Made by a program: the position numbers and the translations under genes. From an uncultured delta proteobacterium (GTDB lineage: Bacteria > Desulfobacterota > Binatia > DP-6), in the NCBI GenBank assembly GCA_963713495.1, contig CAVQLX010000015.1:72738-136737 (forward strand): a stretch of DNA of 64,000 nt, read 5' to 3'. Under the pieces are notes generated by a model. It saw only the letters and a list, made by a program, of their open reading frames with translations, was not told the DNA's origin and ran no database searches. Of the stretch, positions 1 to 64,000 are shown one piece after another; position 1 is the stretch's first letter, and each line of letters begins with the position of its first letter.

Positions 1-1321
1 CCGCGATCGGATCGAACGTGTCGTTCTCGAGCGCCGCGGTGCTGAAGACGCCGATCTTGGCGGAGCCGAACGCCGCGACGTAGAGCGTGCCGCCGTCCGG
101 CGACACCGCCATGCCGACCGGCATCGACAAGCTGTGGTCCTTCACCCCGGCCGGTGCGGGAAGCTGCGAGTAGTCGATGTGCTTGTTCAGATGGCGCGGC
201 GCGACCCCGCCGGCGGACAGCACGGTGATCCGCGTCTCGGCGAGATGTCCCTGCACGGTGCTGCCGCCGAAGATGCCGGGACCCTCGAAGCGCACCTCGT
301 TGCGCGACTCGGTGTTCGAGACGTAGACTTTTCCGCTCACCGGGTTCACGCTCATGTTGAAGAGCGTCGTGCCGACACCGGTGTACGTCGTGCCCGGTAC
401 GAGCGTGGTGGCGTCGATCGCGAAGACGTCCTCGTCGGGCAGGTCGAACTGGACGGCGGGACTCCAGTCGCGACCGAGCTGATCCTCCCACTTGCCCGTC
501 GCGGGATCGATTCGCACGATCAGCCCGGTCTCCGGTGCGCGGACTCCGGAGTGGTCGGTGCCGGGTCCCGGCAGGCCGCCCGGCATCGTGATGCCGTCCA
601 CGACGCAGGGAGCGGCAGCCGTGAAGCCATCGCACACTGCGCCCTCCGAGAGGACCGTCGTCTGGTTGCCCGACTTGAAGATCGCCGCGTAGACGGTCCC
701 GCCGTCGGGGCTCACGGCCAGCGCACGGGGGGTGTCGCCGAACAGCGTGACGATGCGGATGGGAACGCCGCCGAACGCCGCGCCGAGCGCGTTCGCGTCG
801 AAGACCCAGACGTCGGCGCGGCCCACGCCGGGCGTGGTCAGCTGCGGATCACCCGCTCCGGGCACGCTCGCGAGCGACGGATCGGTGCGCTGCTGTCCCC
901 GGTGCGCCGTGGTGATGAACGCGCGGGAGCCGCCCGGACCGGCGAACACGATGTCGCGGGGCTCGTCGCCGACGAGGAGCGTGCGCACCACCCGCGGCGG
1001 GTCCGCCGCGACGTCGACGATGCTGACGCTGTCGGAGAGGTGGTTCACCACCCACACCTCGCTCGCCGATCGCACCGCCACGGCCACGGGCTCCAGGCCG
1101 ACGGGGACGGCCGCGCGATGCGTGAGGCCGGCGGCGGTGACGTCGAAGATCTCGAGGCGGTTGTCGGGCGTGTTGACCGTGAACAGCCTGCTGCCGTCGG
1201 CCGAGAGGGCCAGCGGCCGGACCTGCCCGCTCTCGAAGGTGACGAAGTCTGCCACGGCAGGAGCGGCAACCACGAGCGCGAGTAGCAGGGCGACGGGAAG
1301 GGGGAGACGGCGGGTCGACAC
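1..1321 (-). CDS. Secreted beta-propeller repeat protein (YVTN/NHL-like), C-terminal part truncated by the window edge
   Basis: Reverse-strand reading frame open to the window start. GTG start at 1321 followed by a signal-peptide-like [24 protein letters not shown]. Repeated ~40-residue units with the S-V-D / L-Y-V motif pattern typical of YVTN propellers. Not in the ORF track because it is open-ended. Confidence 0.55.
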
Positions 1322-1454
1322 GCAGCATCATCGATGACTCCTCTGTTGGATCGGGGTCCCCTGGGCTCCTGAACGGTATCGCCCGATATCCCAGCGTCAA
1401 CGGAAAGCTGCCAACCGGCTCAGGGGGCGTCTGAACGGTCGGGGGGCCAGCAGC

Positions 1455-2321
1455 CTAGCTGGAGGCCGCGGACAGCAGGCCCCGCAGCTCGCTCTCCTCG
1501 ACCACGTAGCGGGCTGCGCAGAACTCGCAGGTGACCTGGGCCTGCCGATCCGTCTCGAGCACCGACTCGATCTCCGTCCGGCCCATCGCCAGGATCGCCG
1601 CAGCCACCCGCTCACGGCTGCAGCGACAGCGGAATCGTACCTGGCGCTCCTCGAGGACCGACAGGTCGCCGCCGACGAGCGCCTGCAGCATGTCGACCGG
1701 CCCGAGGCCGTCGCGCACCAGCTCGCTGGGGGTGGCGACCCGCTCGACCCGCGCAGCCACCGCATCGAGCGCGTCGTCGGATGCGCCGGGCAGGGCCTGG
1801 ACCAGGTAGCCGCCCGCGGCCGCGACCCGCCCGTCGGTATCGACGAACACGCCGACGCCGACCGCCGCCCGGGTCTGCTCGGAGGCGAGCAGGTAGCTCG
1901 CGAGATCGGCGCCGATCTCCCCCGACGCGAGCGGCACCACGCTGCGGTAGAGGGAGCCGGCCGCGAGCGGCACGCGCATGACGCAGAGGAGACCCTGCCC
2001 GAGCGCCCCGCCGACGTCGAGCTTACCGCGCCGCGGCGGGAGGTGCGTCGCCGGCCGGAGGACGAACCCGCGCGCGTCGCCGTCGGGCGTGGCGTCCGCG
2101 AGGACGCCGCGGAGCGGGCCGTCGCCGCTGAACTCGAGCGACAGGCGCTCGTCGCGCTTGATGGTGGCGGCGAGGAGCAACGCGCCGGTGAGGGCGCGCC
2201 CGAGCGCGGCGGTCGCGGTGGGTGCCGTGCCGTGGCGGCCGCGCGCTTCCTCGACCAGGCCCGTGGTGACGGCGGCGAGCGCGCGCACGGTGCCACCGCA
2301 CGCCAGCGCACGCGCCAGCAC
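1455..2321 (-). CDS. hslO: Redox-regulated chaperone Hsp33
   Basis: C-terminal zinc centre CRCSRERV...CEFCAARY (CxC...CxxC) and Hsp33-like N-domain. An in-frame GTG at 2321 abuts the dsbD stop at 2323-2325, giving 289 aa. The track ORF extends to 2414 but overlaps the upstream gene. Confidence 0.85.
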   Translation of the reverse strand: MLARALACGGTVRALAAVTTGLVEEARGRHGTAPTATAALGRALTGALLLAATIKRDERLSLEFSGDGPLRGVLADATPDGDARGFVLRPATHLPPRRGKLDVGGALGQGLLCVMRVPLAAGSLYRSVVPLASGEIGADLASYLLASEQTRAAVGVGVFVDTDGRVAAAGGYLVQALPGASDDALDAVAARVERVATPSELVRDGLGPVDMLQALVGGDLSVLEERQVRFRCRCSRERVAAAILAMGRTEIESVLETDRQAQVTCEFCAARYVVEESELRGLLSAASS

Positions 2322-2322
2322 A

Positions 2323-4008
2323 TCAGCCACGCGTCGCTCCGGACGCCTCCCGCAAGCCGTCGAGCATGCGCTCGACGGGCACGAACCCGATGAATCGCTT
2401 GCGCTCCTGGCCATCGGGACCGAGCAGGACGTAGGTGGGCACGCCGGGAATCTGCCAGTGGGCCATCAACGCCTCCGCCTGATCGTCCTCGGCGGTGACG
2501 TCGGCCTTCAACGCGGCGAAGTCGCGCGTCGCGCGCACCACGGCGGGATCGCGGAAGGTCGTGCGCTCCATCTCGCGGCAGGGGAGACACCAGGCGGCCT
2601 GGAAGTCGATCAGAACGGGACGGCCGGTGGCGGTCGCGTGCGCGAGCGCCTGGTCGGAGAACGGCACCCATGCGATCGGATTCTCCGCCTCGGCGACGAA
2701 GAACCCGCTCAGCCCCACGACGATGGCGCCCGCGCCCGCCAGCCGGCGCGCCCAGCGATAGCCGACCGGCTCGCCCGCGACGGCGCCGAGGAAGCCGAGC
2801 ACCAGACCCGCGACGATGAGCAGCGCGGTCCACAGCCCCTGCACGATGCCCGGTCGCAGCAGCGGCGTGACGAAGTGCAGCGCGAGGCCGATCAGCACGA
2901 AGCCGAAGAGCCGCTCCATCCAGGCGAGCCAGGCGCCGCTGCGCGGCAGCCGTCGCAGCCTGCCGGCCGCGGTCGCGAGGGCGACGTACGGCAGGCCCAT
3001 GCCGAGTCCGAGCACGAAGAAGAGGGCGAAGCCGAGGAGCACGGACTGGCGCGCGCCGACGTAGAGCAGGAGCGCGGCGACGATCGGCCCGATGCAGGGA
3101 GCGCCGACCACGCCCATGGTGAGCCCCATGAAGAGCGCGCCGAACGCGCCGTCGCCCCCGCGGCCCGCCGCCTGCATGAGCACCGACGGCAGCCGCACCT
3201 GGTACAGGCCGAAGTTGCCGAGCGCGAGCGCCACCATCAGGAGCGCGATCCCGCCAAGGACGACCGGCTGCTGCATCGCGGCGCCGAAGAGCGATCCCGT
3301 GAGGGCGGCGGCGACACCGAGCGCGGAGAAGGTGATGCAGATGCCGAGGACGTAGAGCAGCGCGTGCGCCACCCGGGTGCTCTCCGCAACCCTACGCCCC
3401 CCGAAGAACGCGATCGTGACCGAGATCATGGGATAGACGCAGGGGGTGAGGTTGAGCGCGAGCCCGAGGAGCCCCACCCACAGGAACGTGACTCCCCATC
3501 CCCATCGCGCGACGGCATCGGCCACCGCGTTGTCCACGCCGGCCCCGGCGGCACCCGTCTGCTGCTCTGCGACCAGGTCCAGGGTCCGCGGCGGCAGGCA
3601 GGTCGTGTCGTTGCACGCCTGGAAGCGGAGCCGCGCGCGAACGGGAGCCGCGGCGGAGGCGCCGCCGGTGAGCGGCGCGGTCAGCTTGACCGTCCCCTCG
3701 TAGAGCAGCAGCGGCTTGCCGGGCGAGAAGGCGAGGGTCCGCTCCACGGGCGTCGGCCAGGTGATCGCGCCGGCCGTCTGTCCCTGTGGCGGGCTCACGT
3801 CGAGCGTGGTCGGGATGAGGAACGCGTCGCGTGGCTCGTGGCCGTTGATGTGCCAGCCCGGAGCGATGGTCACCTCGGCGACCGCCTGGCCGGGGTCCGC
3901 CTGGAGGCGCGCGCTCACCGGGTCGCCGTCGGCGCGCGCGAGCGCCGGCAGCGCGAGGACCGCGAGCAAGGCCGGTAGCAGCCGGTGGATCGTGGAGAAC
4001 CTCGCCAC
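2323..4008 (-). CDS. dsbD: Thiol:disulfide interchange protein DsbD (signal peptide, DsbD-alpha domain, CcdA-like TM core, C-terminal thioredoxin)
   Basis: Signal peptide MARFSTIHRLLPALLAVLALPALARA, TM core with CVYPM motif, C-terminal WCLPC thioredoxin motif. 561 aa. Confidence 0.85.
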   Translation of the reverse strand: MARFSTIHRLLPALLAVLALPALARADGDPVSARLQADPGQAVAEVTIAPGWHINGHEPRDAFLIPTTLDVSPPQGQTAGAITWPTPVERTLAFSPGKPLLLYEGTVKLTAPLTGGASAAAPVRARLRFQACNDTTCLPPRTLDLVAEQQTGAAGAGVDNAVADAVARWGWGVTFLWVGLLGLALNLTPCVYPMISVTIAFFGGRRVAESTRVAHALLYVLGICITFSALGVAAALTGSLFGAAMQQPVVLGGIALLMVALALGNFGLYQVRLPSVLMQAAGRGGDGAFGALFMGLTMGVVGAPCIGPIVAALLLYVGARQSVLLGFALFFVLGLGMGLPYVALATAAGRLRRLPRSGAWLAWMERLFGFVLIGLALHFVTPLLRPGIVQGLWTALLIVAGLVLGFLGAVAGEPVGYRWARRLAGAGAIVVGLSGFFVAEAENPIAWVPFSDQALAHATATGRPVLIDFQAAWCLPCREMERTTFRDPAVVRATRDFAALKADVTAEDDQAEALMAHWQIPGVPTYVLLGPDGQERKRFIGFVPVERMLDGLREASGATRG

Positions 4009-4014
4009 GGCAGC

Positions 4015-5241
4015 TCAGCGGAGCGGGATCACCTTCGACGGACCTGCGGACTGCCCGGGCTGTCCCGGCGATCCTCCCGACTCCCCCGAGCGTCCGCCCG
4101 CGACCTCCGAGAGCGGCACCCACTCGACGATCTCCAGACCGTAGCCCGGCAGGCTGACGAGCCGCAGCGGATTGTTCGTGAGCCAGCGGATCTTGCGCAC
4201 GCCGATGTCACGCAGGATCTGCGCGCCGATCCCGAAGTCGCGGAAGATGCTGGCGCGCGGCGAGGCGAAGCCGCTGCTCGGCGCCTGTCTGCTGGCGCCC
4301 TCCGGCACGTCGAAGAGGTCGAGCCCGCGGCCCGAGCGCCGGAGATAGAGGATGACGCCGCGTCCCTCGGCCTCGATCCGCTCCATGGCGCGGTGGAGCA
4401 GCGACCGGGTGTCGCGCGGCGCGTAGGCGAAGATGTCGCCGGGCAGGTACTCGAGATGCGGGCGCACGAGCACCGGCTCCGGGCCGCCGACGTCGCCCTT
4501 CACCAGGACCAGGTGCTCGTTGTCGTCGATGTCCGTGGTGTAGACCAGCGCACGGAACTGGCCGCCGTACGACGTGGAGAGCGGAGCCTCGGCGACGCAG
4601 TGCACCAGCTTGTCGTGCGCGCTGCGATACGCGATCAGGTCGGCGATGGTGGCGATCTTGAGACCGTGCTTGCGCGCGAATCCTTCCAGATCGGGAAGCC
4701 TCGCCATGCTGCCGTCGTCACGCATGATCTCGCAGATGACGCCGGCCGGGGCGAGGTCCGCCAGCCGCGCGAGATCGACCGCGCCCTCGGTCTGGCCGGC
4801 ACGCACCAGAACTCCGCCCCGTCGCGCCCGCAGCGGGAACACGTGCCCGGGCGTGACGATGTCCGCCGGCGTGGAGTCGGCACGGATCGCCGTGCGGATC
4901 GTGGTGGCCCGATCGGTGGCGGAGATTCCCCGCCCGATGCCGGAGCGCGCGTCGATCGACACCGTGAACGCGGTGCCGAGAGGCGCCCGGTTCTCCCGCA
5001 CCATCATCGGAAGCCCGAGCTGCTCGCACTGGTGCTCGGTGAGCGACAGGCAGATGAGCCCCCGGCCGTGCGTCGCCATGAAGTTGATGTGCTCGGGGGT
5101 GACGCGGTCCGCCGCGACGCAGAGATCGCCCTCGTTCTCGCGATCCTCGTCGTCCATGAGGATGATCATCCGCCCCGCGCGGATCTCCTCCAGCGCCTCC
5201 ACGGTGGGGACGATGCTGGACCCGGCACGCCTGTGCGGCAC
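4015..5241 (-). CDS. ribBA: Bifunctional 3,4-dihydroxy-2-butanone-4-phosphate synthase / GTP cyclohydrolase II
   Basis: RibB signature MIILMDDEDRENEGDL followed by a RibA domain. GTG start chosen at 5241, 24 codons before the RibB core. The remainder of the 727-aa track ORF upstream is non-coding extension. Confidence 0.9.
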   Translation of the reverse strand: MPHRRAGSSIVPTVEALEEIRAGRMIILMDDEDRENEGDLCVAADRVTPEHINFMATHGRGLICLSLTEHQCEQLGLPMMVRENRAPLGTAFTVSIDARSGIGRGISATDRATTIRTAIRADSTPADIVTPGHVFPLRARRGGVLVRAGQTEGAVDLARLADLAPAGVICEIMRDDGSMARLPDLEGFARKHGLKIATIADLIAYRSAHDKLVHCVAEAPLSTSYGGQFRALVYTTDIDDNEHLVLVKGDVGGPEPVLVRPHLEYLPGDIFAYAPRDTRSLLHRAMERIEAEGRGVILYLRRSGRGLDLFDVPEGASRQAPSSGFASPRASIFRDFGIGAQILRDIGVRKIRWLTNNPLRLVSLPGYGLEIVEWVPLSEVAGGRSGESGGSPGQPGQSAGPSKVIPLR

Positions 5242-5325
5242 GCGGCGATGATAACCGCGGGCACCCGAGGAGGCCAGACCCGCGCCAGCTATCGCTTCCG
5301 GGCCGGGCCGTGCTACCCAGCCGGC

Positions 5326-6561
5326 ATGTCCCGCGGTCTCGCCACCCTGCTGTCCGCCCTCCTGCTGGCCGGCTCGGCGGCCGCGCACGCCAGCCCGTCC
5401 GACGTCGACCGCGTCGCCGGGACGGCGCGTCAGGGCGTCCGCTCCATCGTGAAGCGCCTGTCGGGCGCGTCGTTCGCCGGGCGGGACAACGACACCCCCG
5501 AGTCCGACCGGGCGCAGCGCCTGCTGATCCGCAAGCTGCGGCGCTTCGGCAGCGGGCTGAACACCGCCGCCACCGGCGACGATGCGTTCCGGCAGCCGTT
5601 CGAGCAGTCGGGCCAGATCGGGACGAACCTGGTGGCGGTCATCCGGGGGCGGGAGCTCCCGGACGAGTACGTCGTCGTCGGGGCGCACTACGACCACCTC
5701 GACTCGCGCAGCACGCCGTCCGGGTCGTGCTCGATCCGCAACGCCCCCGGCGGCGTCATCTGTCCCGGCGCGACCGACAACGCCGCGGGCGTCGGTGCGG
5801 TGCTCGGCATCGGGCGCGCGCTCGGCAAGCTGTCGCAGCCGCCGCGGCGCTCGGTGGTGCTGGCGCTGTGGGACGCCGAGGAGGACGGCCTGCTCGGCTC
5901 GCTGTACTACGTGCAGCATCCGCTGGTTCCGCTGGCGAAGACCGTCGCCTACGTCAACTTCGACATCCAGGGCGCCAACCTCCTGCCGTCGCTCCGTCGC
6001 GTCAGCTTCGCGGTCGGCGCGGAGACGGGCGGCAGCGCGCTCGGCGCCTTCGTGAGCAACGCGGTGGCCGCGGAGGGGCTCGACACCCGGCCGGTGAGCT
6101 TCATCTTCGGGCAGCTGCGCAGCGACTACGCGAACTTCGTGCGTATCGGAAAGGTGCCGACCGTCTTCTTCTCGGACTCGACGGGCGGCTGCTACCACAC
6201 CACCGGCGACACCTTCGACGTCGTCGACACGCGCAAGCTCGCCGTCCAGACGCGCATCGCCTTCCGCACCACGGTCGCCCTCGCCGACACGCTCTCACCG
6301 CCTCCGTTCCGCGGCGAGAACCCGGCCGCCGCGACGTACCAGGACGCGCTGTCGCTGAATCACGTCTTCTCCACGGCGCAGAGCGACCTGGCGCTCTTCT
6401 CCCCGGCCGATCAGGTGATCGTGCAGCAGCTCCAGAGCGACGTCGCCGCCGTCGTCGCCGCGGGTCCGGATGCGTTCGGCTCCGCACAGGTGGGCGCGCT
6501 GCTGAACGCCGCGCTGCAAGGGATCAACGCCCTCACCCGCCTGCCCTGCCAGCGCTTCTGA
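5326..6561 (+). CDS. M28 family zinc aminopeptidase, secreted
   Basis: Signal peptide MSRGLATLLSALLLAGSAAAHA. M28 metal-binding region HYDHLD...ATDNAAG...DAEEDGLLGS. ATG at 5326, divergent from ribBA. Confidence 0.8.
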   Translation: MSRGLATLLSALLLAGSAAAHASPSDVDRVAGTARQGVRSIVKRLSGASFAGRDNDTPESDRAQRLLIRKLRRFGSGLNTAATGDDAFRQPFEQSGQIGTNLVAVIRGRELPDEYVVVGAHYDHLDSRSTPSGSCSIRNAPGGVICPGATDNAAGVGAVLGIGRALGKLSQPPRRSVVLALWDAEEDGLLGSLYYVQHPLVPLAKTVAYVNFDIQGANLLPSLRRVSFAVGAETGGSALGAFVSNAVAAEGLDTRPVSFIFGQLRSDYANFVRIGKVPTVFFSDSTGGCYHTTGDTFDVVDTRKLAVQTRIAFRTTVALADTLSPPPFRGENPAAATYQDALSLNHVFSTAQSDLALFSPADQVIVQQLQSDVAAVVAAGPDAFGSAQVGALLNAALQGINALTRLPCQRF

Positions 6562-6564
6562 GCG

Positions 6565-8391
<1,827 letters not shown>

Positions 8392-8396
8392 GGTGC

Positions 8397-9842
8397 TTAG
8401 CGTCCTCGCCGGCGACGGGCGCGGAAGCGCTCGACCCAGCCCTCGACGAATTTCACCGGCGCCCGGCTGAGCGCGAGCGCGCCGGCGGGCACGTCCTTCG
8501 TCACCGTGGTGCCCGCCGCGACGTACGCGTCGTCGGCGACCGTCACCGGCGCGACCAGCTGCGTGTCGCTCCCGATCTGCACGCGCGCCCCGATGCGGGT
8601 GAAATGCTTCTCGAACCCGTCGTAGTTGCAGGTGATGGTGCCGGCCCCGACGTTGCTGTCGGGCCCCACCTCGCAATCGCCCAGGTAGGTGAGGTGGTTG
8701 GCCTTCGTCCCTGCCCCGATCGCCGCCTTCTTGGTCTCGACGAAGTTCCCGATGTGCACGCGCTCCGCGAGCCGCGTGCCCGCGCGCAGGCGCGCGAACG
8801 GTCCGACGACGGCCGCGCTGCCGATCTCCGCCTGCTCGACCCAGCAGCCGAACAGCAGGTGCACGCCATCGGCGAGCACGGCGTCCACGAGCCACGACGT
8901 GCCGTCGAGACGGCACTCGCGGCCGATGCGCGTGCGGCCGCGCAGGGTGACGTTCGCGCCGATCACGGTATCGGCGCCGATCTCCACCTCGGGACCGACG
9001 TATGCGGTGCGCGGATCCTCGAACGTCACGCCCGCCGCCATCCAGCGCTCGACGGTCCGATCTCTCAGCGTCGTCTCCATGTCTGCCAGCTCCGCTCGCG
9101 TGTTGATGCCGGCCACCTCGTCCGGCTGCTCGCTCTCGAGCGTGGTCACCCGATGACCCGCCTGCGCCGCCAGGGCGACGATGTCCGTCAGGTAGAACTC
9201 GCGCTGCGCGTTGTCGTCGCGCAACGCGGCCAGCAGCGGCCGCAGCGACTCGGCGCCCACGCAGTAGACTCCCGGATTGACCTCGGTGATCGTCTTCTCC
9301 TCGGCCGTGGCGTCGCGCTCCTCGACGATGCCCCGCACGCGGCCGTCGGGGTCGCGCACGATCCTGCCGTAGCCGGTGGGATCCGCCTGGCGCACCGTGA
9401 GCAGCGAGAGATGCGCGCGCTGCTCGCGGTGCGCCTCGACCAGCCGGCGCAACGTCTCCGGACGGATCAGCGGGACATCGCCATAGAGGATGAGGACGTC
9501 TCCCGAGAAGCCGTCGAGGGCGGGCAGGGCGCAGCGCACCGCGTGCCCCGTGCCGCGTTGCTCCTCCTGGAGGACGGCGCGGATGCCGGGAAGGCCGGAC
9601 GCGTCGGCCGCGTCCCGGACCTGATCGGCCTGGTGCCCGACCACCACCACGATGCGCTCCGGCTCGAGGCTTCCGACGGCCGCCAGCGGATAGCGCAGGA
9701 GCGGCCGCCCGCCCAGCTGGTGCAGCACCTTGGCCCGGGCCGACCGCATGCGGGTCCCCAGACCGGCCGCCAGTACGATCGCTGCCAGGGGGGCCCGGTC
9801 GGTCACGGTCGTCGCGCTATCACATTCCCGGAAGGGGTGCAT
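8397..9842 (-). CDS. glmU: Bifunctional UDP-N-acetylglucosamine pyrophosphorylase / glucosamine-1-phosphate N-acetyltransferase
   Basis: N-terminal LAAGLGTRM nucleotidyltransferase motif and a C-terminal left-handed beta-helix hexapeptide repeat domain. The true start may be the in-frame GTG at 9806 (VTDRAPLAAIVLAAG). Confidence 0.9.
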   Translation of the reverse strand: MHPFRECDSATTVTDRAPLAAIVLAAGLGTRMRSARAKVLHQLGGRPLLRYPLAAVGSLEPERIVVVVGHQADQVRDAADASGLPGIRAVLQEEQRGTGHAVRCALPALDGFSGDVLILYGDVPLIRPETLRRLVEAHREQRAHLSLLTVRQADPTGYGRIVRDPDGRVRGIVEERDATAEEKTITEVNPGVYCVGAESLRPLLAALRDDNAQREFYLTDIVALAAQAGHRVTTLESEQPDEVAGINTRAELADMETTLRDRTVERWMAAGVTFEDPRTAYVGPEVEIGADTVIGANVTLRGRTRIGRECRLDGTSWLVDAVLADGVHLLFGCWVEQAEIGSAAVVGPFARLRAGTRLAERVHIGNFVETKKAAIGAGTKANHLTYLGDCEVGPDSNVGAGTITCNYDGFEKHFTRIGARVQIGSDTQLVAPVTVADDAYVAAGTTVTKDVPAGALALSRAPVKFVEGWVERFRARRRRGR

Positions 9843-9888
9843 GGCTCGATCGGACCCTGCTTGCCCACCCCCCGGGTCCTACGAGACA

Positions 9889-10479
9889 ATGAGACGCATC
9901 ATGTGGGCGGCGCGTGTCGTGGTGGTGGGGATGGTGATGATGACGCTGAACGCGGGATGCGCGACACGGAAGAAGCCCGTGCCGCCGGCGCGGATCGTCG
10001 CGGACGAGGACCGGCTCGACTGGGCCGCCAACGAGCCCGACTTCATCGTCATCCGGAAATCCTGTCGAACGCTCGACGTGTACCGGTACGGCGAGCGCAT
10101 CCGCAGCTATCCGGCGGTGTTCGGCCAGGGCGGCCGCGAGCGAAAGCTCTACGAGGGCGACTATCGCACGCCGAACGGGCTCTACACGATCATCGGCGAT
10201 CGCTGGCACGAGCGCTGGGAGCACTTCTTCCTGCTCGACTACCCGAACGCCGACGACGCGTATCGCTACGAGGTGGCGCTCGCCTCGGGCGACGTCCCGG
10301 TGCGCGGCGGCGCGCACGCCGGGATCGGCGGCGCGGTCGGCATCCACGGCACCGACAAGCCGTGGCTGAACCAGACCGGGGTCGACTGGACGTGGGGCTG
10401 CATCTCGATCGACAACGATGCCGTGCGAGATCTCGTCACGCTCGTCCACGTCGGCACGCCCGTCCTGATCCAGGACTGA
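9889..10479 (+). CDS. L,D-transpeptidase lipoprotein (YkuD domain)
   Basis: Lipoprotein signal MRRIMWAARVVVVGMVMMTLNAGC. Catalytic region GIHGTDKP...TWGCISIDNDAV (His/Cys dyad of YkuD). Confidence 0.75.
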   Translation: MRRIMWAARVVVVGMVMMTLNAGCATRKKPVPPARIVADEDRLDWAANEPDFIVIRKSCRTLDVYRYGERIRSYPAVFGQGGRERKLYEGDYRTPNGLYTIIGDRWHERWEHFFLLDYPNADDAYRYEVALASGDVPVRGGAHAGIGGAVGIHGTDKPWLNQTGVDWTWGCISIDNDAVRDLVTLVHVGTPVLIQD

Positions 10480-10497
10480 GCGCGGCGCGCGGCCGAC

Positions 10498-12642
10498 TCA
10501 GCCGCGCGCCCGTTCCAGCGCGGGCGACAGGCGCTCGCCGCCGCGGCGCAGCCACACGCGCATCGCATCGACGACGATCAGCGCAACGAGTCCCATGAAG
10601 AACCCGGTGATGACAGCGTCGAGGCGCAGGTTGAAGATCTGGCTGCGGACCTGCGCGATCTTCTCCGCCGCGACGAGGCCGTCCGCCAGCTGCGCGGCGA
10701 GCTGATCCGCACCGGCGAGGAAGCCGAGCTTCGGGTCCGCAGACCAGATCTTCTGGTAGCCGGCGGTCATCGTGACCGCCAGCAGCCAGCCGAGCGGCGC
10801 GAGGGTCGTCCACGCGTAGCGTCCGCGGCCCGTCCGGATGATGATCGTCGTCGCGACGACCAGGGCGATTGCCGCGAGCAGCTGGTTGGCGATGCCGAAC
10901 AGCGGCCAGAGGATGTTGATGCCGCCGAGCGGGTCGATCACCCCCTGGTAGAGGAAGTATCCCCACGACCCGACCACGACGAGGCTGGCGAGGAACACGC
11001 TCGGGTACCAGCTCGTCCGTCCGAGCGGCGCCCAGACGTGTCCGAGGAGATCCTGCAGCATGAAGCGTCCGACACGCGTCCCCGCGTCGAGCGTGGTCAG
11101 GATGAAGAGGGCCTCGAACATGATCGCGAAGTGGTACCAGAGCGCGAGCGCCTCCCCGCCGAGCACGCGCGAGAAGATGGTCGCCATGCCGACCGCGAGG
11201 CTCGGCGCGCCGCCGGTACGCGCGAACAGCGTGCGCTCGCCGATCTCGTGCGCGAGCGTCGCCATCTGCTCCGGCGTCACCGCGAAGCCCCAGCTCGAGA
11301 TGGTGGCGGTCGCCGCGACAGGGTCGGCGCCCACCACGGCGGCGGGGCTGTTGATCGCGAAGTAGACGCCGGGCTGGAGCGCCGCGGCCGCCACCATCGC
11401 CATGATGGCGACGAACGACTCGAGCAGCATCGCGCCGTAGCCGATCATCGGGGCGTCGGTCTCCTGGCGCAGCAGCTTCGGCGTGGTGCCGGAGGAGATC
11501 AGCGAGTGGAAGCCCGAGATCGCGCCGCAGGCGATCGTGATGAAGACGAACGGGAAGACCTTGCCGGCGAAGATCGGGCCGGTTCCGTCGACGAAGCGAG
11601 TCACGGCCGGCAGGTGGACCTGCGGGCGCAGCACGACGATGCCGATCGCCAGCAACCCGATCGCGCCGAGCTTGACGAACGTCGAGAGATAGTCGCGCGG
11701 CGCGAGAAGCAGCCAGACCGGGAGCACCGAGGCCGCGAAGCCGTATGCGATGATCGTCCATGCCAGCGCCGGCGCGCTCAGCGTGAGCATGGGACCGAGG
11801 GTCGGGTGCTGATCGACCCAGCGGCCGCCGACCAGCGCGACGGCGAGCAGGACGAGACCCACCACGGTGGCGCCCTTCACGTCGTGCGGGCGCACCACAC
11901 GCATGTACCAGCCCATCAGCATGGCGATCGGGATCGTCAGGCCGACCGTGAACGTGCCCCACGGGCTGTGGTTGAGCGCGTTCACCACGACGAGCGCGAG
12001 CACCGCGATCAGGATCACCATGATCGAGAACACGCCCGCCAGCGCGGCGTAGCCGGCGAAGGGACCGATCTCGTCCTTCGCCATCTGGCCGAGCGAGTGA
12101 CCGTCGCGCCGCAGGCTGCCGCAGAGGATGCAGAAGTCCTGCACGGCGCCGCCCAGGACCACGCCGAAGAGGATCCAGAGCGTGCCCGGCAGGTAGCCGA
12201 ACTGCGCCGCCAGGGTCGGGCCGATGAGCGGCCCGGGCCCCGCGATGGCCGCGAAGTGATGTCCGAAGACCACCCAGCGGTTGGTCGGGACGAAGTCGCG
12301 GCCGTCGTTCAAGCGCTCCGCCGGTGTCGCCCGCGTCGCGTCGAGCGAGAACACGCGGGCCGCGATGAAGGCGCCGTAGTAGCGGTAGGCGAGGGCGTAG
12401 CAGGCGACCGCCGCGACGACGAACCAGACCGCGTTCACCGGCTCGCCGCGCGTGAGCGCGAGCACCGCGATCGCCACGGCGCCGCCGAGCGCAACCAGGA
12501 GCCAGCCGACGGCGCTCCAGAAACCACGCGCGCGCCGCGATGCCGGCGCTCCGGACGGATCGGCGCTCAATGTCGGCGCGGGTCCCGTGTACGCATCGTG
12601 GCTCCTCGACTGCGCCTTACAGGCAGTCCACGGCGGGATCAA
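10498..12642 (-). CDS. cstA: Carbon starvation protein A (CstA family peptide/pyruvate transporter)
   Basis: About 18 TM segments, alignable along its length to E. coli CstA ([15 protein letters not shown]... / ...[10 protein letters not shown]... / [15 protein letters not shown]). The true start is probably internal (in-frame TTG at 12570), since the first 24 codons of the track ORF do not match CstA N-termini. Confidence 0.85.
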
Positions 12643-12656
12643 GGCTGCGCGGCTGC

Positions 12657-12872
12657 TCAGCGCTCGCCGATGAGATACGTGGCGCCTTCGGCGCCGGCCG
12701 TCGCCGTGTGCACGGTGCCGCGCGGCAGCATCAGGCGATCGCCGGGACCGAGGCGCAGCTCGCCGCCCGCCGCAGCGAAGGCGATCTCGCCCGCGACCAC
12801 CCAGATGCTCTCGTCGTGGTCGTGGGCGTGCGGCGAGTAGGTCGCCGCCGGCCCGTCACTCCAGCGGAACAC
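12657..12872 (-). CDS. Small cupin-domain protein (71 aa, possibly N-terminally truncated)
   Basis: Both cupin motifs are present ([16 protein letters not shown] and [15 protein letters not shown]). Only 12 residues precede motif 1. GTG start, stop codon 45 codons upstream. Confidence 0.4.
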
Positions 12873-12968
12873 GCTGAAGCCCTCGCGCTCGAGCTGGCTC
12901 CGCAGCGCGAGCCTCCGTGGGAGCGTCCGGACCCGGCCAGGCGATGCGCTCGAGCCGCACGGCCGAGC

Positions 12969-13511
12969 TCAGAGCACGCGGCGAATCGCGGCCGCCACGT
13001 CGTCGTCGCGGCCGGCGAAGAAGTGGTCCGCCTGCGGAATCGTGGTGAGCTCGACGCCGCCCGTGGTCACCAGCGCACGCGCACGATCCAGGGGACAGAA
13101 CCGATCGCGGTCCCCGACGATCACCGCGAGCGGAGCGCGCAGATCGCGCACGAACGTCCAGTCGAAGAACGCGAGGGGCGGCGCGACGGCGATCACCTGG
13201 CTCACGCCGGCGTCGTCACACGCGGCGCGGGCGCCCGCCCACGCGCCGAAGGAGTACCCGACGATCGCCAGCGGGGTCGCGGACGGCAGCATCGGGCGGA
13301 GCGCCGCAGCCGCCGCGGCGACGTCGCGGACCTCCTCCGGTCCTCCGCTGAACGCGCCGCCGCTCGAGCCGACGCCGGCGAAGTTGAAGCGCAGGGCGGC
13401 CCAGCCAGCATCCAGGCAGGCGCGGACTGCCGCCATGACCACCGGATTGTCCATGTCGCCACCGTACTCGGGATGCGGGTGGCACACGACGGCGCCGCCG
13501 CGAGGCGACAC
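12969..13511 (-). CDS. Alpha/beta hydrolase of the COG2945 family; annotated start likely too short
   Basis: AVVCHPHPEYGGDMDNPVV and VGYSFGA nucleophile elbow. The conserved N-terminal region (ERPLDVGAAPRLLEARLAEPP) continues in frame upstream of the first canonical start and would overlap the SCP2 gene. Confidence 0.6.
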   Translation of the reverse strand: MSPRGGAVVCHPHPEYGGDMDNPVVMAAVRACLDAGWAALRFNFAGVGSSGGAFSGGPEEVRDVAAAAAALRPMLPSATPLAIVGYSFGAWAGARAACDDAGVSQVIAVAPPLAFFDWTFVRDLRAPLAVIVGDRDRFCPLDRARALVTTGGVELTTIPQADHFFAGRDDDVAAAIRRVL

Positions 13512-13582
13512 GGGAGGTTCGGCGAGCCGCGCCTCGAGGAGCCGAGGCGCGGCGCCGACGTCGAGAGGCCGCTCGGACAGGG

Positions 13583-14155
13583 TCAGGCGGTGAGGGCCGC
13601 GACCTGCATCATGAAGGCCATGTCGCCCTCGATGCGCAGCCGGCCGGTCATGAACGCCTCCTGGCCGTTCAGCTTGCCCTCCTGCATGGCGACGAAATCG
13701 GCGAGCTTCATCTTGAGGATCGTGCGGGGCGTCGCCGCGCCGTTGAAGCTCATCTCCAGCTTGAACGGATCGCCGCCCTCGCGCGACAGCTCCTGCGCGA
13801 TCGTGCCCTTCAACGCCTTCGCGCGCCCGCTGTTGTCGGGGCGGCCGGGCCGGCTCGCGGGCAGCAGCAGCGCGGGCGCGGCGCCGTTGCGGCCGAGCAC
13901 GGCGTCGAGGAAATCGCTGGCCGCCAGCGTGAAGGTCAGCACGGCGTCGGCGGTGCCCTTCTTCGACGTCATGACGCCGTCCTTGATCTCGACGTGCCAG
14001 TCGCCGCCGCCGGCGCCGGTCACGTGATACTGCATGCTGAAGTCCTGCGGAACGGAGGCGCCCTCGGCCTTCTGCGCCGCGTAGCCTGCCGGAAGGAGCT
14101 GCTCGAAGAACTGCTCCGGGGTGACGTTTTCGGGTAGTGCCTGTTGCTCGGCCAT
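13583..14155 (-). CDS. SCP2 sterol-binding domain protein
   Basis: SCP2 fold signature ...NGQEAFMTGRLRIEGDMAFMMQV. Strong RBS GAGGAGG 8 nt upstream of the ATG at 14155. Confidence 0.8.
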   Translation of the reverse strand: MAEQQALPENVTPEQFFEQLLPAGYAAQKAEGASVPQDFSMQYHVTGAGGGDWHVEIKDGVMTSKKGTADAVLTFTLAASDFLDAVLGRNGAAPALLLPASRPGRPDNSGRAKALKGTIAQELSREGGDPFKLEMSFNGAATPRTILKMKLADFVAMQEGKLNGQEAFMTGRLRIEGDMAFMMQVAALTA

Positions 14156-14327
14156 GGTGTTCGGTCCTCCTCGATGTCCCGAGCGCCGCCCGGGGGGTGC
14201 GATCCCGCCCTTACTGCCATTCCTCGCGAGCCGGCGGCAATAGCGACCGGCTCATCCGCTCGACCGCCGCCGCGAACGGTGCCGTCGATGCGTGGAGCGG
14301 ACGGGCCGATCCTCCCGGGCGAGCGAC

Positions 14328-14561
14328 CTAGACGGGCTCGCGCAGCTTCGCTTCGAGCTCCGGTAGCCAGGCGTCCAGACCCACCTCGGACTCCACCACG
14401 ATCTCGAGCTTGCCATTCGGCAACCGCCGCACACCGCCCGGATGCGCCGGCTTCAGCGGGATGATCACCGCCTCGCGCGAGATCCCGAGCCGGTCCAGGA
14501 TCTCGAAGACGCGCTCGATGACGGGAAGCGTGACGGCGGCGAGCGGCGGCATCGCGTTCAC
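14328..14561 (-). CDS. Hypothetical small protein (77 aa)
   Basis: Intact ORF with GC3-rich codon usage between the crotonase and SCP2 genes. No recognisable motif. Confidence 0.35.
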   Translation of the reverse strand: MNAMPPLAAVTLPVIERVFEILDRLGISREAVIIPLKPAHPGGVRRLPNGKLEIVVESEVGLDAWLPELEAKLREPV

Positions 14562-14607
14562 TCGCCCCCCATGACGGGCTTCACCTTCGTCATGACCGAT
14601 CTCCTCG

Positions 14608-15432
14608 TCAGCTCCGCAGTCGCGAGAACTTCGGCGGCCGCTTCTCGAGGAATGCCACGACGCCCTCGCGGAAGTCGGGACGCCGGAAGCTCTCCAGCAT
14701 GAGCCCGATCGCTTCCTGCTCCGCCCCGTCGAGCGCGCCGGTCCAGTGCTGCCAGACCTGCCGCTTCATGATCGCCATGGACGCCGGCGAGCAGTTGGCC
14801 GCGAGATCCTCGACGTACTCGCGCACGAACGGGAGCAGCTCGTCGTGCGGGATCACGCGATTCACCAGCCCCACGCGCGCGGCCTCGGCGGCGTCGATGC
14901 GGCGGGCGGAGAAGAGCAGGTCGAGCGCGTGCGCGGTGCCGACCAGACGCGGGAGCAGCCAGCTGACCCCCCACTCCGCGACCAGCCCGCGACGCGAGAA
15001 CGACGTCGTGAAGCTCGCGCGATCCGACGCGAAGCGCAGGTCGCACGCGAGCGCGATCGGCACGGCCATGCCGGCGACGGGCCCGTTGACGGCGGCGATG
15101 ACCGGTTTTCGCACCGACGCGATGTAGGTGTACGTGCCGCGGAACGACGCCATGTCCGGATCACCGGGATCCGCGTCGAGCTCGGCGGGCGTATTCGCCT
15201 GCCGGCCGCCCTCGCTGATGCTCTTCAGATCGTTCAGGTCGGCGCCGGCGCAGAAGCCCCGGCCGGCGCCCGTGAGGACGATGGCGACGACGTCGCCGTC
15301 GGCCTCCGCGCGGGCCAGGGCGTGCTTCACCTCGGCGCCCATGCGGGTGGTCCACGCGTTCAGGACCTGCGGACGGTTCAACGTGATCGTCGCGACCGGG
15401 TCGGCCACGTCGTAGCTGATCTCCTGGTACAT
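14608..15432 (-). CDS. Enoyl-CoA hydratase/isomerase (crotonase family)
   Basis: Oxyanion-hole and CoA-binding motifs VLTGAGRGFCAGADL and AAVNGPVAGMAVPIALACD. 274 aa. Confidence 0.85.
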   Translation of the reverse strand: MYQEISYDVADPVATITLNRPQVLNAWTTRMGAEVKHALARAEADGDVVAIVLTGAGRGFCAGADLNDLKSISEGGRQANTPAELDADPGDPDMASFRGTYTYIASVRKPVIAAVNGPVAGMAVPIALACDLRFASDRASFTTSFSRRGLVAEWGVSWLLPRLVGTAHALDLLFSARRIDAAEAARVGLVNRVIPHDELLPFVREYVEDLAANCSPASMAIMKRQVWQHWTGALDGAEQEAIGLMLESFRRPDFREGVVAFLEKRPPKFSRLRS

Positions 15433-15532
15433 GCGGTCTCCTCGCGCGCCCGGTGGGGCGCCGCAAACCCGTAGTCCACCGGCGGCCGGACGACAAGACG
15501 CGGACGGCGATGGCGGTCCGCCGAGACCTCTT

Positions 15533-15551
15533 GAAATTGATTTTCAATTTC
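15533..15551. promoter_or_regulatory. Perfect 8-bp inverted repeat GAAATTGA-ttt-TCAATTTC in an AT-rich island between divergent genes; candidate repressor operator overlapping a TTGAAA -35-like box
   Basis: Read directly in the sequence. About 30 bp are AT-rich in a roughly 70% GC genome, centred in the 153-bp divergent intergenic region between the crotonase and methyltransferase genes. Confidence 0.4.
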
Positions 15552-15585
15552 GATATGCCCAGCGATCGAGAGGAGGGAACGACCC

Positions 15586-16201
15586 GTGAACTGGATTCCG
15601 CTGATCGGCGTGGTGCTCTTCGTGGGACTCGGAGTGGGCTGGCGCTCGTGGCTGCAGCGGCGCCGCCACGGCTCGTACGGGAATCGCGCTGTTCCGCTCG
15701 GGCGACCTGGCGCAGCACGTCCGGGAGGCCGGCATCCTGGTGCTGGTGCCCCTGCTGGCGGCCGAGGCGATTGCATGCGCCGTCGCGCCGGGCTCCCTGG
15801 AGCGGTTTCGCATCGCGCCGTCGACGCCGGTGATGCAGGGTCTCGGCGCGATCGTCCTCTTCGCCGGGGTCGCCCTCATGGTCGTCGCCCAGCTCGAGCT
15901 CGGGGCGTCCTGGCGCATCGGCATCGAGCAGGACGCACGGCCCGGTCTCGTGGCGCGCGGCCTGTACCGCTTCTGCCGGAACCCGATCTTCCTGGCGATG
16001 CTCGCGGTGCTGCTGGGATTCGCGCTCCTGGTCCCGACGTGGCCGTCGGTCGTCGCGCTGCTCGGCACGTACGTCGGGATTCGCGGCGCGATCGGGGCCG
16101 AGGAGCGCTACCTGCTGCGCGCGTACGGCGGCCACTACGCCGCGTACGCCGCCCGCGTCGGCCGCTTCGTGCCGCACGTCGGCCGGCTGGCGGTACGTTG
16201 A
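15586..16201 (+). pseudogene. Isoprenylcysteine carboxyl methyltransferase (ICMT/PEMT) family membrane methyltransferase, disrupted by an apparent 1-nt insertion near 15682
   Basis: N-terminus (MNWIPLIGVVLFVGLGVGWRSWLQRRRHGSYG) is in frame 1 after an RBS GAGGAGGG. The rest (GIALFRSGDL...RNPIFLAML...EERYLLRAYGGHYAAYAARV) is in frame 2. Removing one A at GGGAATCGC restores a continuous ...YGIALF... protein. Confidence 0.6.
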
Positions 16202-16208
16202 TGGCCGC

Positions 16209-17024
16209 TCAGTGGACCTCGCCGCCGCCGGCGACGGTGAGGGTGATGCCGGTCACGTTCTCGGCTCGGCAGAGATAGACCGCCGCGTCGCCGATCTCCG
16301 CGGGAGTCTGCTCGCGCTTCAGGTAGGTCGAGCGCTGCACGAAGTCCTCGAACACGCGCTCGACGGGAACGCCGCTCATTCCGGCGAGCACGGGATTCAG
16401 CACTTCCGTCCACATCGCCGTCTGGATGTAGCCGGGACAGAGCGCGTTCACCGACACGTTCACCGGACCGAGCTCCTCGGCGAGCGCCTGCGTGAGGGAG
16501 ATGACCGCGGACTTCGACGCGCAGTAGGCCGACAGCCCACCCCGTCCGGTCTTCCCCGCGACGGATGCCACGTTCACGATGCGACCTCCGCCACGGCTCA
16601 CGAGCAGCGGAATCGCCGCGCGCGCGCACAGGAAGACGCCCTTCACGTTGACCGCGAAGATGCGGTCCCACGTGGCCTCGTCCATCGCGGCGACCGGCGC
16701 CGCGGCGATGATGCCCGCGTTCGCCACCAGGACATCGAGGCCGCCGAAGTGTGACACGACCTCCGCCATCAGCCGCTCGACGTCCGCTGCCGCCGTGACG
16801 TCGGCCACGACGGCGGCGCAGCGCCTGCCCGTCGCGCCCACCGCGGCGACGGTCGCCGCGAGATCGTCGCTCGACGCGAGCCGGTATGGCGTGACGCCGT
16901 CGGCCGACCGCCCCACGTCCGACACGACGACGTCACAGCCCGCGCCGGCGAGCGCCACCGCGATGGCCCGTCCGAGCCCGCGCGCCGCGCCGGTGACGAC
17001 GGCAACCTTTCCGGTGAGCTCCAT
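16209..17024 (-). CDS. SDR family NAD(P)-dependent oxidoreductase
   Basis: TGAARGLG Rossmann motif, catalytic S...YCASK. Confidence 0.85.
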   Translation of the reverse strand: MELTGKVAVVTGAARGLGRAIAVALAGAGCDVVVSDVGRSADGVTPYRLASSDDLAATVAAVGATGRRCAAVVADVTAAADVERLMAEVVSHFGGLDVLVANAGIIAAAPVAAMDEATWDRIFAVNVKGVFLCARAAIPLLVSRGGGRIVNVASVAGKTGRGGLSAYCASKSAVISLTQALAEELGPVNVSVNALCPGYIQTAMWTEVLNPVLAGMSGVPVERVFEDFVQRSTYLKREQTPAEIGDAAVYLCRAENVTGITLTVAGGGEVH

Positions 17025-17123
17025 CGCGGTGGCATACGCCCGCGCGCAGCGACAGGTCCAGTGGCGTCGAGCGGCGTCGCGCTACGCTCCGCCGCACCGA
17101 CGACCTGCATGCCCGGTCTTCGC

Positions 17124-18293
17124 TCAGCGGATCGCGTCGAGCCCCGTGATGTCGCGTCCCACGATCAGCGTGTGCATGTCATACGTGCCCTCGTAGGTGT
17201 TCACGGTCTCGAGATTCATCATGTGCCGGATCACGGGATACTCGTTCACGATGCCGCTCGCGCCCAGCACGTCGCGGGCGAGGCGGGCGATCTCGAGCGC
17301 GTGGCCGACGTTGTTGCGCTTCGCGAGCGACACCTGCTCGGGCCGCACCTGCCCGGCGTCCTTCAGCTGGCCCAGTCGCAAGGCAAGCAGCTGCCCCTTC
17401 GTGATCTCGTTCACCATGTGCACGAGCTTCGCCTGCACGAGCTGGAAGCTCGCCAGCGGCTTGCCGAACTGCGTTCGCGTCTGCCCGTAGCGCAGCGCCG
17501 TCAGGTAGCAGGTGCGCGCCGAGCCGATGGCGCCCCACACGATGCCGTAGCGCGCCTGGTTCAGGCACGAGAACGGACCCGCTAGCCCCTGCGCTCCGGG
17601 AAGCTGGCTCGACGCCGGGATACGCACGTCCTCGAGCACCAGCTCCGACGTGATGGACGCGCGCAGCGAGAACTTCCCCTTGATGTCGTGGGTCGAGAAG
17701 CCAGGCGTGCCGCGCTCCACCAGGAAGCCGCGGATCACGCCCTCGTCGTCCTTCGCCCAGACGGTGGCGACGTCGGAGATGGAGCCGTTCGTGATCCAGC
17801 GCTTCGTGCCGCTCAAGACCCAGTGCCCGCCGTCGCGCCGGGCCCGGGTCTCCATGCCGCCGGGGTCCGATCCGTGGTCCGGCTCGGTGAGCCCGAAGCA
17901 GCCGATCGCACGCCCCGCAGCCATCTCGGGCAGCCAGCGACGCTTGTGCTCCTCGCTTCCCCAGCGCCAGATGCTGTACATCGCCAGCGAGCCCTGGACC
18001 GACGCCATCGAGCGCAGGCCGGAGTCGCCCGCCTCCAGCTCCTGGCAGATCAGGCCGTAGGCCACCGCGGACAGGCCGGCGCAGCCGTAGCCCTTCAGGT
18101 GCGCTCCGAACAACCCGAGCTCGCCCATGCGCGGGATGAGCTGGCGCGGGAATTCCTCTCGCGCGTGGCAGGCCTCGATGAGCGGCATCGCCTCGCGCTC
18201 GACGAAGCTCCGCACCGTCGCGGCGGTCATGCGCTCCTCCGGCGCGAGGAGATCGTCGATCCGGTAGTAGTCCACGTCGTTCGTGCTCGTCAT
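17124..18293 (-). CDS. gcdH: Glutaryl-CoA dehydrogenase-like acyl-CoA dehydrogenase
   Basis: N-terminal DYYRIDDLLAPEE, middle domain GCFGLTEPDHGSDPGGMET, C-terminal YEGTYDMHTLIVGRDITG. Confidence 0.85.
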   Translation of the reverse strand: MTSTNDVDYYRIDDLLAPEERMTAATVRSFVEREAMPLIEACHAREEFPRQLIPRMGELGLFGAHLKGYGCAGLSAVAYGLICQELEAGDSGLRSMASVQGSLAMYSIWRWGSEEHKRRWLPEMAAGRAIGCFGLTEPDHGSDPGGMETRARRDGGHWVLSGTKRWITNGSISDVATVWAKDDEGVIRGFLVERGTPGFSTHDIKGKFSLRASITSELVLEDVRIPASSQLPGAQGLAGPFSCLNQARYGIVWGAIGSARTCYLTALRYGQTRTQFGKPLASFQLVQAKLVHMVNEITKGQLLALRLGQLKDAGQVRPEQVSLAKRNNVGHALEIARLARDVLGASGIVNEYPVIRHMMNLETVNTYEGTYDMHTLIVGRDITGLDAIR

Positions 18294-18379
18294 GTCGCGT
18301 CCTCCCGAGCGCCAGGTTGCAAGGACCCGGAGCGCTCCCTATGAGGGGGCCTCACGCTCCGCTGCCTACCCATTAGAAA

Positions 18380-19259
18380 ATGCACCTGGAAACCCTCAAG
18401 GTGTTCTGTGACGTGGTGGAGACGCAAGAGCTTCTCCGCCGCGGCGTCGCAGAACTTTGTCACGCAGTCGGCCGTCAGCCAACAGGTCCGGATGCTGGAG
18501 GATCGCTGGGGCCGGCGGCTCCTCGAGCGCACCCGCGGCAACGTCCGACTCACCCCTGCCGGCGACATCCTCTACCAGGCCAGCAAGGACATCGTGCAGC
18601 GCTTCCAGGAGATGGAGGGACAGCTCCAGGCATCGGCGAACGTGGTCAGCGGCACGGTCCGCGTCGCGACGGTGCATTCCGTCGGTCTGTACGAGCTGTC
18701 GGCATCGCTCAAGCGCTACCTGAAGGCCTTCCCCCAGGTCCAGCTCCGGCTCGAGTACAGCCGCTCGAGCAAGATCTACGACGACGCCGTGCGCGGCCAC
18801 ATCGATCTCGGGATCGTGGCCTTCCCGACCCGGCGGCCCGGCATCACGGTCATCTCCTTCCGCCAGGACCGCCTGGTGCTGGTCACGCCACCCGGACATC
18901 CCCTCGCCCGGCACCGGACCGTGGCGGTGCGGAAGCTCGCGGGCGAGCCGCTGGTCGGCTTCGAGCGCGACATCCCGACGCGCAAGGAGACCGATCGCCT
19001 GCTGCGCAAGCACGGCGTCGAGGTCCGCTACATCATGGAGCTCGACAACGTCGAGACGATCAAGCAGGTGGTCGAGATCGGTCACGGCGTCGCCATCCTG
19101 CCGGAGCCGGCCATCCGGCCCGAGGTGAAGCAGAAGTCGCTCGCGGTGGTGCAGCTGGCCGACGAGGTACTGTTCCGGCCGCTCGGCATCATCCATCGCC
19201 AGGGCAAGCACTTCTCACCGGCGGCCGAGAAGTTCATAGAGTATCTTCGAGCAGAATGA
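18380..19259 (+). pseudogene. LysR family transcriptional regulator (GcdR-like, divergent from gcdH), apparent 1-nt deletion near 18427
   Basis: HTH start MHLETLKVFCDVVETQ in frame 2, continuation SFSAAASQNFVTQSAVSQQVRMLEDRWGRRLLERTRG plus the full substrate-binding domain in frame 0. One missing base within a codon after ETQ joins the two. Confidence 0.65.
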
Positions 19260-20371
19260 GCGTGTGGCGGCGGGCGGCGGTTCTCCTGGCGGTGGTGGTG
19301 GCGGCGGCTGGCTGCGGCCGCACGCGTGTGCCGAGCGGCGTGCCGGCCACGCCCTCGGCGTGCGTCCGCCTGCAGAGCGAGCGGCAGGTACGCGGCGAGA
19401 GGCTGTGCGAGGACGCCTTCTCCTGCTACCTGCCGCCGAACGGCGAATCGGACCGCATCGGCTTGCGCCGCCTGGCTCCGTGCAACGGCGGCGGCGGCCC
19501 CGTCGTGCTCTACTTCCCGGGCATGTTCATGAACGGCGAGATCTCCGGGACGAGCGCCAACTACGATCTGCGCCTCTATCTCGCGCAGGCGGGCTTTCGC
19601 ATCTGGAGCCTCGACTACCGGACGCACGCGGTCCCCGCGAACGCCAGTCCCCAGCAGCTCCAGACGCTCTCCGCCTGGACGCGCGACACATTCCTCCAGG
19701 ACGCGGAGTGGGCGGCCACCTTCGTCCGCGGTGTGGACCCGGGGCCGCTCTTCCTCGCCGGCTTCAGCTATGGAGCCGGGATCGCGTACGGCCTCGTCTC
19801 GCGCGGCAACCAGCCGGTCGAGGGACTGATCATCCTCGACGGCGTGCCGGGCGGCAGCAGCTTCCCGCCGGAAGGCGGAGGCGCCGCCATCGACGTCGCG
19901 GGCAGCCAGATGTCGTTTGCCGACCGGGAGGCGCTGCTGCGCGCCGTCATCAAGAGCCCGAACAATCCCTCCCCGGTCGGTGGCGGGACGGCGGGGGCCG
20001 CGCTCGGGCAGATCCTCTTTTCCGCGCCGTCCTACGGCGGACAGGGCGGCCTCAGCGCCGCGCGCGACGGCGTGAGCGACATCCGGGTCGTCGCGCTGCT
20101 GCTCGACAGCTACGACCGCTGGTGGCCCCGCGCCGCGCTCGAGGGCCCGGCCAAGGGACCGTACAAGAGGCTTCCGGTGCTGGCCTTCGCCTCGGAGAAC
20201 ATGGGGCCGGCCTGGGTCGCGCGCGTGAAGAAGGGCGCGGACGAGTTCGGCGGCGACCATGCCGTCGTGAAGACGCTCCCGCTGCACGGCCACCTGGACG
20301 TGCTGGTCGGACGCCTCGCCTCGTCCGAGGTGTTCGAGCCGATCAGGCGCTGGCTCAGCGGTCCCCGGTAG
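19256..20371 (+). CDS. Alpha/beta hydrolase lipoprotein
   Basis: Lipoprotein signal MSVWRRAAVLLAVVVAAAGC. The ATG overlaps the LysR stop (aATGa). GFSYGAG nucleophile elbow. Confidence 0.7.
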   Translation: MSVWRRAAVLLAVVVAAAGCGRTRVPSGVPATPSACVRLQSERQVRGERLCEDAFSCYLPPNGESDRIGLRRLAPCNGGGGPVVLYFPGMFMNGEISGTSANYDLRLYLAQAGFRIWSLDYRTHAVPANASPQQLQTLSAWTRDTFLQDAEWAATFVRGVDPGPLFLAGFSYGAGIAYGLVSRGNQPVEGLIILDGVPGGSSFPPEGGGAAIDVAGSQMSFADREALLRAVIKSPNNPSPVGGGTAGAALGQILFSAPSYGGQGGLSAARDGVSDIRVVALLLDSYDRWWPRAALEGPAKGPYKRLPVLAFASENMGPAWVARVKKGADEFGGDHAVVKTLPLHGHLDVLVGRLASSEVFEPIRRWLSGPR

Positions 20372-20436
20372 ACCGGCCGTCGCGCAGCCTCGCCGTCAAT
20401 TGACTGGCCGGCGGGCTGCGGGTACTTCACGTCCCC

Positions 20437-21519
20437 ATGCGCAAGCGGCGCGTCGCGGTCGTCGGTGCGACCGGCATCGCCGGTCAGGAAGCCCTGGTTG
20501 CCCTCGCGGACCATCCCTGGTTCGAGGTGACGACCGTGGCCGCCTCCGCGCGCACCGCGGGGCGGCCGTATCGCGACGCCATCCGCGACAAGAGCGGCGC
20601 CCGGCAGTGGTGGTGTCGCGAGGAGCCGTCCGAGGCCGTGCTCGACCTGCGGGTCGTCGACGCTTCCACGCTCGACCCCGGCTCGGTCGACCTCGTCTTC
20701 TCCCTCATCGAGTCGGACGCCGCGCGCGAGCTGGAGCCGCGCTTCGCGATCGCCGTGCCCACGCTCAGCAGCGCGTCGGCGTATCGCTACGAAGCCGACA
20801 TGCCGATCGTCGTGCCGGGTGTGAACATGGTGTCGCACCTGCCGCTCATCGAGCATCAGCGGCGCAAGCGCGGGTGGAAGGGCTATCTGCTCCCGCAATC
20901 GAACTGCACCGTCGTCGGGCTCGTCGTGTCGCTCAAGCCGCTGGTCGACGCCTTCGGCGTCCGCCGCGTGCTCCTCACCACGATGCAGGGCATCTCGGGC
21001 GCGGGACGCGCCGGCGGCGTGCTCGGGCTCGACATGCTCGACAACCTGATCCCCTACATTCCGAAGGAAGAGGAGAAGGTCGCGGCGGAGGCGGGCAAGA
21101 TCCTGGGACGGCTCGTGGAGGGCGGCATCGAGCCGTACCCCGCGCCGGTCGGGTCCACCTGCACGCGCGCCGCGGTGATCGACGGGCACACCGCCGCGGT
21201 CACGATCGAGACGGAGCGGCCCTGCGATCCGGCCACGGCGGCCGAGGCGATGCGCGCCTTCCGGGGCGACTACGGTGGGCTCGACCTTCCGAGCGCACCG
21301 CGACGGCCCATCATCGTCCACGACGATCCCTTCCGTCCGCAGCCCCGGCTCGATCGCGACGCCGAGGGCGGCATGGCGACCAGCGTCGGACGGCTGCGAC
21401 CGGAGCCCGCGCTGACGAACGGCCTCACGTACGTGGCCCTGTCGCACAACGCGAAGCTGGGCGCGGCGAAGGGGCTCGTGTTGCTGGCCGAGTACCTGGC
21501 ACAGACCGGCCAGCTCTAG
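20437..21519 (+). CDS. asd: Aspartate-semialdehyde dehydrogenase (short non-E. coli type)
   Basis: VAVVGATGIAGQE NAD-binding motif, active-site SNCTVVGLV. 360 aa. Confidence 0.8.
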   Translation: MRKRRVAVVGATGIAGQEALVALADHPWFEVTTVAASARTAGRPYRDAIRDKSGARQWWCREEPSEAVLDLRVVDASTLDPGSVDLVFSLIESDAARELEPRFAIAVPTLSSASAYRYEADMPIVVPGVNMVSHLPLIEHQRRKRGWKGYLLPQSNCTVVGLVVSLKPLVDAFGVRRVLLTTMQGISGAGRAGGVLGLDMLDNLIPYIPKEEEKVAAEAGKILGRLVEGGIEPYPAPVGSTCTRAAVIDGHTAAVTIETERPCDPATAAEAMRAFRGDYGGLDLPSAPRRPIIVHDDPFRPQPRLDRDAEGGMATSVGRLRPEPALTNGLTYVALSHNAKLGAAKGLVLLAEYLAQTGQL

Positions 21520-21555
21520 CGCGACGCGCGCGTCGTCTCGAGGGACCCGGCACGG

Positions 21556-22617
21556 ATGACGCCTTTCGCGCCGGAGACCGCCGCCGTCTTCAAGGAGCTC
21601 ATGGCGCAGCTCGCCGCCCTCGAGGAGAAGCTCTCCGGCGGTCCGGTCCCGCTGGGCGACGAGCAGTCCGTCCTCGAGGGCTACAGGTGGATCTTCACCA
21701 TCGCCCAGGTCGCCCTCGACGTGAACGTGTGGGCCGATGCGACGCGGCCGCGATTCGTCGACATCGTCGGGCCCTACAAGAAATGGGGCGGGGACAACGT
21801 CGACGCCTTCTACCAGTACGCTCCGATCGATCCGACGCGCACCTACCGGGTGCGAGGCCGCAAGGGTGACGCCGTCTATTTCTCGCTCAGCGTGTATGGC
21901 GGTCCGGACGACGGGCGCTACTCCGAGCGCATCGTCGGCACGGTGAACGACCGCATGCTCGAGGTCGCGGCGGACGGGCGCTTCGAGATCACGCTCAGCC
22001 CGCATCCGCATCCCGGCGCGTGGATCCGGCTCGAGCCCGACGCGGTGGCCGCCATCACGCGCGACTACGTGATCGACGCCGACGCCCGACGCGTCGAGTG
22101 GGTGATCGAATGCCTCGATCCGGCGCCCGTGCATCGCGAGAACGACCATGACCTGGCGCGCCGATTCCGCGCCGCGCTCACCTGGGTCCGCGAGCAGGCG
22201 AACATGGTGCCGCTCCCGCTCGGCGAGCCGAACACGGTCGAGGAACCCTACCCCGTGCCGAAGGTCACCTACGGCTGGGCGGCCGCCGACGCGGCATACG
22301 CGATGGGGACGTTCGAGCTCGCCGACGACGAGGCGCTCGTGATCACCGGACGCTCGCCGGAGTGCGCGTTCTGGAACGTGTGCCTGTGGAACCAGTTCCT
22401 GCACACGTACAACTACGACCGTGATCGCGTCAGCCTGAACGGCGCCCAGGTGGCGTACGAGCCCGACGGATCGTGGGCCATCGTCGTCGCGGCGCGCGAT
22501 CCCGGACGTCCGAACTGGGTCAGCACGGCGGGACACCCGCGCGGACGGATCTGGTTCCGGTGGTTCCTGCCGTCCGCGACGCCCGAGCGCCCGCAGACCG
22601 CGGTGGTGAAGATCTAG
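21556..22617 (+). CDS. DUF1214/DUF1254 family protein
   Basis: Family-level resemblance only (FYQYAPIDPTRTYRVRGRKGDAVYFSLSVYG region). Confidence 0.55.
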   Translation: MTPFAPETAAVFKELMAQLAALEEKLSGGPVPLGDEQSVLEGYRWIFTIAQVALDVNVWADATRPRFVDIVGPYKKWGGDNVDAFYQYAPIDPTRTYRVRGRKGDAVYFSLSVYGGPDDGRYSERIVGTVNDRMLEVAADGRFEITLSPHPHPGAWIRLEPDAVAAITRDYVIDADARRVEWVIECLDPAPVHRENDHDLARRFRAALTWVREQANMVPLPLGEPNTVEEPYPVPKVTYGWAAADAAYAMGTFELADDEALVITGRSPECAFWNVCLWNQFLHTYNYDRDRVSLNGAQVAYEPDGSWAIVVAARDPGRPNWVSTAGHPRGRIWFRWFLPSATPERPQTAVVKI

Positions 22618-23330
22618 CTCCGGCCGCTGGCGCGCGCGTCGCCCCGCGAGCGGCAGAGCGACGACACGGGGCACACCGGACACCGGGGACCGCGCGCCAC
22701 GCAGATCGTGGCGCCGAGATCCATCAGGGCCTGGTTCCAGTCGCCTGCGCGCCCGCGCGGCAGGACGCGCTCGGCGAGACTCCACAGGCGCCGCGCGCGC
22801 GCCGCCGATCCGCGCTGCCCGCGCACGCGAAAGACGCGCGAGAGCACCCGCGCGATGTTGGTGTCCACCGCCACCGCATCCGCGCCGAACGCGATGCTCG
22901 CCACCGCGCCGGCGGTGTACCGGCCGACGCCGGGCAGGCGGCGCAGCGCGGCGAGATCGTCGGGGAAGACGCCCGCATGCTCGTCGATCACGCGACGGGC
23001 GGCGGCGTGCAGGTTGCGGGCGCGAGCATAGTAGCCGAGGCCGGCCCAGCTCTCGCGCACCGCGTCAGCGGGAGCCGCTGCCAGGTCCTCGAGGGTCGGA
23101 TAGCGCTGGAGAAAGCGCGGGTAGTGCCCCATCACGCGCGCCACCTGCGTCTGCTGGAGCATGAACTCCGACACGAGGACCTCGTAGGGATCGCGGGTTC
23201 CGCGCCACGGCAACGCGCGCCGGTGCAGGGCGTACCAGCCGAGCAGACGCCGGCGGAGAGCACGCGTGCCTTGCGGGAGCGCAAGCGGTTTCGTTTTCCG
23301 CCGCGGACGCCGACGGTCTACACTCTTCAT
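22614..23330 (-). CDS. HhH-GPD base-excision DNA glycosylase, MutY-like catalytic core with [4Fe-4S] loop but no NUDIX C-domain
   Basis: LPWRGTRDPYEVLVSEFMLQQTQV, the HhH-GPD motif LPGVGRYTAGAV...D, and a Cys cluster CVARGPRCPVCPVSSLC. Only 238 aa. Confidence 0.75.
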   Translation of the reverse strand: MKSVDRRRPRRKTKPLALPQGTRALRRRLLGWYALHRRALPWRGTRDPYEVLVSEFMLQQTQVARVMGHYPRFLQRYPTLEDLAAAPADAVRESWAGLGYYARARNLHAAARRVIDEHAGVFPDDLAALRRLPGVGRYTAGAVASIAFGADAVAVDTNIARVLSRVFRVRGQRGSAARARRLWSLAERVLPRGRAGDWNQALMDLGATICVARGPRCPVCPVSSLCRSRGDARASGRS

Positions 23331-23332
23331 CG

Positions 23333-24147
23333 ATGCGCTGGCTGCGTCGCAGGTTGCTCGACTCCGCCACTCGCGCGCTGACGCGACGGCGCAGCCACTA
23401 TCACCGCCGGCTGCCGAGCCACCTCGGAAGCCTGCGCACCACGCTGCACAAGGGCGACGTGCTGCTGGTCGACGGCGACCAGCGCGTCAGCGAGGTGATC
23501 AAGTACCTCACCCAGAGCTCGTGGTCGCATGCCGCGATGTACATCGGCGACGAGCTGTGGCGGCGTCACCCCGAGCGACGAGCCGATCTGGAGGCGCGCT
23601 TCGGCGTCGACGCACGACACCTCCTGGTGGAGGCGCTCATGGAGGACGGCGTCGTCGCGTCGCCGCTCGCCAAGTACGACGGTCACAACCTGCGCGTCTG
23701 CCGTCCACACGGCCTGCGCCCCGACGATTGCGGCCACGTCATCGACGAGATCCTGGCACAGCTCGGCTCGCGCTACGCCGTCCACAACGCGCTCGCGCTG
23801 GCGCGCTACTTCTTCCCGGTCTCGCTGATCCCGCGGCGCTGGCGTCGCCGCGCCCTCGAGCTCGGCGACGACGTCACCAAGGAAGTCATCTGCTCGACGC
23901 TCATCGCGCGTGCCTTCAAGCGCGTCGGCTTCCCGATCCTGCCCGCCGTCACGCCCGGCGCCATCGAGGCCGCACGCCGTCGCTGGCGCGATTGGCTCAG
24001 GCCCGGACCCTACCCGCACGTCTTCCACCGCGAGCCCTGCGCGCTGATCACGCCGCGCGACTTCGACCTGTCGCCCTACTTCGACGTCGTGAAGCTCACC
24101 GGACTCGCCGACCGCGAGATCGACTACCGCCGCATCCGCTGGGCTAG
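23333..24147 (+). CDS. YiiX/DUF830-like permuted papain-fold enzyme; 3-prime end uncertain
   Basis: LHKGDVLLVDG...SSWSHAAMYIGD and a catalytic Cys context EVICSTLIARAF. The frame has no stop until 25342 and would run antisense through enolase, so the true end probably involves a frame change. The end at 24147 is a guess. Confidence 0.45.
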
Positions 24148-24256
24148 AGCTCGACTACGCGCGACGTCGGACGGGTGGGCGCGACGCCGAGGCGGCGCGA
24201 AGCGCCGCGCCGTCGCCGGCACCCCGCCGCGGCACCGACGCACGATCGAGCGGTCC

Positions 24257-25553
<1,297 letters not shown>

Positions 25554-26216
25554 CTAGGAGGGCCGGGGCAACGTGCTCAGGACCACGACCCAGACCTCGG
25601 ACAGCAACGGCAGCACCGGGATGATGCGCTCGATGCGCAGCCCGGCGCTTGCCGCCTCCGCCGCCAGTTCTTGCCTCGTGAGCCGGGGGCTGCGTTTCAC
25701 GTTCGATCCGAGCCTGCGCCGCACGGCGCGCTGGAAGCTCTTCCAGGTATAGGGATGGCAGATGGTGGCGATCACGGGGCCGCGCGCCAGGTCGGCCAGC
25801 GTGCGCAGCACGCGTGGCCGTATGTCGGGCGGCAGGTGCATCATGAAGCGGCTGCTCACCACCGCGTCGACGCTGCGTGCGCGACACGGCGGTTGCTCCA
25901 GGTCGGCACGCACGTGACCCAGCGCCGCGCCGCGCCGGCGCGCCACTGCCAGCATCGCCGGCGAGATGTCGGCACCGATCACGCGGTATCCCTTGCGACG
26001 CAGGAAGCCCGAGAGGATGCCGGTGCCGCAGGGCGCGTCCAGGACGAGGCCTCCCGCGGGCACGGTCTCGAGGGCGCGCGACAGGGCACGCTCGAGCAGG
26101 CGGAGATTCAGCCGCCGCCCGGGACTCCCGTAGCGACGCCGCTCGTAGCGCTCGGCGTCGAACGCGCGATAGCCCCAGCGCGCGTCGTAGCCTCCGGCGA
26201 CGGGCTCGGCCATCAC
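25554..26216 (-). CDS. Class I SAM-dependent methyltransferase
   Basis: Motif I VLDAPCGTGILS and motif II-like region. 220 aa. Confidence 0.8.
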   Translation of the reverse strand: MMAEPVAGGYDARWGYRAFDAERYERRRYGSPGRRLNLRLLERALSRALETVPAGGLVLDAPCGTGILSGFLRRKGYRVIGADISPAMLAVARRRGAALGHVRADLEQPPCRARSVDAVVSSRFMMHLPPDIRPRVLRTLADLARGPVIATICHPYTWKSFQRAVRRRLGSNVKRSPRLTRQELAAEAASAGLRIERIIPVLPLLSEVWVVVLSTLPRPS

Positions 26217-26278
26217 CGCGCGACGCTAACAGCCGCGCCCGCGAGTGACAAGGATCGCGGCGAGCAGGCCCCGGGCTC

Positions 26279-27955
26279 GTGAGAGCGCCACTCCTCCTCG
26301 TCGCGGCATGCCTCGTCCTCTTCTTCACCGGGCTGGGAAGCGTGCCCTTCTACACCAGGGGCGAGCCGCGCGAGGCGCTGGTCGCCCGCGAGATGATCCG
26401 CACCGGCGAGTGGCTGGTGCCGGCACGGCCCGACGGCGAGCTGACGCGCAAGCCGCCGATCTTCTACTGGGCGGCGGCCACGTCCCTGTCGCTCCTGCCC
26501 GAGCGTCCCGAGCTGGCGGCGCGCCTGCCCTCCGCGCTCCTCGCCACCGCCGGCGTGCTCCTCACCTGGGCCGTCGTGCAGGCGAGCTTCGGCGCGGCGA
26601 TCGCGTTCCCCGCCGCGCTGATGCTCGCGACGTCGCTCGAGTGGATCCGCGCAGCCACCGTCGCGCGGGTCGACATGGCGCTCGTCGCCGGTCTCACGCT
26701 GCTCTTCGGCGCGTGGCTCGTCGCCCTGGCGCGCGACCGTCCCGCACTCGGACCGCGGTTCTTCGTGATGGCCGCCGCCGGAGCGGTCGTGGCGACGCTC
26801 GCGAAGGGGCCGGTGGCGCTCGTCCTGCCCGCGCTGGTCGCCGGCGTCCTGCTGGTGGCCCGGCGCGAGTGGCGCGTGCTGCGCCGGCTCGACGTGATCA
26901 CGGTCCTGCTCGTCGGCGGGGCCGTCGCCGGGCTCTGGTACGTCGCCGCGTTCGCCAAGCACGGCTGGGCCTTCTTCGACATCGTCGCCAAGGAGAACTG
27001 GCTCCGATACATCGACACGGAGGACGCGCGCACCGGTCACTCCCACGGGTTCATCTATCTCCCCCTGGTCGGCCTGGTCGGCCTGATGCCGTGGACGCCG
27101 CTCCTGCCCCTCGCCGGCGCGCCGCTCGTCGAGCCGTCCCGGCGCACGCCGGCTGTCACGTTTGCGGCGTCCTGGGTGGCGGTGACGCTGGTCTTCTTCT
27201 CGCTCGCCGCCGCGAAACGCAGCGTGTACCTGCTGCCGCTCTTCCCGGCGCTCGCCCTGCTGCTCGCGCTGGGAGTCGAGCAGCCGCCACGGAGCGGTCG
27301 GCTCGCGTGGCTGACGCGCGTGACGAGCGCGCTCTACGCGCCCGTGCTCGTGCTGCTCGCGATCGGCGCCGTCGCCCTCGCGTTCGGCGGCGACGTGGTG
27401 GGGCTCATCCGTCCATGGCTCAAGCCGCGAGACGCGCAGAACACGCTGGCGATCGTGTCGGTGGCCAGGCCCGCGACCCTCGAGCTCCTGGCCCTGGCCG
27501 GGCTCACGCTGGTGACCGCGGCGCTCGTGGTACGCGCCCGGCGCGCCGGCGACTGGCGTCGCCTGGTGATGATCGTCGCACTCCTGACGACGGCATGGAC
27601 CGCGGTCATCGGGGTGTGGCTGCGCCCGCCGCTCGGCCGCGCGGCGAGCCTGCAACCCTTCATGGCGCACGTCGCCGACGTCGTCCCGTCCGATGCCCCG
27701 CTGTACGCCTTCTTCACACCCGACGCAGGCCTCCGCTTCTACGCACCGCGCCGCCTCGAGGCCTGGCGAGCGACCAGCCGCGGACCGGCGTACCTGCTGC
27801 TCTGGGAGGACGAGCGCACGCGCTTGCGCGACGAGAACGGAAAGGCGCTCGAGCCGCTGGCGGTGAGCGAGGCGCGCGACGCGAGCCGGGGGCCGCTGAA
27901 CCTCGTGCTGGTGCCGCCCGACACGACCCTGCGCCCGCGCTCCGCCGCGCGGTGA
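26279..27955 (+). CDS. ArnT/PMT-like glycosyltransferase (GT39/GT83 family), polytopic membrane protein
   Basis: N-terminal TM1 followed by the ...RGEPREALVAREM... and ...KPPIFYW... motifs typical of 4-amino-arabinose / polyprenyl-phosphate sugar transferases. About 12 TM helices, and a periplasmic C-domain. Confidence 0.8.
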   Translation: MRAPLLLVAACLVLFFTGLGSVPFYTRGEPREALVAREMIRTGEWLVPARPDGELTRKPPIFYWAAATSLSLLPERPELAARLPSALLATAGVLLTWAVVQASFGAAIAFPAALMLATSLEWIRAATVARVDMALVAGLTLLFGAWLVALARDRPALGPRFFVMAAAGAVVATLAKGPVALVLPALVAGVLLVARREWRVLRRLDVITVLLVGGAVAGLWYVAAFAKHGWAFFDIVAKENWLRYIDTEDARTGHSHGFIYLPLVGLVGLMPWTPLLPLAGAPLVEPSRRTPAVTFAASWVAVTLVFFSLAAAKRSVYLLPLFPALALLLALGVEQPPRSGRLAWLTRVTSALYAPVLVLLAIGAVALAFGGDVVGLIRPWLKPRDAQNTLAIVSVARPATLELLALAGLTLVTAALVVRARRAGDWRRLVMIVALLTTAWTAVIGVWLRPPLGRAASLQPFMAHVADVVPSDAPLYAFFTPDAGLRFYAPRRLEAWRATSRGPAYLLLWEDERTRLRDENGKALEPLAVSEARDASRGPLNLVLVPPDTTLRPRSAAR

Positions 27956-27959
27956 TCGC

Positions 27960-28487
27960 TCAGCGCGTGGCGGACTTCTGCGCGCGGGCGCAGCTCGTCG
28001 CATCGCCGAGCCGGCAGCCGCTGTGACAGCCCCCCAGGTGCCCGGCGTCACATGCCTTGCGGTAGAGCGCGACGGCTCGCTGCTGGTCCCGCGCGACCCC
28101 GCGACCGTACTGGTACATGCGTCCGAGGTCCGCGCAGGACGCGAACAGGCCGGAGTCACAGCCGCGCTGGTAGCGCTCCACGTCCTGGGTGTCGTAGCTG
28201 CGCCCGACGCCGCGCCCCGCGCTGTACATCGTGCGCAGGTCGGAGCATCCCTTCGCGCTCCCGCCGTCGCACGCCTTGCGGAGCATCTCCACCGCGCGCC
28301 GGTCATTGCGCGCGACGCCGTTGCCGCCCTGCATGTAGACCGCACCCATGTTGGCGCAGCTCGCGGCGTCGCCCGCGTCGCAGCGCGAGCTGCAGCTCGC
28401 GACGTCGCCCGAGGGACACGTCGCCCGACCGGTCGCAGGCACGAGCACCACGGCGACCACCAGCAGCGCGGCGTCCAGACGCATCAT
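27960..28487 (-). CDS. Sel1-repeat (SLR) secreted protein
   Basis: Signal peptide MMRLDAALLVVAVVLVPATGRA and four Sel1-like repeats (A..MLRKACDGG..KGC, YQRGCDSG.. etc.). The start at 28487 is preferred over 28592 because the latter would overlap the divergent TPR gene. Confidence 0.7.
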   Translation of the reverse strand: MMRLDAALLVVAVVLVPATGRATCPSGDVASCSSRCDAGDAASCANMGAVYMQGGNGVARNDRRAVEMLRKACDGGSAKGCSDLRTMYSAGRGVGRSYDTQDVERYQRGCDSGLFASCADLGRMYQYGRGVARDQQRAVALYRKACDAGHLGGCHSGCRLGDATSCARAQKSATR

Positions 28488-28546
28488 TCCGCTCTCGCCT
28501 CCCCGGCAGTAGCACGGCGCGGCGGAGCGATCCAGAATGAACCGCA

Positions 28547-29170
28547 GTGCGTCGCCCGCCGATCCCCGCTCTGACGCTCCTCGTCCTCGCACTGCTCGCG
28601 GCAGGTGCGCCGGCCACCGATCCGCCGGGAACGGCGCGGTCGCGTGAGGCGCTCGCGCTCTGCAACCGCGCGCAGGACGCGCCGCCCGGGGAGCGGCCGG
28701 CCATGCTGAGCCACAGCCTCACGCTGGCCGACGAGGCGGTCGCCGCCGACGAGGACGACGCCCTCGCGCACTTCGCCAGGTTCTGCGCCCTCGGAGAGCA
28801 GGCGCGCCTCGCCGGCACGAGCGTGACGAGCCTGCTGAAGCTGCGTCCCATCCGGCAGGCGGTGGACCGCACGCTCGCCCTCGCGCCGGATTTCCCGCCC
28901 GCGCTCCTCGGCAAGGGCGCGCTGCTGCTCAGCATCCCGTGGCCGCTCGGAGGCGACGTCGCCGAGGGTGAACGGCTGGTGCGGCGCGCGCTGGCGATCG
29001 ACCCTGGCTACTTCGACGCGCGCATGCGACTCGCCGAGACGCTCGCGGACCACGGACAGAAGGCGGACGCGCGCGCGGAAGGGCAGCGCGCGCTCGAGAC
29101 TGCCGAGCACGCGCACGACGCGGACGACGTCGCCGACGCCCGGCGCTTCCTCGCCACGCTGGGAGAGTGA
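28547..29170 (+). CDS. Secreted TPR-like helical repeat protein
   Basis: GTG start and signal peptide RRPPIPALTLLVLALLAAGAPA. Helical repeat composition. Confidence 0.55.
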   Translation: MRRPPIPALTLLVLALLAAGAPATDPPGTARSREALALCNRAQDAPPGERPAMLSHSLTLADEAVAADEDDALAHFARFCALGEQARLAGTSVTSLLKLRPIRQAVDRTLALAPDFPPALLGKGALLLSIPWPLGGDVAEGERLVRRALAIDPGYFDARMRLAETLADHGQKADARAEGQRALETAEHAHDADDVADARRFLATLGE

Positions 29171-29175
29171 GCAGC

Positions 29176-30468
29176 TCAGAACGGGTAGTCGATGCCCGTG
29201 AACACCTTGAGGCCCTCGTCGCCGCGGCCGACGTCGACGAAGGCCAGGATCTGCGGGCGCACGATGCCGCGGAAGCCGAGGCCGTAGTCCCAGTGGAGAT
29301 CGCCGACCGGGTTCGTCGTCACGCCCTTGAACACCTCCCCGGCGTCGATGAACGGCGCGAGCTCGAGCTCGGCCTTCACGCCGAAGAGGCGGTGCTGGTA
29401 GACGTTGGTGCGAAGCTCCAGGGAGCCGACGCTGCGGTTGAACCCGATGAAGCGGTCGCCGCCGTAGCCTCGCAGCGAGTCCCGGCCGCCGAGGGAGCTG
29501 CGCTCCCAGAAGGGCGTGTCGCTCGGCCCGCTGACGTAGTCGAGCGTCCCGCGCATCGCGATGATCGGGTTCTTCTTCTCGCCTCTGAGCGGGATGTAGC
29601 CGCGCGTGTCCAACCCGAACTTGGTGTACGACGTCGAGCTGCCGAGCGCCCGGTCGGCCAGGTCGAAGTAGAGACGCGAGAGCGCGCCCTTTGAGGGGAG
29701 ATCGATCGAGTCGCGCGTGTCGTAGCCGAACTCGACACGGTGCGAGAAGTAGTGTCCCGGGAAGCGGCCGCGATTGAACGTGTTCGTGTTCCGGATGTGC
29801 TCCTGCTCGGCGGGCAGCGTCGGGTTGCAGTACGGCCCGGTCGCCGTCGGTCCGCACGACGTGAGGAACGGCACGCCGCTCACCTGGCCCGCTGAGGTGC
29901 CAAAGCGGCGGATGTCCATGAGGTACGAGACGTAGACCGTGGGCACGAGCCAGTAACCCGGCTGCACCCAGCCCTCCAGGTTCCGGCTGGTGTAGTTGGC
30001 CTCGTTGCTCTGTTTCGAGTGATTGCCGAAGCCCCAGAAGCGCTCCGTCGAGTCCTGCGCGAAGGAGCCCCACCCGTGCAGGAACGCATGCGCGTCGAGC
30101 AGGCTGCGATCGTGGTACTCCGCCTCGTACTCCTCGTCCTTCGTCGTCGACTTCCCGAGCGCGATCTTGTAGCGCCGCAGGTCCGTGGGGTAGCCGAAGA
30201 CCCGGAAGACGGGGAAGATGCCCTTGGTCGCGTTGTAGCGGATGTCGGGCGCGACCATGTACTGGATCTCGCTCTGCTCGTTCAGGAACATCCACACGCC
30301 CATCACGCCGTAGGTGTTCCCCTCGTTGGGATCGAGGATGATCTCCGGCACGGGCACGAAGCTCACTTCGGCCCGGGCCGCAGCGACGCAGCCCAGCCAC
30401 GCGGCGAGGACGAGCGCGATCAGCCCGCGGATCGCGTGCCGATGATGTCGCGGTTGGTGAGCAGCCAT
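29176..30468 (-). CDS. Outer-membrane beta-barrel protein (Omp85/surface-antigen-like), C-terminal Phe
   Basis: Signal peptide MAAHQPRHHRHAIRGLIALVLAAWLGCVAAARA. Alternating amphipathic beta-strand pattern, glycine/aromatic-rich, ends ...FTGIDYPF. Confidence 0.6.
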   Translation of the reverse strand: MAAHQPRHHRHAIRGLIALVLAAWLGCVAAARAEVSFVPVPEIILDPNEGNTYGVMGVWMFLNEQSEIQYMVAPDIRYNATKGIFPVFRVFGYPTDLRRYKIALGKSTTKDEEYEAEYHDRSLLDAHAFLHGWGSFAQDSTERFWGFGNHSKQSNEANYTSRNLEGWVQPGYWLVPTVYVSYLMDIRRFGTSAGQVSGVPFLTSCGPTATGPYCNPTLPAEQEHIRNTNTFNRGRFPGHYFSHRVEFGYDTRDSIDLPSKGALSRLYFDLADRALGSSTSYTKFGLDTRGYIPLRGEKKNPIIAMRGTLDYVSGPSDTPFWERSSLGGRDSLRGYGGDRFIGFNRSVGSLELRTNVYQHRLFGVKAELELAPFIDAGEVFKGVTTNPVGDLHWDYGLGFRGIVRPQILAFVDVGRGDEGLKVFTGIDYPF

Positions 30469-32163
30469 CGGTCTCCAGAGCGGTCGAGAACGTGGAACGG
30501 ACCCGGCACGAGGCCGTCGGGCGTATCGCGCCGACGCTGCGGGTCGGAGACGAACGCGAGCGCGTCCGGTCCGCTCCAGCGCCTGGCGAACTCGGCGCGC
30601 TCGAGGAAGAGCGCGTCGCGGTACGGCTCGAGATACGTCGGCGGTGTGAAGCGCGGCGGCGCGAGCATGGTGATGCGCCGGCGGGTGTAGTACGCGAGGG
30701 CGCCGATGATCTGATACTCCTCGGGCGCCTCGAACACGATCTCCACCGAGCCGGGAATGCGCGCGTCGATGACACGCGCCAGCGGCCGCCACGAGAAGAA
30801 CGGTTCGGCCTCGGCCTGGGCGCGGAGAACGATCGCCATCATCGGCAAGCCGACCGTCACCAGCGCGATGCCCACGCCCGCCGCCGTGTGCCGTCGCACC
30901 GCCCAGGCGAGGATCGCGCCGCCGAGGAGCGTCACCACCGTGCTGGCCGGCAGGAGGTCGAGCAGCGCCGGCATCGCCTTGATCCAGTAGACTCTCGCGA
31001 GCAGGTCGTGCGCCCAGAACGCGCCGACGACGCCGGCGGCGAGGAGTACCACGGCGATCGTGCCGAGCCATGCCCATGCCAGCGGACCCACCACGCCGGC
31101 CGCGAGCCGCCGCGAGCCTCGCGCGGCGAGCAGCGCGACGGCCGGCAGCGTGGGAAGCGAGTAGTGCTCCAGGCGAGACGGCGCGGCGGAGAACATGAGC
31201 ATGATCGCCCGCGATCCACGTCCAGCAGAAGAAGACGCCGTGCTCGATCGCGCCCGCGTCACGCCGGCGGCCGCGCAGCGCCTCGCGCACCGTGAAGGGC
31301 ACCAGGACGATCCACGGCAGCCCGCGCCCGAGGAACATCGACCAGAAGACCTTGAGCGAGTCACCGACCGAGTCGCGCGGCAGCTTCTTGTCGAAGAAGA
31401 AGAGCAGGTGCTGGTTGACGACGTAGTCCCACGCGAAGCCCGGGTGTCGCATGGCGACGGCGACGTGCCAGGGCGCGGCCACGAGCAGGAACACCGCGCT
31501 GCCGGCGAGCGGCTGGAGCCGCCAGATGCCACGCCAGCCGTGATCGCGGACGGTGCACACCACCACCGGGATCGCGACGACGGCGACCGGAACGGCGCCC
31601 TTCGCCATGAACCCGATCGCCAGCGATGCCCATCCGAGCGCCAGCCAGGGCGTGCGGCGTCGATCCGGCGCGCCCTCTGCGAGCCGCCAGCAGTAGAGAG
31701 CCGCCACCACGGATGCCACCAGCACGCCATCGGGGCGCAGCGTGCGGGCTTCGAGCACGAAGCCGAACATCGTCGCGAGGAAGGCGCCCGCGATCAACCC
31801 GGTGACGTCGTCGAAGAGTCGGGCACCCAGGCGGCAGGTGAAGAACACCGACACCATCGCCGCGAGCACGCTCGCGACTCGCGCCCACTCGTCGCGAGCA
31901 CCGAGCGCGAACGCGCCTGCCGCGAGCCAGTACATCAGCGGCGGCTTGTTCAGGAACAGCGTCTGATTCATCTCGGGCGTCACGAGGTCGTGGCGCACGA
32001 GCATCTCGCGCGCCACCTCGGCGTAGCGTCCTTCGTTGTCGAAGAACCCGGGACGATCGAGGTGGATCGACGCCAGCGATCCGAACGCGAGCGCGAGCAG
32101 GAGAGCGGCCCCCCAATGCGTCCGACCCTGCCCGCCAACCCGCACATCCGCGTCCTTTGCCAT
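30420..32163 (-). pseudogene. Second ArnT-like GT83/GT39 glycosyltransferase, apparent frameshift near 31205
   Basis: N-terminal 320 aa (...FFDNEGRYAEVAREM...NKPPLMYW...) are in the 32163 frame up to FCWTWIAG. The continuation IMLMFSAAPSRLEHYSLPTLPAVALL... through the C-terminus is in the 31730 frame. Confidence 0.7.
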
Positions 32164-32306
32164 GGGCTCGCAAAAGTCAACGCGCGGCCTTGCGTGTCAA
32201 GGCAGTGCCCGCTAATGTCGCGCGAATCAAGTCAAACGCCATGCAACGAGTGGTGGGGCTGGCAGGGCGGCCCGCAGCGCGGTCACGCGCTCGGACGCGG
32301 GTGCGC

Positions 32307-33393
32307 ATGATCGAGCTGGGCCGTGAGTATCACGGCGTCCGGCGCGAACTGCTCGATGCGTGCGAGCGCGTGCTCGATCGCATGCAGCTGCTGAATGGCG
32401 AGGAGCTGCGCGCCTTCGAAGCCGAGATGGCGGCGTTCGTCGGCACGAAGTACGTGAAGGGCGTCGCGTCGGGCACCGATGCGCTCCGCCTCGGCGCGCG
32501 CGCGGCAGGCGTTCGCCCGGGCGACGAGGTCCTCATCCAGGCCAACGCGTTCGTGGCGGCCGTCGAGGCGCTCGTCGACTGCGGGGCGCGACCGGTGGCG
32601 GTGGACATCCGCCGCGACGATCTCGGTCCCGACCCGGAGCATCTCGCCGCGCTCGTCGGACCCCGGACCCGCGCCATCCTCGTGGTCCATCTCTACGGGT
32701 TCCCGGTCGACATGGATCCGATCGTCGCGCTCGCTCGCGAGCGCGGCCTGGTGGTGATCGAGGACTGCTCGCACGCCCATGGCGCCACGCTCGACGGCCG
32801 CTCCGTCGGCAGCTTCGGCGCCGCCGGCGCGTTCAGCCTGGGCGTGGTGAAGAACCTCGCCGCGTATGGCGATGCGGGCGCGGTGAGCACCGACGACCCC
32901 GCCGTCGCCGAGCAGGTGAAGCTGCTCGGAACCCACGGCCAGGTGCGAAAGAACGAGCACGCGTACTACGGCGGGAACAGCAGGCTCGACGAGCTGCACG
33001 CCGCCATGCTGCGGGTGAAGCTCGGACGGCTGGAGCCTCGCAACGCGCGGCGCGCCGAGATCGCGGCGTACTACTCGAGCCACCTGGCCGGCCGCGTCGA
33101 GCACGCCGTTCGTCGATCCGCGCCGCACGCACGTGTACCACCAGTACGTCATCCGCACTCCCGTTCGCGAAGCGCTCCAGCGCCACCTCGCCAACCACGA
33201 GATCGAGACCGGCATCCACTATCCGGTACCCATCCACCGGCAGCCCGCCTGGCGCGACGCGTTCGGCGAGGCCCCCCGACTGCCGCAAGCGGAGCTGGCG
33301 GCCGACGAGATACTCTCGCTGCCGGTGCACCCGGATCTGACGGATGCCGAGGTCGAGCACGTGGCCGAGAGCGTGGCGGGCTTCTTCGACTGA
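32307..33393 (+). pseudogene. DegT/DnrJ/EryC1/StrS family PLP-dependent sugar aminotransferase (ArnB-like), apparent 1-nt insertion near 33105
   Basis: MIELGREYHGVRRELLDACERVL...GEELRAFE N-terminus, with the PLP-lysine region ...SLGVVKNLAAYGDAGAV. The C-terminus PFVDPRRTHVYHQYVIRT...EILSLPVHPDLTDAEVEHVAESVAGFFD is in the +1 frame (track ORF 33133..33393). Confidence 0.75.
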
Positions 33394-34421
33394 TGCGCCT
33401 GGCCGCGCCCCGGCCGGCCCTCTCCATCGTCGTTCCCGTCTACGACGAGGAGGGGAACGTCGGGCCACTGCACGAGGAGCTCACGCAGGTGGCGCTGAGC
33501 CTCGCGCGCCCCTACGAGCTCGTGTTCGTGAACGACGGCAGCCGCGACCGGACGCTCGAGCGCCTCGAGGACATCGTCGCGCAGGATCCGCAGGTGCGGG
33601 TCGTCGACCTCGACGGCAACTTCGGCGAGGCCGCCGCGCTGTCCGCGGGGTTCGAGGCGGCCCGCGGCCCGGTGGTGGTCACGCTCGACGGCGACGGTCA
33701 GAACGATCCCCACGACATCCCGAAGCTGCTCGCGAAGCTCGACGAGGGCTACGACGCGGTGAGCGGCCGCCGCCGCGCGCGAGAGGGGAAGTTCGTCACG
33801 CGGGTGCTGCCGTCGTGGGTGGCAAACCGGCTCATCGCGCTGGCCACGCGCGTGCCGGTCTACGACTGCGGCTGCGGGCTGAAGGCCTATCGCCGGGAGG
33901 TGGTCGCCGGCGCGCAGCTGCCACGCGGCATGAACCGGTTCCTGCCCGCGATCCTCGGCGTGCGCGCCGGGCGTGTGGCGGAGATCGAGACGAAGGATCG
34001 GCCCCGTGGCTCGGGCAGCTCGCACTACGGGCTGTCACGCGTCGGCGTGGTCTTTCGCGATCTGTTCGCGCTGCCGCTGCTCGTGCGCCGGCCCGCGCCG
34101 GGACACGTGACGGCGGGCGTCTGCGCCTCGGCCGCGGTCGTCCTCGCGGGTCTCTCGATCGCGGTCGCCTGGACGCGGATGGCGGTCCCGGCGGGGCTGC
34201 TCGCGCTCGGCGCGGCCATCGCCGCGGCCATCGGTCACAACGTCGCCCGCTTCGCGGACGCGCAGCGATACGGCGTGTTCCGCGTGAGGAGGATTCTGCA
34301 TGGACGCACAGCACCCGAGCATCGCCATCGTGGGAGTAGGGTACTGGGGAAAGAACCTCCTGCGGACATTCGGCCGGCTCTCCGGCGCACGCGTCACGAC
34401 CCTCTGCGATCTCGACCCTGA
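33393..34421 (+). CDS. GT2 polyprenyl-phosphate glycosyltransferase (ArnC/DPM1-like)
   Basis: The ATG overlaps the DegT stop (TGATG). SIVVPVYDEEGN, DGD...D motif, C-terminal two TM helices. The end may be earlier than 34421 if another indel is present, since it overlaps the next gene by 122 nt. Confidence 0.75.
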   Translation: MRLAAPRPALSIVVPVYDEEGNVGPLHEELTQVALSLARPYELVFVNDGSRDRTLERLEDIVAQDPQVRVVDLDGNFGEAAALSAGFEAARGPVVVTLDGDGQNDPHDIPKLLAKLDEGYDAVSGRRRAREGKFVTRVLPSWVANRLIALATRVPVYDCGCGLKAYRREVVAGAQLPRGMNRFLPAILGVRAGRVAEIETKDRPRGSGSSHYGLSRVGVVFRDLFALPLLVRRPAPGHVTAGVCASAAVVLAGLSIAVAWTRMAVPAGLLALGAAIAAAIGHNVARFADAQRYGVFRVRRILHGRTAPEHRHRGSRVLGKEPPADIRPALRRTRHDPLRSRP

Positions 34422-35319
34422 TCGGCTCGCGGCGGCGCGGGCCGAGCACCCCGGCCTGCGCTGCACGGACGATTTCGCCGCGCTCACCGCACGCGCGGAC
34501 GTCGACGCGATCGTGATCGCCACGCCGCCGTCGCGGCACCACGCCATGGCCCTGGCGGCGCTCCGCGCTGGAAAGCACGTCTGGGTGGAGAAGCCGCTCG
34601 CCCTCGCCGCGGCGGACGGCCGCGAGCTGGTCGACGCCGCCGCGGCCGCCCACCGGGTGCTCTTCGTCGACGAGACTTTTCTCTACGATCCCCTGGTGCG
34701 CGAGATGAAGCGCATCATCGACGACGGCGGTCTGGGCGACGTCATGCATCTCTCCTTCGAGCGCCTGGGCATGGGCCGCATCCGGCGCGACTCGAACGTG
34801 TGGTGGAACTCCGCCCCGCACGATCTCTCGATCCTCTTCCACCTGGTGCCGCGGCCGGTCACGGCCATCCGCGCGCACCAGCACACCTACCTGCAGCCGG
34901 GCATCGCCGACATGGTCACCTGCGACCTCGAGCTCGAGGGCGGCGTGTCGGCGCACATCTACCTGAGCTGGCTGCACCCGGAGAAGACCGCGAAGGTGGT
35001 GGTGGTGGGACGCGAGCGCATGCTCGCCTACGAGGGACGCTTCGAGAAGCGCGGCATCACCCTCTACGACTACACGCTCGACCTGACGCCGCCTCCCCGG
35101 TCGGACCGCGGCGCGGTGCCCATCGTGCCGGTCTCGGCGTTCTCCGGCCGTGTCCTGGAGGTTCCTGCCGGCGACGAGCCGCTCGCGCTCGCCGCAACGC
35201 ACTTCGTCGAGTGCATCCGGGACGGCGTCGAGCCGCTCACCAGCGGCGCCCGCTCGCTCCGCGTCGTCGAGGTGCTCGAGCAGGGCGATCGAGGGGCCAC
35301 GCGCGGGGGCGTCGCGTAG
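34300..35319 (+). CDS. Gfo/Idh/MocA family NAD(P)-dependent oxidoreductase (sugar-nucleotide dehydrogenase-like)
   Basis: RBS GAGGAGG 6 nt upstream of the ATG. SIAIVGVGYWGKN Rossmann motif and EKPLA motif. Confidence 0.85.
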   Translation: MDAQHPSIAIVGVGYWGKNLLRTFGRLSGARVTTLCDLDPDRLAAARAEHPGLRCTDDFAALTARADVDAIVIATPPSRHHAMALAALRAGKHVWVEKPLALAAADGRELVDAAAAAHRVLFVDETFLYDPLVREMKRIIDDGGLGDVMHLSFERLGMGRIRRDSNVWWNSAPHDLSILFHLVPRPVTAIRAHQHTYLQPGIADMVTCDLELEGGVSAHIYLSWLHPEKTAKVVVVGRERMLAYEGRFEKRGITLYDYTLDLTPPPRSDRGAVPIVPVSAFSGRVLEVPAGDEPLALAATHFVECIRDGVEPLTSGARSLRVVEVLEQGDRGATRGGVA

Positions 35320-36327
35320 TGTCCGCCGGCGGCGAGACGCGCCGCCGGATCCTGAGCCTGCTGTCACTCGCGGCCGGACTCTCGTTGCTCGGCTGGCTCC
35401 TGCACCACACCGGCTTCGAACCCGTGTGGCAGCGCCTGCAAGTGCTCGGCTGGTGGGCTCCGCTGGTCTTCCTGCCGTATCTCGTGGTCGCGATCGCCGA
35501 CGCCCGTGGCTGGCGTCTCGCCCTGCCGTCCAGCCACGCGCGGGCGCATCCCGCTTCCGGGCCTGATGCTCACCCGCATGGCCGGCGAGGCGGTGAACAG
35601 CCTCACCCCGGCGGCAGCGCTGGGCGAGCCGGTCAAGGCGTACCTGCTGCGGCCCTGGCGCGTGACGGGATCCGAGGCCTTCGCCTCGGTGGTCATCTCG
35701 AAGACCGCGCTCATCGCCTCGCAGAGCCTCTTCACCGCGCTCGGCATCGCCGCGCTGATGGCGCGGATCGGCCGGCCGCGGCTCGCGCTCGGCTGGCTGG
35801 TGGTCCTCGTGGTCGGCTGCGTGGTCTTCACCATCGCGCTCGTCTGGGTGCAGCATCGAAACCCGGGCGCCACGCTGTGGCGACTCCTGCGGCGCGTGGC
35901 ACCCCGATCCCGGCTGGTCGATCGGCTCGAGCTCGGCAGCGCCGCGTTCGACCACCGGCTGCGCGAGTTCTACAGCGGAGAGCCGCGGACGTTCGTGCGC
36001 GCATCCACCTGGCACTTCACGGGGTGGCTCCTCGGCGTCGCCGAGGTGTTCGTCATGGTGGCCCTGATGGGCCGCTCGGTGTCCTGGCTCGACGCCTTCG
36101 TCATCGAGACGCTGGCGCAGCCCATCCGCGCGGCGTCCATCGTCGTCCCCGCAGGCATCGGGACCCAGGAGCTCGGCGGCGTGTGGCTGTGCACCTTCCT
36201 CGGCATGGCCGAGGCCGACGCCGTCACCCTGTGGATCTTGAAGCGCGCGCGCGAGGTGCTCTTCGACGGCGTGGGACTCGCCTATCTCGCACAGCACGGC
36301 GGCCGGCGCGCGGTCAGGGCGGAATGA
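35319..36327 (+). pseudogene. Flippase-like membrane protein (lysylphosphatidylglycerol-synthase TM region / UPF0104 family), apparent frameshift near 35535
   Basis: GTG overlaps the upstream stop (taGTGt). N-terminal TM region ...LLGWLLHHTGFEPVWQRL...ADARGWRLALP is in frame 0. ...LTRMAGEAVNSLTPAAALGEPVKAYLL... through the end is in frame 1. Confidence 0.6.
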
Positions 36328-37325
36328 CGATCGAGCGGCGGCAGCTCGGGCGGAGCGGCCTCGAGGTGACGCGCCTCGGACTCGGCCTCGCCGCCATCGG
36401 CCGCCCCGGCTACATCACGCTCGGCCGGGCACGCGATCTCCCGGGGCCGCGCAGCCCGGACGCCATGTGGGCACGCTGTGCCGAGGTGCTCGACGCGGGG
36501 CGCGCTGCCGGTCTCCGCTACCTGGACGCTGCGCGGAGCTACGGGCGGGCCGAGGAGTTCCTCGGACGCTGGCTGGTGGAGCGCGGCGTGGCGCGCGACG
36601 AGGTGACGGTCGGCAGCAAGTGGGGCTACCGCTACACGGCGGGCTGGACGGTGGATGCGCCGGTGCACGAGCAGAAGGAGCACTCGGTGGAACGATTCCG
36701 GGGACAGCTCGCGGAGACGCGCGCGCTGCTCGGCGATCGGGTGGACCTGTACCAGATCCACAGCGCGACGGTGGAGTCGGGGGCGCTCGGCGACGCCGCG
36801 CTGCTCGTCGCGCTCGTCGAGGCGCGGCGGCGTGCCGCGTTCCGTGCCGTCGGGGTCACGCTGAGCGGTCCGGAGTCGGCGCGCGCACTCGAGCTGGCGC
36901 TCGCGGCGCGCGTCGACGGCGAGCGTGTCTTCGACGTCGTCCAGGCGACCTTCAACGTCCTCGAGCCGTCGCTGGGTCCGCGGCTCGCGACGGCACACGA
37001 CGAGGGACTGGGCGTGATCGTGAAGGAGGTGCACGCCAACGGCCGGCTCGCCGACACGAACGACCGACCCGACGACCGCGTGCTGCTCGCCGGGCTGCAC
37101 GCGGCCGCGCCCGGAGTGCCGGTCGACCGGCTCGCCGTCGCCTTCGTCCTGGCGCATCCATTCGTCGACGTCGCGCTCTCGGGCGCGGCGACGGTCGCGC
37201 AGCTCGCGTCGCACGCCGCGGCAGCCGGGACGCCCGCGCCGGATGGCGTGCGCGAGCGGCTGGCCGCGCTCGCCGAGCCTCCCGAGCGCTACTGGCGTAC
37301 CCGCGGCGCGCTGCCCTGGAGCTGA
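36324..37325 (+). CDS. Aldo/keto reductase
   Basis: ATGA overlap with the upstream stop. LGRSGLEVTRLGLG...SKWGY...IVKEVHANGRL AKR motifs. Confidence 0.85.
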   Translation: MTIERRQLGRSGLEVTRLGLGLAAIGRPGYITLGRARDLPGPRSPDAMWARCAEVLDAGRAAGLRYLDAARSYGRAEEFLGRWLVERGVARDEVTVGSKWGYRYTAGWTVDAPVHEQKEHSVERFRGQLAETRALLGDRVDLYQIHSATVESGALGDAALLVALVEARRRAAFRAVGVTLSGPESARALELALAARVDGERVFDVVQATFNVLEPSLGPRLATAHDEGLGVIVKEVHANGRLADTNDRPDDRVLLAGLHAAAPGVPVDRLAVAFVLAHPFVDVALSGAATVAQLASHAAAAGTPAPDGVRERLAALAEPPERYWRTRGALPWS

Positions 37326-37987
37326 GCCGCGCGCAGCACGCGCGCGAGGAGCACCAGGGTCACGATCCAGAACACGTGCGCGCCGACCGCGGCCGCCGGC
37401 ACGAGCCACCCGAGGCGGCCCGCGAGCGCGAACGCGACCGGGAAGACGTACCAGTCACGCGTCGTCAGCGGTCCGAGCACCCCGTCGAGCACCCGGTTCT
37501 CCCAGCGCGCCACGCGGCGGCGGCGCGATTCCGTGACCTCGCTCCACGTGATCGCTGCGAAGGCGCCGGCCACGCCGAGGCCGAGCGCCCCGAGGACGGG
37601 CCATCCCGGCACGGGCCCCGACCGCACCAGCCGGCGCACGATGCCGGCGAGCAGCGCGACGGCCACCAGCGTGTCGCCGGCGACGTCGAGCACGTGACCG
37701 AGCCGGGACTCGGCGTGCCGCAGACGCGCGAGCTCGCCGTCGCAGCAATCGAGGATGCCCGACGCGACGAGACACGCGACGCCCGCGAGCACACCCGCCG
37801 CGCCGCCGCTCCCCACCAGCCACCCGCCAGCGACGCCGATCGCCGCGCTCGCGAGCGTGACCGCGTTGGGCGAGATCGGCGTGGGCAGGAGCGCTCGCGT
37901 GAGCGGACGCGCGAGCGGGCGGTAGAGCAGCCGGTCGATGTAGCCGTCGCGCGGGTTGCCCGGGACCGGTTCCGCGCCGCTGGTCAT
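37289..37987 (-). CDS. CDP-alcohol phosphatidyltransferase family membrane protein
   Basis: Signature DCCDGELARLRHAESRLGHVLDVAGD (D-x2-DG-x2-AR...G-x3-D-x3-D) and about 6 TM helices. The ATG overlaps the upstream stop (ATGA). Confidence 0.8.
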   Translation of the reverse strand: MTSGAEPVPGNPRDGYIDRLLYRPLARPLTRALLPTPISPNAVTLASAAIGVAGGWLVGSGGAAGVLAGVACLVASGILDCCDGELARLRHAESRLGHVLDVAGDTLVAVALLAGIVRRLVRSGPVPGWPVLGALGLGVAGAFAAITWSEVTESRRRRVARWENRVLDGVLGPLTTRDWYVFPVAFALAGRLGWLVPAAAVGAHVFWIVTLVLLARVLRAAQLQGSAPRVRQ

Positions 37988-38721
37988 GCGTCGCGGAGCG
38001 CCTCGATGCGCGGCAGCACGTCCCGCTCCGCGCGGACGACGTCGTCCGGAAAGTCGATCTCGATCCACGGCAGGCCGTCGACCCGTTCGAATCCCACCTC
38101 CACCCGTGCCAGCAGCGCGGGGTACACCTCCTCGTGCTCGATGCCGGTGTCGCCGGCCTGCACGCGCGCCTCGAGGAGCTCGCGCAGGAGCGACGCCGCC
38201 GAAGCGGAGAGCTTCAGGAATCCGATCGACTCGCCCATCAGCTCGTACCCGGGCGCGCCGCCGCGCACGATGTCGCGCACCCGGCCGTCGCGCACCAGCA
38301 GCATCTGCTCCTCCCCGGTGTTCTCCTGCGCGGCGTCGAGGAGGAAGCAGTCGGCGTGCGGCGAGCGGACGAGGCGGTCGAGCATCACCTGCGCACAGAG
38401 GACGTCCGCGTCCATGACCAGCACCGCCCGGTCGAGCGCGTCCCGCGCCGTCCACAGCGAGAGGATCGCACCCTCGCGGAAGCGCGTGTTGGTCACGCAG
38501 CGCACGTCGATGCCGCGCACCCCCGCCGCCAGCGCGGCGCGCACGAGATCGTCCCCGAAGCCGGTGACCACCACGGCCTCGCGCACGCCGGCGGCCGCGA
38601 GGCCATCCAGCAGCCGGAGCAGCAGGCTGCGCCCGGCGATCTCGATCAGACACTTCGGCGTGCCGCCCGACGTGCCGAGGAGACGCTTGCCGACGCCGGC
38701 GGCGAGGATGATCGCGGTCAC
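37984..38721 (-). CDS. MobA-like / LicC-type sugar- or headgroup-phosphate nucleotidyltransferase (cytidylyltransferase candidate)
   Basis: VTAIILAAGVGKRL...TPKCLIEIAGRSLL N-terminal NTP-transferase motif. The GTG overlaps the stop of the transaminase (GTGA). Confidence 0.75.
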   Translation of the reverse strand: MTAIILAAGVGKRLLGTSGGTPKCLIEIAGRSLLLRLLDGLAAAGVREAVVVTGFGDDLVRAALAAGVRGIDVRCVTNTRFREGAILSLWTARDALDRAVLVMDADVLCAQVMLDRLVRSPHADCFLLDAAQENTGEEQMLLVRDGRVRDIVRGGAPGYELMGESIGFLKLSASAASLLRELLEARVQAGDTGIEHEEVYPALLARVEVGFERVDGLPWIEIDFPDDVVRAERDVLPRIEALRDA

Positions 38722-39779
38722 GCGGCCGGCGCCTCCAGCGCCTCTCCCAGCGCCGCGAGGAAGCGCGTGAAGTCGCCGCGCGAGAGCGCGCCCATGTTCG
38801 CGACCCGGAACGCCTCCCTGGCGAACGCGCCCTGGCCTTCGTAGATGACGAAGCCGCGCGCCTTCAGGGCATCGTGCAGCGCGGCGTAGGTGCGCCCGGC
38901 GGGGAAGCGAAGCGACGTGATGGTGTTCGAGAGCAGCGCGGAGGGCAGCACGCACTCGAGACCGAGACGCGCGAAGCCCACGCGCAGGAGCGTCGCGGCC
39001 GACGCGTACCGCGCGATGCGTGCGGCGACCGTCTCCTCGAGCAGCTCCGCGAGCGCCTCGTCGAGCGCGTACGCCACCTGCACCGCCGGCGTGAACGGCG
39101 TCGCGTGCGTCACGTAGGTCGCGAGCGAGAGATAGATCGAGCGCCGCGGATACGTGACCAGCCGCGCCATCACCTCGTCGCGCACCAGCACGAACCCGAG
39201 GCCGGGAAACGCCTGGATGCACTTGCCGCTCGTGCCGACGACCAGGTCGCACGCCCCCAGGTCGAGCGCGTCGCCGGCGAGACCGCTCACGGCATCGACC
39301 AGGACGAGCTTGCCGAGCGCGCGCGCACGCTGCGCGATGACGGCGACGGGGTTGAGCAGGCCCGTCGTGGTCTCGTGCTGCACGACGGCGACCGCCTCGA
39401 CGTCCGGCGCGCGCAACGCGTCCTCGACGGCGTCGAGGTCGGGCGCCGACGTCCAGGCCGATCCCACCACGGTGTGCGGGACGCGGGACGCCTCGGCCAT
39501 GGCGGCGATGCGCTCGCCGTAGACTCCGTTCGAGACCACGACCAGCCGGCCGCGCGGCGAGCACACGCTCGTCACCGCCGCCTCGACCGCCGCGGTGCCG
39601 GAGCCGGTGAGCAGCACGGCGGTGAATCCGCCGCGCGGGGCGAACGCCTCGAGCAATCGCGCGCGGACGCGCGCCAGCAGCTCGGCGCACTCGGGCTCGC
39701 GATGACAGATGTCGCCGCGCGCGAGGGCCGCGGTGACCCGGGGGGAGACGTTCACGGGCCCCGGGTTCAGCAGGATCAT
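38718..39779 (-). CDS. Class V (AGXT/PhnW-type) aminotransferase; candidate 2-aminoethylphosphonate--pyruvate transaminase
   Basis: MILLNPGPVNVS N-terminus, fold-type I class V region ...LLTGSGTAAVEAAV... and PLP-lysine region VVGTSGKCIQAFPGLGFV. Function inferred from context with ppm/ppd. Confidence 0.7.
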   Translation of the reverse strand: MILLNPGPVNVSPRVTAALARGDICHREPECAELLARVRARLLEAFAPRGGFTAVLLTGSGTAAVEAAVTSVCSPRGRLVVVSNGVYGERIAAMAEASRVPHTVVGSAWTSAPDLDAVEDALRAPDVEAVAVVQHETTTGLLNPVAVIAQRARALGKLVLVDAVSGLAGDALDLGACDLVVGTSGKCIQAFPGLGFVLVRDEVMARLVTYPRRSIYLSLATYVTHATPFTPAVQVAYALDEALAELLEETVAARIARYASAATLLRVGFARLGLECVLPSALLSNTITSLRFPAGRTYAALHDALKARGFVIYEGQGAFAREAFRVANMGALSRGDFTRFLAALGEALEAPAA

Positions 39780-41299
39780 CGCGGGCCGCTCCGTAGCATC
39801 GCACGCTGCGCCACGCCACCCGCGCGGTTCCAGCGCTCGAGCGCGCGGGCGAGCCGATCGACGCCCGCGGTGATCTCGCGTTCCGGGACGCCCGCGTAGC
39901 CGAGGTGGAGCCCGCGCCGGACGGGAGCGCTCACGTGATAGAGCGAGAGCGGGGGCGCGATCACGTCCTCGGCGCTCGCCGCCAGCGACGCAGCGACGTC
40001 GTCGGCGCCGGCCGCCAGCATCCCGGCGACCTGCATGCCGCCGTCGCGCGCGTCGACCGCGAGGATGCCGTCGAGACGGCGGCGCAGCGCGCGCACGAGA
40101 CGGTCCTGGCGTGACGCGTAGAGCGCGCGCATGCGGCGCACGTGCGCCGCGAAGTGGCCGTCGACGATGAAGTCTGCCAGCGCCGCCTGCAGATCGGCCG
40201 CCACCTGATGGCCGGTGAGCCGGACGGCAACCGTGAAGGCGTCGACCAGCGCCGCCGGGACCACCAGGTAGCCCGCGCGCAGCGCGGGGAACATGGTCTT
40301 GCTGAAGGTCCCGAGATAGACCACGCGGCCCGCCGCATCGAGGCCCTGCATGGCGGCGACCGGACGGCCGGCGTAGCGAAACTCGCTGTCGAAGTCGTCT
40401 TCGAGCACCCAGGCGCCGGCCCGTGCGGCCCAGGCCAGCAGCGTCAGGCGGCGCGCGAGGCTCATCGTGACACCGAGCGGGAACTGGTGTGACGGCGTCA
40501 CGTACACGAGGCGCGCGTCACCGCACGTGCGCGCGCCCGCGTCGACGTCGATTCCCTCGCCGTCGATCGGGACGGGGACGAGGCGGGCGCCCGCGGCGAG
40601 GAGGGCGCCGCGCGCGCCGAGGTATCCGGGATCCTCGATCCATGCCGGATCGCCCGCGTCGAGCAGGAGGCGGCAGGAGAGATCGAGTCCGGCCTGCGAG
40701 CCGGCCACGATGATCACCTGCGACGGGTCGCACGTGACGCCGCGCGCCGGCCCGAGATAGGCGGCGATGGCCTCGCGCAGCGACGGGAGGCCGGTGGCAT
40801 GCGTGTAGCCCAGGTTGCCGCGCGCCGGGAGGCGGGCACGCCGCGCGAGCAAGCGTGCCCAGACGTCGCGCGGAAACAGGTCGACCGCCGGCAAGCCGGG
40901 CTGGAACGCGCGCCGCAGCGGATCGGCCGTCGGGCGGCGCGCCGCGACCATCGCCTCGCCGCGACGCGACAGCCCGGGCGTCGCACCGCGCGGCGCGGGC
41001 GGCACGCGGGTGCGGCGCGCGTGCAGCAGCGTCTCGGGCAGCACCGCGGCGACGCGCGTTCCGTCGCCGACCCGGGACTCGAGATAGCCCTCGGCGACCA
41101 GCTGCTCGAACGCGGTCACCACCGTGTTGCGTGCGGCACCGACGTCGCGGGCCAGCGTGCGGGTCGCCGGCAGGCGGGTTCCGGGGCGTAGCCGCCCGGC
41201 CAGGATCGCCTCGCGCAGCGCGCCATACAGCTGGCGGTGGAGCGGCTCGCCGCCGCGATCGAGGGAGAGGGTCCCGAGGACGGCGCCGCGACGTGGCAT
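39776..41299 (-). CDS. MocR/GntR family transcriptional regulator with a PLP aminotransferase-like effector domain
   Basis: GntR wHTH (LPATRTLARDVGAARNTVVTAFEQLVAEGYL) followed by a fold-type I aminotransferase domain. Internal ATG at 41299 chosen (MPRRGAVLGTLSLDRGGEPLHRQLYGAL). The stop overlaps the transaminase start (ATGA). Confidence 0.8.
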   Translation of the reverse strand: MPRRGAVLGTLSLDRGGEPLHRQLYGALREAILAGRLRPGTRLPATRTLARDVGAARNTVVTAFEQLVAEGYLESRVGDGTRVAAVLPETLLHARRTRVPPAPRGATPGLSRRGEAMVAARRPTADPLRRAFQPGLPAVDLFPRDVWARLLARRARLPARGNLGYTHATGLPSLREAIAAYLGPARGVTCDPSQVIIVAGSQAGLDLSCRLLLDAGDPAWIEDPGYLGARGALLAAGARLVPVPIDGEGIDVDAGARTCGDARLVYVTPSHQFPLGVTMSLARRLTLLAWAARAGAWVLEDDFDSEFRYAGRPVAAMQGLDAAGRVVYLGTFSKTMFPALRAGYLVVPAALVDAFTVAVRLTGHQVAADLQAALADFIVDGHFAAHVRRMRALYASRQDRLVRALRRRLDGILAVDARDGGMQVAGMLAAGADDVAASLAASAEDVIAPPLSLYHVSAPVRRGLHLGYAGVPEREITAGVDRLARALERWNRAGGVAQRAMLRSGPR

Positions 41300-41388
41300 G
41301 GCGCGGGAAGACTTACCTCCATAATGGCTCCACTGGAAAGAGCGAAATGGACCTTCTCGTGGTACCAATCGTGTGCGATGAGGGGCGC

Positions 41389-42048
41389 ATGAATGCGACC
41401 GGCACCTTCGCACAGACCGAGCGGACCCGCGTGCGCCGCCTTCCGCAGCGCGCGTCGTACGACGTCGAGACCGTCCACGGCATCCTGGACGCCGGCCTCG
41501 TCTGTCACGTCGGGTTCGTCGAGGACGGCCGTCCCGTCGTCATCCCGACCGCGTATGCACGCGTCGGCGACACCGTGGTGCTCCACGGCTCGAGCAAGAG
41601 CCGCACGCTGCTCGCCGCCGCCGGGGGCGCAGAGATGTGCGTCACCGTCACGCACCTCGACGGCCTCGTGCTGGCGCGCTCGGCGTTCCACCACTCCGTC
41701 AACTATCGCTCGGTGGTGATCTTCGGGCACGCCGCCGAGGTGACCGATCCGGCGCGCAAGCGGGAGCTGCTGCGCGCGTTCACCGAGCGCCTCTATCCGG
41801 ATCGCTGGAGCGTGGCGCGTCCGCCGAACGAGCAGGAGCTGAAGGCCACGCTGGTCGTCGAGCTGCCGCTGCGCGAGGCCGTCGCCAAGGTCCGGACGGG
41901 CGGGCCGATCGACGACGCGGAGGACATGAGCCTCCCGGTCTGGGCCGGCGTCGTCCCGCTGCGGCTGGTCGCGGGCGCGCCGGAGGCCGCCGAGGATCTC
42001 GCCGGCGCGCCGTCACCCGCCGCGCTGGCGTGGCCGCCGGAGCACTGA
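41389..42048 (+). CDS. Pyridoxamine 5-prime-phosphate oxidase family (FMN-binding split barrel) protein
   Basis: COG3467-like: ...VETVHGILDAGLVCHVGFVEDGRPVVIPTAYARVGDTVVLHGS.... RBS GAGGGG before the ATG at 41389. An alternative start is at 41347. Confidence 0.65.
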   Translation: MNATGTFAQTERTRVRRLPQRASYDVETVHGILDAGLVCHVGFVEDGRPVVIPTAYARVGDTVVLHGSSKSRTLLAAAGGAEMCVTVTHLDGLVLARSAFHHSVNYRSVVIFGHAAEVTDPARKRELLRAFTERLYPDRWSVARPPNEQELKATLVVELPLREAVAKVRTGGPIDDAEDMSLPVWAGVVPLRLVAGAPEAAEDLAGAPSPAALAWPPEH

Positions 42049-42086
42049 CAGAGCGCGCGCGGAGCGCTCGGCGTCGTCGCCCTCGC

Positions 42087-42647
42087 CTAGCGGCGAGGCG
42101 GTCCGAACGTGCGCTCGAAGAGCCCCTCGACGGCGGCGCGCCCGTTGTCGCGCACGAAGCGCGTGCCGGTTCCCGTGAAGTGCGGGTGCGTGATGACGGG
42201 AACCTGCCCCGCCTGCCACGTCTCGCCGGTCCACTGGAACCAGCCGTCCTGATCCTGATCGAACACGTGCAGCCGCTTGTTGAAGAACTTCGCGTACTCC
42301 GCGCTCACGCCGGTTCCGCCGACCACGGTCCCGTCGGGCTGGATCTTCCCCACCAGGAAGATGTCCTGCCCGTTGTTCACCTGATGCCAGATGCTCTGCA
42401 GGACCTTCCGGAAGAGGGGCGTGTCGGGGTAGCGGCGGTTCATCAGCTTGCTGACGTACGTCAGGCTCACGTCGCCGTGCTTCAGCTCGGCACTGGTGAG
42501 CACGCGGATGCCGCGGGTCCTGGCATCACCGTGTCCCTCGAAGGTGAAGTTCACCTCCTCGATGCCGTAGCGCTCCGCGGTCTCGCCGAACGCTGCCTCG
42601 GCGCCCTGGGCGGCACCGCTGAAGAGGATGCATTCCTCGGGCTTCAC
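42087..42647 (-). CDS. Hypothetical protein, possible Rossmann-like (SLOG/DprA-LOG-like) fold; compositionally atypical
   Basis: Intact 186-aa ORF. N-terminal ILFSGAAQGAEAAFGETAERYG resembles SLOG-type nucleotide-binding loops. It is enriched in K/N/F/Q/W relative to its neighbours. Confidence 0.45.
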   Translation of the reverse strand: MKPEECILFSGAAQGAEAAFGETAERYGIEEVNFTFEGHGDARTRGIRVLTSAELKHGDVSLTYVSKLMNRRYPDTPLFRKVLQSIWHQVNNGQDIFLVGKIQPDGTVVGGTGVSAEYAKFFNKRLHVFDQDQDGWFQWTGETWQAGQVPVITHPHFTGTGTRFVRDNGRAAVEGLFERTFGPPRR

Positions 42648-43983
42648 GGCGTGTCCTCCGGCGGTGCCTTGTTCCCGATCCCGACCGTGGCGTCAACCCG
42701 CTGGCCGCGCCGCGCGTCGCGCTCGCGCAGCGCCTCGTACACGGGCCGATCGCGGAGGATGGCCGCGAAGAGGTAGGCGGCGAGGGCGGCCGTCGCCTGG
42801 GGGATCAGGTACCGTCCCGAGTGGGTGAGCTCGACCAGAAGCACGAGACCGGTCATCGGCGCGCGAACCGAGGCCACGAAGACGGCCACCATTCCCGCCG
42901 TCGCCAGTACGGGCCCGAGCGTGCCTCCACCGAGGTCCGGCGCGAGCACGTGCACGATCGCGCCCACGGCCGCGCCGAGCACCAGCTGGGGCGCGAAGAT
43001 GCCGCCCGGCACGCCACAGCCGTAGCTCGCGAGCGTGAGGGTGAACTTCACCAGGAGGAACACGACGAGGATCGCGAGAGCGGGCTGGAAGCTCCCGCGG
43101 ATCACCGCCCCGCCACCTTCTCGCCGCCGCCGATCGCCGCGGGCAGCCAGCACGCGACGCCTGCCGCCGCGACGCCGACCACGGCCGCGCCGAGCCACCG
43201 CGGTCCCGGCGCGGCCTCGAACACGTCGAGGACTCGCAGCAGCCCGCGGTTGAACGCCACCCCGAGCATCCCGGCTGCCAGCCCCAGGGCGAGAAACAGC
43301 GGCATGAGCGCCGCGGGCGGCGGCGGCACGGGCGGCATCTCGAACATCGGTCCAGGGCCGACCAGGCGCTGCGTGACGAGATACGAGGCCAGCACGGCGG
43401 GCAGCACCGTGGAGACCACCAGGCGGCTCGGCCGCAGCCGCAGCTCCTCGAGCACGAAGATGAAGCTGGCGATCGGGGCGCTGAACGCCGCCGTGAGGCC
43501 GGCTGCCGCGCCCGCGGCGAGCATCGCGCGCCGCGCCCGGACGCCCAGCGGCCCCTCCAGCGCGGACGCGATTCCCGCGCCCAGGTGTATCGTCGGCCCT
43601 TCCCGCCCGAGCGAGAGCCCCGAGACGAGCGCGAGCGCTCCGCCCACGAACTTGACGGGCAGCAGCCGGCGCCAGCGCAGGCGCCGGTCGTGCGCCATCG
43701 CTTCCTCGACGTGCGGGATGCCGCTGCCGGAGGCCTCGGGCGCGAAGCGCCCGGTGAGCCAGCGCGAGAGCGCCGCCCCGGCGCCGAACAGTGCCGCGAG
43801 CGCGAGCCAGCCGAGACGACCCCTGACGAGCGGCGCGATCCGCTCGCTCGACCAGGGAACGTCGGGACCGAGGACCAGCCGGTACCCGCCTCCGACCAGA
43901 CCCGTGATCCCGCCGGCCACCGCCGCGCGCACGGCCGGGCGCGGATCGAACGCCGGTGGCCGTCTGGCGGACGTCTCTGGCAC
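42644..43983 (-). pseudogene. ClC family voltage-gated chloride channel / H+-Cl- antiporter, apparent frameshift near 43115
   Basis: GSGIP and GREGP selectivity motifs are in the 43983 frame. The C-terminal half (...GSFQPALAILVVFLLVKFTLTLASYGCGVPGGIFAPQLVLGAAVG...) is in the 43198 frame. Confidence 0.7.
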
Positions 43984-44002
43984 GAGCCGATGCGCCCGTC
44001 GC

Positions 44003-44569
44003 TCAGGCCCCGAGGACGCGACGCAGCCGCGCGGTCATCTCCGGCGGCGTCCAGGGTATCCGCGGGCCCGGAGATCCCGCCGGACCGAGCGCGATGCGCA
44101 CCAGGAGGAACGCCGGCCCGTCACCTTCGAGAAATCCGGGGAGCACCGCGTCGAGCTCACTCGCCGACTCCACGCGAGCCGTCCAGCGATAGCCGGCGGC
44201 GCGCGCCAGCTCCTCGAGGGCGACGCGATCCGAGATGGTCGGCTGGCCGCCGGTGGACGCGTGAGCCGAGTTGTCGAAGCAGACGTGCAGCAGGTTCGAG
44301 GGACTCGCGGTCGCGATCGTGGCGAGGGCGCCCAGGTTCATCAGCACGTTGCCGTCGCCGTCGAACACGATGACGCGTCGATCGGGACGTGCCAGCGCGA
44401 CCCCGAGGCCGATCGACGCGGCCAGTCCCATCGAGCCGATCATGTAGAAGCAGGCGTCGGTGTCGCGCGCGCCGAACGCCGCGCGCGACAGGAACCCGTT
44501 GGCATGCACGCGCACCTCGTCGCCGAGGTGCGGAACGATCCGCTCCAGCGCGTCGCGCAGCGTCATCAT
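44003..44569 (-). CDS. Phosphonopyruvate (sulfopyruvate-type) decarboxylase beta subunit, TPP-binding C-domain
   Basis: TPP motif IVFDGDGNVLMNLGALATIA and IGSMGLAASIGLGVA. The start ATG overlaps the alpha-subunit stop (GTGATGATG). Confidence 0.8.
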   Translation of the reverse strand: MMTLRDALERIVPHLGDEVRVHANGFLSRAAFGARDTDACFYMIGSMGLAASIGLGVALARPDRRVIVFDGDGNVLMNLGALATIATASPSNLLHVCFDNSAHASTGGQPTISDRVALEELARAAGYRWTARVESASELDAVLPGFLEGDGPAFLLVRIALGPAGSPGPRIPWTPPEMTARLRRVLGA

Positions 44570-45090
44570 CACCCATGCTCCGTGAACAGGCCGGGCTTCA
44601 CGAGGAGCGCGACGGGCTTGCGCGTCGCGGAGAGCGTGGCAGCGGCCCAGTCGACGTCGGCGAGCACGGTCGTCGCATCCGGATCGCGATGCGGGATGGC
44701 GAACAGATCGAGCAACGGGGCCAGGACGCCGCCCATCACGAGGTGCTCGGGCGCGTCCTTCCCCTCGTATCCGCGCCACGTGATCACGAGGAGGACGGGC
44801 AGCTCGTACAGGATGTGCAGCGAGCCGAGCGCGTTCAGCGACACGCCGAGACCGGAGTTCTGCATGATCACGACCGGCCGGCGGCCGCCCAGGTAGGCAC
44901 CCGCGGCGACGCCGAGCGCCGCGTCCTCGCGTGTCTCGCCCAGGTAGCGGCCGCGACGCTCGAGCTCGGCGATCACCGGGCCGACGAGCGAGCAGGGGAC
45001 ACCGGCGAAGAAGTCGAAGCCGGCGGCGAGGAGTCGATCGACGAAGCTGGCAGCGGAGACCGGAGCGGTCAGCGCGCCACCTCCGCCCAC
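44569..45090 (-). CDS. Phosphonopyruvate (sulfopyruvate-type) decarboxylase alpha subunit, TPP-enzyme N-domain
   Basis: FVDRLLAAGFDFFAGVPCSLVGPV...VVIMQNSGLGVSLNAL. In-frame GTG at 45090, overlapping the end of ppm by 22 nt. Confidence 0.75.
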   Translation of the reverse strand: MGGGGALTAPVSAASFVDRLLAAGFDFFAGVPCSLVGPVIAELERRGRYLGETREDAALGVAAGAYLGGRRPVVIMQNSGLGVSLNALGSLHILYELPVLLVITWRGYEGKDAPEHLVMGGVLAPLLDLFAIPHRDPDATTVLADVDWAAATLSATRKPVALLVKPGLFTEHG

Positions 45091-46721
45091 GCCCGCCGGT
45101 AGTCGTCGAAGCTGTCGATCTCCATCCAGCCCTTGTGGATGTCGACCGCGACCACCGGGTGCCCGCGATCGATCAACGCCTGGAAGATGTGCGTGATGCT
45201 GCTGCGCTCCAGCCCCTCGGCGCGTTGCGCCGTCAGCTCGGCGTGGACGTCGAGCAACGTCTTCGCACCCGCGGCCGACAGCATGGCGAGCCCGATGAAC
45301 TCGCCGTGCGCCTCCTCGGGGCGCACCTCGGGCCCGATGCGCAGCACGCGGCTTCCGCCCTCGGGCGCGACGAAGCGACGGCCGTTGGGCGGCGTCTCCG
45401 TGACGACGAGATCGAGCGGGCCCGGGGGCGGCGGCATGCCGGCCTGGAGCGTGTCGACGAAGGCGCGATCGACGACGACCGCGACGTCCGCCGTCGAGCG
45501 CACGAGCTTCTCCAGGACCGGCGGCTCGAAGATGATGTCGCCGTAGAGGATCACGCACGGCCCGCTCAGCTCCGCGCTCGCGCACAGCAGCGACTCCAGC
45601 TCGCCCGTCTCGGCGAACCGGTCGTTGTCGACGTAGCGCGCGCCGTCGGCCGCCACCTGCTCCTTCTTGTATCCGCGTACCACCACGACGTCGCGGATGC
45701 CGACGCGCCCGAGCGACTCGATCTGACGGTCGAGGATGGTGCGGCCCTTCACCTCGAGCATCGTCTTCGGACGATCCTGGGTGAGCGGCAGGAGCTGCGG
45801 CTCGAATCCCGCCGCGAGGATGACGGCCTTCGGGGCCTCCGCGCCGGCGAAGAGGAAGCGCTGCTCGTTCGCCTTGAGCTCCGGGACGCCGACCAGGCGA
45901 TAGACCTCTTCCAGCGGCACGATCCGATCGTCCACGCTGGCCGCGCGGCCGGTCTCGCGCAGCCGCAGCAGGGTGTCGCGCATGGCGACGATGGCGGCGC
46001 GCAGCGGCTGGTTGGCGAAGATCGACATGCGGAAACCCGCCGCGGCGAGCTCCTCGAGACCGACCTCCGCGTAGGTGGTGGGCACCGCCACGAGAGGAAC
46101 GTGCGGCGACCCGTCGACGCGCCACCGATCGGCGAACCGGCGCAGCTCGCCGAAGTCGCGCTCCTTCGAGTGCACCAGGACGGCGTCGGCGCCCGCGTCG
46201 GCATAGGCCTTCGCGCGGTGCAGGGCGTCGTCGATGCCGAGGCCGGCGATCAGCGCCTCGGTGCGCGCGATGACGGCGAAGTCGGAGCTGCGCCGGGCCG
46301 AGCACGCCGCCTCGATCTTGCGCGCATGCTCCTCGGCCGCGACCAGATCGCGGCGCACCCCGGCGTAGAAGCTGCACCGCTTGGGAAACTCGTTGTCCTC
46401 GATGCAGATGCCCGCGGCACCGGCACGCTCGAACTCGCTCGCCGTGCGCATCACGTTGATGGCGTTGCCGTAGCCGTTGTCGCAGTCGGCGACGACCGGG
46501 ATGGTCACGGCATCGCAGATGCGACGGACCGCATCGAGCGTCTCGGTGAGGGTGAGGATGTTGGCGTCCGGCACGGCCTGGACCGCCGAGATGCCGAACC
46601 CGCTCGCCCAGACGGCGTCGAATCCGGCTTCCTCTGCGAGCTTGGCCGAGAGCGCATCGTGGGCACCTGCCGCCAGCACCACCCCCGGCCGCTCGAGCAA
46701 CCGCCTCAGACCCCCTGGCAT
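45069..46721 (-). CDS. ppm: Phosphoenolpyruvate phosphomutase fused to a C-terminal PntC/LicC-like nucleotidyltransferase domain
   Basis: Ppm/ICL-fold N-domain with the signature EDNEFPKRCSF (EDKxxxxxNS) and ...ADCDNGYGNA.... C-terminal approximately 250 aa KAVILAAGFEPQLLPLTQDRPKTMLEVKGRTIL is an NTP-transferase fold. 550 aa. Confidence 0.85.
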   Translation of the reverse strand: MPGGLRRLLERPGVVLAAGAHDALSAKLAEEAGFDAVWASGFGISAVQAVPDANILTLTETLDAVRRICDAVTIPVVADCDNGYGNAINVMRTASEFERAGAAGICIEDNEFPKRCSFYAGVRRDLVAAEEHARKIEAACSARRSSDFAVIARTEALIAGLGIDDALHRAKAYADAGADAVLVHSKERDFGELRRFADRWRVDGSPHVPLVAVPTTYAEVGLEELAAAGFRMSIFANQPLRAAIVAMRDTLLRLRETGRAASVDDRIVPLEEVYRLVGVPELKANEQRFLFAGAEAPKAVILAAGFEPQLLPLTQDRPKTMLEVKGRTILDRQIESLGRVGIRDVVVVRGYKKEQVAADGARYVDNDRFAETGELESLLCASAELSGPCVILYGDIIFEPPVLEKLVRSTADVAVVVDRAFVDTLQAGMPPPPGPLDLVVTETPPNGRRFVAPEGGSRVLRIGPEVRPEEAHGEFIGLAMLSAAGAKTLLDVHAELTAQRAEGLERSSITHIFQALIDRGHPVVAVDIHKGWMEIDSFDDYRRAWAEVAR

Positions 46722-46823
46722 CGGAGAATCCGCTTATAGCCCCCGGGCACGCAGGTGCAAGCCAGCGTTTGAGCAGGCGAGACGACAGGCCATCCGGGTA
46801 ACACCTCCGTAACGGTTGCGCGT

Positions 46824-46867
46824 CGCTGACCGGTCGGGTAGACGGCTGACTCACCGCTCGGTCAGCG
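46824..46867. promoter_or_regulatory. Stem-loop (9-bp perfect stem CGCTGACCG / CGGTCAGCG, 26-nt loop) in the divergent ppm/hpnJ intergenic region
   Basis: Read directly. Lies 60 nt upstream of the hpnJ ATG and about 100 nt upstream of the ppm start. Function unknown (leader structure or protein-binding dyad). Confidence 0.3.
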
Positions 46868-46926
46868 GTGGTGGGCCGTATGCCGCGTGGGATCGCGTCG
46901 CCGGCGAGGGGGGGAAAGGGAACCGG

Positions 46927-48384
46927 ATGCGTACGCTCTTCTTGAATCCGCCGTCGTACGACGACTTCGACGGAGGCGCGGGCTCACGCTACCAGGCGAA
47001 GCGCGAGGTCTGGTCGTTCTGGTACCCCACCTGGCTCGCCTACCCGGCGGGCATGCTCCCGGGGGCGCGGCTGCTCGACGCGCCGCCGGAGGGTCTGAGC
47101 GTCGAGGACGTCGTGCGCGTGGCGCGCGACTTCGATCACGTCGTCATCCACACCAGCACACCGTCGTTCCGGGCGGACGTCCGCACCGCCGAGGCGCTGA
47201 AGGCGTCACGACCCGACACCGTCATCGGATTCGTCGGCGGACACGTCAGCGCGCGCCCCGAGGAGTCGCTCCGCTTCAGCGGCGCGCTCGACTACGTCGC
47301 GCGCAAGGAGTTCGACCTGGCCGTCGTGGCCGTCGCCAATGGCCGCCCGCTCGCCGACGTGCAGGGAATCAGCTTCCTCAGCGAGGGACGCTACGTCCAC
47401 ACCGACGAGCCCGCTCCGCTCGACAGCGAGCAGCTCGACGCGCTGCCGTTCGCCACCGACATCTACGCGCGCGACCTCGACTACAAGAAGTACAACAGCC
47501 CCTACTGCCAGTATCCGTACGTCTCGCTCTACACCGGCCGCGGCTGCCCGGCGCGCTGCACGTTCTGCCTCTGGCCGCAGGTGACGACCGGACACAGCTA
47601 CCGCACCCGCAGCGTCGCCAACGTGCTCGCGGAGTGCGCGCACGTGAAGCGGCTCTTCCCGGAGATGAAGGAGCTGTTCTTCGACGACGACACCTTCACC
47701 GCCGACCCGAAGCGCGCCGTCGAGATCGCGAAGGGGCTCGGCAAGCTCGGCATCACCTGGTCCACCAACTCGCGCGCCAACGTGGACCGCGAGACGCTGC
47801 AGGCGCTCGCCGAGAACGGGCTGCGTCTCTTCGTGGTGGGCTACGAATCGGGGAACGAGCAGATCCTGCGCAACATCCGCAAGGGAGTCGGCGTCGACCG
47901 GGCCCGCCGCTTCACTCGCGACTGCCACGACCTCGGCATCCTGATCCACGGCACGTTCATCCTGGGGTTGCCGGGCGAGACGCGCGACACGATCGTGGAG
48001 ACGATGCGGTTCGCGGACGAGATGCGGCCGGAGACGCTGCAGGTGTCGCTGGCGTCACCGTATCCGGGGACGGCGATGTACGACTGGGTGCGGGAGCGCG
48101 ACTACCTGACCGTCGACAGCCTGGTCGACGACACCGGCTACCAGAAGTGCACCGTGAGCTATCCCGAGGTGTCGGCGGACGAGATGTTCCGCGCCGTCGA
48201 GACGTTCTATCGCCACTACTACTTCAGCCGTCGCTACATCTGGAAGTCGATCAAGAAGATGGCGCGCGACCGCGAGGAGCGGAAGCGGCTCCTGTCGGAG
48301 GGGCGGCAGTTCCTCGGCGCGATGTGGAAGCGCCGCCAGATCGCCGCCGCGGCGGGACGCTCGGACCTCTCCACGGGGAGCTGA
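46927..48384 (+). CDS. hpnJ: Hopanoid biosynthesis-associated B12-binding radical SAM protein HpnJ
   Basis: N-terminus MRTLFLNPPSYDDFDGGAGSRYQAKREVWSFWYPTWLAYPAG is highly characteristic of HpnJ. Radical SAM CPARCTFC. RBS GGGGAAAGGG. Confidence 0.85.
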   Translation: MRTLFLNPPSYDDFDGGAGSRYQAKREVWSFWYPTWLAYPAGMLPGARLLDAPPEGLSVEDVVRVARDFDHVVIHTSTPSFRADVRTAEALKASRPDTVIGFVGGHVSARPEESLRFSGALDYVARKEFDLAVVAVANGRPLADVQGISFLSEGRYVHTDEPAPLDSEQLDALPFATDIYARDLDYKKYNSPYCQYPYVSLYTGRGCPARCTFCLWPQVTTGHSYRTRSVANVLAECAHVKRLFPEMKELFFDDDTFTADPKRAVEIAKGLGKLGITWSTNSRANVDRETLQALAENGLRLFVVGYESGNEQILRNIRKGVGVDRARRFTRDCHDLGILIHGTFILGLPGETRDTIVETMRFADEMRPETLQVSLASPYPGTAMYDWVRERDYLTVDSLVDDTGYQKCTVSYPEVSADEMFRAVETFYRHYYFSRRYIWKSIKKMARDREERKRLLSEGRQFLGAMWKRRQIAAAAGRSDLSTGS

Positions 48385-48385
48385 C

Positions 48386-49570
48386 GTGATCGCCCTGGTT
48401 CCGCTCGTGCTCGCGTGCTCCGCGATCGCCAGCTTCTACCAGCTCCTGCAGATCGTGGCGGCGCGGCGCTTCCTCCTGCGCTCGCGCCGTCTCCCGACCG
48501 GATACACCCCGCCCATCACCGTGCTGAAGCCGCTCAAGGGTCCCGGGGTCGAGCTGGCGACGAACCTCGAGACCTTCTGCCGTCAGGACTATCCCGAGTA
48601 CCAGATCGTGTTCGGCGTCGAGGACGCCGGTGACCCGGCGGTGGAGATCGTCCGTTCGCTCATGCGCCGGTTTCCCGACCGTGACATCACCCTCTCGGTC
48701 GGGGACGAGGAGGGAGCCAACCGCAAGGTCGCGAGCCTGGTGCACATGATGCGGCACGCCCGGCACGACGTGCTGGTGATCAGCGACGCCGACATCCGCG
48801 TGCGACCCGACTACCTGCGTACGCTGGCTGCTCCGCTGTCTGACCCGACGGTGGGGCTCACCACCTGCCTGTACCGCGGTCGCTCCATCATCGGGCTCCC
48901 GTCGCTGATCGAGTCGCTGTTCATCAACACCGACTTCCTGCCGATGGTGCTGATGGCGCAGTGGGTACAGCGATTTCGCTACGCCTACGGCGCCTCGACG
49001 GCGTTCCGGCGCGAGGCGCTCGCCGGCATCGGCGGATTCGACGCCCTGCGCGATCACCTCGCGGACGACTACGTGCTCGGCAACCGCATCGCCGACGCGG
49101 GATGGCGGCTGCTGCTGCTGCCCTACGTGGTCGAGACGGTCCTCGACTCGCGCACCCTCGGCGACGTCTGGCGACACCAGCTGCGCTGGGCGCGCACCTA
49201 TCGGGCATGCCAGCCCTTCGGCTGGTTCGTCTCGCTCATCGTCCACACCATGCTGTGGGGCGTGCTGGCGGTGCTCGCCACGAGCGGGTCGACCGTCGGC
49301 TGGATCGCGCTCCTCACGGCCATCGTCGCGCGCGTCGGGGCGCTTCGCGTGATCCTCGGCATGCTCGGCGATACGGCAACCGTGCGCGAGCTGTGGCTCG
49401 TGCCGCTGAAGGACCTCGCCTACTCGGCGGTCTGGATGACCTCGTGGCTCGGACGCGACGTCGTCTGGAGCGGGCAGCGCCTGCGCGTGCTGCCCGACGG
49501 TCGCATGCTCCCGCTGGACGCCGTCTCCGAACCGGCCCTCCCGTCGAAGCTGGCGGCGCCGTCGCGCTGA
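48386..49570 (+). CDS. hpnI: Hopanoid biosynthesis-associated GT2 glycosyltransferase HpnI
   Basis: TVLKPLKG...QDYPEYQIVFGVED...DAD motifs of HpnI-type GT2. GTG start 2 nt after the hpnJ stop. Confidence 0.8.
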   Translation: MIALVPLVLACSAIASFYQLLQIVAARRFLLRSRRLPTGYTPPITVLKPLKGPGVELATNLETFCRQDYPEYQIVFGVEDAGDPAVEIVRSLMRRFPDRDITLSVGDEEGANRKVASLVHMMRHARHDVLVISDADIRVRPDYLRTLAAPLSDPTVGLTTCLYRGRSIIGLPSLIESLFINTDFLPMVLMAQWVQRFRYAYGASTAFRREALAGIGGFDALRDHLADDYVLGNRIADAGWRLLLLPYVVETVLDSRTLGDVWRHQLRWARTYRACQPFGWFVSLIVHTMLWGVLAVLATSGSTVGWIALLTAIVARVGALRVILGMLGDTATVRELWLVPLKDLAYSAVWMTSWLGRDVVWSGQRLRVLPDGRMLPLDAVSEPALPSKLAAPSR

Positions 49571-49572
49571 GG

Positions 49573-51408
49573 GGACGACGTACGGCCACGGCGGAGCGCG
49601 ACCTCCGGGCACTCCCCGGAACCCGCCGCGCCGGGCTGCCGTGGCGCTCCGCGCTCCGCACATGGGCGCTCGCCGTCGGCCTCGCCGCCGGCGCCGGCGC
49701 GACGCTGGCGATCATCGCGATCGCCCGCAAGCAGGTCCTGCCGATCGGACGTGCCGAGCAGCTCGACCTGGTCGCGCGCTGGGCGATGCTCGCGGCGCCG
49801 ACGGGCGCGGCGCTCGGGGTGCTCGGCGCGCTGCTCGTCCTCTGTGCGCGACACAAGGGCATCCGGCGCGGCCTGGTGGGGCTCGTGCTGCTCGCCGGCG
49901 GAACGCTGACCGTGGCCGCCGGGCTCCGCTCGCACAACTCGCCGTGGCACATGCTCGGCGCGCCGGCTCCGTACGAGCCGCTGGTGTCGCGCCACGCGCG
50001 CGAGGGCGCGCCGAACCTGGTGCTCATCACCGTCGACACGCTGCGGGCAGACCACCTCGAGCCATACGGGTACCAGCGTCCGACCGCGCCCGCGCTGAGC
50101 GCGCTCGCGCGCGACGGCGCGGTGTTCGACCTCGCGATCTCCCAGGCTCCGGAGACCCTGCACTCCATCGCGGCCCTGATGACCGGTCTCTACCCGCACG
50201 TCGTGGATCGCACGTTCGAGCTGCGCGAGCGGCGCGGACCGTTCCTCGATTCGGCGTATCACGCCCTCGCGGAGCGGCTGGCGGCGGGCGGCTACCACAC
50301 CGCCGGCTTCGTCTCGAATCTCTTCCTGCGCGCGCGCAACGGATTCGGCCAGGGATTCGAGCACTACGACGACACGTCGGGAATGTACTTCTGGGGTGCC
50401 AGCGGACGCAGCCGCCGGGCGAAGGATGTCGTGGACCCGGCCATCGCGTGGCTGGCGCACGCCGAGCCGCCGTTCTTTCTCTGGGTCCACGTGATGGACC
50501 CGCACCACCCGTACGAGCCGGCGGCGCCCGAGCCCTGGGAAGGAGCCGGGTCCCCGACGTTCATCGCCTTCGACCAGGAATACGGCGAGCTCGACATCTC
50601 CGGCTACACGCGCCGCCTCGAGGAACTCGGGACCGGCCGCCGGCCGTTCGCGCCGGGCGAGCTGGCGTATCTGGTCGGCCGCTACGACGCCGAGATCCGC
50701 CAGAGCGATCGCGCGATCGAACGCCTCGTCGACGGCCTGCACGCGCGCGGCTTCGACGCCAGCAACACCACCATCGTCGTCACCGCCGATCATGGCGAGG
50801 AGTTCGCCGATCACGGAGGGATGACGCACGGACAGACGCTCTTCGACGAGCTGATCCACGTGCCGCTGATCGCCCAGGGCGCCGGCGTACCGCGCGGCTC
50901 GCACGTGGAAGATCAGGTCCGGTTGATCGACGTCGCGCCGACACTGCTCGACCTGGCCGGGCTGCTCGACGGCCCCTCCGGACCCGGCCTGCACGGCCGC
51001 AGCCTGCTGCCGGCGTTGCGCGGCGCGCCGATGCCGGCGCTGCCGGCGCTGTCGTTCTGCGAGCGGGATTACGCGGCCTATCGCACGCCCGACCGCAAGC
51101 TCGTGGTCTCCTTCGAACCGTACCCGACGGCGCCGTCGCCCTGGCCGTTCTGGCGGAGCCTGACCTCGATGGCGAGCATCGCCTCCGGTCCACGTCACCG
51201 GCTCCGGATCGGCTACTGGCGACTCGGGAAGGATCCCGGCGAGCACGAGGATCTCCTCACCACCGATGCGGCCGGCGTCCGTCAAGCCTACGACGCGCTC
51301 CTGCTCGAGCGTCTCGCGCACCCGCCGCTGGCCGTCGCGTCATCGGCGGACACGGAGGTCGAGGCGTCGACGCGCGAGCGCCTCGAGGCGCTCGGCTACG
51401 TGCGCTGA
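49573..51408 (+). CDS. Sulfatase-family (alkaline-phosphatase superfamily) membrane transferase, LtaS/EptA/OpgB-like; start codon uncertain
   Basis: Three N-terminal TM helices, then ...NLVLITVDTLRADHLEPYGY... metal-binding core lacking the C/S-x-P-x-R formylglycine motif, so a transferase rather than a true sulfatase. No canonical start codon in frame between the hpnI stop and TM1. Confidence 0.6.
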   Translation, partial: GRRTATAERDLRALPGTRRAGLPWRSALRTWALAVGLAAGAGATLAIIAIARKQVLPIGRAEQLDLVARWAMLAAPTGAALGVLGALLVLCARHKGIRRGLVGLVLLAGGTLTVAAGLRSHNSPWHMLGAPAPYEPLVSRHAREGAPNLVLITVDTLRADHLEPYGYQRPTAPALSALARDGAVFDLAISQAPETLHSIAALMTGLYPHVVDRTFELRERRGPFLDSAYHALAERLAAGGYHTAGFVSNLFLRARNGFGQGFEHYDDTSGMYFWGASGRSRRAKDVVDPAIAWLAHAEPPFFLWVHVMDPHHPYEPAAPEPWEGAGSPTFIAFDQEYGELDISGYTRRLEELGTGRRPFAPGELAYLVGRYDAEIRQSDRAIERLVDGLHARGFDASNTTIVVTADHGEEFADHGGMTHGQTLFDELIHVPLIAQGAGVPRGSHVEDQVRLIDVAPTLLDLAGLLDGPSGPGLHGRSLLPALRGAPMPALPALSFCERDYAAYRTPDRKLVVSFEPYPTAPSPWPFWRSLTSMASIASGPRHRLRIGYWRLGKDPGEHEDLLTTDAAGVRQAYDALLLERLAHPPLAVASSADTEVEASTRERLEALGYVR

Positions 51409-52307
51409 TCGCCGGCGCGCGCGCGGCCGCCGTCTCCGGCGGCCAGCTCGGCGTAGCTCACCAGCCGCACGCCCAACGCGTGCACGCATGCGCGCACGCG
51501 CGGGCTCACCAGGGCGGCGAGCTCGCCCGCGTGGTCGTAGCCGGGCTGGAGGCCCTCCGTTGCCGGCGGCTGGAGGACCGCGGGATGACAGTAGAGCTCG
51601 CTCACGCCGGGCGGCAGCGCGGGGATCAGCCGGAGCAGATATGCCTCGTCGACGTGCCCGGTCTGGTGCATGCCGTAGACGCGGTCGGTCGTGACGATCC
51701 CCGCCGCGCGTAGCCGCGGGGCCGCCCAGGCCGCGAGCGCACGGAACACCAGGCCCTCGCCGGTCTTGCGCAGCATGTGGCGACGATCGTGACGCAGCGC
51801 CGATCCGAGGCTCTCGCGCGTCAGGCGCATGGCGCGGATGCCGTAGCGCGGAGCAAGCTCGAGCAGGATGGCCAGCACCATCGGATGGAGGTGCATGTTC
51901 AGATGGCCGTCGACGTGTGCCAGCTCGAGCCCCGTCGCGACGAAGGCGTCGAGCTGCGCCGCGATCTCGCGCCGCAGCTGTGCACGCCCGGTGCGTCCCA
52001 GCGCGACGGCGGCGTAGTGCATGCCGGCTCGTACGGCGTCGTCGCCGAAGCGGCCACGGGCGTCGACCAGCCGCGGGATCGCGGAGGCCGGAGCCGCGGG
52101 TCGAGCCTGCGCCAGCACCAGATGCAGCCCGACGGCCAGCGTCGGGTTCGCACGCGCCACCGCCACCGCGTCCGCCGCCGCGTCCCCGGTGACCATCAGG
52201 CTCGTGCTGGTGAGGATGCCGTCGCGGTGGGCGCGCGCGATGGCGACGTTGATCGCCTCGGCGGCGCCGAAGTCGTCGCCGCTGACGACGAGCTGGCGCG
52301 CGCTCAC
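51396..52307 (-). CDS. hpnK: Hopanoid biosynthesis-associated YdjC/ChbG-like deacetylase HpnK
   Basis: GTG start. LVVSGDDFGAAEAINVAIARAHRDGILTSTSLMV and HVDGHLNMH motifs of the YdjC family. Convergent with the sulfatase-family gene, overlapping by 13 nt. Confidence 0.75.
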   Translation of the reverse strand: MSARQLVVSGDDFGAAEAINVAIARAHRDGILTSTSLMVTGDAAADAVAVARANPTLAVGLHLVLAQARPAAPASAIPRLVDARGRFGDDAVRAGMHYAAVALGRTGRAQLRREIAAQLDAFVATGLELAHVDGHLNMHLHPMVLAILLELAPRYGIRAMRLTRESLGSALRHDRRHMLRKTGEGLVFRALAAWAAPRLRAAGIVTTDRVYGMHQTGHVDEAYLLRLIPALPPGVSELYCHPAVLQPPATEGLQPGYDHAGELAALVSPRVRACVHALGVRLVSYAELAAGDGGRARAGDQRT

Positions 52308-54199
52308 GCGAGGCCGTCGATCCGCGGCAGGGGTCCGCGCTGGCGGATGTCCTGCAGCGTGACCGTGAGCTCGTCGAGTCGCTCCGCGAGCGCGTCCGGA
52401 CCGTCGAGGGGCAGGAGCAGGCCCTCGTGCTCGCGATCGCGCAGCCACGCGGCCATGATCGTGCTCGCGGCGACGTCGCCGCGCTCGAGCGGCGCATCCT
52501 GGTAGCGCGCGAAGCGTTCGCGGACCACCTGCACCGCTGCCGCGAGGTCGGCGACGGCGCGGATCTGCAGCTCGACCGCGAGCCGGCCGCCGAGCGCGGC
52601 GTAGAGCTGCGCCCCGTCGCGATCCGCCGTGGGAAGGAGCGCGACGAAGTTCTGGCGCGCGAGGATCCATTGCAGCCGTTGCTGGCGCCGGCGGAGATCG
52701 TCCAGCACGAGCAGATCCCGCTGCGCGCGCGCGGCGGCCTCGAAGCGCAGCTCCTCCGCGGCGCCGTCACGACGTGCCACCAGCCGCGTGACCGCGGCGT
52801 CGTCGCGCCCGTCGACGAAGGCGAGGAAAGCGTCCACCCGCTGGCGATACGCCGGCTCGTCGATGCGCGCGGCGCACGGCGCGGGACAGGTGCCCACCTG
52901 ACCGAGCAGGCACGGGCTCGTCTCGACCGACGGCGCCAGCCGCCCGGAGCAGGTGCGAATGCCGAACGCCCTCGCCAGCACCGCCTGCGCACGCTCGGCG
53001 CTCTCGCTGCTCGCGAAGGGTCCGAGGTAGGTGGCGCGGTCGGTCCCGAGCCGGCGCGTGACGGACAGGCGCGGATACGGATCGCGCAGCGTGATGCGGA
53101 GGAACGCGACCCGTGGAAGCTGCCGTCCCTGGCGATTGTAGGGCGGCTTGAGCTCGCGGATCTGCCGCATCTCGAGCAGCGCCGCTGCCAGCTCGGATCC
53201 CGTCTCGGTCACGCGCACGTCGTACACCTGGCGGATCAGCTCGAGCGCCCGCCGCGAGTGTCCGCGCGAGTTGCTGAACCAGTTCCCGAGCCGCGCGCGC
53301 AGGCGCCGTGCCTTGCCGACGTAGAGCAGGCGGCCGTCCTGCCCGAGCAGATGGTACACCCCGGGCGACGGGGGAATCTCGGCGAGACGCTCGCGCGACA
53401 CGTGCACGACGAACGGCTCGCCGTCGCTCGCCGCATGCTGCAGCGCCAGCAGCTCGCTCACGCGCGTGACACCGCGCTCGGCGGCCCGCTCGAGGAACAC
53501 GCACAGGATCTCCGCCGCGATGCGGGCATCGCCCAGGCCGCGGTGGCGGTCGTAGCAGGCGAGCCCGAGCGCCGCGGCGACGGCGTCGAGCGAGCGACGC
53601 CGCTGCTCCGGCAGCAACCGGCGCGCGAGACGGATGGTGCAGAGGGCAGGACGCGCGAGCGCCCGCCCGGTGATCGCGCGATGCGCCGCATCCAGATGCG
53701 TGACGTCGAAGCTGGCATTGTGAGCGACCAGCACCGCGTCGCCTGCGAACTCGAGGAACCGCGGCAGCGCCTCGGCGATCGGCGGCGCGGAGGCCACCAT
53801 CGCGTCGGTGATCCCCGTGAGCGCCGCGACGAACGGCTGGATCGGGCGGCCGGGATTCACCAGCGTGCTGAACGTGTCGAGCAGGCGCCCGTCGACCACG
53901 CGCACGGCGCCGATCTCGATGATGCCACCGCTCGCGGGGCCACCACCCGTCGTCTCGAGGTCGACGACCACGAAGGCCTGTCCCGCGATCGGCCGGCAGA
54001 GGAGATCGTGCGCACGCGCATGCCAGCGACGAGCGTCGACGTCGAAGCTGAAGCGCGAGTCGCCGCCGAGCAGCACGTCGAGGAAGCGGGTGCCGAACTC
54101 CGGATCGCGTCCCTGGCCCGTGAAGACCAGCGAGAGCAGGTCCGCTGGCTCCGCTCCGTCGGGCCGATCGAGCAAGTATTCGAGGAGACGCTGCCGCAC
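52304..54199 (-). CDS. DnaQ-like 3-prime-5-prime exonuclease fused to a GIY-YIG (UvrC/Cho-like) nuclease domain
   Basis: FVVVDLETTG...HNASFD (DEDDh exonuclease) followed by GVYHLLGQDGRLLYVGKARRLRARL (GIY-YIG) and a UvrC-like middle region. 631 aa. Confidence 0.8.
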   Translation of the reverse strand: MRQRLLEYLLDRPDGAEPADLLSLVFTGQGRDPEFGTRFLDVLLGGDSRFSFDVDARRWHARAHDLLCRPIAGQAFVVVDLETTGGGPASGGIIEIGAVRVVDGRLLDTFSTLVNPGRPIQPFVAALTGITDAMVASAPPIAEALPRFLEFAGDAVLVAHNASFDVTHLDAAHRAITGRALARPALCTIRLARRLLPEQRRRSLDAVAAALGLACYDRHRGLGDARIAAEILCVFLERAAERGVTRVSELLALQHAASDGEPFVVHVSRERLAEIPPSPGVYHLLGQDGRLLYVGKARRLRARLGNWFSNSRGHSRRALELIRQVYDVRVTETGSELAAALLEMRQIRELKPPYNRQGRQLPRVAFLRITLRDPYPRLSVTRRLGTDRATYLGPFASSESAERAQAVLARAFGIRTCSGRLAPSVETSPCLLGQVGTCPAPCAARIDEPAYRQRVDAFLAFVDGRDDAAVTRLVARRDGAAEELRFEAAARAQRDLLVLDDLRRRQQRLQWILARQNFVALLPTADRDGAQLYAALGGRLAVELQIRAVADLAAAVQVVRERFARYQDAPLERGDVAASTIMAAWLRDREHEGLLLPLDGPDALAERLDELTVTLQDIRQRGPLPRIDGLA

Positions 54200-54223
54200 C
54201 GCCGCCGGCGTCCGCCGCCGTCG

Positions 54224-55042
54224 TCAGAAGGACCAGAACGGCCGCCGCTTGATGGGGGCGCCGGGCGCGCGCGTGCGCGCGGCGATGCTGCGGATGTCCT
54301 GCTCGAACCGGGCCAGCTCCTGGCGCTGCCGCTCCTCGAACTGCTCGAGCTCGCGCTGCCGCTTGGTGTGGAAGCGCTCGAAGGTGTCCGTCCACGCGGC
54401 GTGGAAGCGCTCGAGCGCGTCGGCGACGGCGCGCACCATGCTGAGCGTGGGAACGAAGGAGCCGAGGCAGTGCGGGCACCGGAACACGGTGCCGGCCCGG
54501 TAGGTCCCGAACGGCACCTCGTACTCGCCCTGGCACCGGAAGCAGTGGATCGGGACCTCCCACTCCTCCGGCGGAGGAATCGCGAGGCCGATCTGCGCGT
54601 CGTCGACGGGCGCGGCAGCCACGGGCGGCGGGGGGGCGGGAGCGGCCGCGGCCTTCGGCGTGGGCGCCGCCGATGCGGGAGCGGCAGGCGCCGCATCGGC
54701 GGCGCCGTCCTTCTTGAACCGCGATGGCGCATCGTCGGGGATCGGCTCCCCGGGATGCAGGACGCGGGCGCGCGCCAGCAGCACATCGTGCGTCTCGGGG
54801 ATGTCGGGGTTCGGCACGCAGCAGTCGACGGGGCAGACCGCGGCGCACGCCTCGTGGTCGTGGAAGCCGACACACTCGGTGCACTTCTCGGGGACGATGT
54901 AGAAGATCTCGCTCGACAGCGCGGGATGCGTGCCGCCACCCTGGGCCTGCCACTCGACGGCGCCCTGGTAGATCGCCGTGTTCGGGCACTCGGGCTCGCA
55001 GGCGCCGCAGTTGATGCACTCGCTGGTGATCATGGTGGCCAT
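54224..55042 (-). CDS. 2x[4Fe-4S] ferredoxin-domain protein with an Ala/Pro-rich linker, Cys4 zinc-ribbon and coiled-coil C-terminal extension
   Basis: MATMITSECINCGACEPECP...CTECVGFHDHEACAAVCPVDCC. Then an AP-rich segment. Then CFRCQGEY...CPHC and an ERQRQELARFEQ coiled coil. Confidence 0.7.
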   Translation of the reverse strand: MATMITSECINCGACEPECPNTAIYQGAVEWQAQGGGTHPALSSEIFYIVPEKCTECVGFHDHEACAAVCPVDCCVPNPDIPETHDVLLARARVLHPGEPIPDDAPSRFKKDGAADAAPAAPASAAPTPKAAAAPAPPPPVAAAPVDDAQIGLAIPPPEEWEVPIHCFRCQGEYEVPFGTYRAGTVFRCPHCLGSFVPTLSMVRAVADALERFHAAWTDTFERFHTKRQRELEQFEERQRQELARFEQDIRSIAARTRAPGAPIKRRPFWSF

Positions 55043-55266
55043 GACGGATGACGCATAGCGCTGCCCCGTCCGGCATTCAAACGGTTTCGCGGGCCTCGGC
55101 TGACGGCTTCGCTCCCCACGCTGGACGGGGCTGCGGACTTGCGCTAGGCACCCCTCGGTATGAGTAGCGACGGCCAAAGCCGTCCTCACGTCGGGTAGAT
55201 CGCCCCTGGTCGCGGACGCGGCTCCGTTCGGCCCGGACCCGGGGCAGGAGGAGGGTTCACCGCGTC

Positions 55267-56604
55267 ATGTCGGCTCCGGCCGAGGAGCGAGCAGGAGAGC
55301 CGGGTCTCAGCGGCTCCGAGCTGCGCGAAGCGTGGCCGGTCCTCTCCACCGAGGAGCGGCTCGAGGGCCTGGCCCTCCTGACGCACGCCGAGACCGAGGC
55401 GCTCTTCCTCGGCATGCACGCGCACGACCAGGCCGACCTGCTCCTCGCGGCGCCGATCGCCACCCGGCGCTCGCTGATGCGCTTCCTGCCGCCGGACGAC
55501 GCCGCCGACGTGGTGCAGGAAGCGTCGGCCGAGGATCGCCAGGGCTTGCTCGAGCTGCTCGACGAGCCGACGCGCAAGGAGGTGGTCGCGCTGCTCGCCT
55601 ACGCCGAGGACGACGCGGGCGGCCTCATGAGCCCGCGCTACGCGCGCCTGCGGCCGGACATGAGCGTCGACGAGGCGATCAGCTATCTCCGCCGCCAGAC
55701 GCGGCAGCACGTCGAGAGCGTCTACTACCTCTACGTCCTCGACGCCGAGCAGCATCTCCTCGGCGTGGTGTCGTTCCGCGATCTCTTCTCCGCGCAGCCG
55801 GACAAGCGCGTGCGCGACGTCATGCACACCGACGTGGTGACGGTTCCGGAGGACATGGACCAAGAGACCGTCAGCAAGCTGTTCGCGGAGCACAACTTCC
55901 TGGCAATGCCCGTCGTCGACGCCGAGCGGCGCGTGAAGGGTATCGTCACCGTCGACGACATCGTCGACGTCGTGCAGGAGGAAGCGACCGAGGACATCCA
56001 GAAGCTGGGCGGCATGGAAGCCCTCGACGCCCCGTATCTCAGCATCGGGTTCGGCGCGATGCTCCGCAAGCGTGGCGGATGGCTCTCGGTGCTCTTCATC
56101 AGCGAGATGCTCACCGCCAGCGCGATGGCCGTCTTCGAGAAGGAGATCGCGCGTGCGGTCGTGCTGGCGCTCTTCGTCCCGCTGATCATCAGCAGCGGCG
56201 GCAACTCCGGCTCGCAGGCCTCCACGCTCGTCGTGCGCGCCCTGGCGCTCGGCGAGCTCACGCTGCGCGACTGGTGGCGCGTCATCCGCCGCGAGTTCAT
56301 GGCGGGCCTGTCGCTCGGATTGATCCTGGCGACGCTCGGCTTCTGTCGCATCCTCAGCTGGCAGTTCCTCTTCAATCTCTACGGGGAGCACTACTTCCTG
56401 ATCGCCTGCACCGTCGCCTTCAGCCTGATCGGCGTGGTCATGTTCGGAACCATGGCCGGCTCGATGCTGCCGCTGATCCTGCGCCGTCTGGGATTCGATC
56501 CCGCCAGCGCCTCCGCGCCGTTCGTCGCCACGCTGGTCGACGTCACCGGGATCGTCATCTACTTCACGGTCGCGAGCGTCATCCTGCGCGGCACCTTGCT
56601 CTGA
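55267..56604 (+). CDS. mgtE: Magnesium transporter MgtE
   Basis: N-domain, tandem CBS domains and a 5-TM C-terminal domain with ...PLIISSGGNSGSQAST.... Confidence 0.9.
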   Translation: MSAPAEERAGEPGLSGSELREAWPVLSTEERLEGLALLTHAETEALFLGMHAHDQADLLLAAPIATRRSLMRFLPPDDAADVVQEASAEDRQGLLELLDEPTRKEVVALLAYAEDDAGGLMSPRYARLRPDMSVDEAISYLRRQTRQHVESVYYLYVLDAEQHLLGVVSFRDLFSAQPDKRVRDVMHTDVVTVPEDMDQETVSKLFAEHNFLAMPVVDAERRVKGIVTVDDIVDVVQEEATEDIQKLGGMEALDAPYLSIGFGAMLRKRGGWLSVLFISEMLTASAMAVFEKEIARAVVLALFVPLIISSGGNSGSQASTLVVRALALGELTLRDWWRVIRREFMAGLSLGLILATLGFCRILSWQFLFNLYGEHYFLIACTVAFSLIGVVMFGTMAGSMLPLILRRLGFDPASASAPFVATLVDVTGIVIYFTVASVILRGTLL

Positions 56605-56670
56605 CGCGCACGCGGCGACACCGCGACCCGTGGATGTCAATTACCGATGTACGACGCTACGATGCGCGTG

Positions 56671-57348
56671 ATGTCCGACGCGATCCGGTTCGACTTCGAC
56701 TTCGTGTCGCCGAACGCGTACCTGGCGTGGACCCGGCTCCCGGCGCTCGCGGAGCGACACGGGCGCGCCCTCGAGCCCGTACCCGTGCTGTTCGCTGCGC
56801 TGCTCGAGGCGCATGGACAGCTCGGGCCAGCCGAGGTTCCCCCCAAGATCCGCTGGATGACCAGGAACAACCTGCGCAAGGCCGCCGTCCTGGGCGTCGA
56901 GCTGAATCCGCCGGCGTTCCATCCGTTCAATCCGATCCTCGCGCTGCGCGTGTCCTCGCTCGTGCTCGATCCGTCACGACGCCGGACGCTGATCGACGCG
57001 CTGTTCCGCGCGGTGTGGGTTCGCGGCCTGCACGTCAGCGAGCCCGGCGTGGTCGAGGCGATCGGCGACGAGATCGGTCTCCCCGGCTCCAGCCTCGTCG
57101 CGCAGGCGCAGGAGCCCGCGTGCAAGGCCACGCTGCGCGAGCAGACCGACGCCGCGATCGCGCGCGGCGTCTTCGGCGTGCCCACGATGGAGGTGGGCGA
57201 CGAGCTCTTCTGGGGGTACGACGATCTCCCCCATCTCGAGCGATTCCTGGCAGGGAACGATCCCCTCGATGCGACGAGCTGGCAGCGCTGGGCAGCCGGA
57301 AGTCTCGCATCGGCGGTCCGCCCCCGCGCCCGGCCCGCGCGCGAGTGA
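56671..57348 (+). CDS. 2-hydroxychromene-2-carboxylate isomerase family protein (DsbA-like thioredoxin fold)
   Basis: IRFDFDFVSPNAYLAW N-terminus and ...GVFGVPTMEVGDELFWGYDDL C-terminal motif. Alternative ATG starts at 56647 and 56662. Confidence 0.7.
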   Translation: MSDAIRFDFDFVSPNAYLAWTRLPALAERHGRALEPVPVLFAALLEAHGQLGPAEVPPKIRWMTRNNLRKAAVLGVELNPPAFHPFNPILALRVSSLVLDPSRRRTLIDALFRAVWVRGLHVSEPGVVEAIGDEIGLPGSSLVAQAQEPACKATLREQTDAAIARGVFGVPTMEVGDELFWGYDDLPHLERFLAGNDPLDATSWQRWAAGSLASAVRPRARPARE

Positions 57349-57352
57349 CGGC

Positions 57353-59479
57353 CTACGGCTTCGGGACGTCCGCGCCGTCGCGCACGAACACCGGGATCGT
57401 GTCCAGCGGCACGTCGACCGTCACCGTGCGCCGTCCCTTGAACACCTTCGACGCGTCCCAGTAGCTGCGCCACGTTCCGCGCGGGAAGTACACCGTGCGG
57501 CTCCGCTGCCCCACCTTCCACACGGGCGCCACGAGCAGATCGGGTCCGAAGAGATACTGGTCCCACAGATCCTCGAGCTTGCGGTCCTTGCGGTCGGCGA
57601 ACGGCATCGGACGCACGATCGGCATGCCTGCCGATGCCTCGGAGGCCGCCGCGACGATGTAGGACTGGAGCGTGACGCGCAGCGTGGTGTAGCGGCGGTA
57701 GATGTCGATCATCTCCGTGTCGTACGCGGGCGTCGTGTCCATCATCCACGGCGCGTGCGTGCCGTGACCGCCGATCTCCATGAATCCGGAGAACGCGCTG
57801 AACTCGATCCAGCGGGCGAAGACCTCGCGGTCCTTGAACTCGTAGTAGCCGCCGGTGTCGGAGCCCCAGATGGGGATGCCCATGAACGCCGCGCGCTGCT
57901 GGCTGATGATCGCGCTGCGCAACCCGAGGTCGGTGCCGGGGCCGCCGCCGAAGTTCGTGCTGCCGGGGATGTCGCCGCCCCAGAACGTGGACCACTGCTG
58001 CGTGCCGCTGTAGGCCGGGCGCGAGACGAGCAGGAAGTCGTCGCCGAAGACGCTCGCGAGCGCGTCGTGGTGGATCTTCGACTGCAGCGTCGGGTAGTCG
58101 TTGCGCACCTCCCGCCCCGTCCGGCCGTCGGCCCAGAGGTCGGTGGCCTCGGACGGGATGTGCTCCTCGCCGCGGTCGAGCTTGATGGCCTGGATCCCGT
58201 TCGCGCGAACGAAGGCCGCGACCTTGTCTCGCCACCACGCCTGGGCCGCCGGATTCGTGACGTCGACGATGAAGCTCGTCCCGCCGGCGTCCGCACAATG
58301 GGGCGGGCCGCCGGGCCCCGGCGCGAGGTAGCCCGACGCCTGCGCCTCGACCCCGTTGTCGCCCGGCGTGTTGCCGCACGCCCACATGCTGCTCCAGATC
58401 ATCAGGTGATAGCCGCGCCGCTTGAGCGATTGCAGCATCGCGTCGGGGTTCGGCAACCGGACCTCGTCCCAGGCCCACTCTCCGAAGCCGTACTCGCCGG
58501 TGAGCACCGGGCGATCGAACAGGTACACTCCGGGCGGGATGCCGAGCGCGTCGTACATGAGCACGTCGTCCGCCAGCTCGGCGTTGACGGGCGCGCCGTC
58601 GAGCATCCCGGGCGCGCCGATGTGGAGCTCGTCACGCCAGCGCCAGTGCAGGAACGCCCACGACGGCGGGACGATCGGACGGCCGACGACGCCGGTGTAC
58701 TCGTCGAGGATCGTCCGGTAGTCGGGGCCGGCGAAGAGCTCGAACACCAGGCGCTTCGCCTCCGGGGCGGTGCCGGTCTCGAAGCGGAACCGCACCGTCG
58801 CCGGATCGGTCTTCGCGAGATCGAAGACGCCGAACGTCGTCCCGGCGACCGCGAGCCCGTACCCGAGCGACGACTGGTAGAACGGCGCGTACACCGAGAA
58901 GGTGGGGAGGATGTGCATCTCCACGGTCTCGCCGCGACGATCGAGCGAGCCGACCTCGGGCGGGTCGATGTCGTCGCGCGGAACGTCGAGGACGCCGGCG
59001 GCCAGCACCGGCGCGTCGCGCAGCCGTTCGGTCAACCCGTAGAGCCGCTCCTTCGCGGGCGAGCGAAGGCGTTCGCCCGCGGCCGAGACGGTCGCAGCAT
59101 CGGGCGGATCGAGCGAGACCTCGAGCGTGCGGCGCGTGAGGAAGCGGAGCGTGACCGTCGCGAGCGAGCCTTCGTCGGTCTCGACGTCGAGCTGAGCGCC
59201 GTCGGCGGTCGGGCGCGCGTCGCGCACGTCACCCAGCGCATGCACCACGCCGGCGCGCTCGTAGAACAGCCCGCCGCCGGTCTGCTCGCGCACCAGCATC
59301 TTCCGGCCGGCGAGCAGGCTCAGGCGGAACGGCGAGCGCCGCACCTCGGCCACCGCCGCCCCCGTCGCCACCCGCACCAGCCCCGAGGTGATCCGCGTCT
59401 TCACGTTCGCGGGCTGCACCGCCCGCGCCGTGACGACTCCCGCGAGCAGGACGATCGACGCCGTGACGAGCCGCAACAT
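57353..59479 (-). CDS. Glycoside hydrolase family 31 (alpha-glucosidase/alpha-xylosidase-like), secreted
   Basis: Signal peptide MLRLVTASIVLLAGVVTARA. GH31 catalytic regions ...IQAIKLDRGEE... and ...FWGGDIPGS.... Confidence 0.85.
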   Translation of the reverse strand: MLRLVTASIVLLAGVVTARAVQPANVKTRITSGLVRVATGAAVAEVRRSPFRLSLLAGRKMLVREQTGGGLFYERAGVVHALGDVRDARPTADGAQLDVETDEGSLATVTLRFLTRRTLEVSLDPPDAATVSAAGERLRSPAKERLYGLTERLRDAPVLAAGVLDVPRDDIDPPEVGSLDRRGETVEMHILPTFSVYAPFYQSSLGYGLAVAGTTFGVFDLAKTDPATVRFRFETGTAPEAKRLVFELFAGPDYRTILDEYTGVVGRPIVPPSWAFLHWRWRDELHIGAPGMLDGAPVNAELADDVLMYDALGIPPGVYLFDRPVLTGEYGFGEWAWDEVRLPNPDAMLQSLKRRGYHLMIWSSMWACGNTPGDNGVEAQASGYLAPGPGGPPHCADAGGTSFIVDVTNPAAQAWWRDKVAAFVRANGIQAIKLDRGEEHIPSEATDLWADGRTGREVRNDYPTLQSKIHHDALASVFGDDFLLVSRPAYSGTQQWSTFWGGDIPGSTNFGGGPGTDLGLRSAIISQQRAAFMGIPIWGSDTGGYYEFKDREVFARWIEFSAFSGFMEIGGHGTHAPWMMDTTPAYDTEMIDIYRRYTTLRVTLQSYIVAAASEASAGMPIVRPMPFADRKDRKLEDLWDQYLFGPDLLVAPVWKVGQRSRTVYFPRGTWRSYWDASKVFKGRRTVTVDVPLDTIPVFVRDGADVPKP

Positions 59480-59535
59480 GCTAGACGAAGCGCAGCACCG
59501 CATCGGCGTACTCGAACCGCATGTCGGTGACCGTA

Positions 59536-59549
59536 GGGGCACGTGCCCC
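59536..59549. promoter_or_regulatory. Perfect 14-bp palindrome GGGGCACGTGCCCC in the divergent promoter region; candidate operator
   Basis: Read directly. Lies 57 bp upstream of the GH31 start on one side and 36 bp upstream of a TTGCGT -35-like box on the other. Confidence 0.4.
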
Positions 59550-59584
59550 GAACTGTCAACCTGAACCGTCTCCGCACCTGCTCC

Positions 59585-59612
59585 TTGCGTCCCGAGGAAG
59601 GCGTGGTTTAAT
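59585..59612 (+). promoter_or_regulatory. Sigma70-like promoter (TTGCGT, 16 nt spacer, TTTAAT) for the downstream small gene
   Basis: -35 at 59585-59590, -10 at 59607-59612. AT-rich -10 in a GC-rich background. Confidence 0.35.
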
Positions 59613-59647
59613 CCTCACCCGTGGACCGCATGCGCGGGGATCGCTCG

Positions 59648-59908
59648 ATGACCGAACGCATCCTCAACGTCCTGCGTCCGTATGCCTCCAACTGGACGGG
59701 AACGCTCGGTCGCGGCGACCTGGTCATCCCCCAGCGCGAGATCCCTCGCGTCATCCACGAGATCCTCGACGCGTTGCGCGACGAGACCGCCGACAAGGAA
59801 GCCGGCGAGCACGAGCTCTTCGACGTGCTCATGTCGGCGCGACGCAGCCCGTCGGTGCAGGACCAGGTGAATCTGCTGCGCCGCCGCTTCCGCATCCTGC
59901 AGCGCTAG
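59648..59908 (+). CDS. Hypothetical small protein (86 aa)
   Basis: ATG at 59648 with GGGGA 8 nt upstream, downstream of the predicted promoter. GTG 59621 and ATG 59630 are alternatives but nearly leaderless. Confidence 0.4.
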   Translation: MTERILNVLRPYASNWTGTLGRGDLVIPQREIPRVIHEILDALRDETADKEAGEHELFDVLMSARRSPSVQDQVNLLRRRFRILQR

Positions 59909-59912
59909 CCGG

Positions 59913-61088
59913 ATGAGCGCACACCCGCTGCGTGGCGCGGCGGCGATCGCCGGACTCGGCGTCACGCCGCAAGGCAAGGTCTACGGCACGAACGCCGTCG
60001 GCTTCGCCGTCGACGCCATCCGCCTCGCGCTCGACGACGCGGGTCTCACCCGCACCGACGTGGACGGGCTGCTCGTGAATCCCGGCCTCACCTGGAACGA
60101 CCAGGGCATGGGATCGTTCCAGCTCCAGCAGGCCCTCGGGCTGCGCGATCTCCGACTCACCGCCACCATGAACCTGGGAGGCGCCACCGCCTGCGCGATG
60201 ATCCAGTACGCCACGCAGGCCATCGCCGCCGGGCTGTGCCACACCGTCGCCTGCGTCTTCTCCGACGCGCCGCTGAAGCCGCCGTCACCCGAGGGCGTAC
60301 GCACCTCGAGCGGCGCGGCCTACGGCTTCGCCCGCGGCTGGGAGTCGGCGTACGGCTTCTTCGGCGTGAACGCGATGTACGCGCTGGTGGCGAGCCGTCA
60401 CATGCACGTCTACGGCACCACGCAGGAGCAGCTGGGCGCGATCGCGGTCGCCCAGCGGCGCTGGGCGAACCTCAACCCGCAGGCCCAGCTCCACGACCGT
60501 GCGCTCACGCTCGAGGAGTACCACGCCTCGCGCTGGATCGCGGAGCCCTTCCACGTCTTCGACTGCTGCCTGGTGTCGAACGGCGGCCTCGCGGTCATCG
60601 TCACCAGCGCCGAGCGAGCCCGCGCGCTGCGCAAGCCGCCGGTCTACGTCCTGGGCATGGGGCAGGGACACCGGGGCGGCGACGCCGGCGACACGCTCGC
60701 CTCGGGCGCCGGCCTCGCGAAGGGGCCCGCGTTCGCGATGGCGGGCATCACGCTGCGCGACGTCCAGGTGATCGAGCTGTACGACTGCTACACCTTCACG
60801 GTCCTCGTCACGCTCGAGGACTACGGGTTCTGCAAGAAGGGCGAGGGTGGTCCGTTCGCCGCCGAGCACCACACCGGTCCCGGCGGCAGGCTCGCGCTCA
60901 ATACCGGCGGCGGCCAGCTGTCGAGCTTCTACATGTGGGGCATGACGCCCGTGTCGGAAGCGGTGATCCAGCTGCGCGGCGAGGGCGGCGCGCGACAGGT
61001 CCCGCAGCACGACGTGGCGCTCGTGTCGGGGAACGGCGGCATCCTGTCGACGCACTCCACGCTGGTGCTCTCGAGGCTGGCGTCGTGA
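59913..61088 (+). CDS. Thiolase-like protein (SCP-x/lipid-transfer-protein type, no classical CoA-binding N-loop)
   Basis: Thiolase fold with ...NLGGATACAMI... active Cys region and C-terminal ...LNTGGGQLS... 391 aa. Confidence 0.8.
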   Translation: MSAHPLRGAAAIAGLGVTPQGKVYGTNAVGFAVDAIRLALDDAGLTRTDVDGLLVNPGLTWNDQGMGSFQLQQALGLRDLRLTATMNLGGATACAMIQYATQAIAAGLCHTVACVFSDAPLKPPSPEGVRTSSGAAYGFARGWESAYGFFGVNAMYALVASRHMHVYGTTQEQLGAIAVAQRRWANLNPQAQLHDRALTLEEYHASRWIAEPFHVFDCCLVSNGGLAVIVTSAERARALRKPPVYVLGMGQGHRGGDAGDTLASGAGLAKGPAFAMAGITLRDVQVIELYDCYTFTVLVTLEDYGFCKKGEGGPFAAEHHTGPGGRLALNTGGGQLSSFYMWGMTPVSEAVIQLRGEGGARQVPQHDVALVSGNGGILSTHSTLVLSRLAS

Positions 61089-61513
61089 GCGAGACCGCGT
61101 CGGCCGCCCCGTCCCGCCCCGTCCCGGCGATCACGCCCGAGATGGCGCCGTTCTGGGAGGCCGCCCGGCGTCACGAGCTGACGGCGCAGCGCTGTCTCGA
61201 CTGCGGCACCTTCCGCTTCCCCGCTCGCGAGGTGTGCAGCGGCTGCCTGTCCCGGCGCGCCGAGTGGCACCGGGTGAGCGGGCGGGGTCGCGTCTTCAGC
61301 GTCGTCGTGATGCACCAGGCGAGCCATCCCTGGTTCGCGAGCCGCACGCCGTACGCCGTGGTCGTCGTCGAGCTCGACGAGGGGGCGCGCATGCTGTCCA
61401 CCGTCGTCGGACCGGAGCCGCATGCGATCGCGATCGGCATGCCGGTGGAGGTCGACTTCGAGGACCTGACGGCCGAGATCAGCCTGCCAGTGTTCCGGCC
61501 CAGCGCGCGGTGA
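61085..61513 (+). CDS. Zn-ribbon OB-fold protein (DUF35), thiolase partner
   Basis: GTG overlaps the thiolase stop. CLDCGTFRFPAREVCSGC zinc ribbon followed by an OB-fold. Confidence 0.75.
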   Translation: MSETASAAPSRPVPAITPEMAPFWEAARRHELTAQRCLDCGTFRFPAREVCSGCLSRRAEWHRVSGRGRVFSVVVMHQASHPWFASRTPYAVVVVELDEGARMLSTVVGPEPHAIAIGMPVEVDFEDLTAEISLPVFRPSAR

Positions 61514-61884
61514 TGTCCGTCACCCGTATCCACCACGTCCAGGTGAGCGTGCCGCTGGGGAGCGAGGACGCGGTGCGAGCCTTCTACTGCGGCATCCTCG
61601 GCTTGACCGAGGTCGAGAAGCCGGACGCGCTGAAAGCGCGCGGCGGCCTGTGGCTGGCGATCGACGGCAGGCCCGCGCTCCACTTCGGCACCGAGGACGT
61701 AGCCGACCGCGCCGCCTCGAAGCGCCACGTCGCACTCGAGGTCGACGATCTCGACGCCGTGCGTGCGCGGCTGCGGAATGCCGGCGTGCACACGGAGGAC
61801 GGCATCCCGATACCCGGGGTGCGGCGCTTCGAGTGCCGCGATCCCTTCGGGAATCGCCTGGAGCTGCTCTCCCGCGTGGCATGA
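61513..61884 (+). CDS. VOC (glyoxalase/bleomycin-resistance/dioxygenase) family protein
   Basis: The ATG overlaps the upstream stop (TGATG). IHHVQVSVP...HVALEVDD...FECRDPFGNRLEL. Confidence 0.75.
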   Translation: MSVTRIHHVQVSVPLGSEDAVRAFYCGILGLTEVEKPDALKARGGLWLAIDGRPALHFGTEDVADRAASKRHVALEVDDLDAVRARLRNAGVHTEDGIPIPGVRRFECRDPFGNRLELLSRVA

Positions 61885-61936
61885 CCGCCCGGTCGCCGGG
61901 TCGCCTCTACCGCGCGGACGTGCGACGCTCCGGCGC

Positions 61937-62323
61937 ATGACCACCGCGCGCGTGCTGGACGAGTACTGCGACGCCTGGCGGGCCGGCGACCTCGCCCGGC
62001 TCATCGGCTCGTACCACGACGAGTTCACGCTGCACTACTTCGGCGAGAGCCCGCTGGCGGGTACGCACCGCGGCAAGGCCAGTGCGCTCGCCGCCCTCGG
62101 CGAGGCCACCCGCCGATCGGGGCGGCAGCTCGTCGAGATCGTCGACGTGCTGGCCGGCCGCGAGCTCGGGGCGATCGTCGCGATCGAGCGCGTGGGCACC
62201 TCCGGGGAGACGACCGACATCCGGCGCGTGCTCCTCTACCGCGTGCGCGACGGCCAGCTCGTCGAATGCTGGCTCTACGACGAGGACCAGCGACTCGTCG
62301 ATCGGTTGTGGTCGGCCGGCTGA
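61937..62323 (+). CDS. SnoaL-like / NTF2-fold protein
   Basis: 128 aa, YCDAWRAGDLARLIGSYHDEF typical of the SnoaL_2/ketosteroid-isomerase-like fold. Confidence 0.6.
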   Translation: MTTARVLDEYCDAWRAGDLARLIGSYHDEFTLHYFGESPLAGTHRGKASALAALGEATRRSGRQLVEIVDVLAGRELGAIVAIERVGTSGETTDIRRVLLYRVRDGQLVECWLYDEDQRLVDRLWSAG

Positions 62324-62501
62324 GCCCCCCTCGCATCTGCCAGGACGGCCGCGATGGTGCCGCCCGTCACCGGGGAGGAACGGAGACCCGTGCTCCGGGC
62401 ACCTCGGGCTCGCGATCCGACCGTTCGACCCGCCGTGCTCGCCCCGCTCTTTGACGCAGGGCAGTGTGGGCAGCGTCCGGGGGCCTGGGCTATACCCAGC
62501 T

Positions 62502-63624
62502 CATGTCCCCGCGGCCGATGATCAACATGCCGCCATCGACTCGCCGGAACCAGATGCTGATGCTCGTGTTCGGCACGGGACTCGCGACGGGTCTCCACCT
62601 GGGACTGCTGCAAGCGGTCTTCTCGGCATCCTGGAAGGCTCCGATCACGTTCGTGGTGGCGAGCAGCATCTTCGCGCTCGTCACCTACGCGCTCTGGCGC
62701 TGGATATTTCCCAAGCTCGGCGGGCGGACCTTCGGAGGCCAGCTCGTGCGGCAGGTCGTCGTGGCCCTGCTGGTCTTCACCGTCGTCTCGCTCGCGGTGG
62801 TCGGGATCTTCACGTCGCTCGCCGGCGGCATCGGGCTGTTCGGGGTTCCGACCGGTTCGGACCTGACCATCACCATCACGCCCGCGATGCGCCAGCACGG
62901 CGTCCGTCTCTACGTGCTGCTGCCGATCCTGCCGGTCGGGCTGCTGTCGCTGATCGGCTATCACCTGGTCTGGCGCCAGGTGGAGGCGTTGCAGACCCGC
63001 GAGCGCGAGCTGACCGAGCTGGCGGCCACGGCGCAGCTCGCGGCGCTGCGGGCCCAGATCAACCCGCACTTCCTCTTCAACAGCCTCAACTCGATCGCGC
63101 AGCTCATCCACGCCGATCCGGAGAAGGCCGAGGCGTGCGTCGAGCGCCTCGGAGACATCTTCCGCTACATCCTGCACCGCGCGGAGCAGGAGTTCGTCCC
63201 CCTCCAGGAGGAGCTCCGGATCACGACCGCGTATCTCGACATCGAGCGCGCGCGCTTCGACGAGCGCCTGCACGTCGAGACCCGCATCGATCCCCACAGC
63301 CTGGACCAGCTCATCCCGAACCTGATCCTCCAGCCGCTGGTGGAGAACGCGGTGAAGCACGGCCTGTCGCGCAAGCTGGGCGGCGGCACCGTGTCGATCG
63401 ACGCCGCCATCGACGGCGAGCTGCTCACGCTCACGGTCGGCGACGACGGGCTCGGGATGCCGGAGCGCGTCCTCGACGAGGTCTACGATCGCGGCGTCGG
63501 GCTGCGCAACCTGCGCGAGCGCCTCGAGCGCCTGTACGGACCGGACCATCTGCCGCAGATCGAGAGCGTTCCCGGCCGCGGCACCGTCGTCCGGCTGCGC
63601 CTGCCGGTGCAGGAGGCCGCATGA
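62502..63624 (+). CDS. LytS/YehU-type sensor histidine kinase
   Basis: Four TM helices then the His_kinase region INPHFLFNSLNSIAQLI and an HATPase_c (NLILQPLVENAVKHG, GLGM). The start could also be the GTG at 62464. Confidence 0.75.
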
Positions 63625-63658
63625 GCGGCGGGCTCCCACACGCGTGACGGAGGGGCAG

Positions 63659-64000
63659 GTGAACTCCGAGATCCGCACGCTGGTGGTCGACGACGAGAAG
63701 CTGGCGCGCGATCGGCTCTCGGGCTTCCTCTCGCGGCTCGGTGGCGTCGAGGTGATCGGCGAGGCGTCCAACGGCGTCGAGGCGTTGCAGATGATCCAGG
63801 AGCGGCGGCCGGATCTCGTCTTCCTGGACGTGCAGATGCCGGGCATGAACGGCTTCGAGGTGCTGCGCGCGCTCGACGGGCCGCAGCCGCACGTCGTGTT
63901 CGCGACCGCCTTCGACGAGTACGCCATCCGCGCCTTCGAGGTGCAGGCGATCGACTATCTCCTGAAGCCGTTCGGCCGGGCGCGGGTCGAGGAAGCGGTG
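63659..64000 (+). CDS. LytTR-family response regulator, receiver domain, truncated by the window end
   Basis: RBS GGAGGGG, GTG start, IRTLVVDDEKLARDRL...DLVFLDVQMPGMNGFEVL receiver motifs. ORF runs off the window. Confidence 0.8.
   Translation, partial: MNSEIRTLVVDDEKLARDRLSGFLSRLGGVEVIGEASNGVEALQMIQERRPDLVFLDVQMPGMNGFEVLRALDGPQPHVVFATAFDEYAIRAFEVQAIDYLLKPFGRARVEEAV

Follow-up and report, generated by a model that had tools for sequence, protein, structure and literature searches.

The bacteriohopanetetrol (BHT) cyclitol ether requires three genes, hpnI, hpnK and hpnJ (PMC5462960). HpnL is a further hopanoid-associated protein, the function of which 'remains unclear' (bioRxiv 10.1101/2025.07.29.667474). 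Among phosphonate gene clusters, the Burkholderiales_CDP-OH family is predicted to make a group 1 phosphonolipid, a product that has never been characterised (PMC8942020), and in the Acetobacteraceae the linkage of terpenoid genes to the mutase has been remarked on (PMC8776678). Our full-text literature searches found no phosphorus-containing bacteriohopanepolyol, and 'phosphon' is absent from some recent hopanoid papers; both points count against a phosphono-hopanoid. Here we describe a Binatia locus where hopanoid tailoring genes adjoin a phosphonate module. It lies in a window of 64 kb, the whole stretch of DNA that was analysed; because this DNA has a GC content of about 71%, gene calling relied on GC at third codon positions together with a codon model. 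The features are listed below, where AEP is 2-aminoethylphosphonate and Ppd is phosphonopyruvate decarboxylase.

35566..36327, plus strand: HpnL-like flippase-type membrane protein (LPG_synthase_TM; PF03706)
37289..37987, minus strand: CDP-alcohol phosphotransferase (PF01066; signature DCCDGELARLRHAESRLGHVLDVAGD present)
37984..38721, minus strand: second, stand-alone PntC-like cytidylyltransferase (PF12804)
38718..39779, minus strand: AEP aminotransferase (PF00266; best match TIGR03301 PhnW-AepZ, 310 bits, cut-off 360.8)
44003..44572, minus strand: split Ppd, beta-like subunit (PF02775; TIGR03297 172.4 bits, profile positions 169-359)
44569..45072, minus strand: split Ppd, alpha-like subunit (PF02776; TIGR03297 120.8 bits, profile positions 1-156)
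45069..46721, minus strand: ppm (Ppm-NT), fusion of PEP mutase and PntC-type cytidylyltransferase (PEP_mutase, PF13714; NTP_transf_3, PF12804)
46722..46926, no strand: divergent ppm/hpnJ intergenic region, 205 bp from ATG to ATG, with conserved promoter-like blocks
46851..46864, no strand: palindrome TCACCGCTCGGTCA, operator-like, upstream of hpnJ
46927..48384, plus strand: hpnJ, B12-binding radical SAM enzyme of the BHT cyclitol ether pathway (TIGR03471, PF02310, PF04055)
48386..49570, plus strand: hpnI, GT2/GT21 glycosyltransferase making BHT-N-acetylglucosamine (TIGR03472, PF13506)
49786..51408, plus strand, start uncertain: sulfatase-family (alkaline-phosphatase superfamily) gene, membrane-anchored product with a Thr nucleophile (PF00884, 138.7 bits)
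51396..52307, minus strand: hpnK, YdjC-type deacetylase converting BHT-GlcNAc to BHT-glucosamine (TIGR03473, PF04794)
52304..54199, minus strand: DEDDh exonuclease/UvrC-like fusion (PF00929), preceding hpnK and in translational coupling with it

The hpn genes of this locus are a true set for tailoring hopanoid head groups. The initial annotation named its three hpn genes correctly, as all of them exceed the curated NCBIfam cut-offs: hpnJ scores 694.6 bits against TIGR03471 (cut-off 577.6), hpnI 383.3 bits against TIGR03472 (310) and hpnK 317.6 bits against TIGR03473 (232.6). The cysteines of the HpnJ motif CPARCTFC are invariant in our alignment A1, and a single nucleotide lies between the hpnJ stop codon and the start of hpnI.

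We tentatively propose that this tailoring set is functionally coupled to the divergent phosphonate module, with an AEP-bearing C35 hopanoid as the product. In the tailoring set, HpnI transfers GlcNAc onto BHT, HpnK deacetylates it, and ring contraction by HpnJ yields the cyclitol ether. The Ppm-PntC fusion, the split Ppd and the AEP transaminase would supply AEP, which the PntC domains would convert to CMP-AEP. The CDP-alcohol phosphotransferase could then move the aminoethylphosphonyl group onto a hydroxyl of the C35 hopanoid at the cytoplasmic face of the membrane, this hydroxyl being on the BHT side chain or on a glucosamine or cyclitol head group, and the resulting conjugate would be flipped to the outer leaflet by the HpnL-like protein. 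The expected mass shift of the hopanoid is +107.01 Da (C2H6NO2P). The data show the gene identities, the conserved and recurrent linkage and the active-site motifs, whereas the hopanoid acceptor and the flipping step are what we infer; a phosphono-hopanoid is a plausible candidate product of the linked genes. Against such a conjugate we count the known substrates of CDP-alcohol transferases, which are of the diacylglycerol, glycerol-phosphate or inositol-phosphate type, and the absence of core hopanoid genes from the window, where tblastn found no homologues of shc, hpnH, hpnG, hpnA or hpnC-E.

The relatives of the module genes are instructive in several respects. The stand-alone PntC-like protein has 37% full-length identity to a Roseomonas phosphocholine-cytidylyltransferase-family gene of the aepX cluster. 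A longer CDP-alcohol transferase family member of 431 aa in locus L025, distinct from the window protein, has AF2299/DIPPS as its best PDB match. The best match of the HpnL-like protein is TIGR03476 (HpnL) at 137 bits, under the cut-off of 195.65, and its counterparts in the phosphonate clusters of Roseomonas and B. cenocepacia reach 260 and 368 bits (cut-off 196) and are thus HpnL by NCBIfam.

Ppm-NT likewise has TIGR02320 as its best match (275.6 bits), yet stays under the cut-off of 319.55, and its loop carries the variant EDNEFPKRCS, not the canonical EDKX5NS. Both features weigh against the hopanoid conjugate. They would also fit an adjacency without meaning, that is, synteny inherited in a gene-dense envelope region, where 'ppm' would be a diverged isocitrate-lyase-family enzyme and no phosphonates would be made. 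The same explanation could accommodate the resemblance of the Ppd halves to sulfopyruvate decarboxylase subunits, the divergent transcription of the hpn and phosphonate sets, and the lack of any Rfam element or of a match in a consensus promoter scan of the ppm/hpnJ region. We nevertheless consider it very improbable and the least likely of the explanations discussed here. The best PDB match of Ppm-NT is a PEP mutase (5unc, 268 bits), and enzymes with the EDN..CS motif are always accompanied by Ppd, AEP transaminase, PntC and a CDP-alcohol transferase. Furthermore, the Ppm of Roseomonas marmotae, unlike that of the window, has a canonical motif, EDKLFPKTNS.

The linkage is also conserved within Binatia, in support of the proposed coupling. 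Divergent ppm and hpnJ are present in every clade-A locus, with HpnJ identities of 76 to 94%, and on 14 further metagenome contigs. Six phosphonate genes, from ppm-NT to the CDP-alcohol transferase, form one compact block divergent from hpnJ in L012, L019, L020 and L022; in L017 the contig ends ahead of the CDP-alcohol transferase gene, and the first five are present. The CDP-alcohol transferase and the HpnL-like protein adjoin hpnJ/hpnK as a pair in at least four gene orders, and six of the seven Binatia HpnJ clusters (defined at 80% identity) have a CDP-alcohol transferase family member no more than 10 kb from hpnJ. We regard the CDP-alcohol enzyme, instead of the sulfatase-family protein, as the conserved transferase candidate.

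The pairing of phosphonate and hopanoid genes recurs across three phyla in several arrangements. Among the Ppm-NT clusters defined at 70% identity, 14 had 6 kb or more of flank, and 6 of these have hopanoid-specific genes no more than 10 kb away, where about 1% would be expected by a rough estimate of the chance near a random locus. These observations, too, argue against a meaningless adjacency. The hopanoid genes of L165 (Shc 801, HpnH 543, HpnA 473 and HpnD 316 bits) and L142 (HpnA 469, HpnH 420) score above the NCBIfam cut-offs. In Methylomirabilota/Rokubacteria, shc, mlaE, mlaF, mlaD, mlaC, ppm-NT, ppd, pntC and the CDP-alcohol transferase gene form one co-directional run, preceded by hpnD/A/G/H and followed by an HpnN-like MMPL protein; of the eight junctions in the run, five are overlaps of 1-8 nt or gaps of at most 12 nt, and the remaining three are gaps of 38-41 nt. 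The module of the alphaproteobacterium Roseomonas marmotae consists of PntC, aepX, aepY, an HpnL-domain protein, AEP transaminase and CDP-alcohol transferase, flanked by an MMPL/VacJ/polyprenyl-synthase block and by ispH-hpnH-hpnG-shc-hpnEDC-GT-hpnA. The pairing in three phyla therefore suggests an undescribed phosphonate-bearing hopanoid. The broad link first drawn between hopanoid tailoring and phosphonate chemistry is thus supported, and far more strongly than the sequence alone could reveal, by an adjacency that extends through a whole clade of Binatia and recurs elsewhere; the role first given to the sulfatase-family gene is not supported.

The main rival to a phosphono-hopanoid is a pair of parallel pathways that are not chemically joined. 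An AEP-phosphonolipid would be built on diacylglycerol or another non-hopanoid acceptor, and its synthesis, flipping and export would go along with those of amino-hopanoids within a single programme of outer-membrane remodelling, so that the clustering would reflect shared trafficking (Mla-like/HpnM, HpnN and HpnL-type flippases) and shared regulation. We take this to be a serious possibility, although a somewhat less probable one than the conjugate. Proteins of the PF03706 family flip phospholipids with modified head groups, and weaker NCBIfam matches of the Burkholderia HpnL include a GlcN-PG flippase and MprF. The Rokubacteria module sits between the transport genes mlaEFDC and hpnN, and several further envelope-lipid modules occur in the Binatia neighbourhood. 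The neighbourhood of the window also contains an Arn-like aminosugar module (ArnT-like, DegT, GT2 and GFO); the region could thus be an envelope-lipid island of a general kind, which is a further point against the conjugate. B. cenocepacia has a matching phosphonate module with no hopanoid gene within 15 kb, and Paraburkholderia graminis differs in having hpnJ-hpnI-hpnL without the CDP-alcohol transferase; both arrangements count against a hopanoid conjugate. The module also matches the Burkholderiales_CDP-OH core, for which a phosphonolipid is predicted (PMC8942020). In the published prediction the phosphonolipid is on diacylglycerol.

Other placements are harder to reconcile with parallel pathways. 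In L132 and L150 hpnK lies within a co-directional run of phosphonate genes, and in L132, where HpnK scores 288 bits (above its cut-off), it begins directly after the PntC stop codon on the same strand. In L136, L142 and L176 hpnA adjoins HpnL and the CDP-alcohol transferase, and a squalene-cyclase-repeat protein of 322 aa is encoded inside four phosphonate operons (L011, L012, L037 and L046). A hopanoid substrate is favoured because it explains these placements more easily.

The 205-bp divergent junction between ppm and hpnJ was confirmed at 46722-46926. Across 11 relatives its alignment has a mean identity of 45% and contains four sets of conserved blocks. The first comprises CTTATA and GCAA, equivalent to TTGCAC-N16-TATAAG on the minus strand; the others are CGTT..GCGAGAC, TTGCGC..TA and the palindrome, of which the window has an imperfect copy at 46827-46840. 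In each of 15 clade-A loci the palindrome occurs exactly once, at a distance of 24-98 nt ahead of hpnJ, and it is absent from the rest of their flanks. An extra gene and 1 kb separate ppm from hpnJ in L016, and there the palindrome remains with hpnJ. The initial annotation took co-regulation of the two gene sets as a minimum; the intergenic architecture is indeed conserved, but with the palindrome staying by hpnJ in L016, shared regulation is a conjecture. That the sets are divergent, not co-operonic, and separated in L016 is another point against the conjugate.

The sulfatase-family gene does lie between hpnI and hpnK, as first annotated, and spans about 49.6-51.4 kb of the window. Translation could begin at ATG 49786, at GTG 49444 or, close to 49591, at a non-canonical codon; the frame has no ATG, GTG or TTG between 49444 and 49786. 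The L001 orthologue (81% identical) starts at a GTG, and the same site in the window is GCG (49591-49593), so that the start codon of the orthologue has been lost here. The initial annotation assigned the product to the LtaS/EptA type, and one could imagine such a transferase placing a phospho- or phosphono-head group on the hopanoid amino-sugar or cyclitol in the periplasm. As in EptA/LtaS, the nucleophile position is a Thr (in APETLHS, invariant across 46 homologues), with Cys/Ser-x-Pro-x-Arg absent there, and the catalytic domain follows two or three N-terminal membrane helices. L092 has a homologue with 47% identity at a distance of 3.8 kb from hpnE-shc-hpnH. Among the relatives by fold are phosphonate monoester hydrolases, which act on the same bond as that of an AEP ester.

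We find this role very improbable all the same. The protein scores 93 bits as an arylsulfatase and 20-25 bits against the EptA/CptA profiles, with MCR/EptA chains in the PDB at about 21 bits. With an AlphaFold2 model (pLDDT 90, two N-terminal helices), each of the best 50 Foldseek matches in the PDB was either an S1 sulfatase or a phosphonate monoester hydrolase, with no EptA/LtaS among them, and we reject the LtaS/EptA identity. Among clade-A relatives the gene occurs between hpnI and hpnK in the closest ones only, L001, L002 and L008, and it is missing from most relatives that retain ppm divergent from hpnJ-hpnI-hpnK. It was found in one of the seven Binatia HpnJ clusters, and there in part of the cluster, and in none of 80 metagenomic Ppm-NT loci, 14 of the window type included. 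The hpnI-hpnK distance is 31-350 nt in 6 of 12 clade-A loci, and elsewhere this slot holds unrelated genes (HupE/DUF3604/PPIase, APH/GDSL/MBOAT or a histidine kinase). Homologues (42-58% identity) are mostly found elsewhere in the genome, beside DUF35/thiolase/CoA-transferase genes, after pstSCAB or in other unrelated contexts. The gene is a recent, lineage-specific insertion in a variable slot, outside the conserved system. Its product is most likely a periplasm-facing, membrane-anchored phospho(no)ester hydrolase or transferase.

On the far side of this slot, hpnK is convergent with the sulfatase-family gene and overlaps it by 13 nt. The exonuclease/GIY-YIG gene lies upstream of hpnK, and its stop codon overlaps the GTG start of hpnK at 52307; the L001 counterpart of this upstream gene has RNase_T and UvrC_M domains. 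The exonuclease gene is probably a neighbour, not a member of the system, and its adjacency to hpnK is kept in clade A.

The locus joins gene clusters of two known kinds, one for hopanoid tailoring and one for phosphonate synthesis. Genes were called by codon-position GC together with a codon model seeded from tblastn-confirmed genes, because most long ORFs are spurious at ~71% GC. On the hopanoid side the following genes were found, with profile scores set against curated cut-offs where given.

46927-48384, + strand: hpnJ; TIGR03471, 694.6 bits against a cut-off of 577.6
48386-49570, + strand: hpnI; TIGR03472, 383.3 bits against a cut-off of 310; PF13506, 164.5 bits
ending at 51408, + strand: sulfatase-family gene; PF00884, 138.7 bits
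51396-52307, - strand: hpnK; TIGR03473, 317.6 bits against a cut-off of 232.6; YdjC domain PF04794, 239 bits

The initial annotation placed three hopanoid genes beside a divergent phosphonate operon, and this observation is correct: HpnI, HpnK and HpnJ all pass NCBIfam equivalog cut-offs, and the minus-strand start of ppm-NT (a PEP mutase fused to a PntC-type cytidylyltransferase) lies 205 bp from the hpnJ ATG. The best matches are all from Candidatus Binatia. HpnJ covers positions 1-471 of the 472 in its profile (TIGR03471) and has a B12-binding domain (PF02310) and a radical SAM domain (PF04055), with the CxxxCxxC cysteines C207, C211 and C214, in GRGCPARCTFC, invariant in an alignment of 12 sequences. 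It is predicted to carry out the ring contraction from bacteriohopanetetrol (BHT) glucosamine to the cyclitol ether.

The hpnI-hpnK-hpnJ pathway to BHT glucosamine and cyclitol ether was reportedly defined genetically in Burkholderia cenocepacia by Schmerk et al. in 2015. As in the hpnJ-hpnI-hpnL order of Paraburkholderia graminis, hpnJ and hpnI are adjacent and translationally close in the window. The window departs from the known pathway in several ways: hpnI and hpnK are parted by an inserted sulfatase-family gene, hpnK runs on the other strand in coupling with an exonuclease gene, the set stands head-to-head with a phosphonate operon, and core genes such as shc and hpnH are not in the window; a tblastn search across the 64 kb found no homologue of shc, hpnH, hpnG, hpnA or hpnC-E. 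The three genes present are those needed to convert BHT to the cyclitol ether (PMC5462960), and in a survey of 15,541 species HpnG, HpnI and HpnJ domains occurred only in genomes with SHC and HpnH (bioRxiv 10.1101/2025.07.29.667474).

Where hpnK converges on the sulfatase-family gene the two overlap by 13 nt, and the GTG of hpnK overlaps the stop codon of a DEDDh-exonuclease/UvrC-like gene (52304-54199), to which it is translationally coupled. The latter is a persistent neighbour with no obvious tie to lipid metabolism, found directly upstream of ppm-NT in lower-GC relatives (loci L099, L101 and L103). Three close relatives (L009, L010 and L021) keep hpnJ-hpnI divergent from ppm, but hpnK is missing from the flank; should it be missing from these genomes altogether, they might stop at BHT-N-acetylglucosamine.

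On the phosphonate side, the window holds these genes.

45069-46721, - strand: ppm-NT, PEP-mutase/NTP-transferase fusion
38718-39779, - strand: 2-aminoethylphosphonate (AEP) aminotransferase; best match TIGR03301 PhnW-AepZ, 310 bits
37984-38721, - strand: second PntC-like cytidylyltransferase, same strand block
37289-37987, - strand: CDP-alcohol phosphotransferase with full signature motif
35566-36327, + strand: LPG_synthase_TM/HpnL-like protein; best NCBIfam match HpnL, 137 bits, below the cut-off of 195.65

Phosphonopyruvate decarboxylase (Ppd), split into two genes, follows ppm-NT. Six members of the group 1 phosphonolipid set (Ppm-PntC, Ppd, AEP transaminase, second PntC, CDP-alcohol transferase and LPG_synthase_TM) are all present at 35566-46721. 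The CDP-alcohol signature D(x)2DG(x)2AR(x)7-9G(x)3D(x)3D reads DCCDGELARLRHAESRLGHVLDVAGD from residue 80 of the window protein and is kept in all 28 family members found near hpnJ. Longer Binatia CDP-alcohol transferases have an N-terminal extension of ~200 aa, in which we found no PntC similarity and no Pfam match; a cytidylyltransferase domain of the IPCT/DIPPS style was rejected for this extension, which is unlike PntC and aligns with the juxtamembrane region of AF2299.

By tblastn to B. cenocepacia and Roseomonas, the window set is gene-for-gene like the Burkholderiales_CDP-OH, or group 1 phosphonolipid, family. In RefSeq no ppm neighbourhood is commoner than this family, which still lacks a characterised product (Li and Horsman 2022, PMC8942020); Rice et al. 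2019 (PMC6697681) also cover it. The window differs from it in the split Ppd, in a variant Ppm gating loop, and in the insertion, after ppd, of a ClC channel gene (two frames), a family-less 186-aa ORF, a pyridoxamine-oxidase-like gene and a MocR-type regulator. Neither Pfam nor NCBIfam matched the alpha-ketoglutarate/Fe(II) oxygenase of the seven-gene core among the genes scanned at 34300-46721. Four relatives (L012, L019, L020 and L022) have a compact block of six phosphonate genes, ppm-NT to the CDP-alcohol transferase, divergent from hpnJ and without insertions, and L017 has the first five before its contig ends.

The stretch 39776-42647, with the MocR-type gene (GntR plus aminotransferase), the divergent pyridoxamine-5'-phosphate-oxidase-like gene and the conserved 186-aa ORF (42087-42647, no family match), recurs in L009, L010, L014 and L016 and is not found in L012, L019 or L020. 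The MocR-type regulator (39776-41299) was considered as regulator of the locus and rejected, as it is divergent with the pyridoxamine-oxidase-like gene and both are missing from those compact operons. The ClC-type chloride channel gene (42644-43983, - strand) occupies two overlapping frames, 43102-43983 and 42644-43198; it is intact at 429 aa in L001 and L008, and the split in the window is a frameshift, from a pseudogene or an assembly error.

The identity of the first enzyme deserves some care. The gating loop of the window Ppm (residues ~107-116; 46374-46403, - strand) reads EDNEFPKRCS rather than the PEP mutase motif EDKX5NS (PMC6697681, PMC8942020). Its TIGR02320 score, 275.6 bits, falls below the cut-off of 319.55, and that is still its best family, with phosphonopyruvate hydrolase at 238 bits; the best solved structure is the PEP mutase 5unc (268 bits). 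The variant loop is kept in all 14 Binatia orthologues and also in Rokubacteria relatives, and among the 150 nearest Ppm representatives at 50% identity 25 have the EDN..CS form and 82 EDK..NS. The window Ppm is encoded in one strand block with the Ppd halves, the PhnW-AepZ-like transaminase and two PntC-type domains, and every EDN..CS relative with enough flank has Ppd, AEP transaminase, PntC and CDP-alcohol transferase alongside. Because of the best family and structure matches, the share of relatives with this variant and the conserved phosphonate partners, sequence comparison favours a true mutase with a variant gating loop. Inventories of Ppm filtered on EDKX5NS would miss the EDN..CS clade, a sizeable Ppm-PntC group in abundant soil phyla, and environmental phosphonate biosynthetic potential may therefore be underestimated.

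The proximity of the two kinds of genes recurs well beyond the window. With an HpnJ alignment as query, one genome per species was scanned; this gave 80 Binatia loci, which were mapped by tblastn and gene families. All loci of the window's clade (HpnJ identity 76-94%) have ppm divergent from hpnJ. In other Binatia clades a CDP-alcohol transferase and an HpnL-like gene adjoin hpnJ or hpnK in at least four gene orders, and phosphonate genes are again near hpnJ in L037, L046, L051 and L073. Grouped at 80% identity, six of the seven HpnJ clusters have a CDP-alcohol transferase within 10 kb and four have phosphonate genes. A metagenome scan with a Ppm-NT alignment added 80 loci, forming 21 Ppm-NT clusters at 70% identity; 14 of these have 6 kb or more of flank, and six of the 14 have hopanoid-specific genes within 10 kb. 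The chance expectation is ~1% per random locus, by our own estimate, which takes hopanoid genes to occupy ~20 kb of a 4-6 Mb genome, and it seems most improbable that the adjacency is meaningless synteny. The arrangements found are listed below (<> marks a divergent pair; AEPT, AEP transaminase; CDP-OH, CDP-alcohol transferase).

window type: hpnI-hpnJ<>ppm
L163, L165, L175: hpnD-hpnA-hpnG-hpnH<>shc...ppm-ppd-pntC-CDP-OH...hpnN
L136, L142: ppm...pntC-hpnA-hpnL-CDP-OH-AEPT-ppd-hpnH
L107, L121, L176: ppm...polyprenyl synthase-hpnA
L132, L150: ppm-ppdA-ppdB-AEPT-pntC-hpnK, one strand

The hopanoid assignments score above curated cut-offs in L165 (Shc 801, HpnH 543, HpnA 473, HpnD 316), L142 (HpnA 469, HpnH 420), L132 (HpnK 288) and L176 (HpnA 469). 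In L132, hpnK starts within ~18 nt of the pntC stop. The L165 type, from Methylomirabilota/Rokubacteria, has a co-directional run of shc, mlaE, mlaF, mlaD, mlaC, ppm-NT, ppd, pntC and the CDP-alcohol transferase. Of its eight junctions, five are either overlaps of 1-8 nt or gaps of no more than 12 nt, and three have gaps of 38-41 nt. In L178, from the L165 organism, the run (5350-14710) includes an HpnM-like mlaC, a single-chain ppd and a CDP-alcohol transferase of 383 aa, with no AEP transaminase; an inositol-1-phosphate-synthase-family gene and an HpnN-like gene come after it.

In the alphaproteobacterium Roseomonas marmotae (plasmid p1318-3, NZ_CP061094) the same six phosphonate-module genes as in the window are directly beside hopanoid genes, between MMPL/VacJ/polyprenyl synthase genes and ispH-hpnH-hpnG-shc-hpnEDC-GT-hpnA. 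Unlike the window, the partners there are core genes (shc, hpnH, hpnG, hpnC-E and hpnA) and not hpnIJK, the Ppm motif is canonical, Ppd is single-chain and the phylum is different. The window module abuts hopanoid genes but that of B. cenocepacia does not, and no hopanoid genes lie within 15 kb of the Burkholderia phosphonate module; in Mycetohabitans, aepX and hpnJ are ~110 kb apart on one replicon. At the level of comparative genomics the connection between phosphonate and hopanoid genes is real, in Binatia, Rokubacteria and Acetobacteraceae. The earlier proposal is supported in part; the sulfatase-family protein is very unlikely to be the enzyme joining them. The connection is essentially undescribed in the literature; one sentence in an Acetobacteraceae genome survey remarks on the frequent linkage of terpenoid genes to the mutase (PMC8776678).

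The reading that we put first, tentatively, is that the module of Ppm-PntC, Ppd, AEP transaminase, PntC, CDP-alcohol transferase and HpnL esterifies AEP onto C35 hopanoids, either BHT or its glucosamine or cyclitol-ether head group. Ppm, Ppd and the transaminase would make AEP, and the PntC domains would activate it to CMP-AEP, an activation described by Rice et al. (PMC6697681). The CDP-alcohol transferase would then move AEP to a hydroxyl of the C35 hopanoid or of its amino-sugar or cyclitol head group, and the product would be flipped by the HpnL-like protein and exported alongside other hopanoids. Gene identities, motifs and linkage are observed directly; that the acceptor of AEP is a hopanoid is our inference.

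The main rival, only a little less likely, is that AEP goes onto diacylglycerol, as first predicted for this family, with the clustering a result of shared transport of outer-membrane lipids. The Rokubacteria module between mla genes and hpnN would suit such trafficking, as would the Arn-like aminosugar module (ArnT-like GT-C, DegT, GT2, GFO) next door in the window and the separation of the Burkholderia module from hopanoid genes, but hpnK and hpnA are found within phosphonate gene runs and a squalene-cyclase-repeat protein lies within four phosphonate operons.

The flippase-like genes bear on both accounts. PF03706 proteins are flippases of head-group-modified lipids, and the data are therefore compatible with HpnL flipping either an AEP-hopanoid or an AEP-phospholipid. 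Against the TIGR03476 HpnL cut-off of 195.65, the phosphonate-cluster genes score 368 bits in B. cenocepacia and 260 bits in Roseomonas; the HpnL-like copies in other Binatia (170-188 bits) and in the window (137) are all below it. A more distant HpnL paralogue comes after hpnJ-hpnI in Paraburkholderia, Caballeronia and Methylobacterium. HpnL is described as a hopanoid-associated protein of unknown function in two recent accounts, neither of which mentions phosphonates (bioRxiv 10.1101/2025.07.29.667474; PMC12583986).

If AEP is indeed attached to hopanoids, the phosphono-hopanoids would be a new lipid class and the long-sought product of the most abundant bacterial ppm cluster family, HpnL would gain a function as their flippase, and the EDN..CS PEP mutases would reveal soil Binatia and Rokubacteria as a large, so far hidden source of this chemistry. 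Composite hopanoids serve as geochemical biomarkers. An AEP-bearing hopanoid would be a new biomarker class, which standard derivatisation methods may miss. The group 1 phosphonolipid product, the function of HpnL and the AEP-hopanoid biomarker become testable together, and the repeated occurrence of the linkage across Binatia, Rokubacteria and Acetobacteraceae suggests Roseomonas and Burkholderia as culturable test organisms.

Two sets of neighbouring genes may be recorded here. The Arn-like aminosugar lipid-modification module of the window spans 26279-37325 and has the following members.

26279-27955: ArnT-like GT-C
29176-30366: Omp85-family protein
32301-34421: DegT aminotransferase and GT2, called as a single 706-aa ORF
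34300-35319: GFO/UDP-GlcNAc-3-dehydrogenase-like protein

The stretch also includes the HpnL-like protein and an aldo-keto reductase, and its families adjoin hpnJ in L038 and L043 as well. The second set is a 322-aa protein with squalene-cyclase/prenyltransferase alpha-alpha-toroid repeats, found in or beside the phosphonate operon in L011, L012, L037 and L046 (three HpnJ clusters) and adjoined by a small Rieske ferredoxin in the first three; in L012 the pair is at 7172-8140 and 6868-7158, and neither gene is in the window.

The region between ppm and hpnJ was searched for control elements. An Rfam scan of the whole window, e.g. for a cobalamin riboswitch before hpnJ, gave no match, and scans for consensus sigma-70 promoters and terminators in the ppm-hpnJ intergenic region and at 49.4-52.5 kb returned nothing. 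In an intergenic alignment of 11 relatives (45% mean identity) discrete blocks are kept, which can be read, from conservation only, as putative back-to-back promoters. Upstream of hpnJ is a conserved palindrome, T(G/T/C)ACCGNNCGGTCA, with a perfect window copy TCACCGCTCGGTCA at 46851-46864 and a weaker, imperfect copy at 46827-46840, 24 nt upstream of the perfect one. Each of 15 loci of the window-type Binatia clade that keeps ppm divergent from hpnJ (clade A) has the palindrome a single time, 24-98 nt upstream of hpnJ, and nowhere else in the flanks; in L016 it stays with hpnJ, though 1 kb and an extra gene part hpnJ from ppm. It looks like the operator of a dimeric regulator, with TGACCGNNCGGTCA as the candidate site, and it is possible that ppm and hpnJ are under shared control.

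We turn finally to the gene between hpnI and hpnK, whose product the initial annotation took for an enzyme of the LtaS/EptA type that would transfer the phospho(no)-group to the hopanoid. Its sequence is nearer to arylsulfatases, choline sulfatases and phosphonate monoester hydrolases (PMH) than to EptA/LtaS: NCBIfam gives arylsulfatase 93 bits and EptA, CptA, MCR-5 and YejM about 19-25 bits, and a PDB sequence search gives sulfatases and PMH 50-62 bits and MCR/EptA chains ~21 bits. The AlphaFold2 model (pLDDT 90; helices H3-20 and H24-49) matches S1 sulfatases and PMH (2vqr, 4uph, 7stt) with Foldseek E-values of 1e-24 to 1e-20 and TM of ~0.6-0.7, and its best 50 Foldseek PDB matches are S1 sulfatases and PMH only, with no EptA or LtaS. 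The two-lobed sulfatase fold is present, with D84, D335, H336 and H240 invariant. At the nucleophile site, P-E-T-L-H-S-I aligns to P-I-C-A-A-S-R of 6hr5, and T124 (540-aa numbering) is invariant in 46 homologues, down to 33% identity. Ahead of the catalytic domain are two or three membrane helices, the third hydrophobic stretch appearing only with an upstream translation start.

Like EptA/MCR-1, LtaS and OpgB, the protein is anchored in the membrane at its N-terminus and has its catalytic domain outside the cytoplasm, with a Thr nucleophile and Asp/His metal ligands (DHGE). It differs from them in having two or three helices and not five, in scoring only 20-25 bits to those families and in a larger catalytic domain of the two-lobed S1 sulfatase/PMH type. 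Membership of EptA/LtaS was rejected on the lack of a five-helix membrane domain, the weak family scores and the absence of these proteins from the Foldseek top 50. PMH and S1 formylglycine sulfatases are its best sequence and structure matches, but unlike them it is membrane anchored and has T-L-H-S-I in place of the formylglycine motif, Cys/Ser-x-Pro/Ala-x-Arg, so an S1 formylglycine sulfatase was rejected as well. Given the invariant Thr, rather than formylglycine, and the N-terminal membrane helices, the modelled protein could act as a membrane-anchored phospho(no)ester transferase or hydrolase.

The start of this gene is unusual. The L001 orthologue starts at a GTG that reads GCG in the window (49591-49593) and in L008, the frame has no ATG, GTG or TTG between 49444 (inside hpnI) and 49786, and its third-position GC is coding-like from ~49650, upstream of the next ATG at 49786. 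Either the gene has an unusual start or the first membrane helix has been lost.

The genomic distribution of the gene argues against a core role. At the locus, L001, L002 and L008, the closest relatives of the window, are the only others to have it, and it is near hpnJ in one of the seven HpnJ clusters (80% identity) and missing from all 80 metagenomic Ppm-NT loci. In half of the clade-A loci (6/12), 31-350 nt and no gene separate hpnI from hpnK; in others the space is taken by HupE/DUF3604/PPIase, APH/GDSL/MBOAT, a histidine kinase or an unknown 329-aa gene. Homologues with 42-58% identity are mostly sited elsewhere in genomes. Nine homologue contexts were examined for hopanoid or phosphonate neighbours, and a general tie of the family to such genes was rejected: apart from close relatives of the window (P0005, 79% identical), only L092, 3.8 kb from hpnE-shc-hpnH, is near hopanoid genes, a hint and no pattern. 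L094 comes after pstSCAB, L006 and L093 have unrelated surroundings, and L003, L091, L095 and L096 adjoin DUF35/thiolase/CoA-transferase genes. With an S1/PMH fold and 20-25 bits to EptA/CptA, the EptA/LtaS assignment does not hold; the gene, patchy in its distribution, is probably a bystander, and it is very unlikely that its product is the transferase. Thiolase-like, DUF35/ChsH2-like, glyoxalase and SnoaL-like genes at 59913-62323, 8.5 kb downstream of the sulfatase-family gene, belong to families that also flank its homologues in L003, L091, L095 and L096, and may mark its original genomic home.
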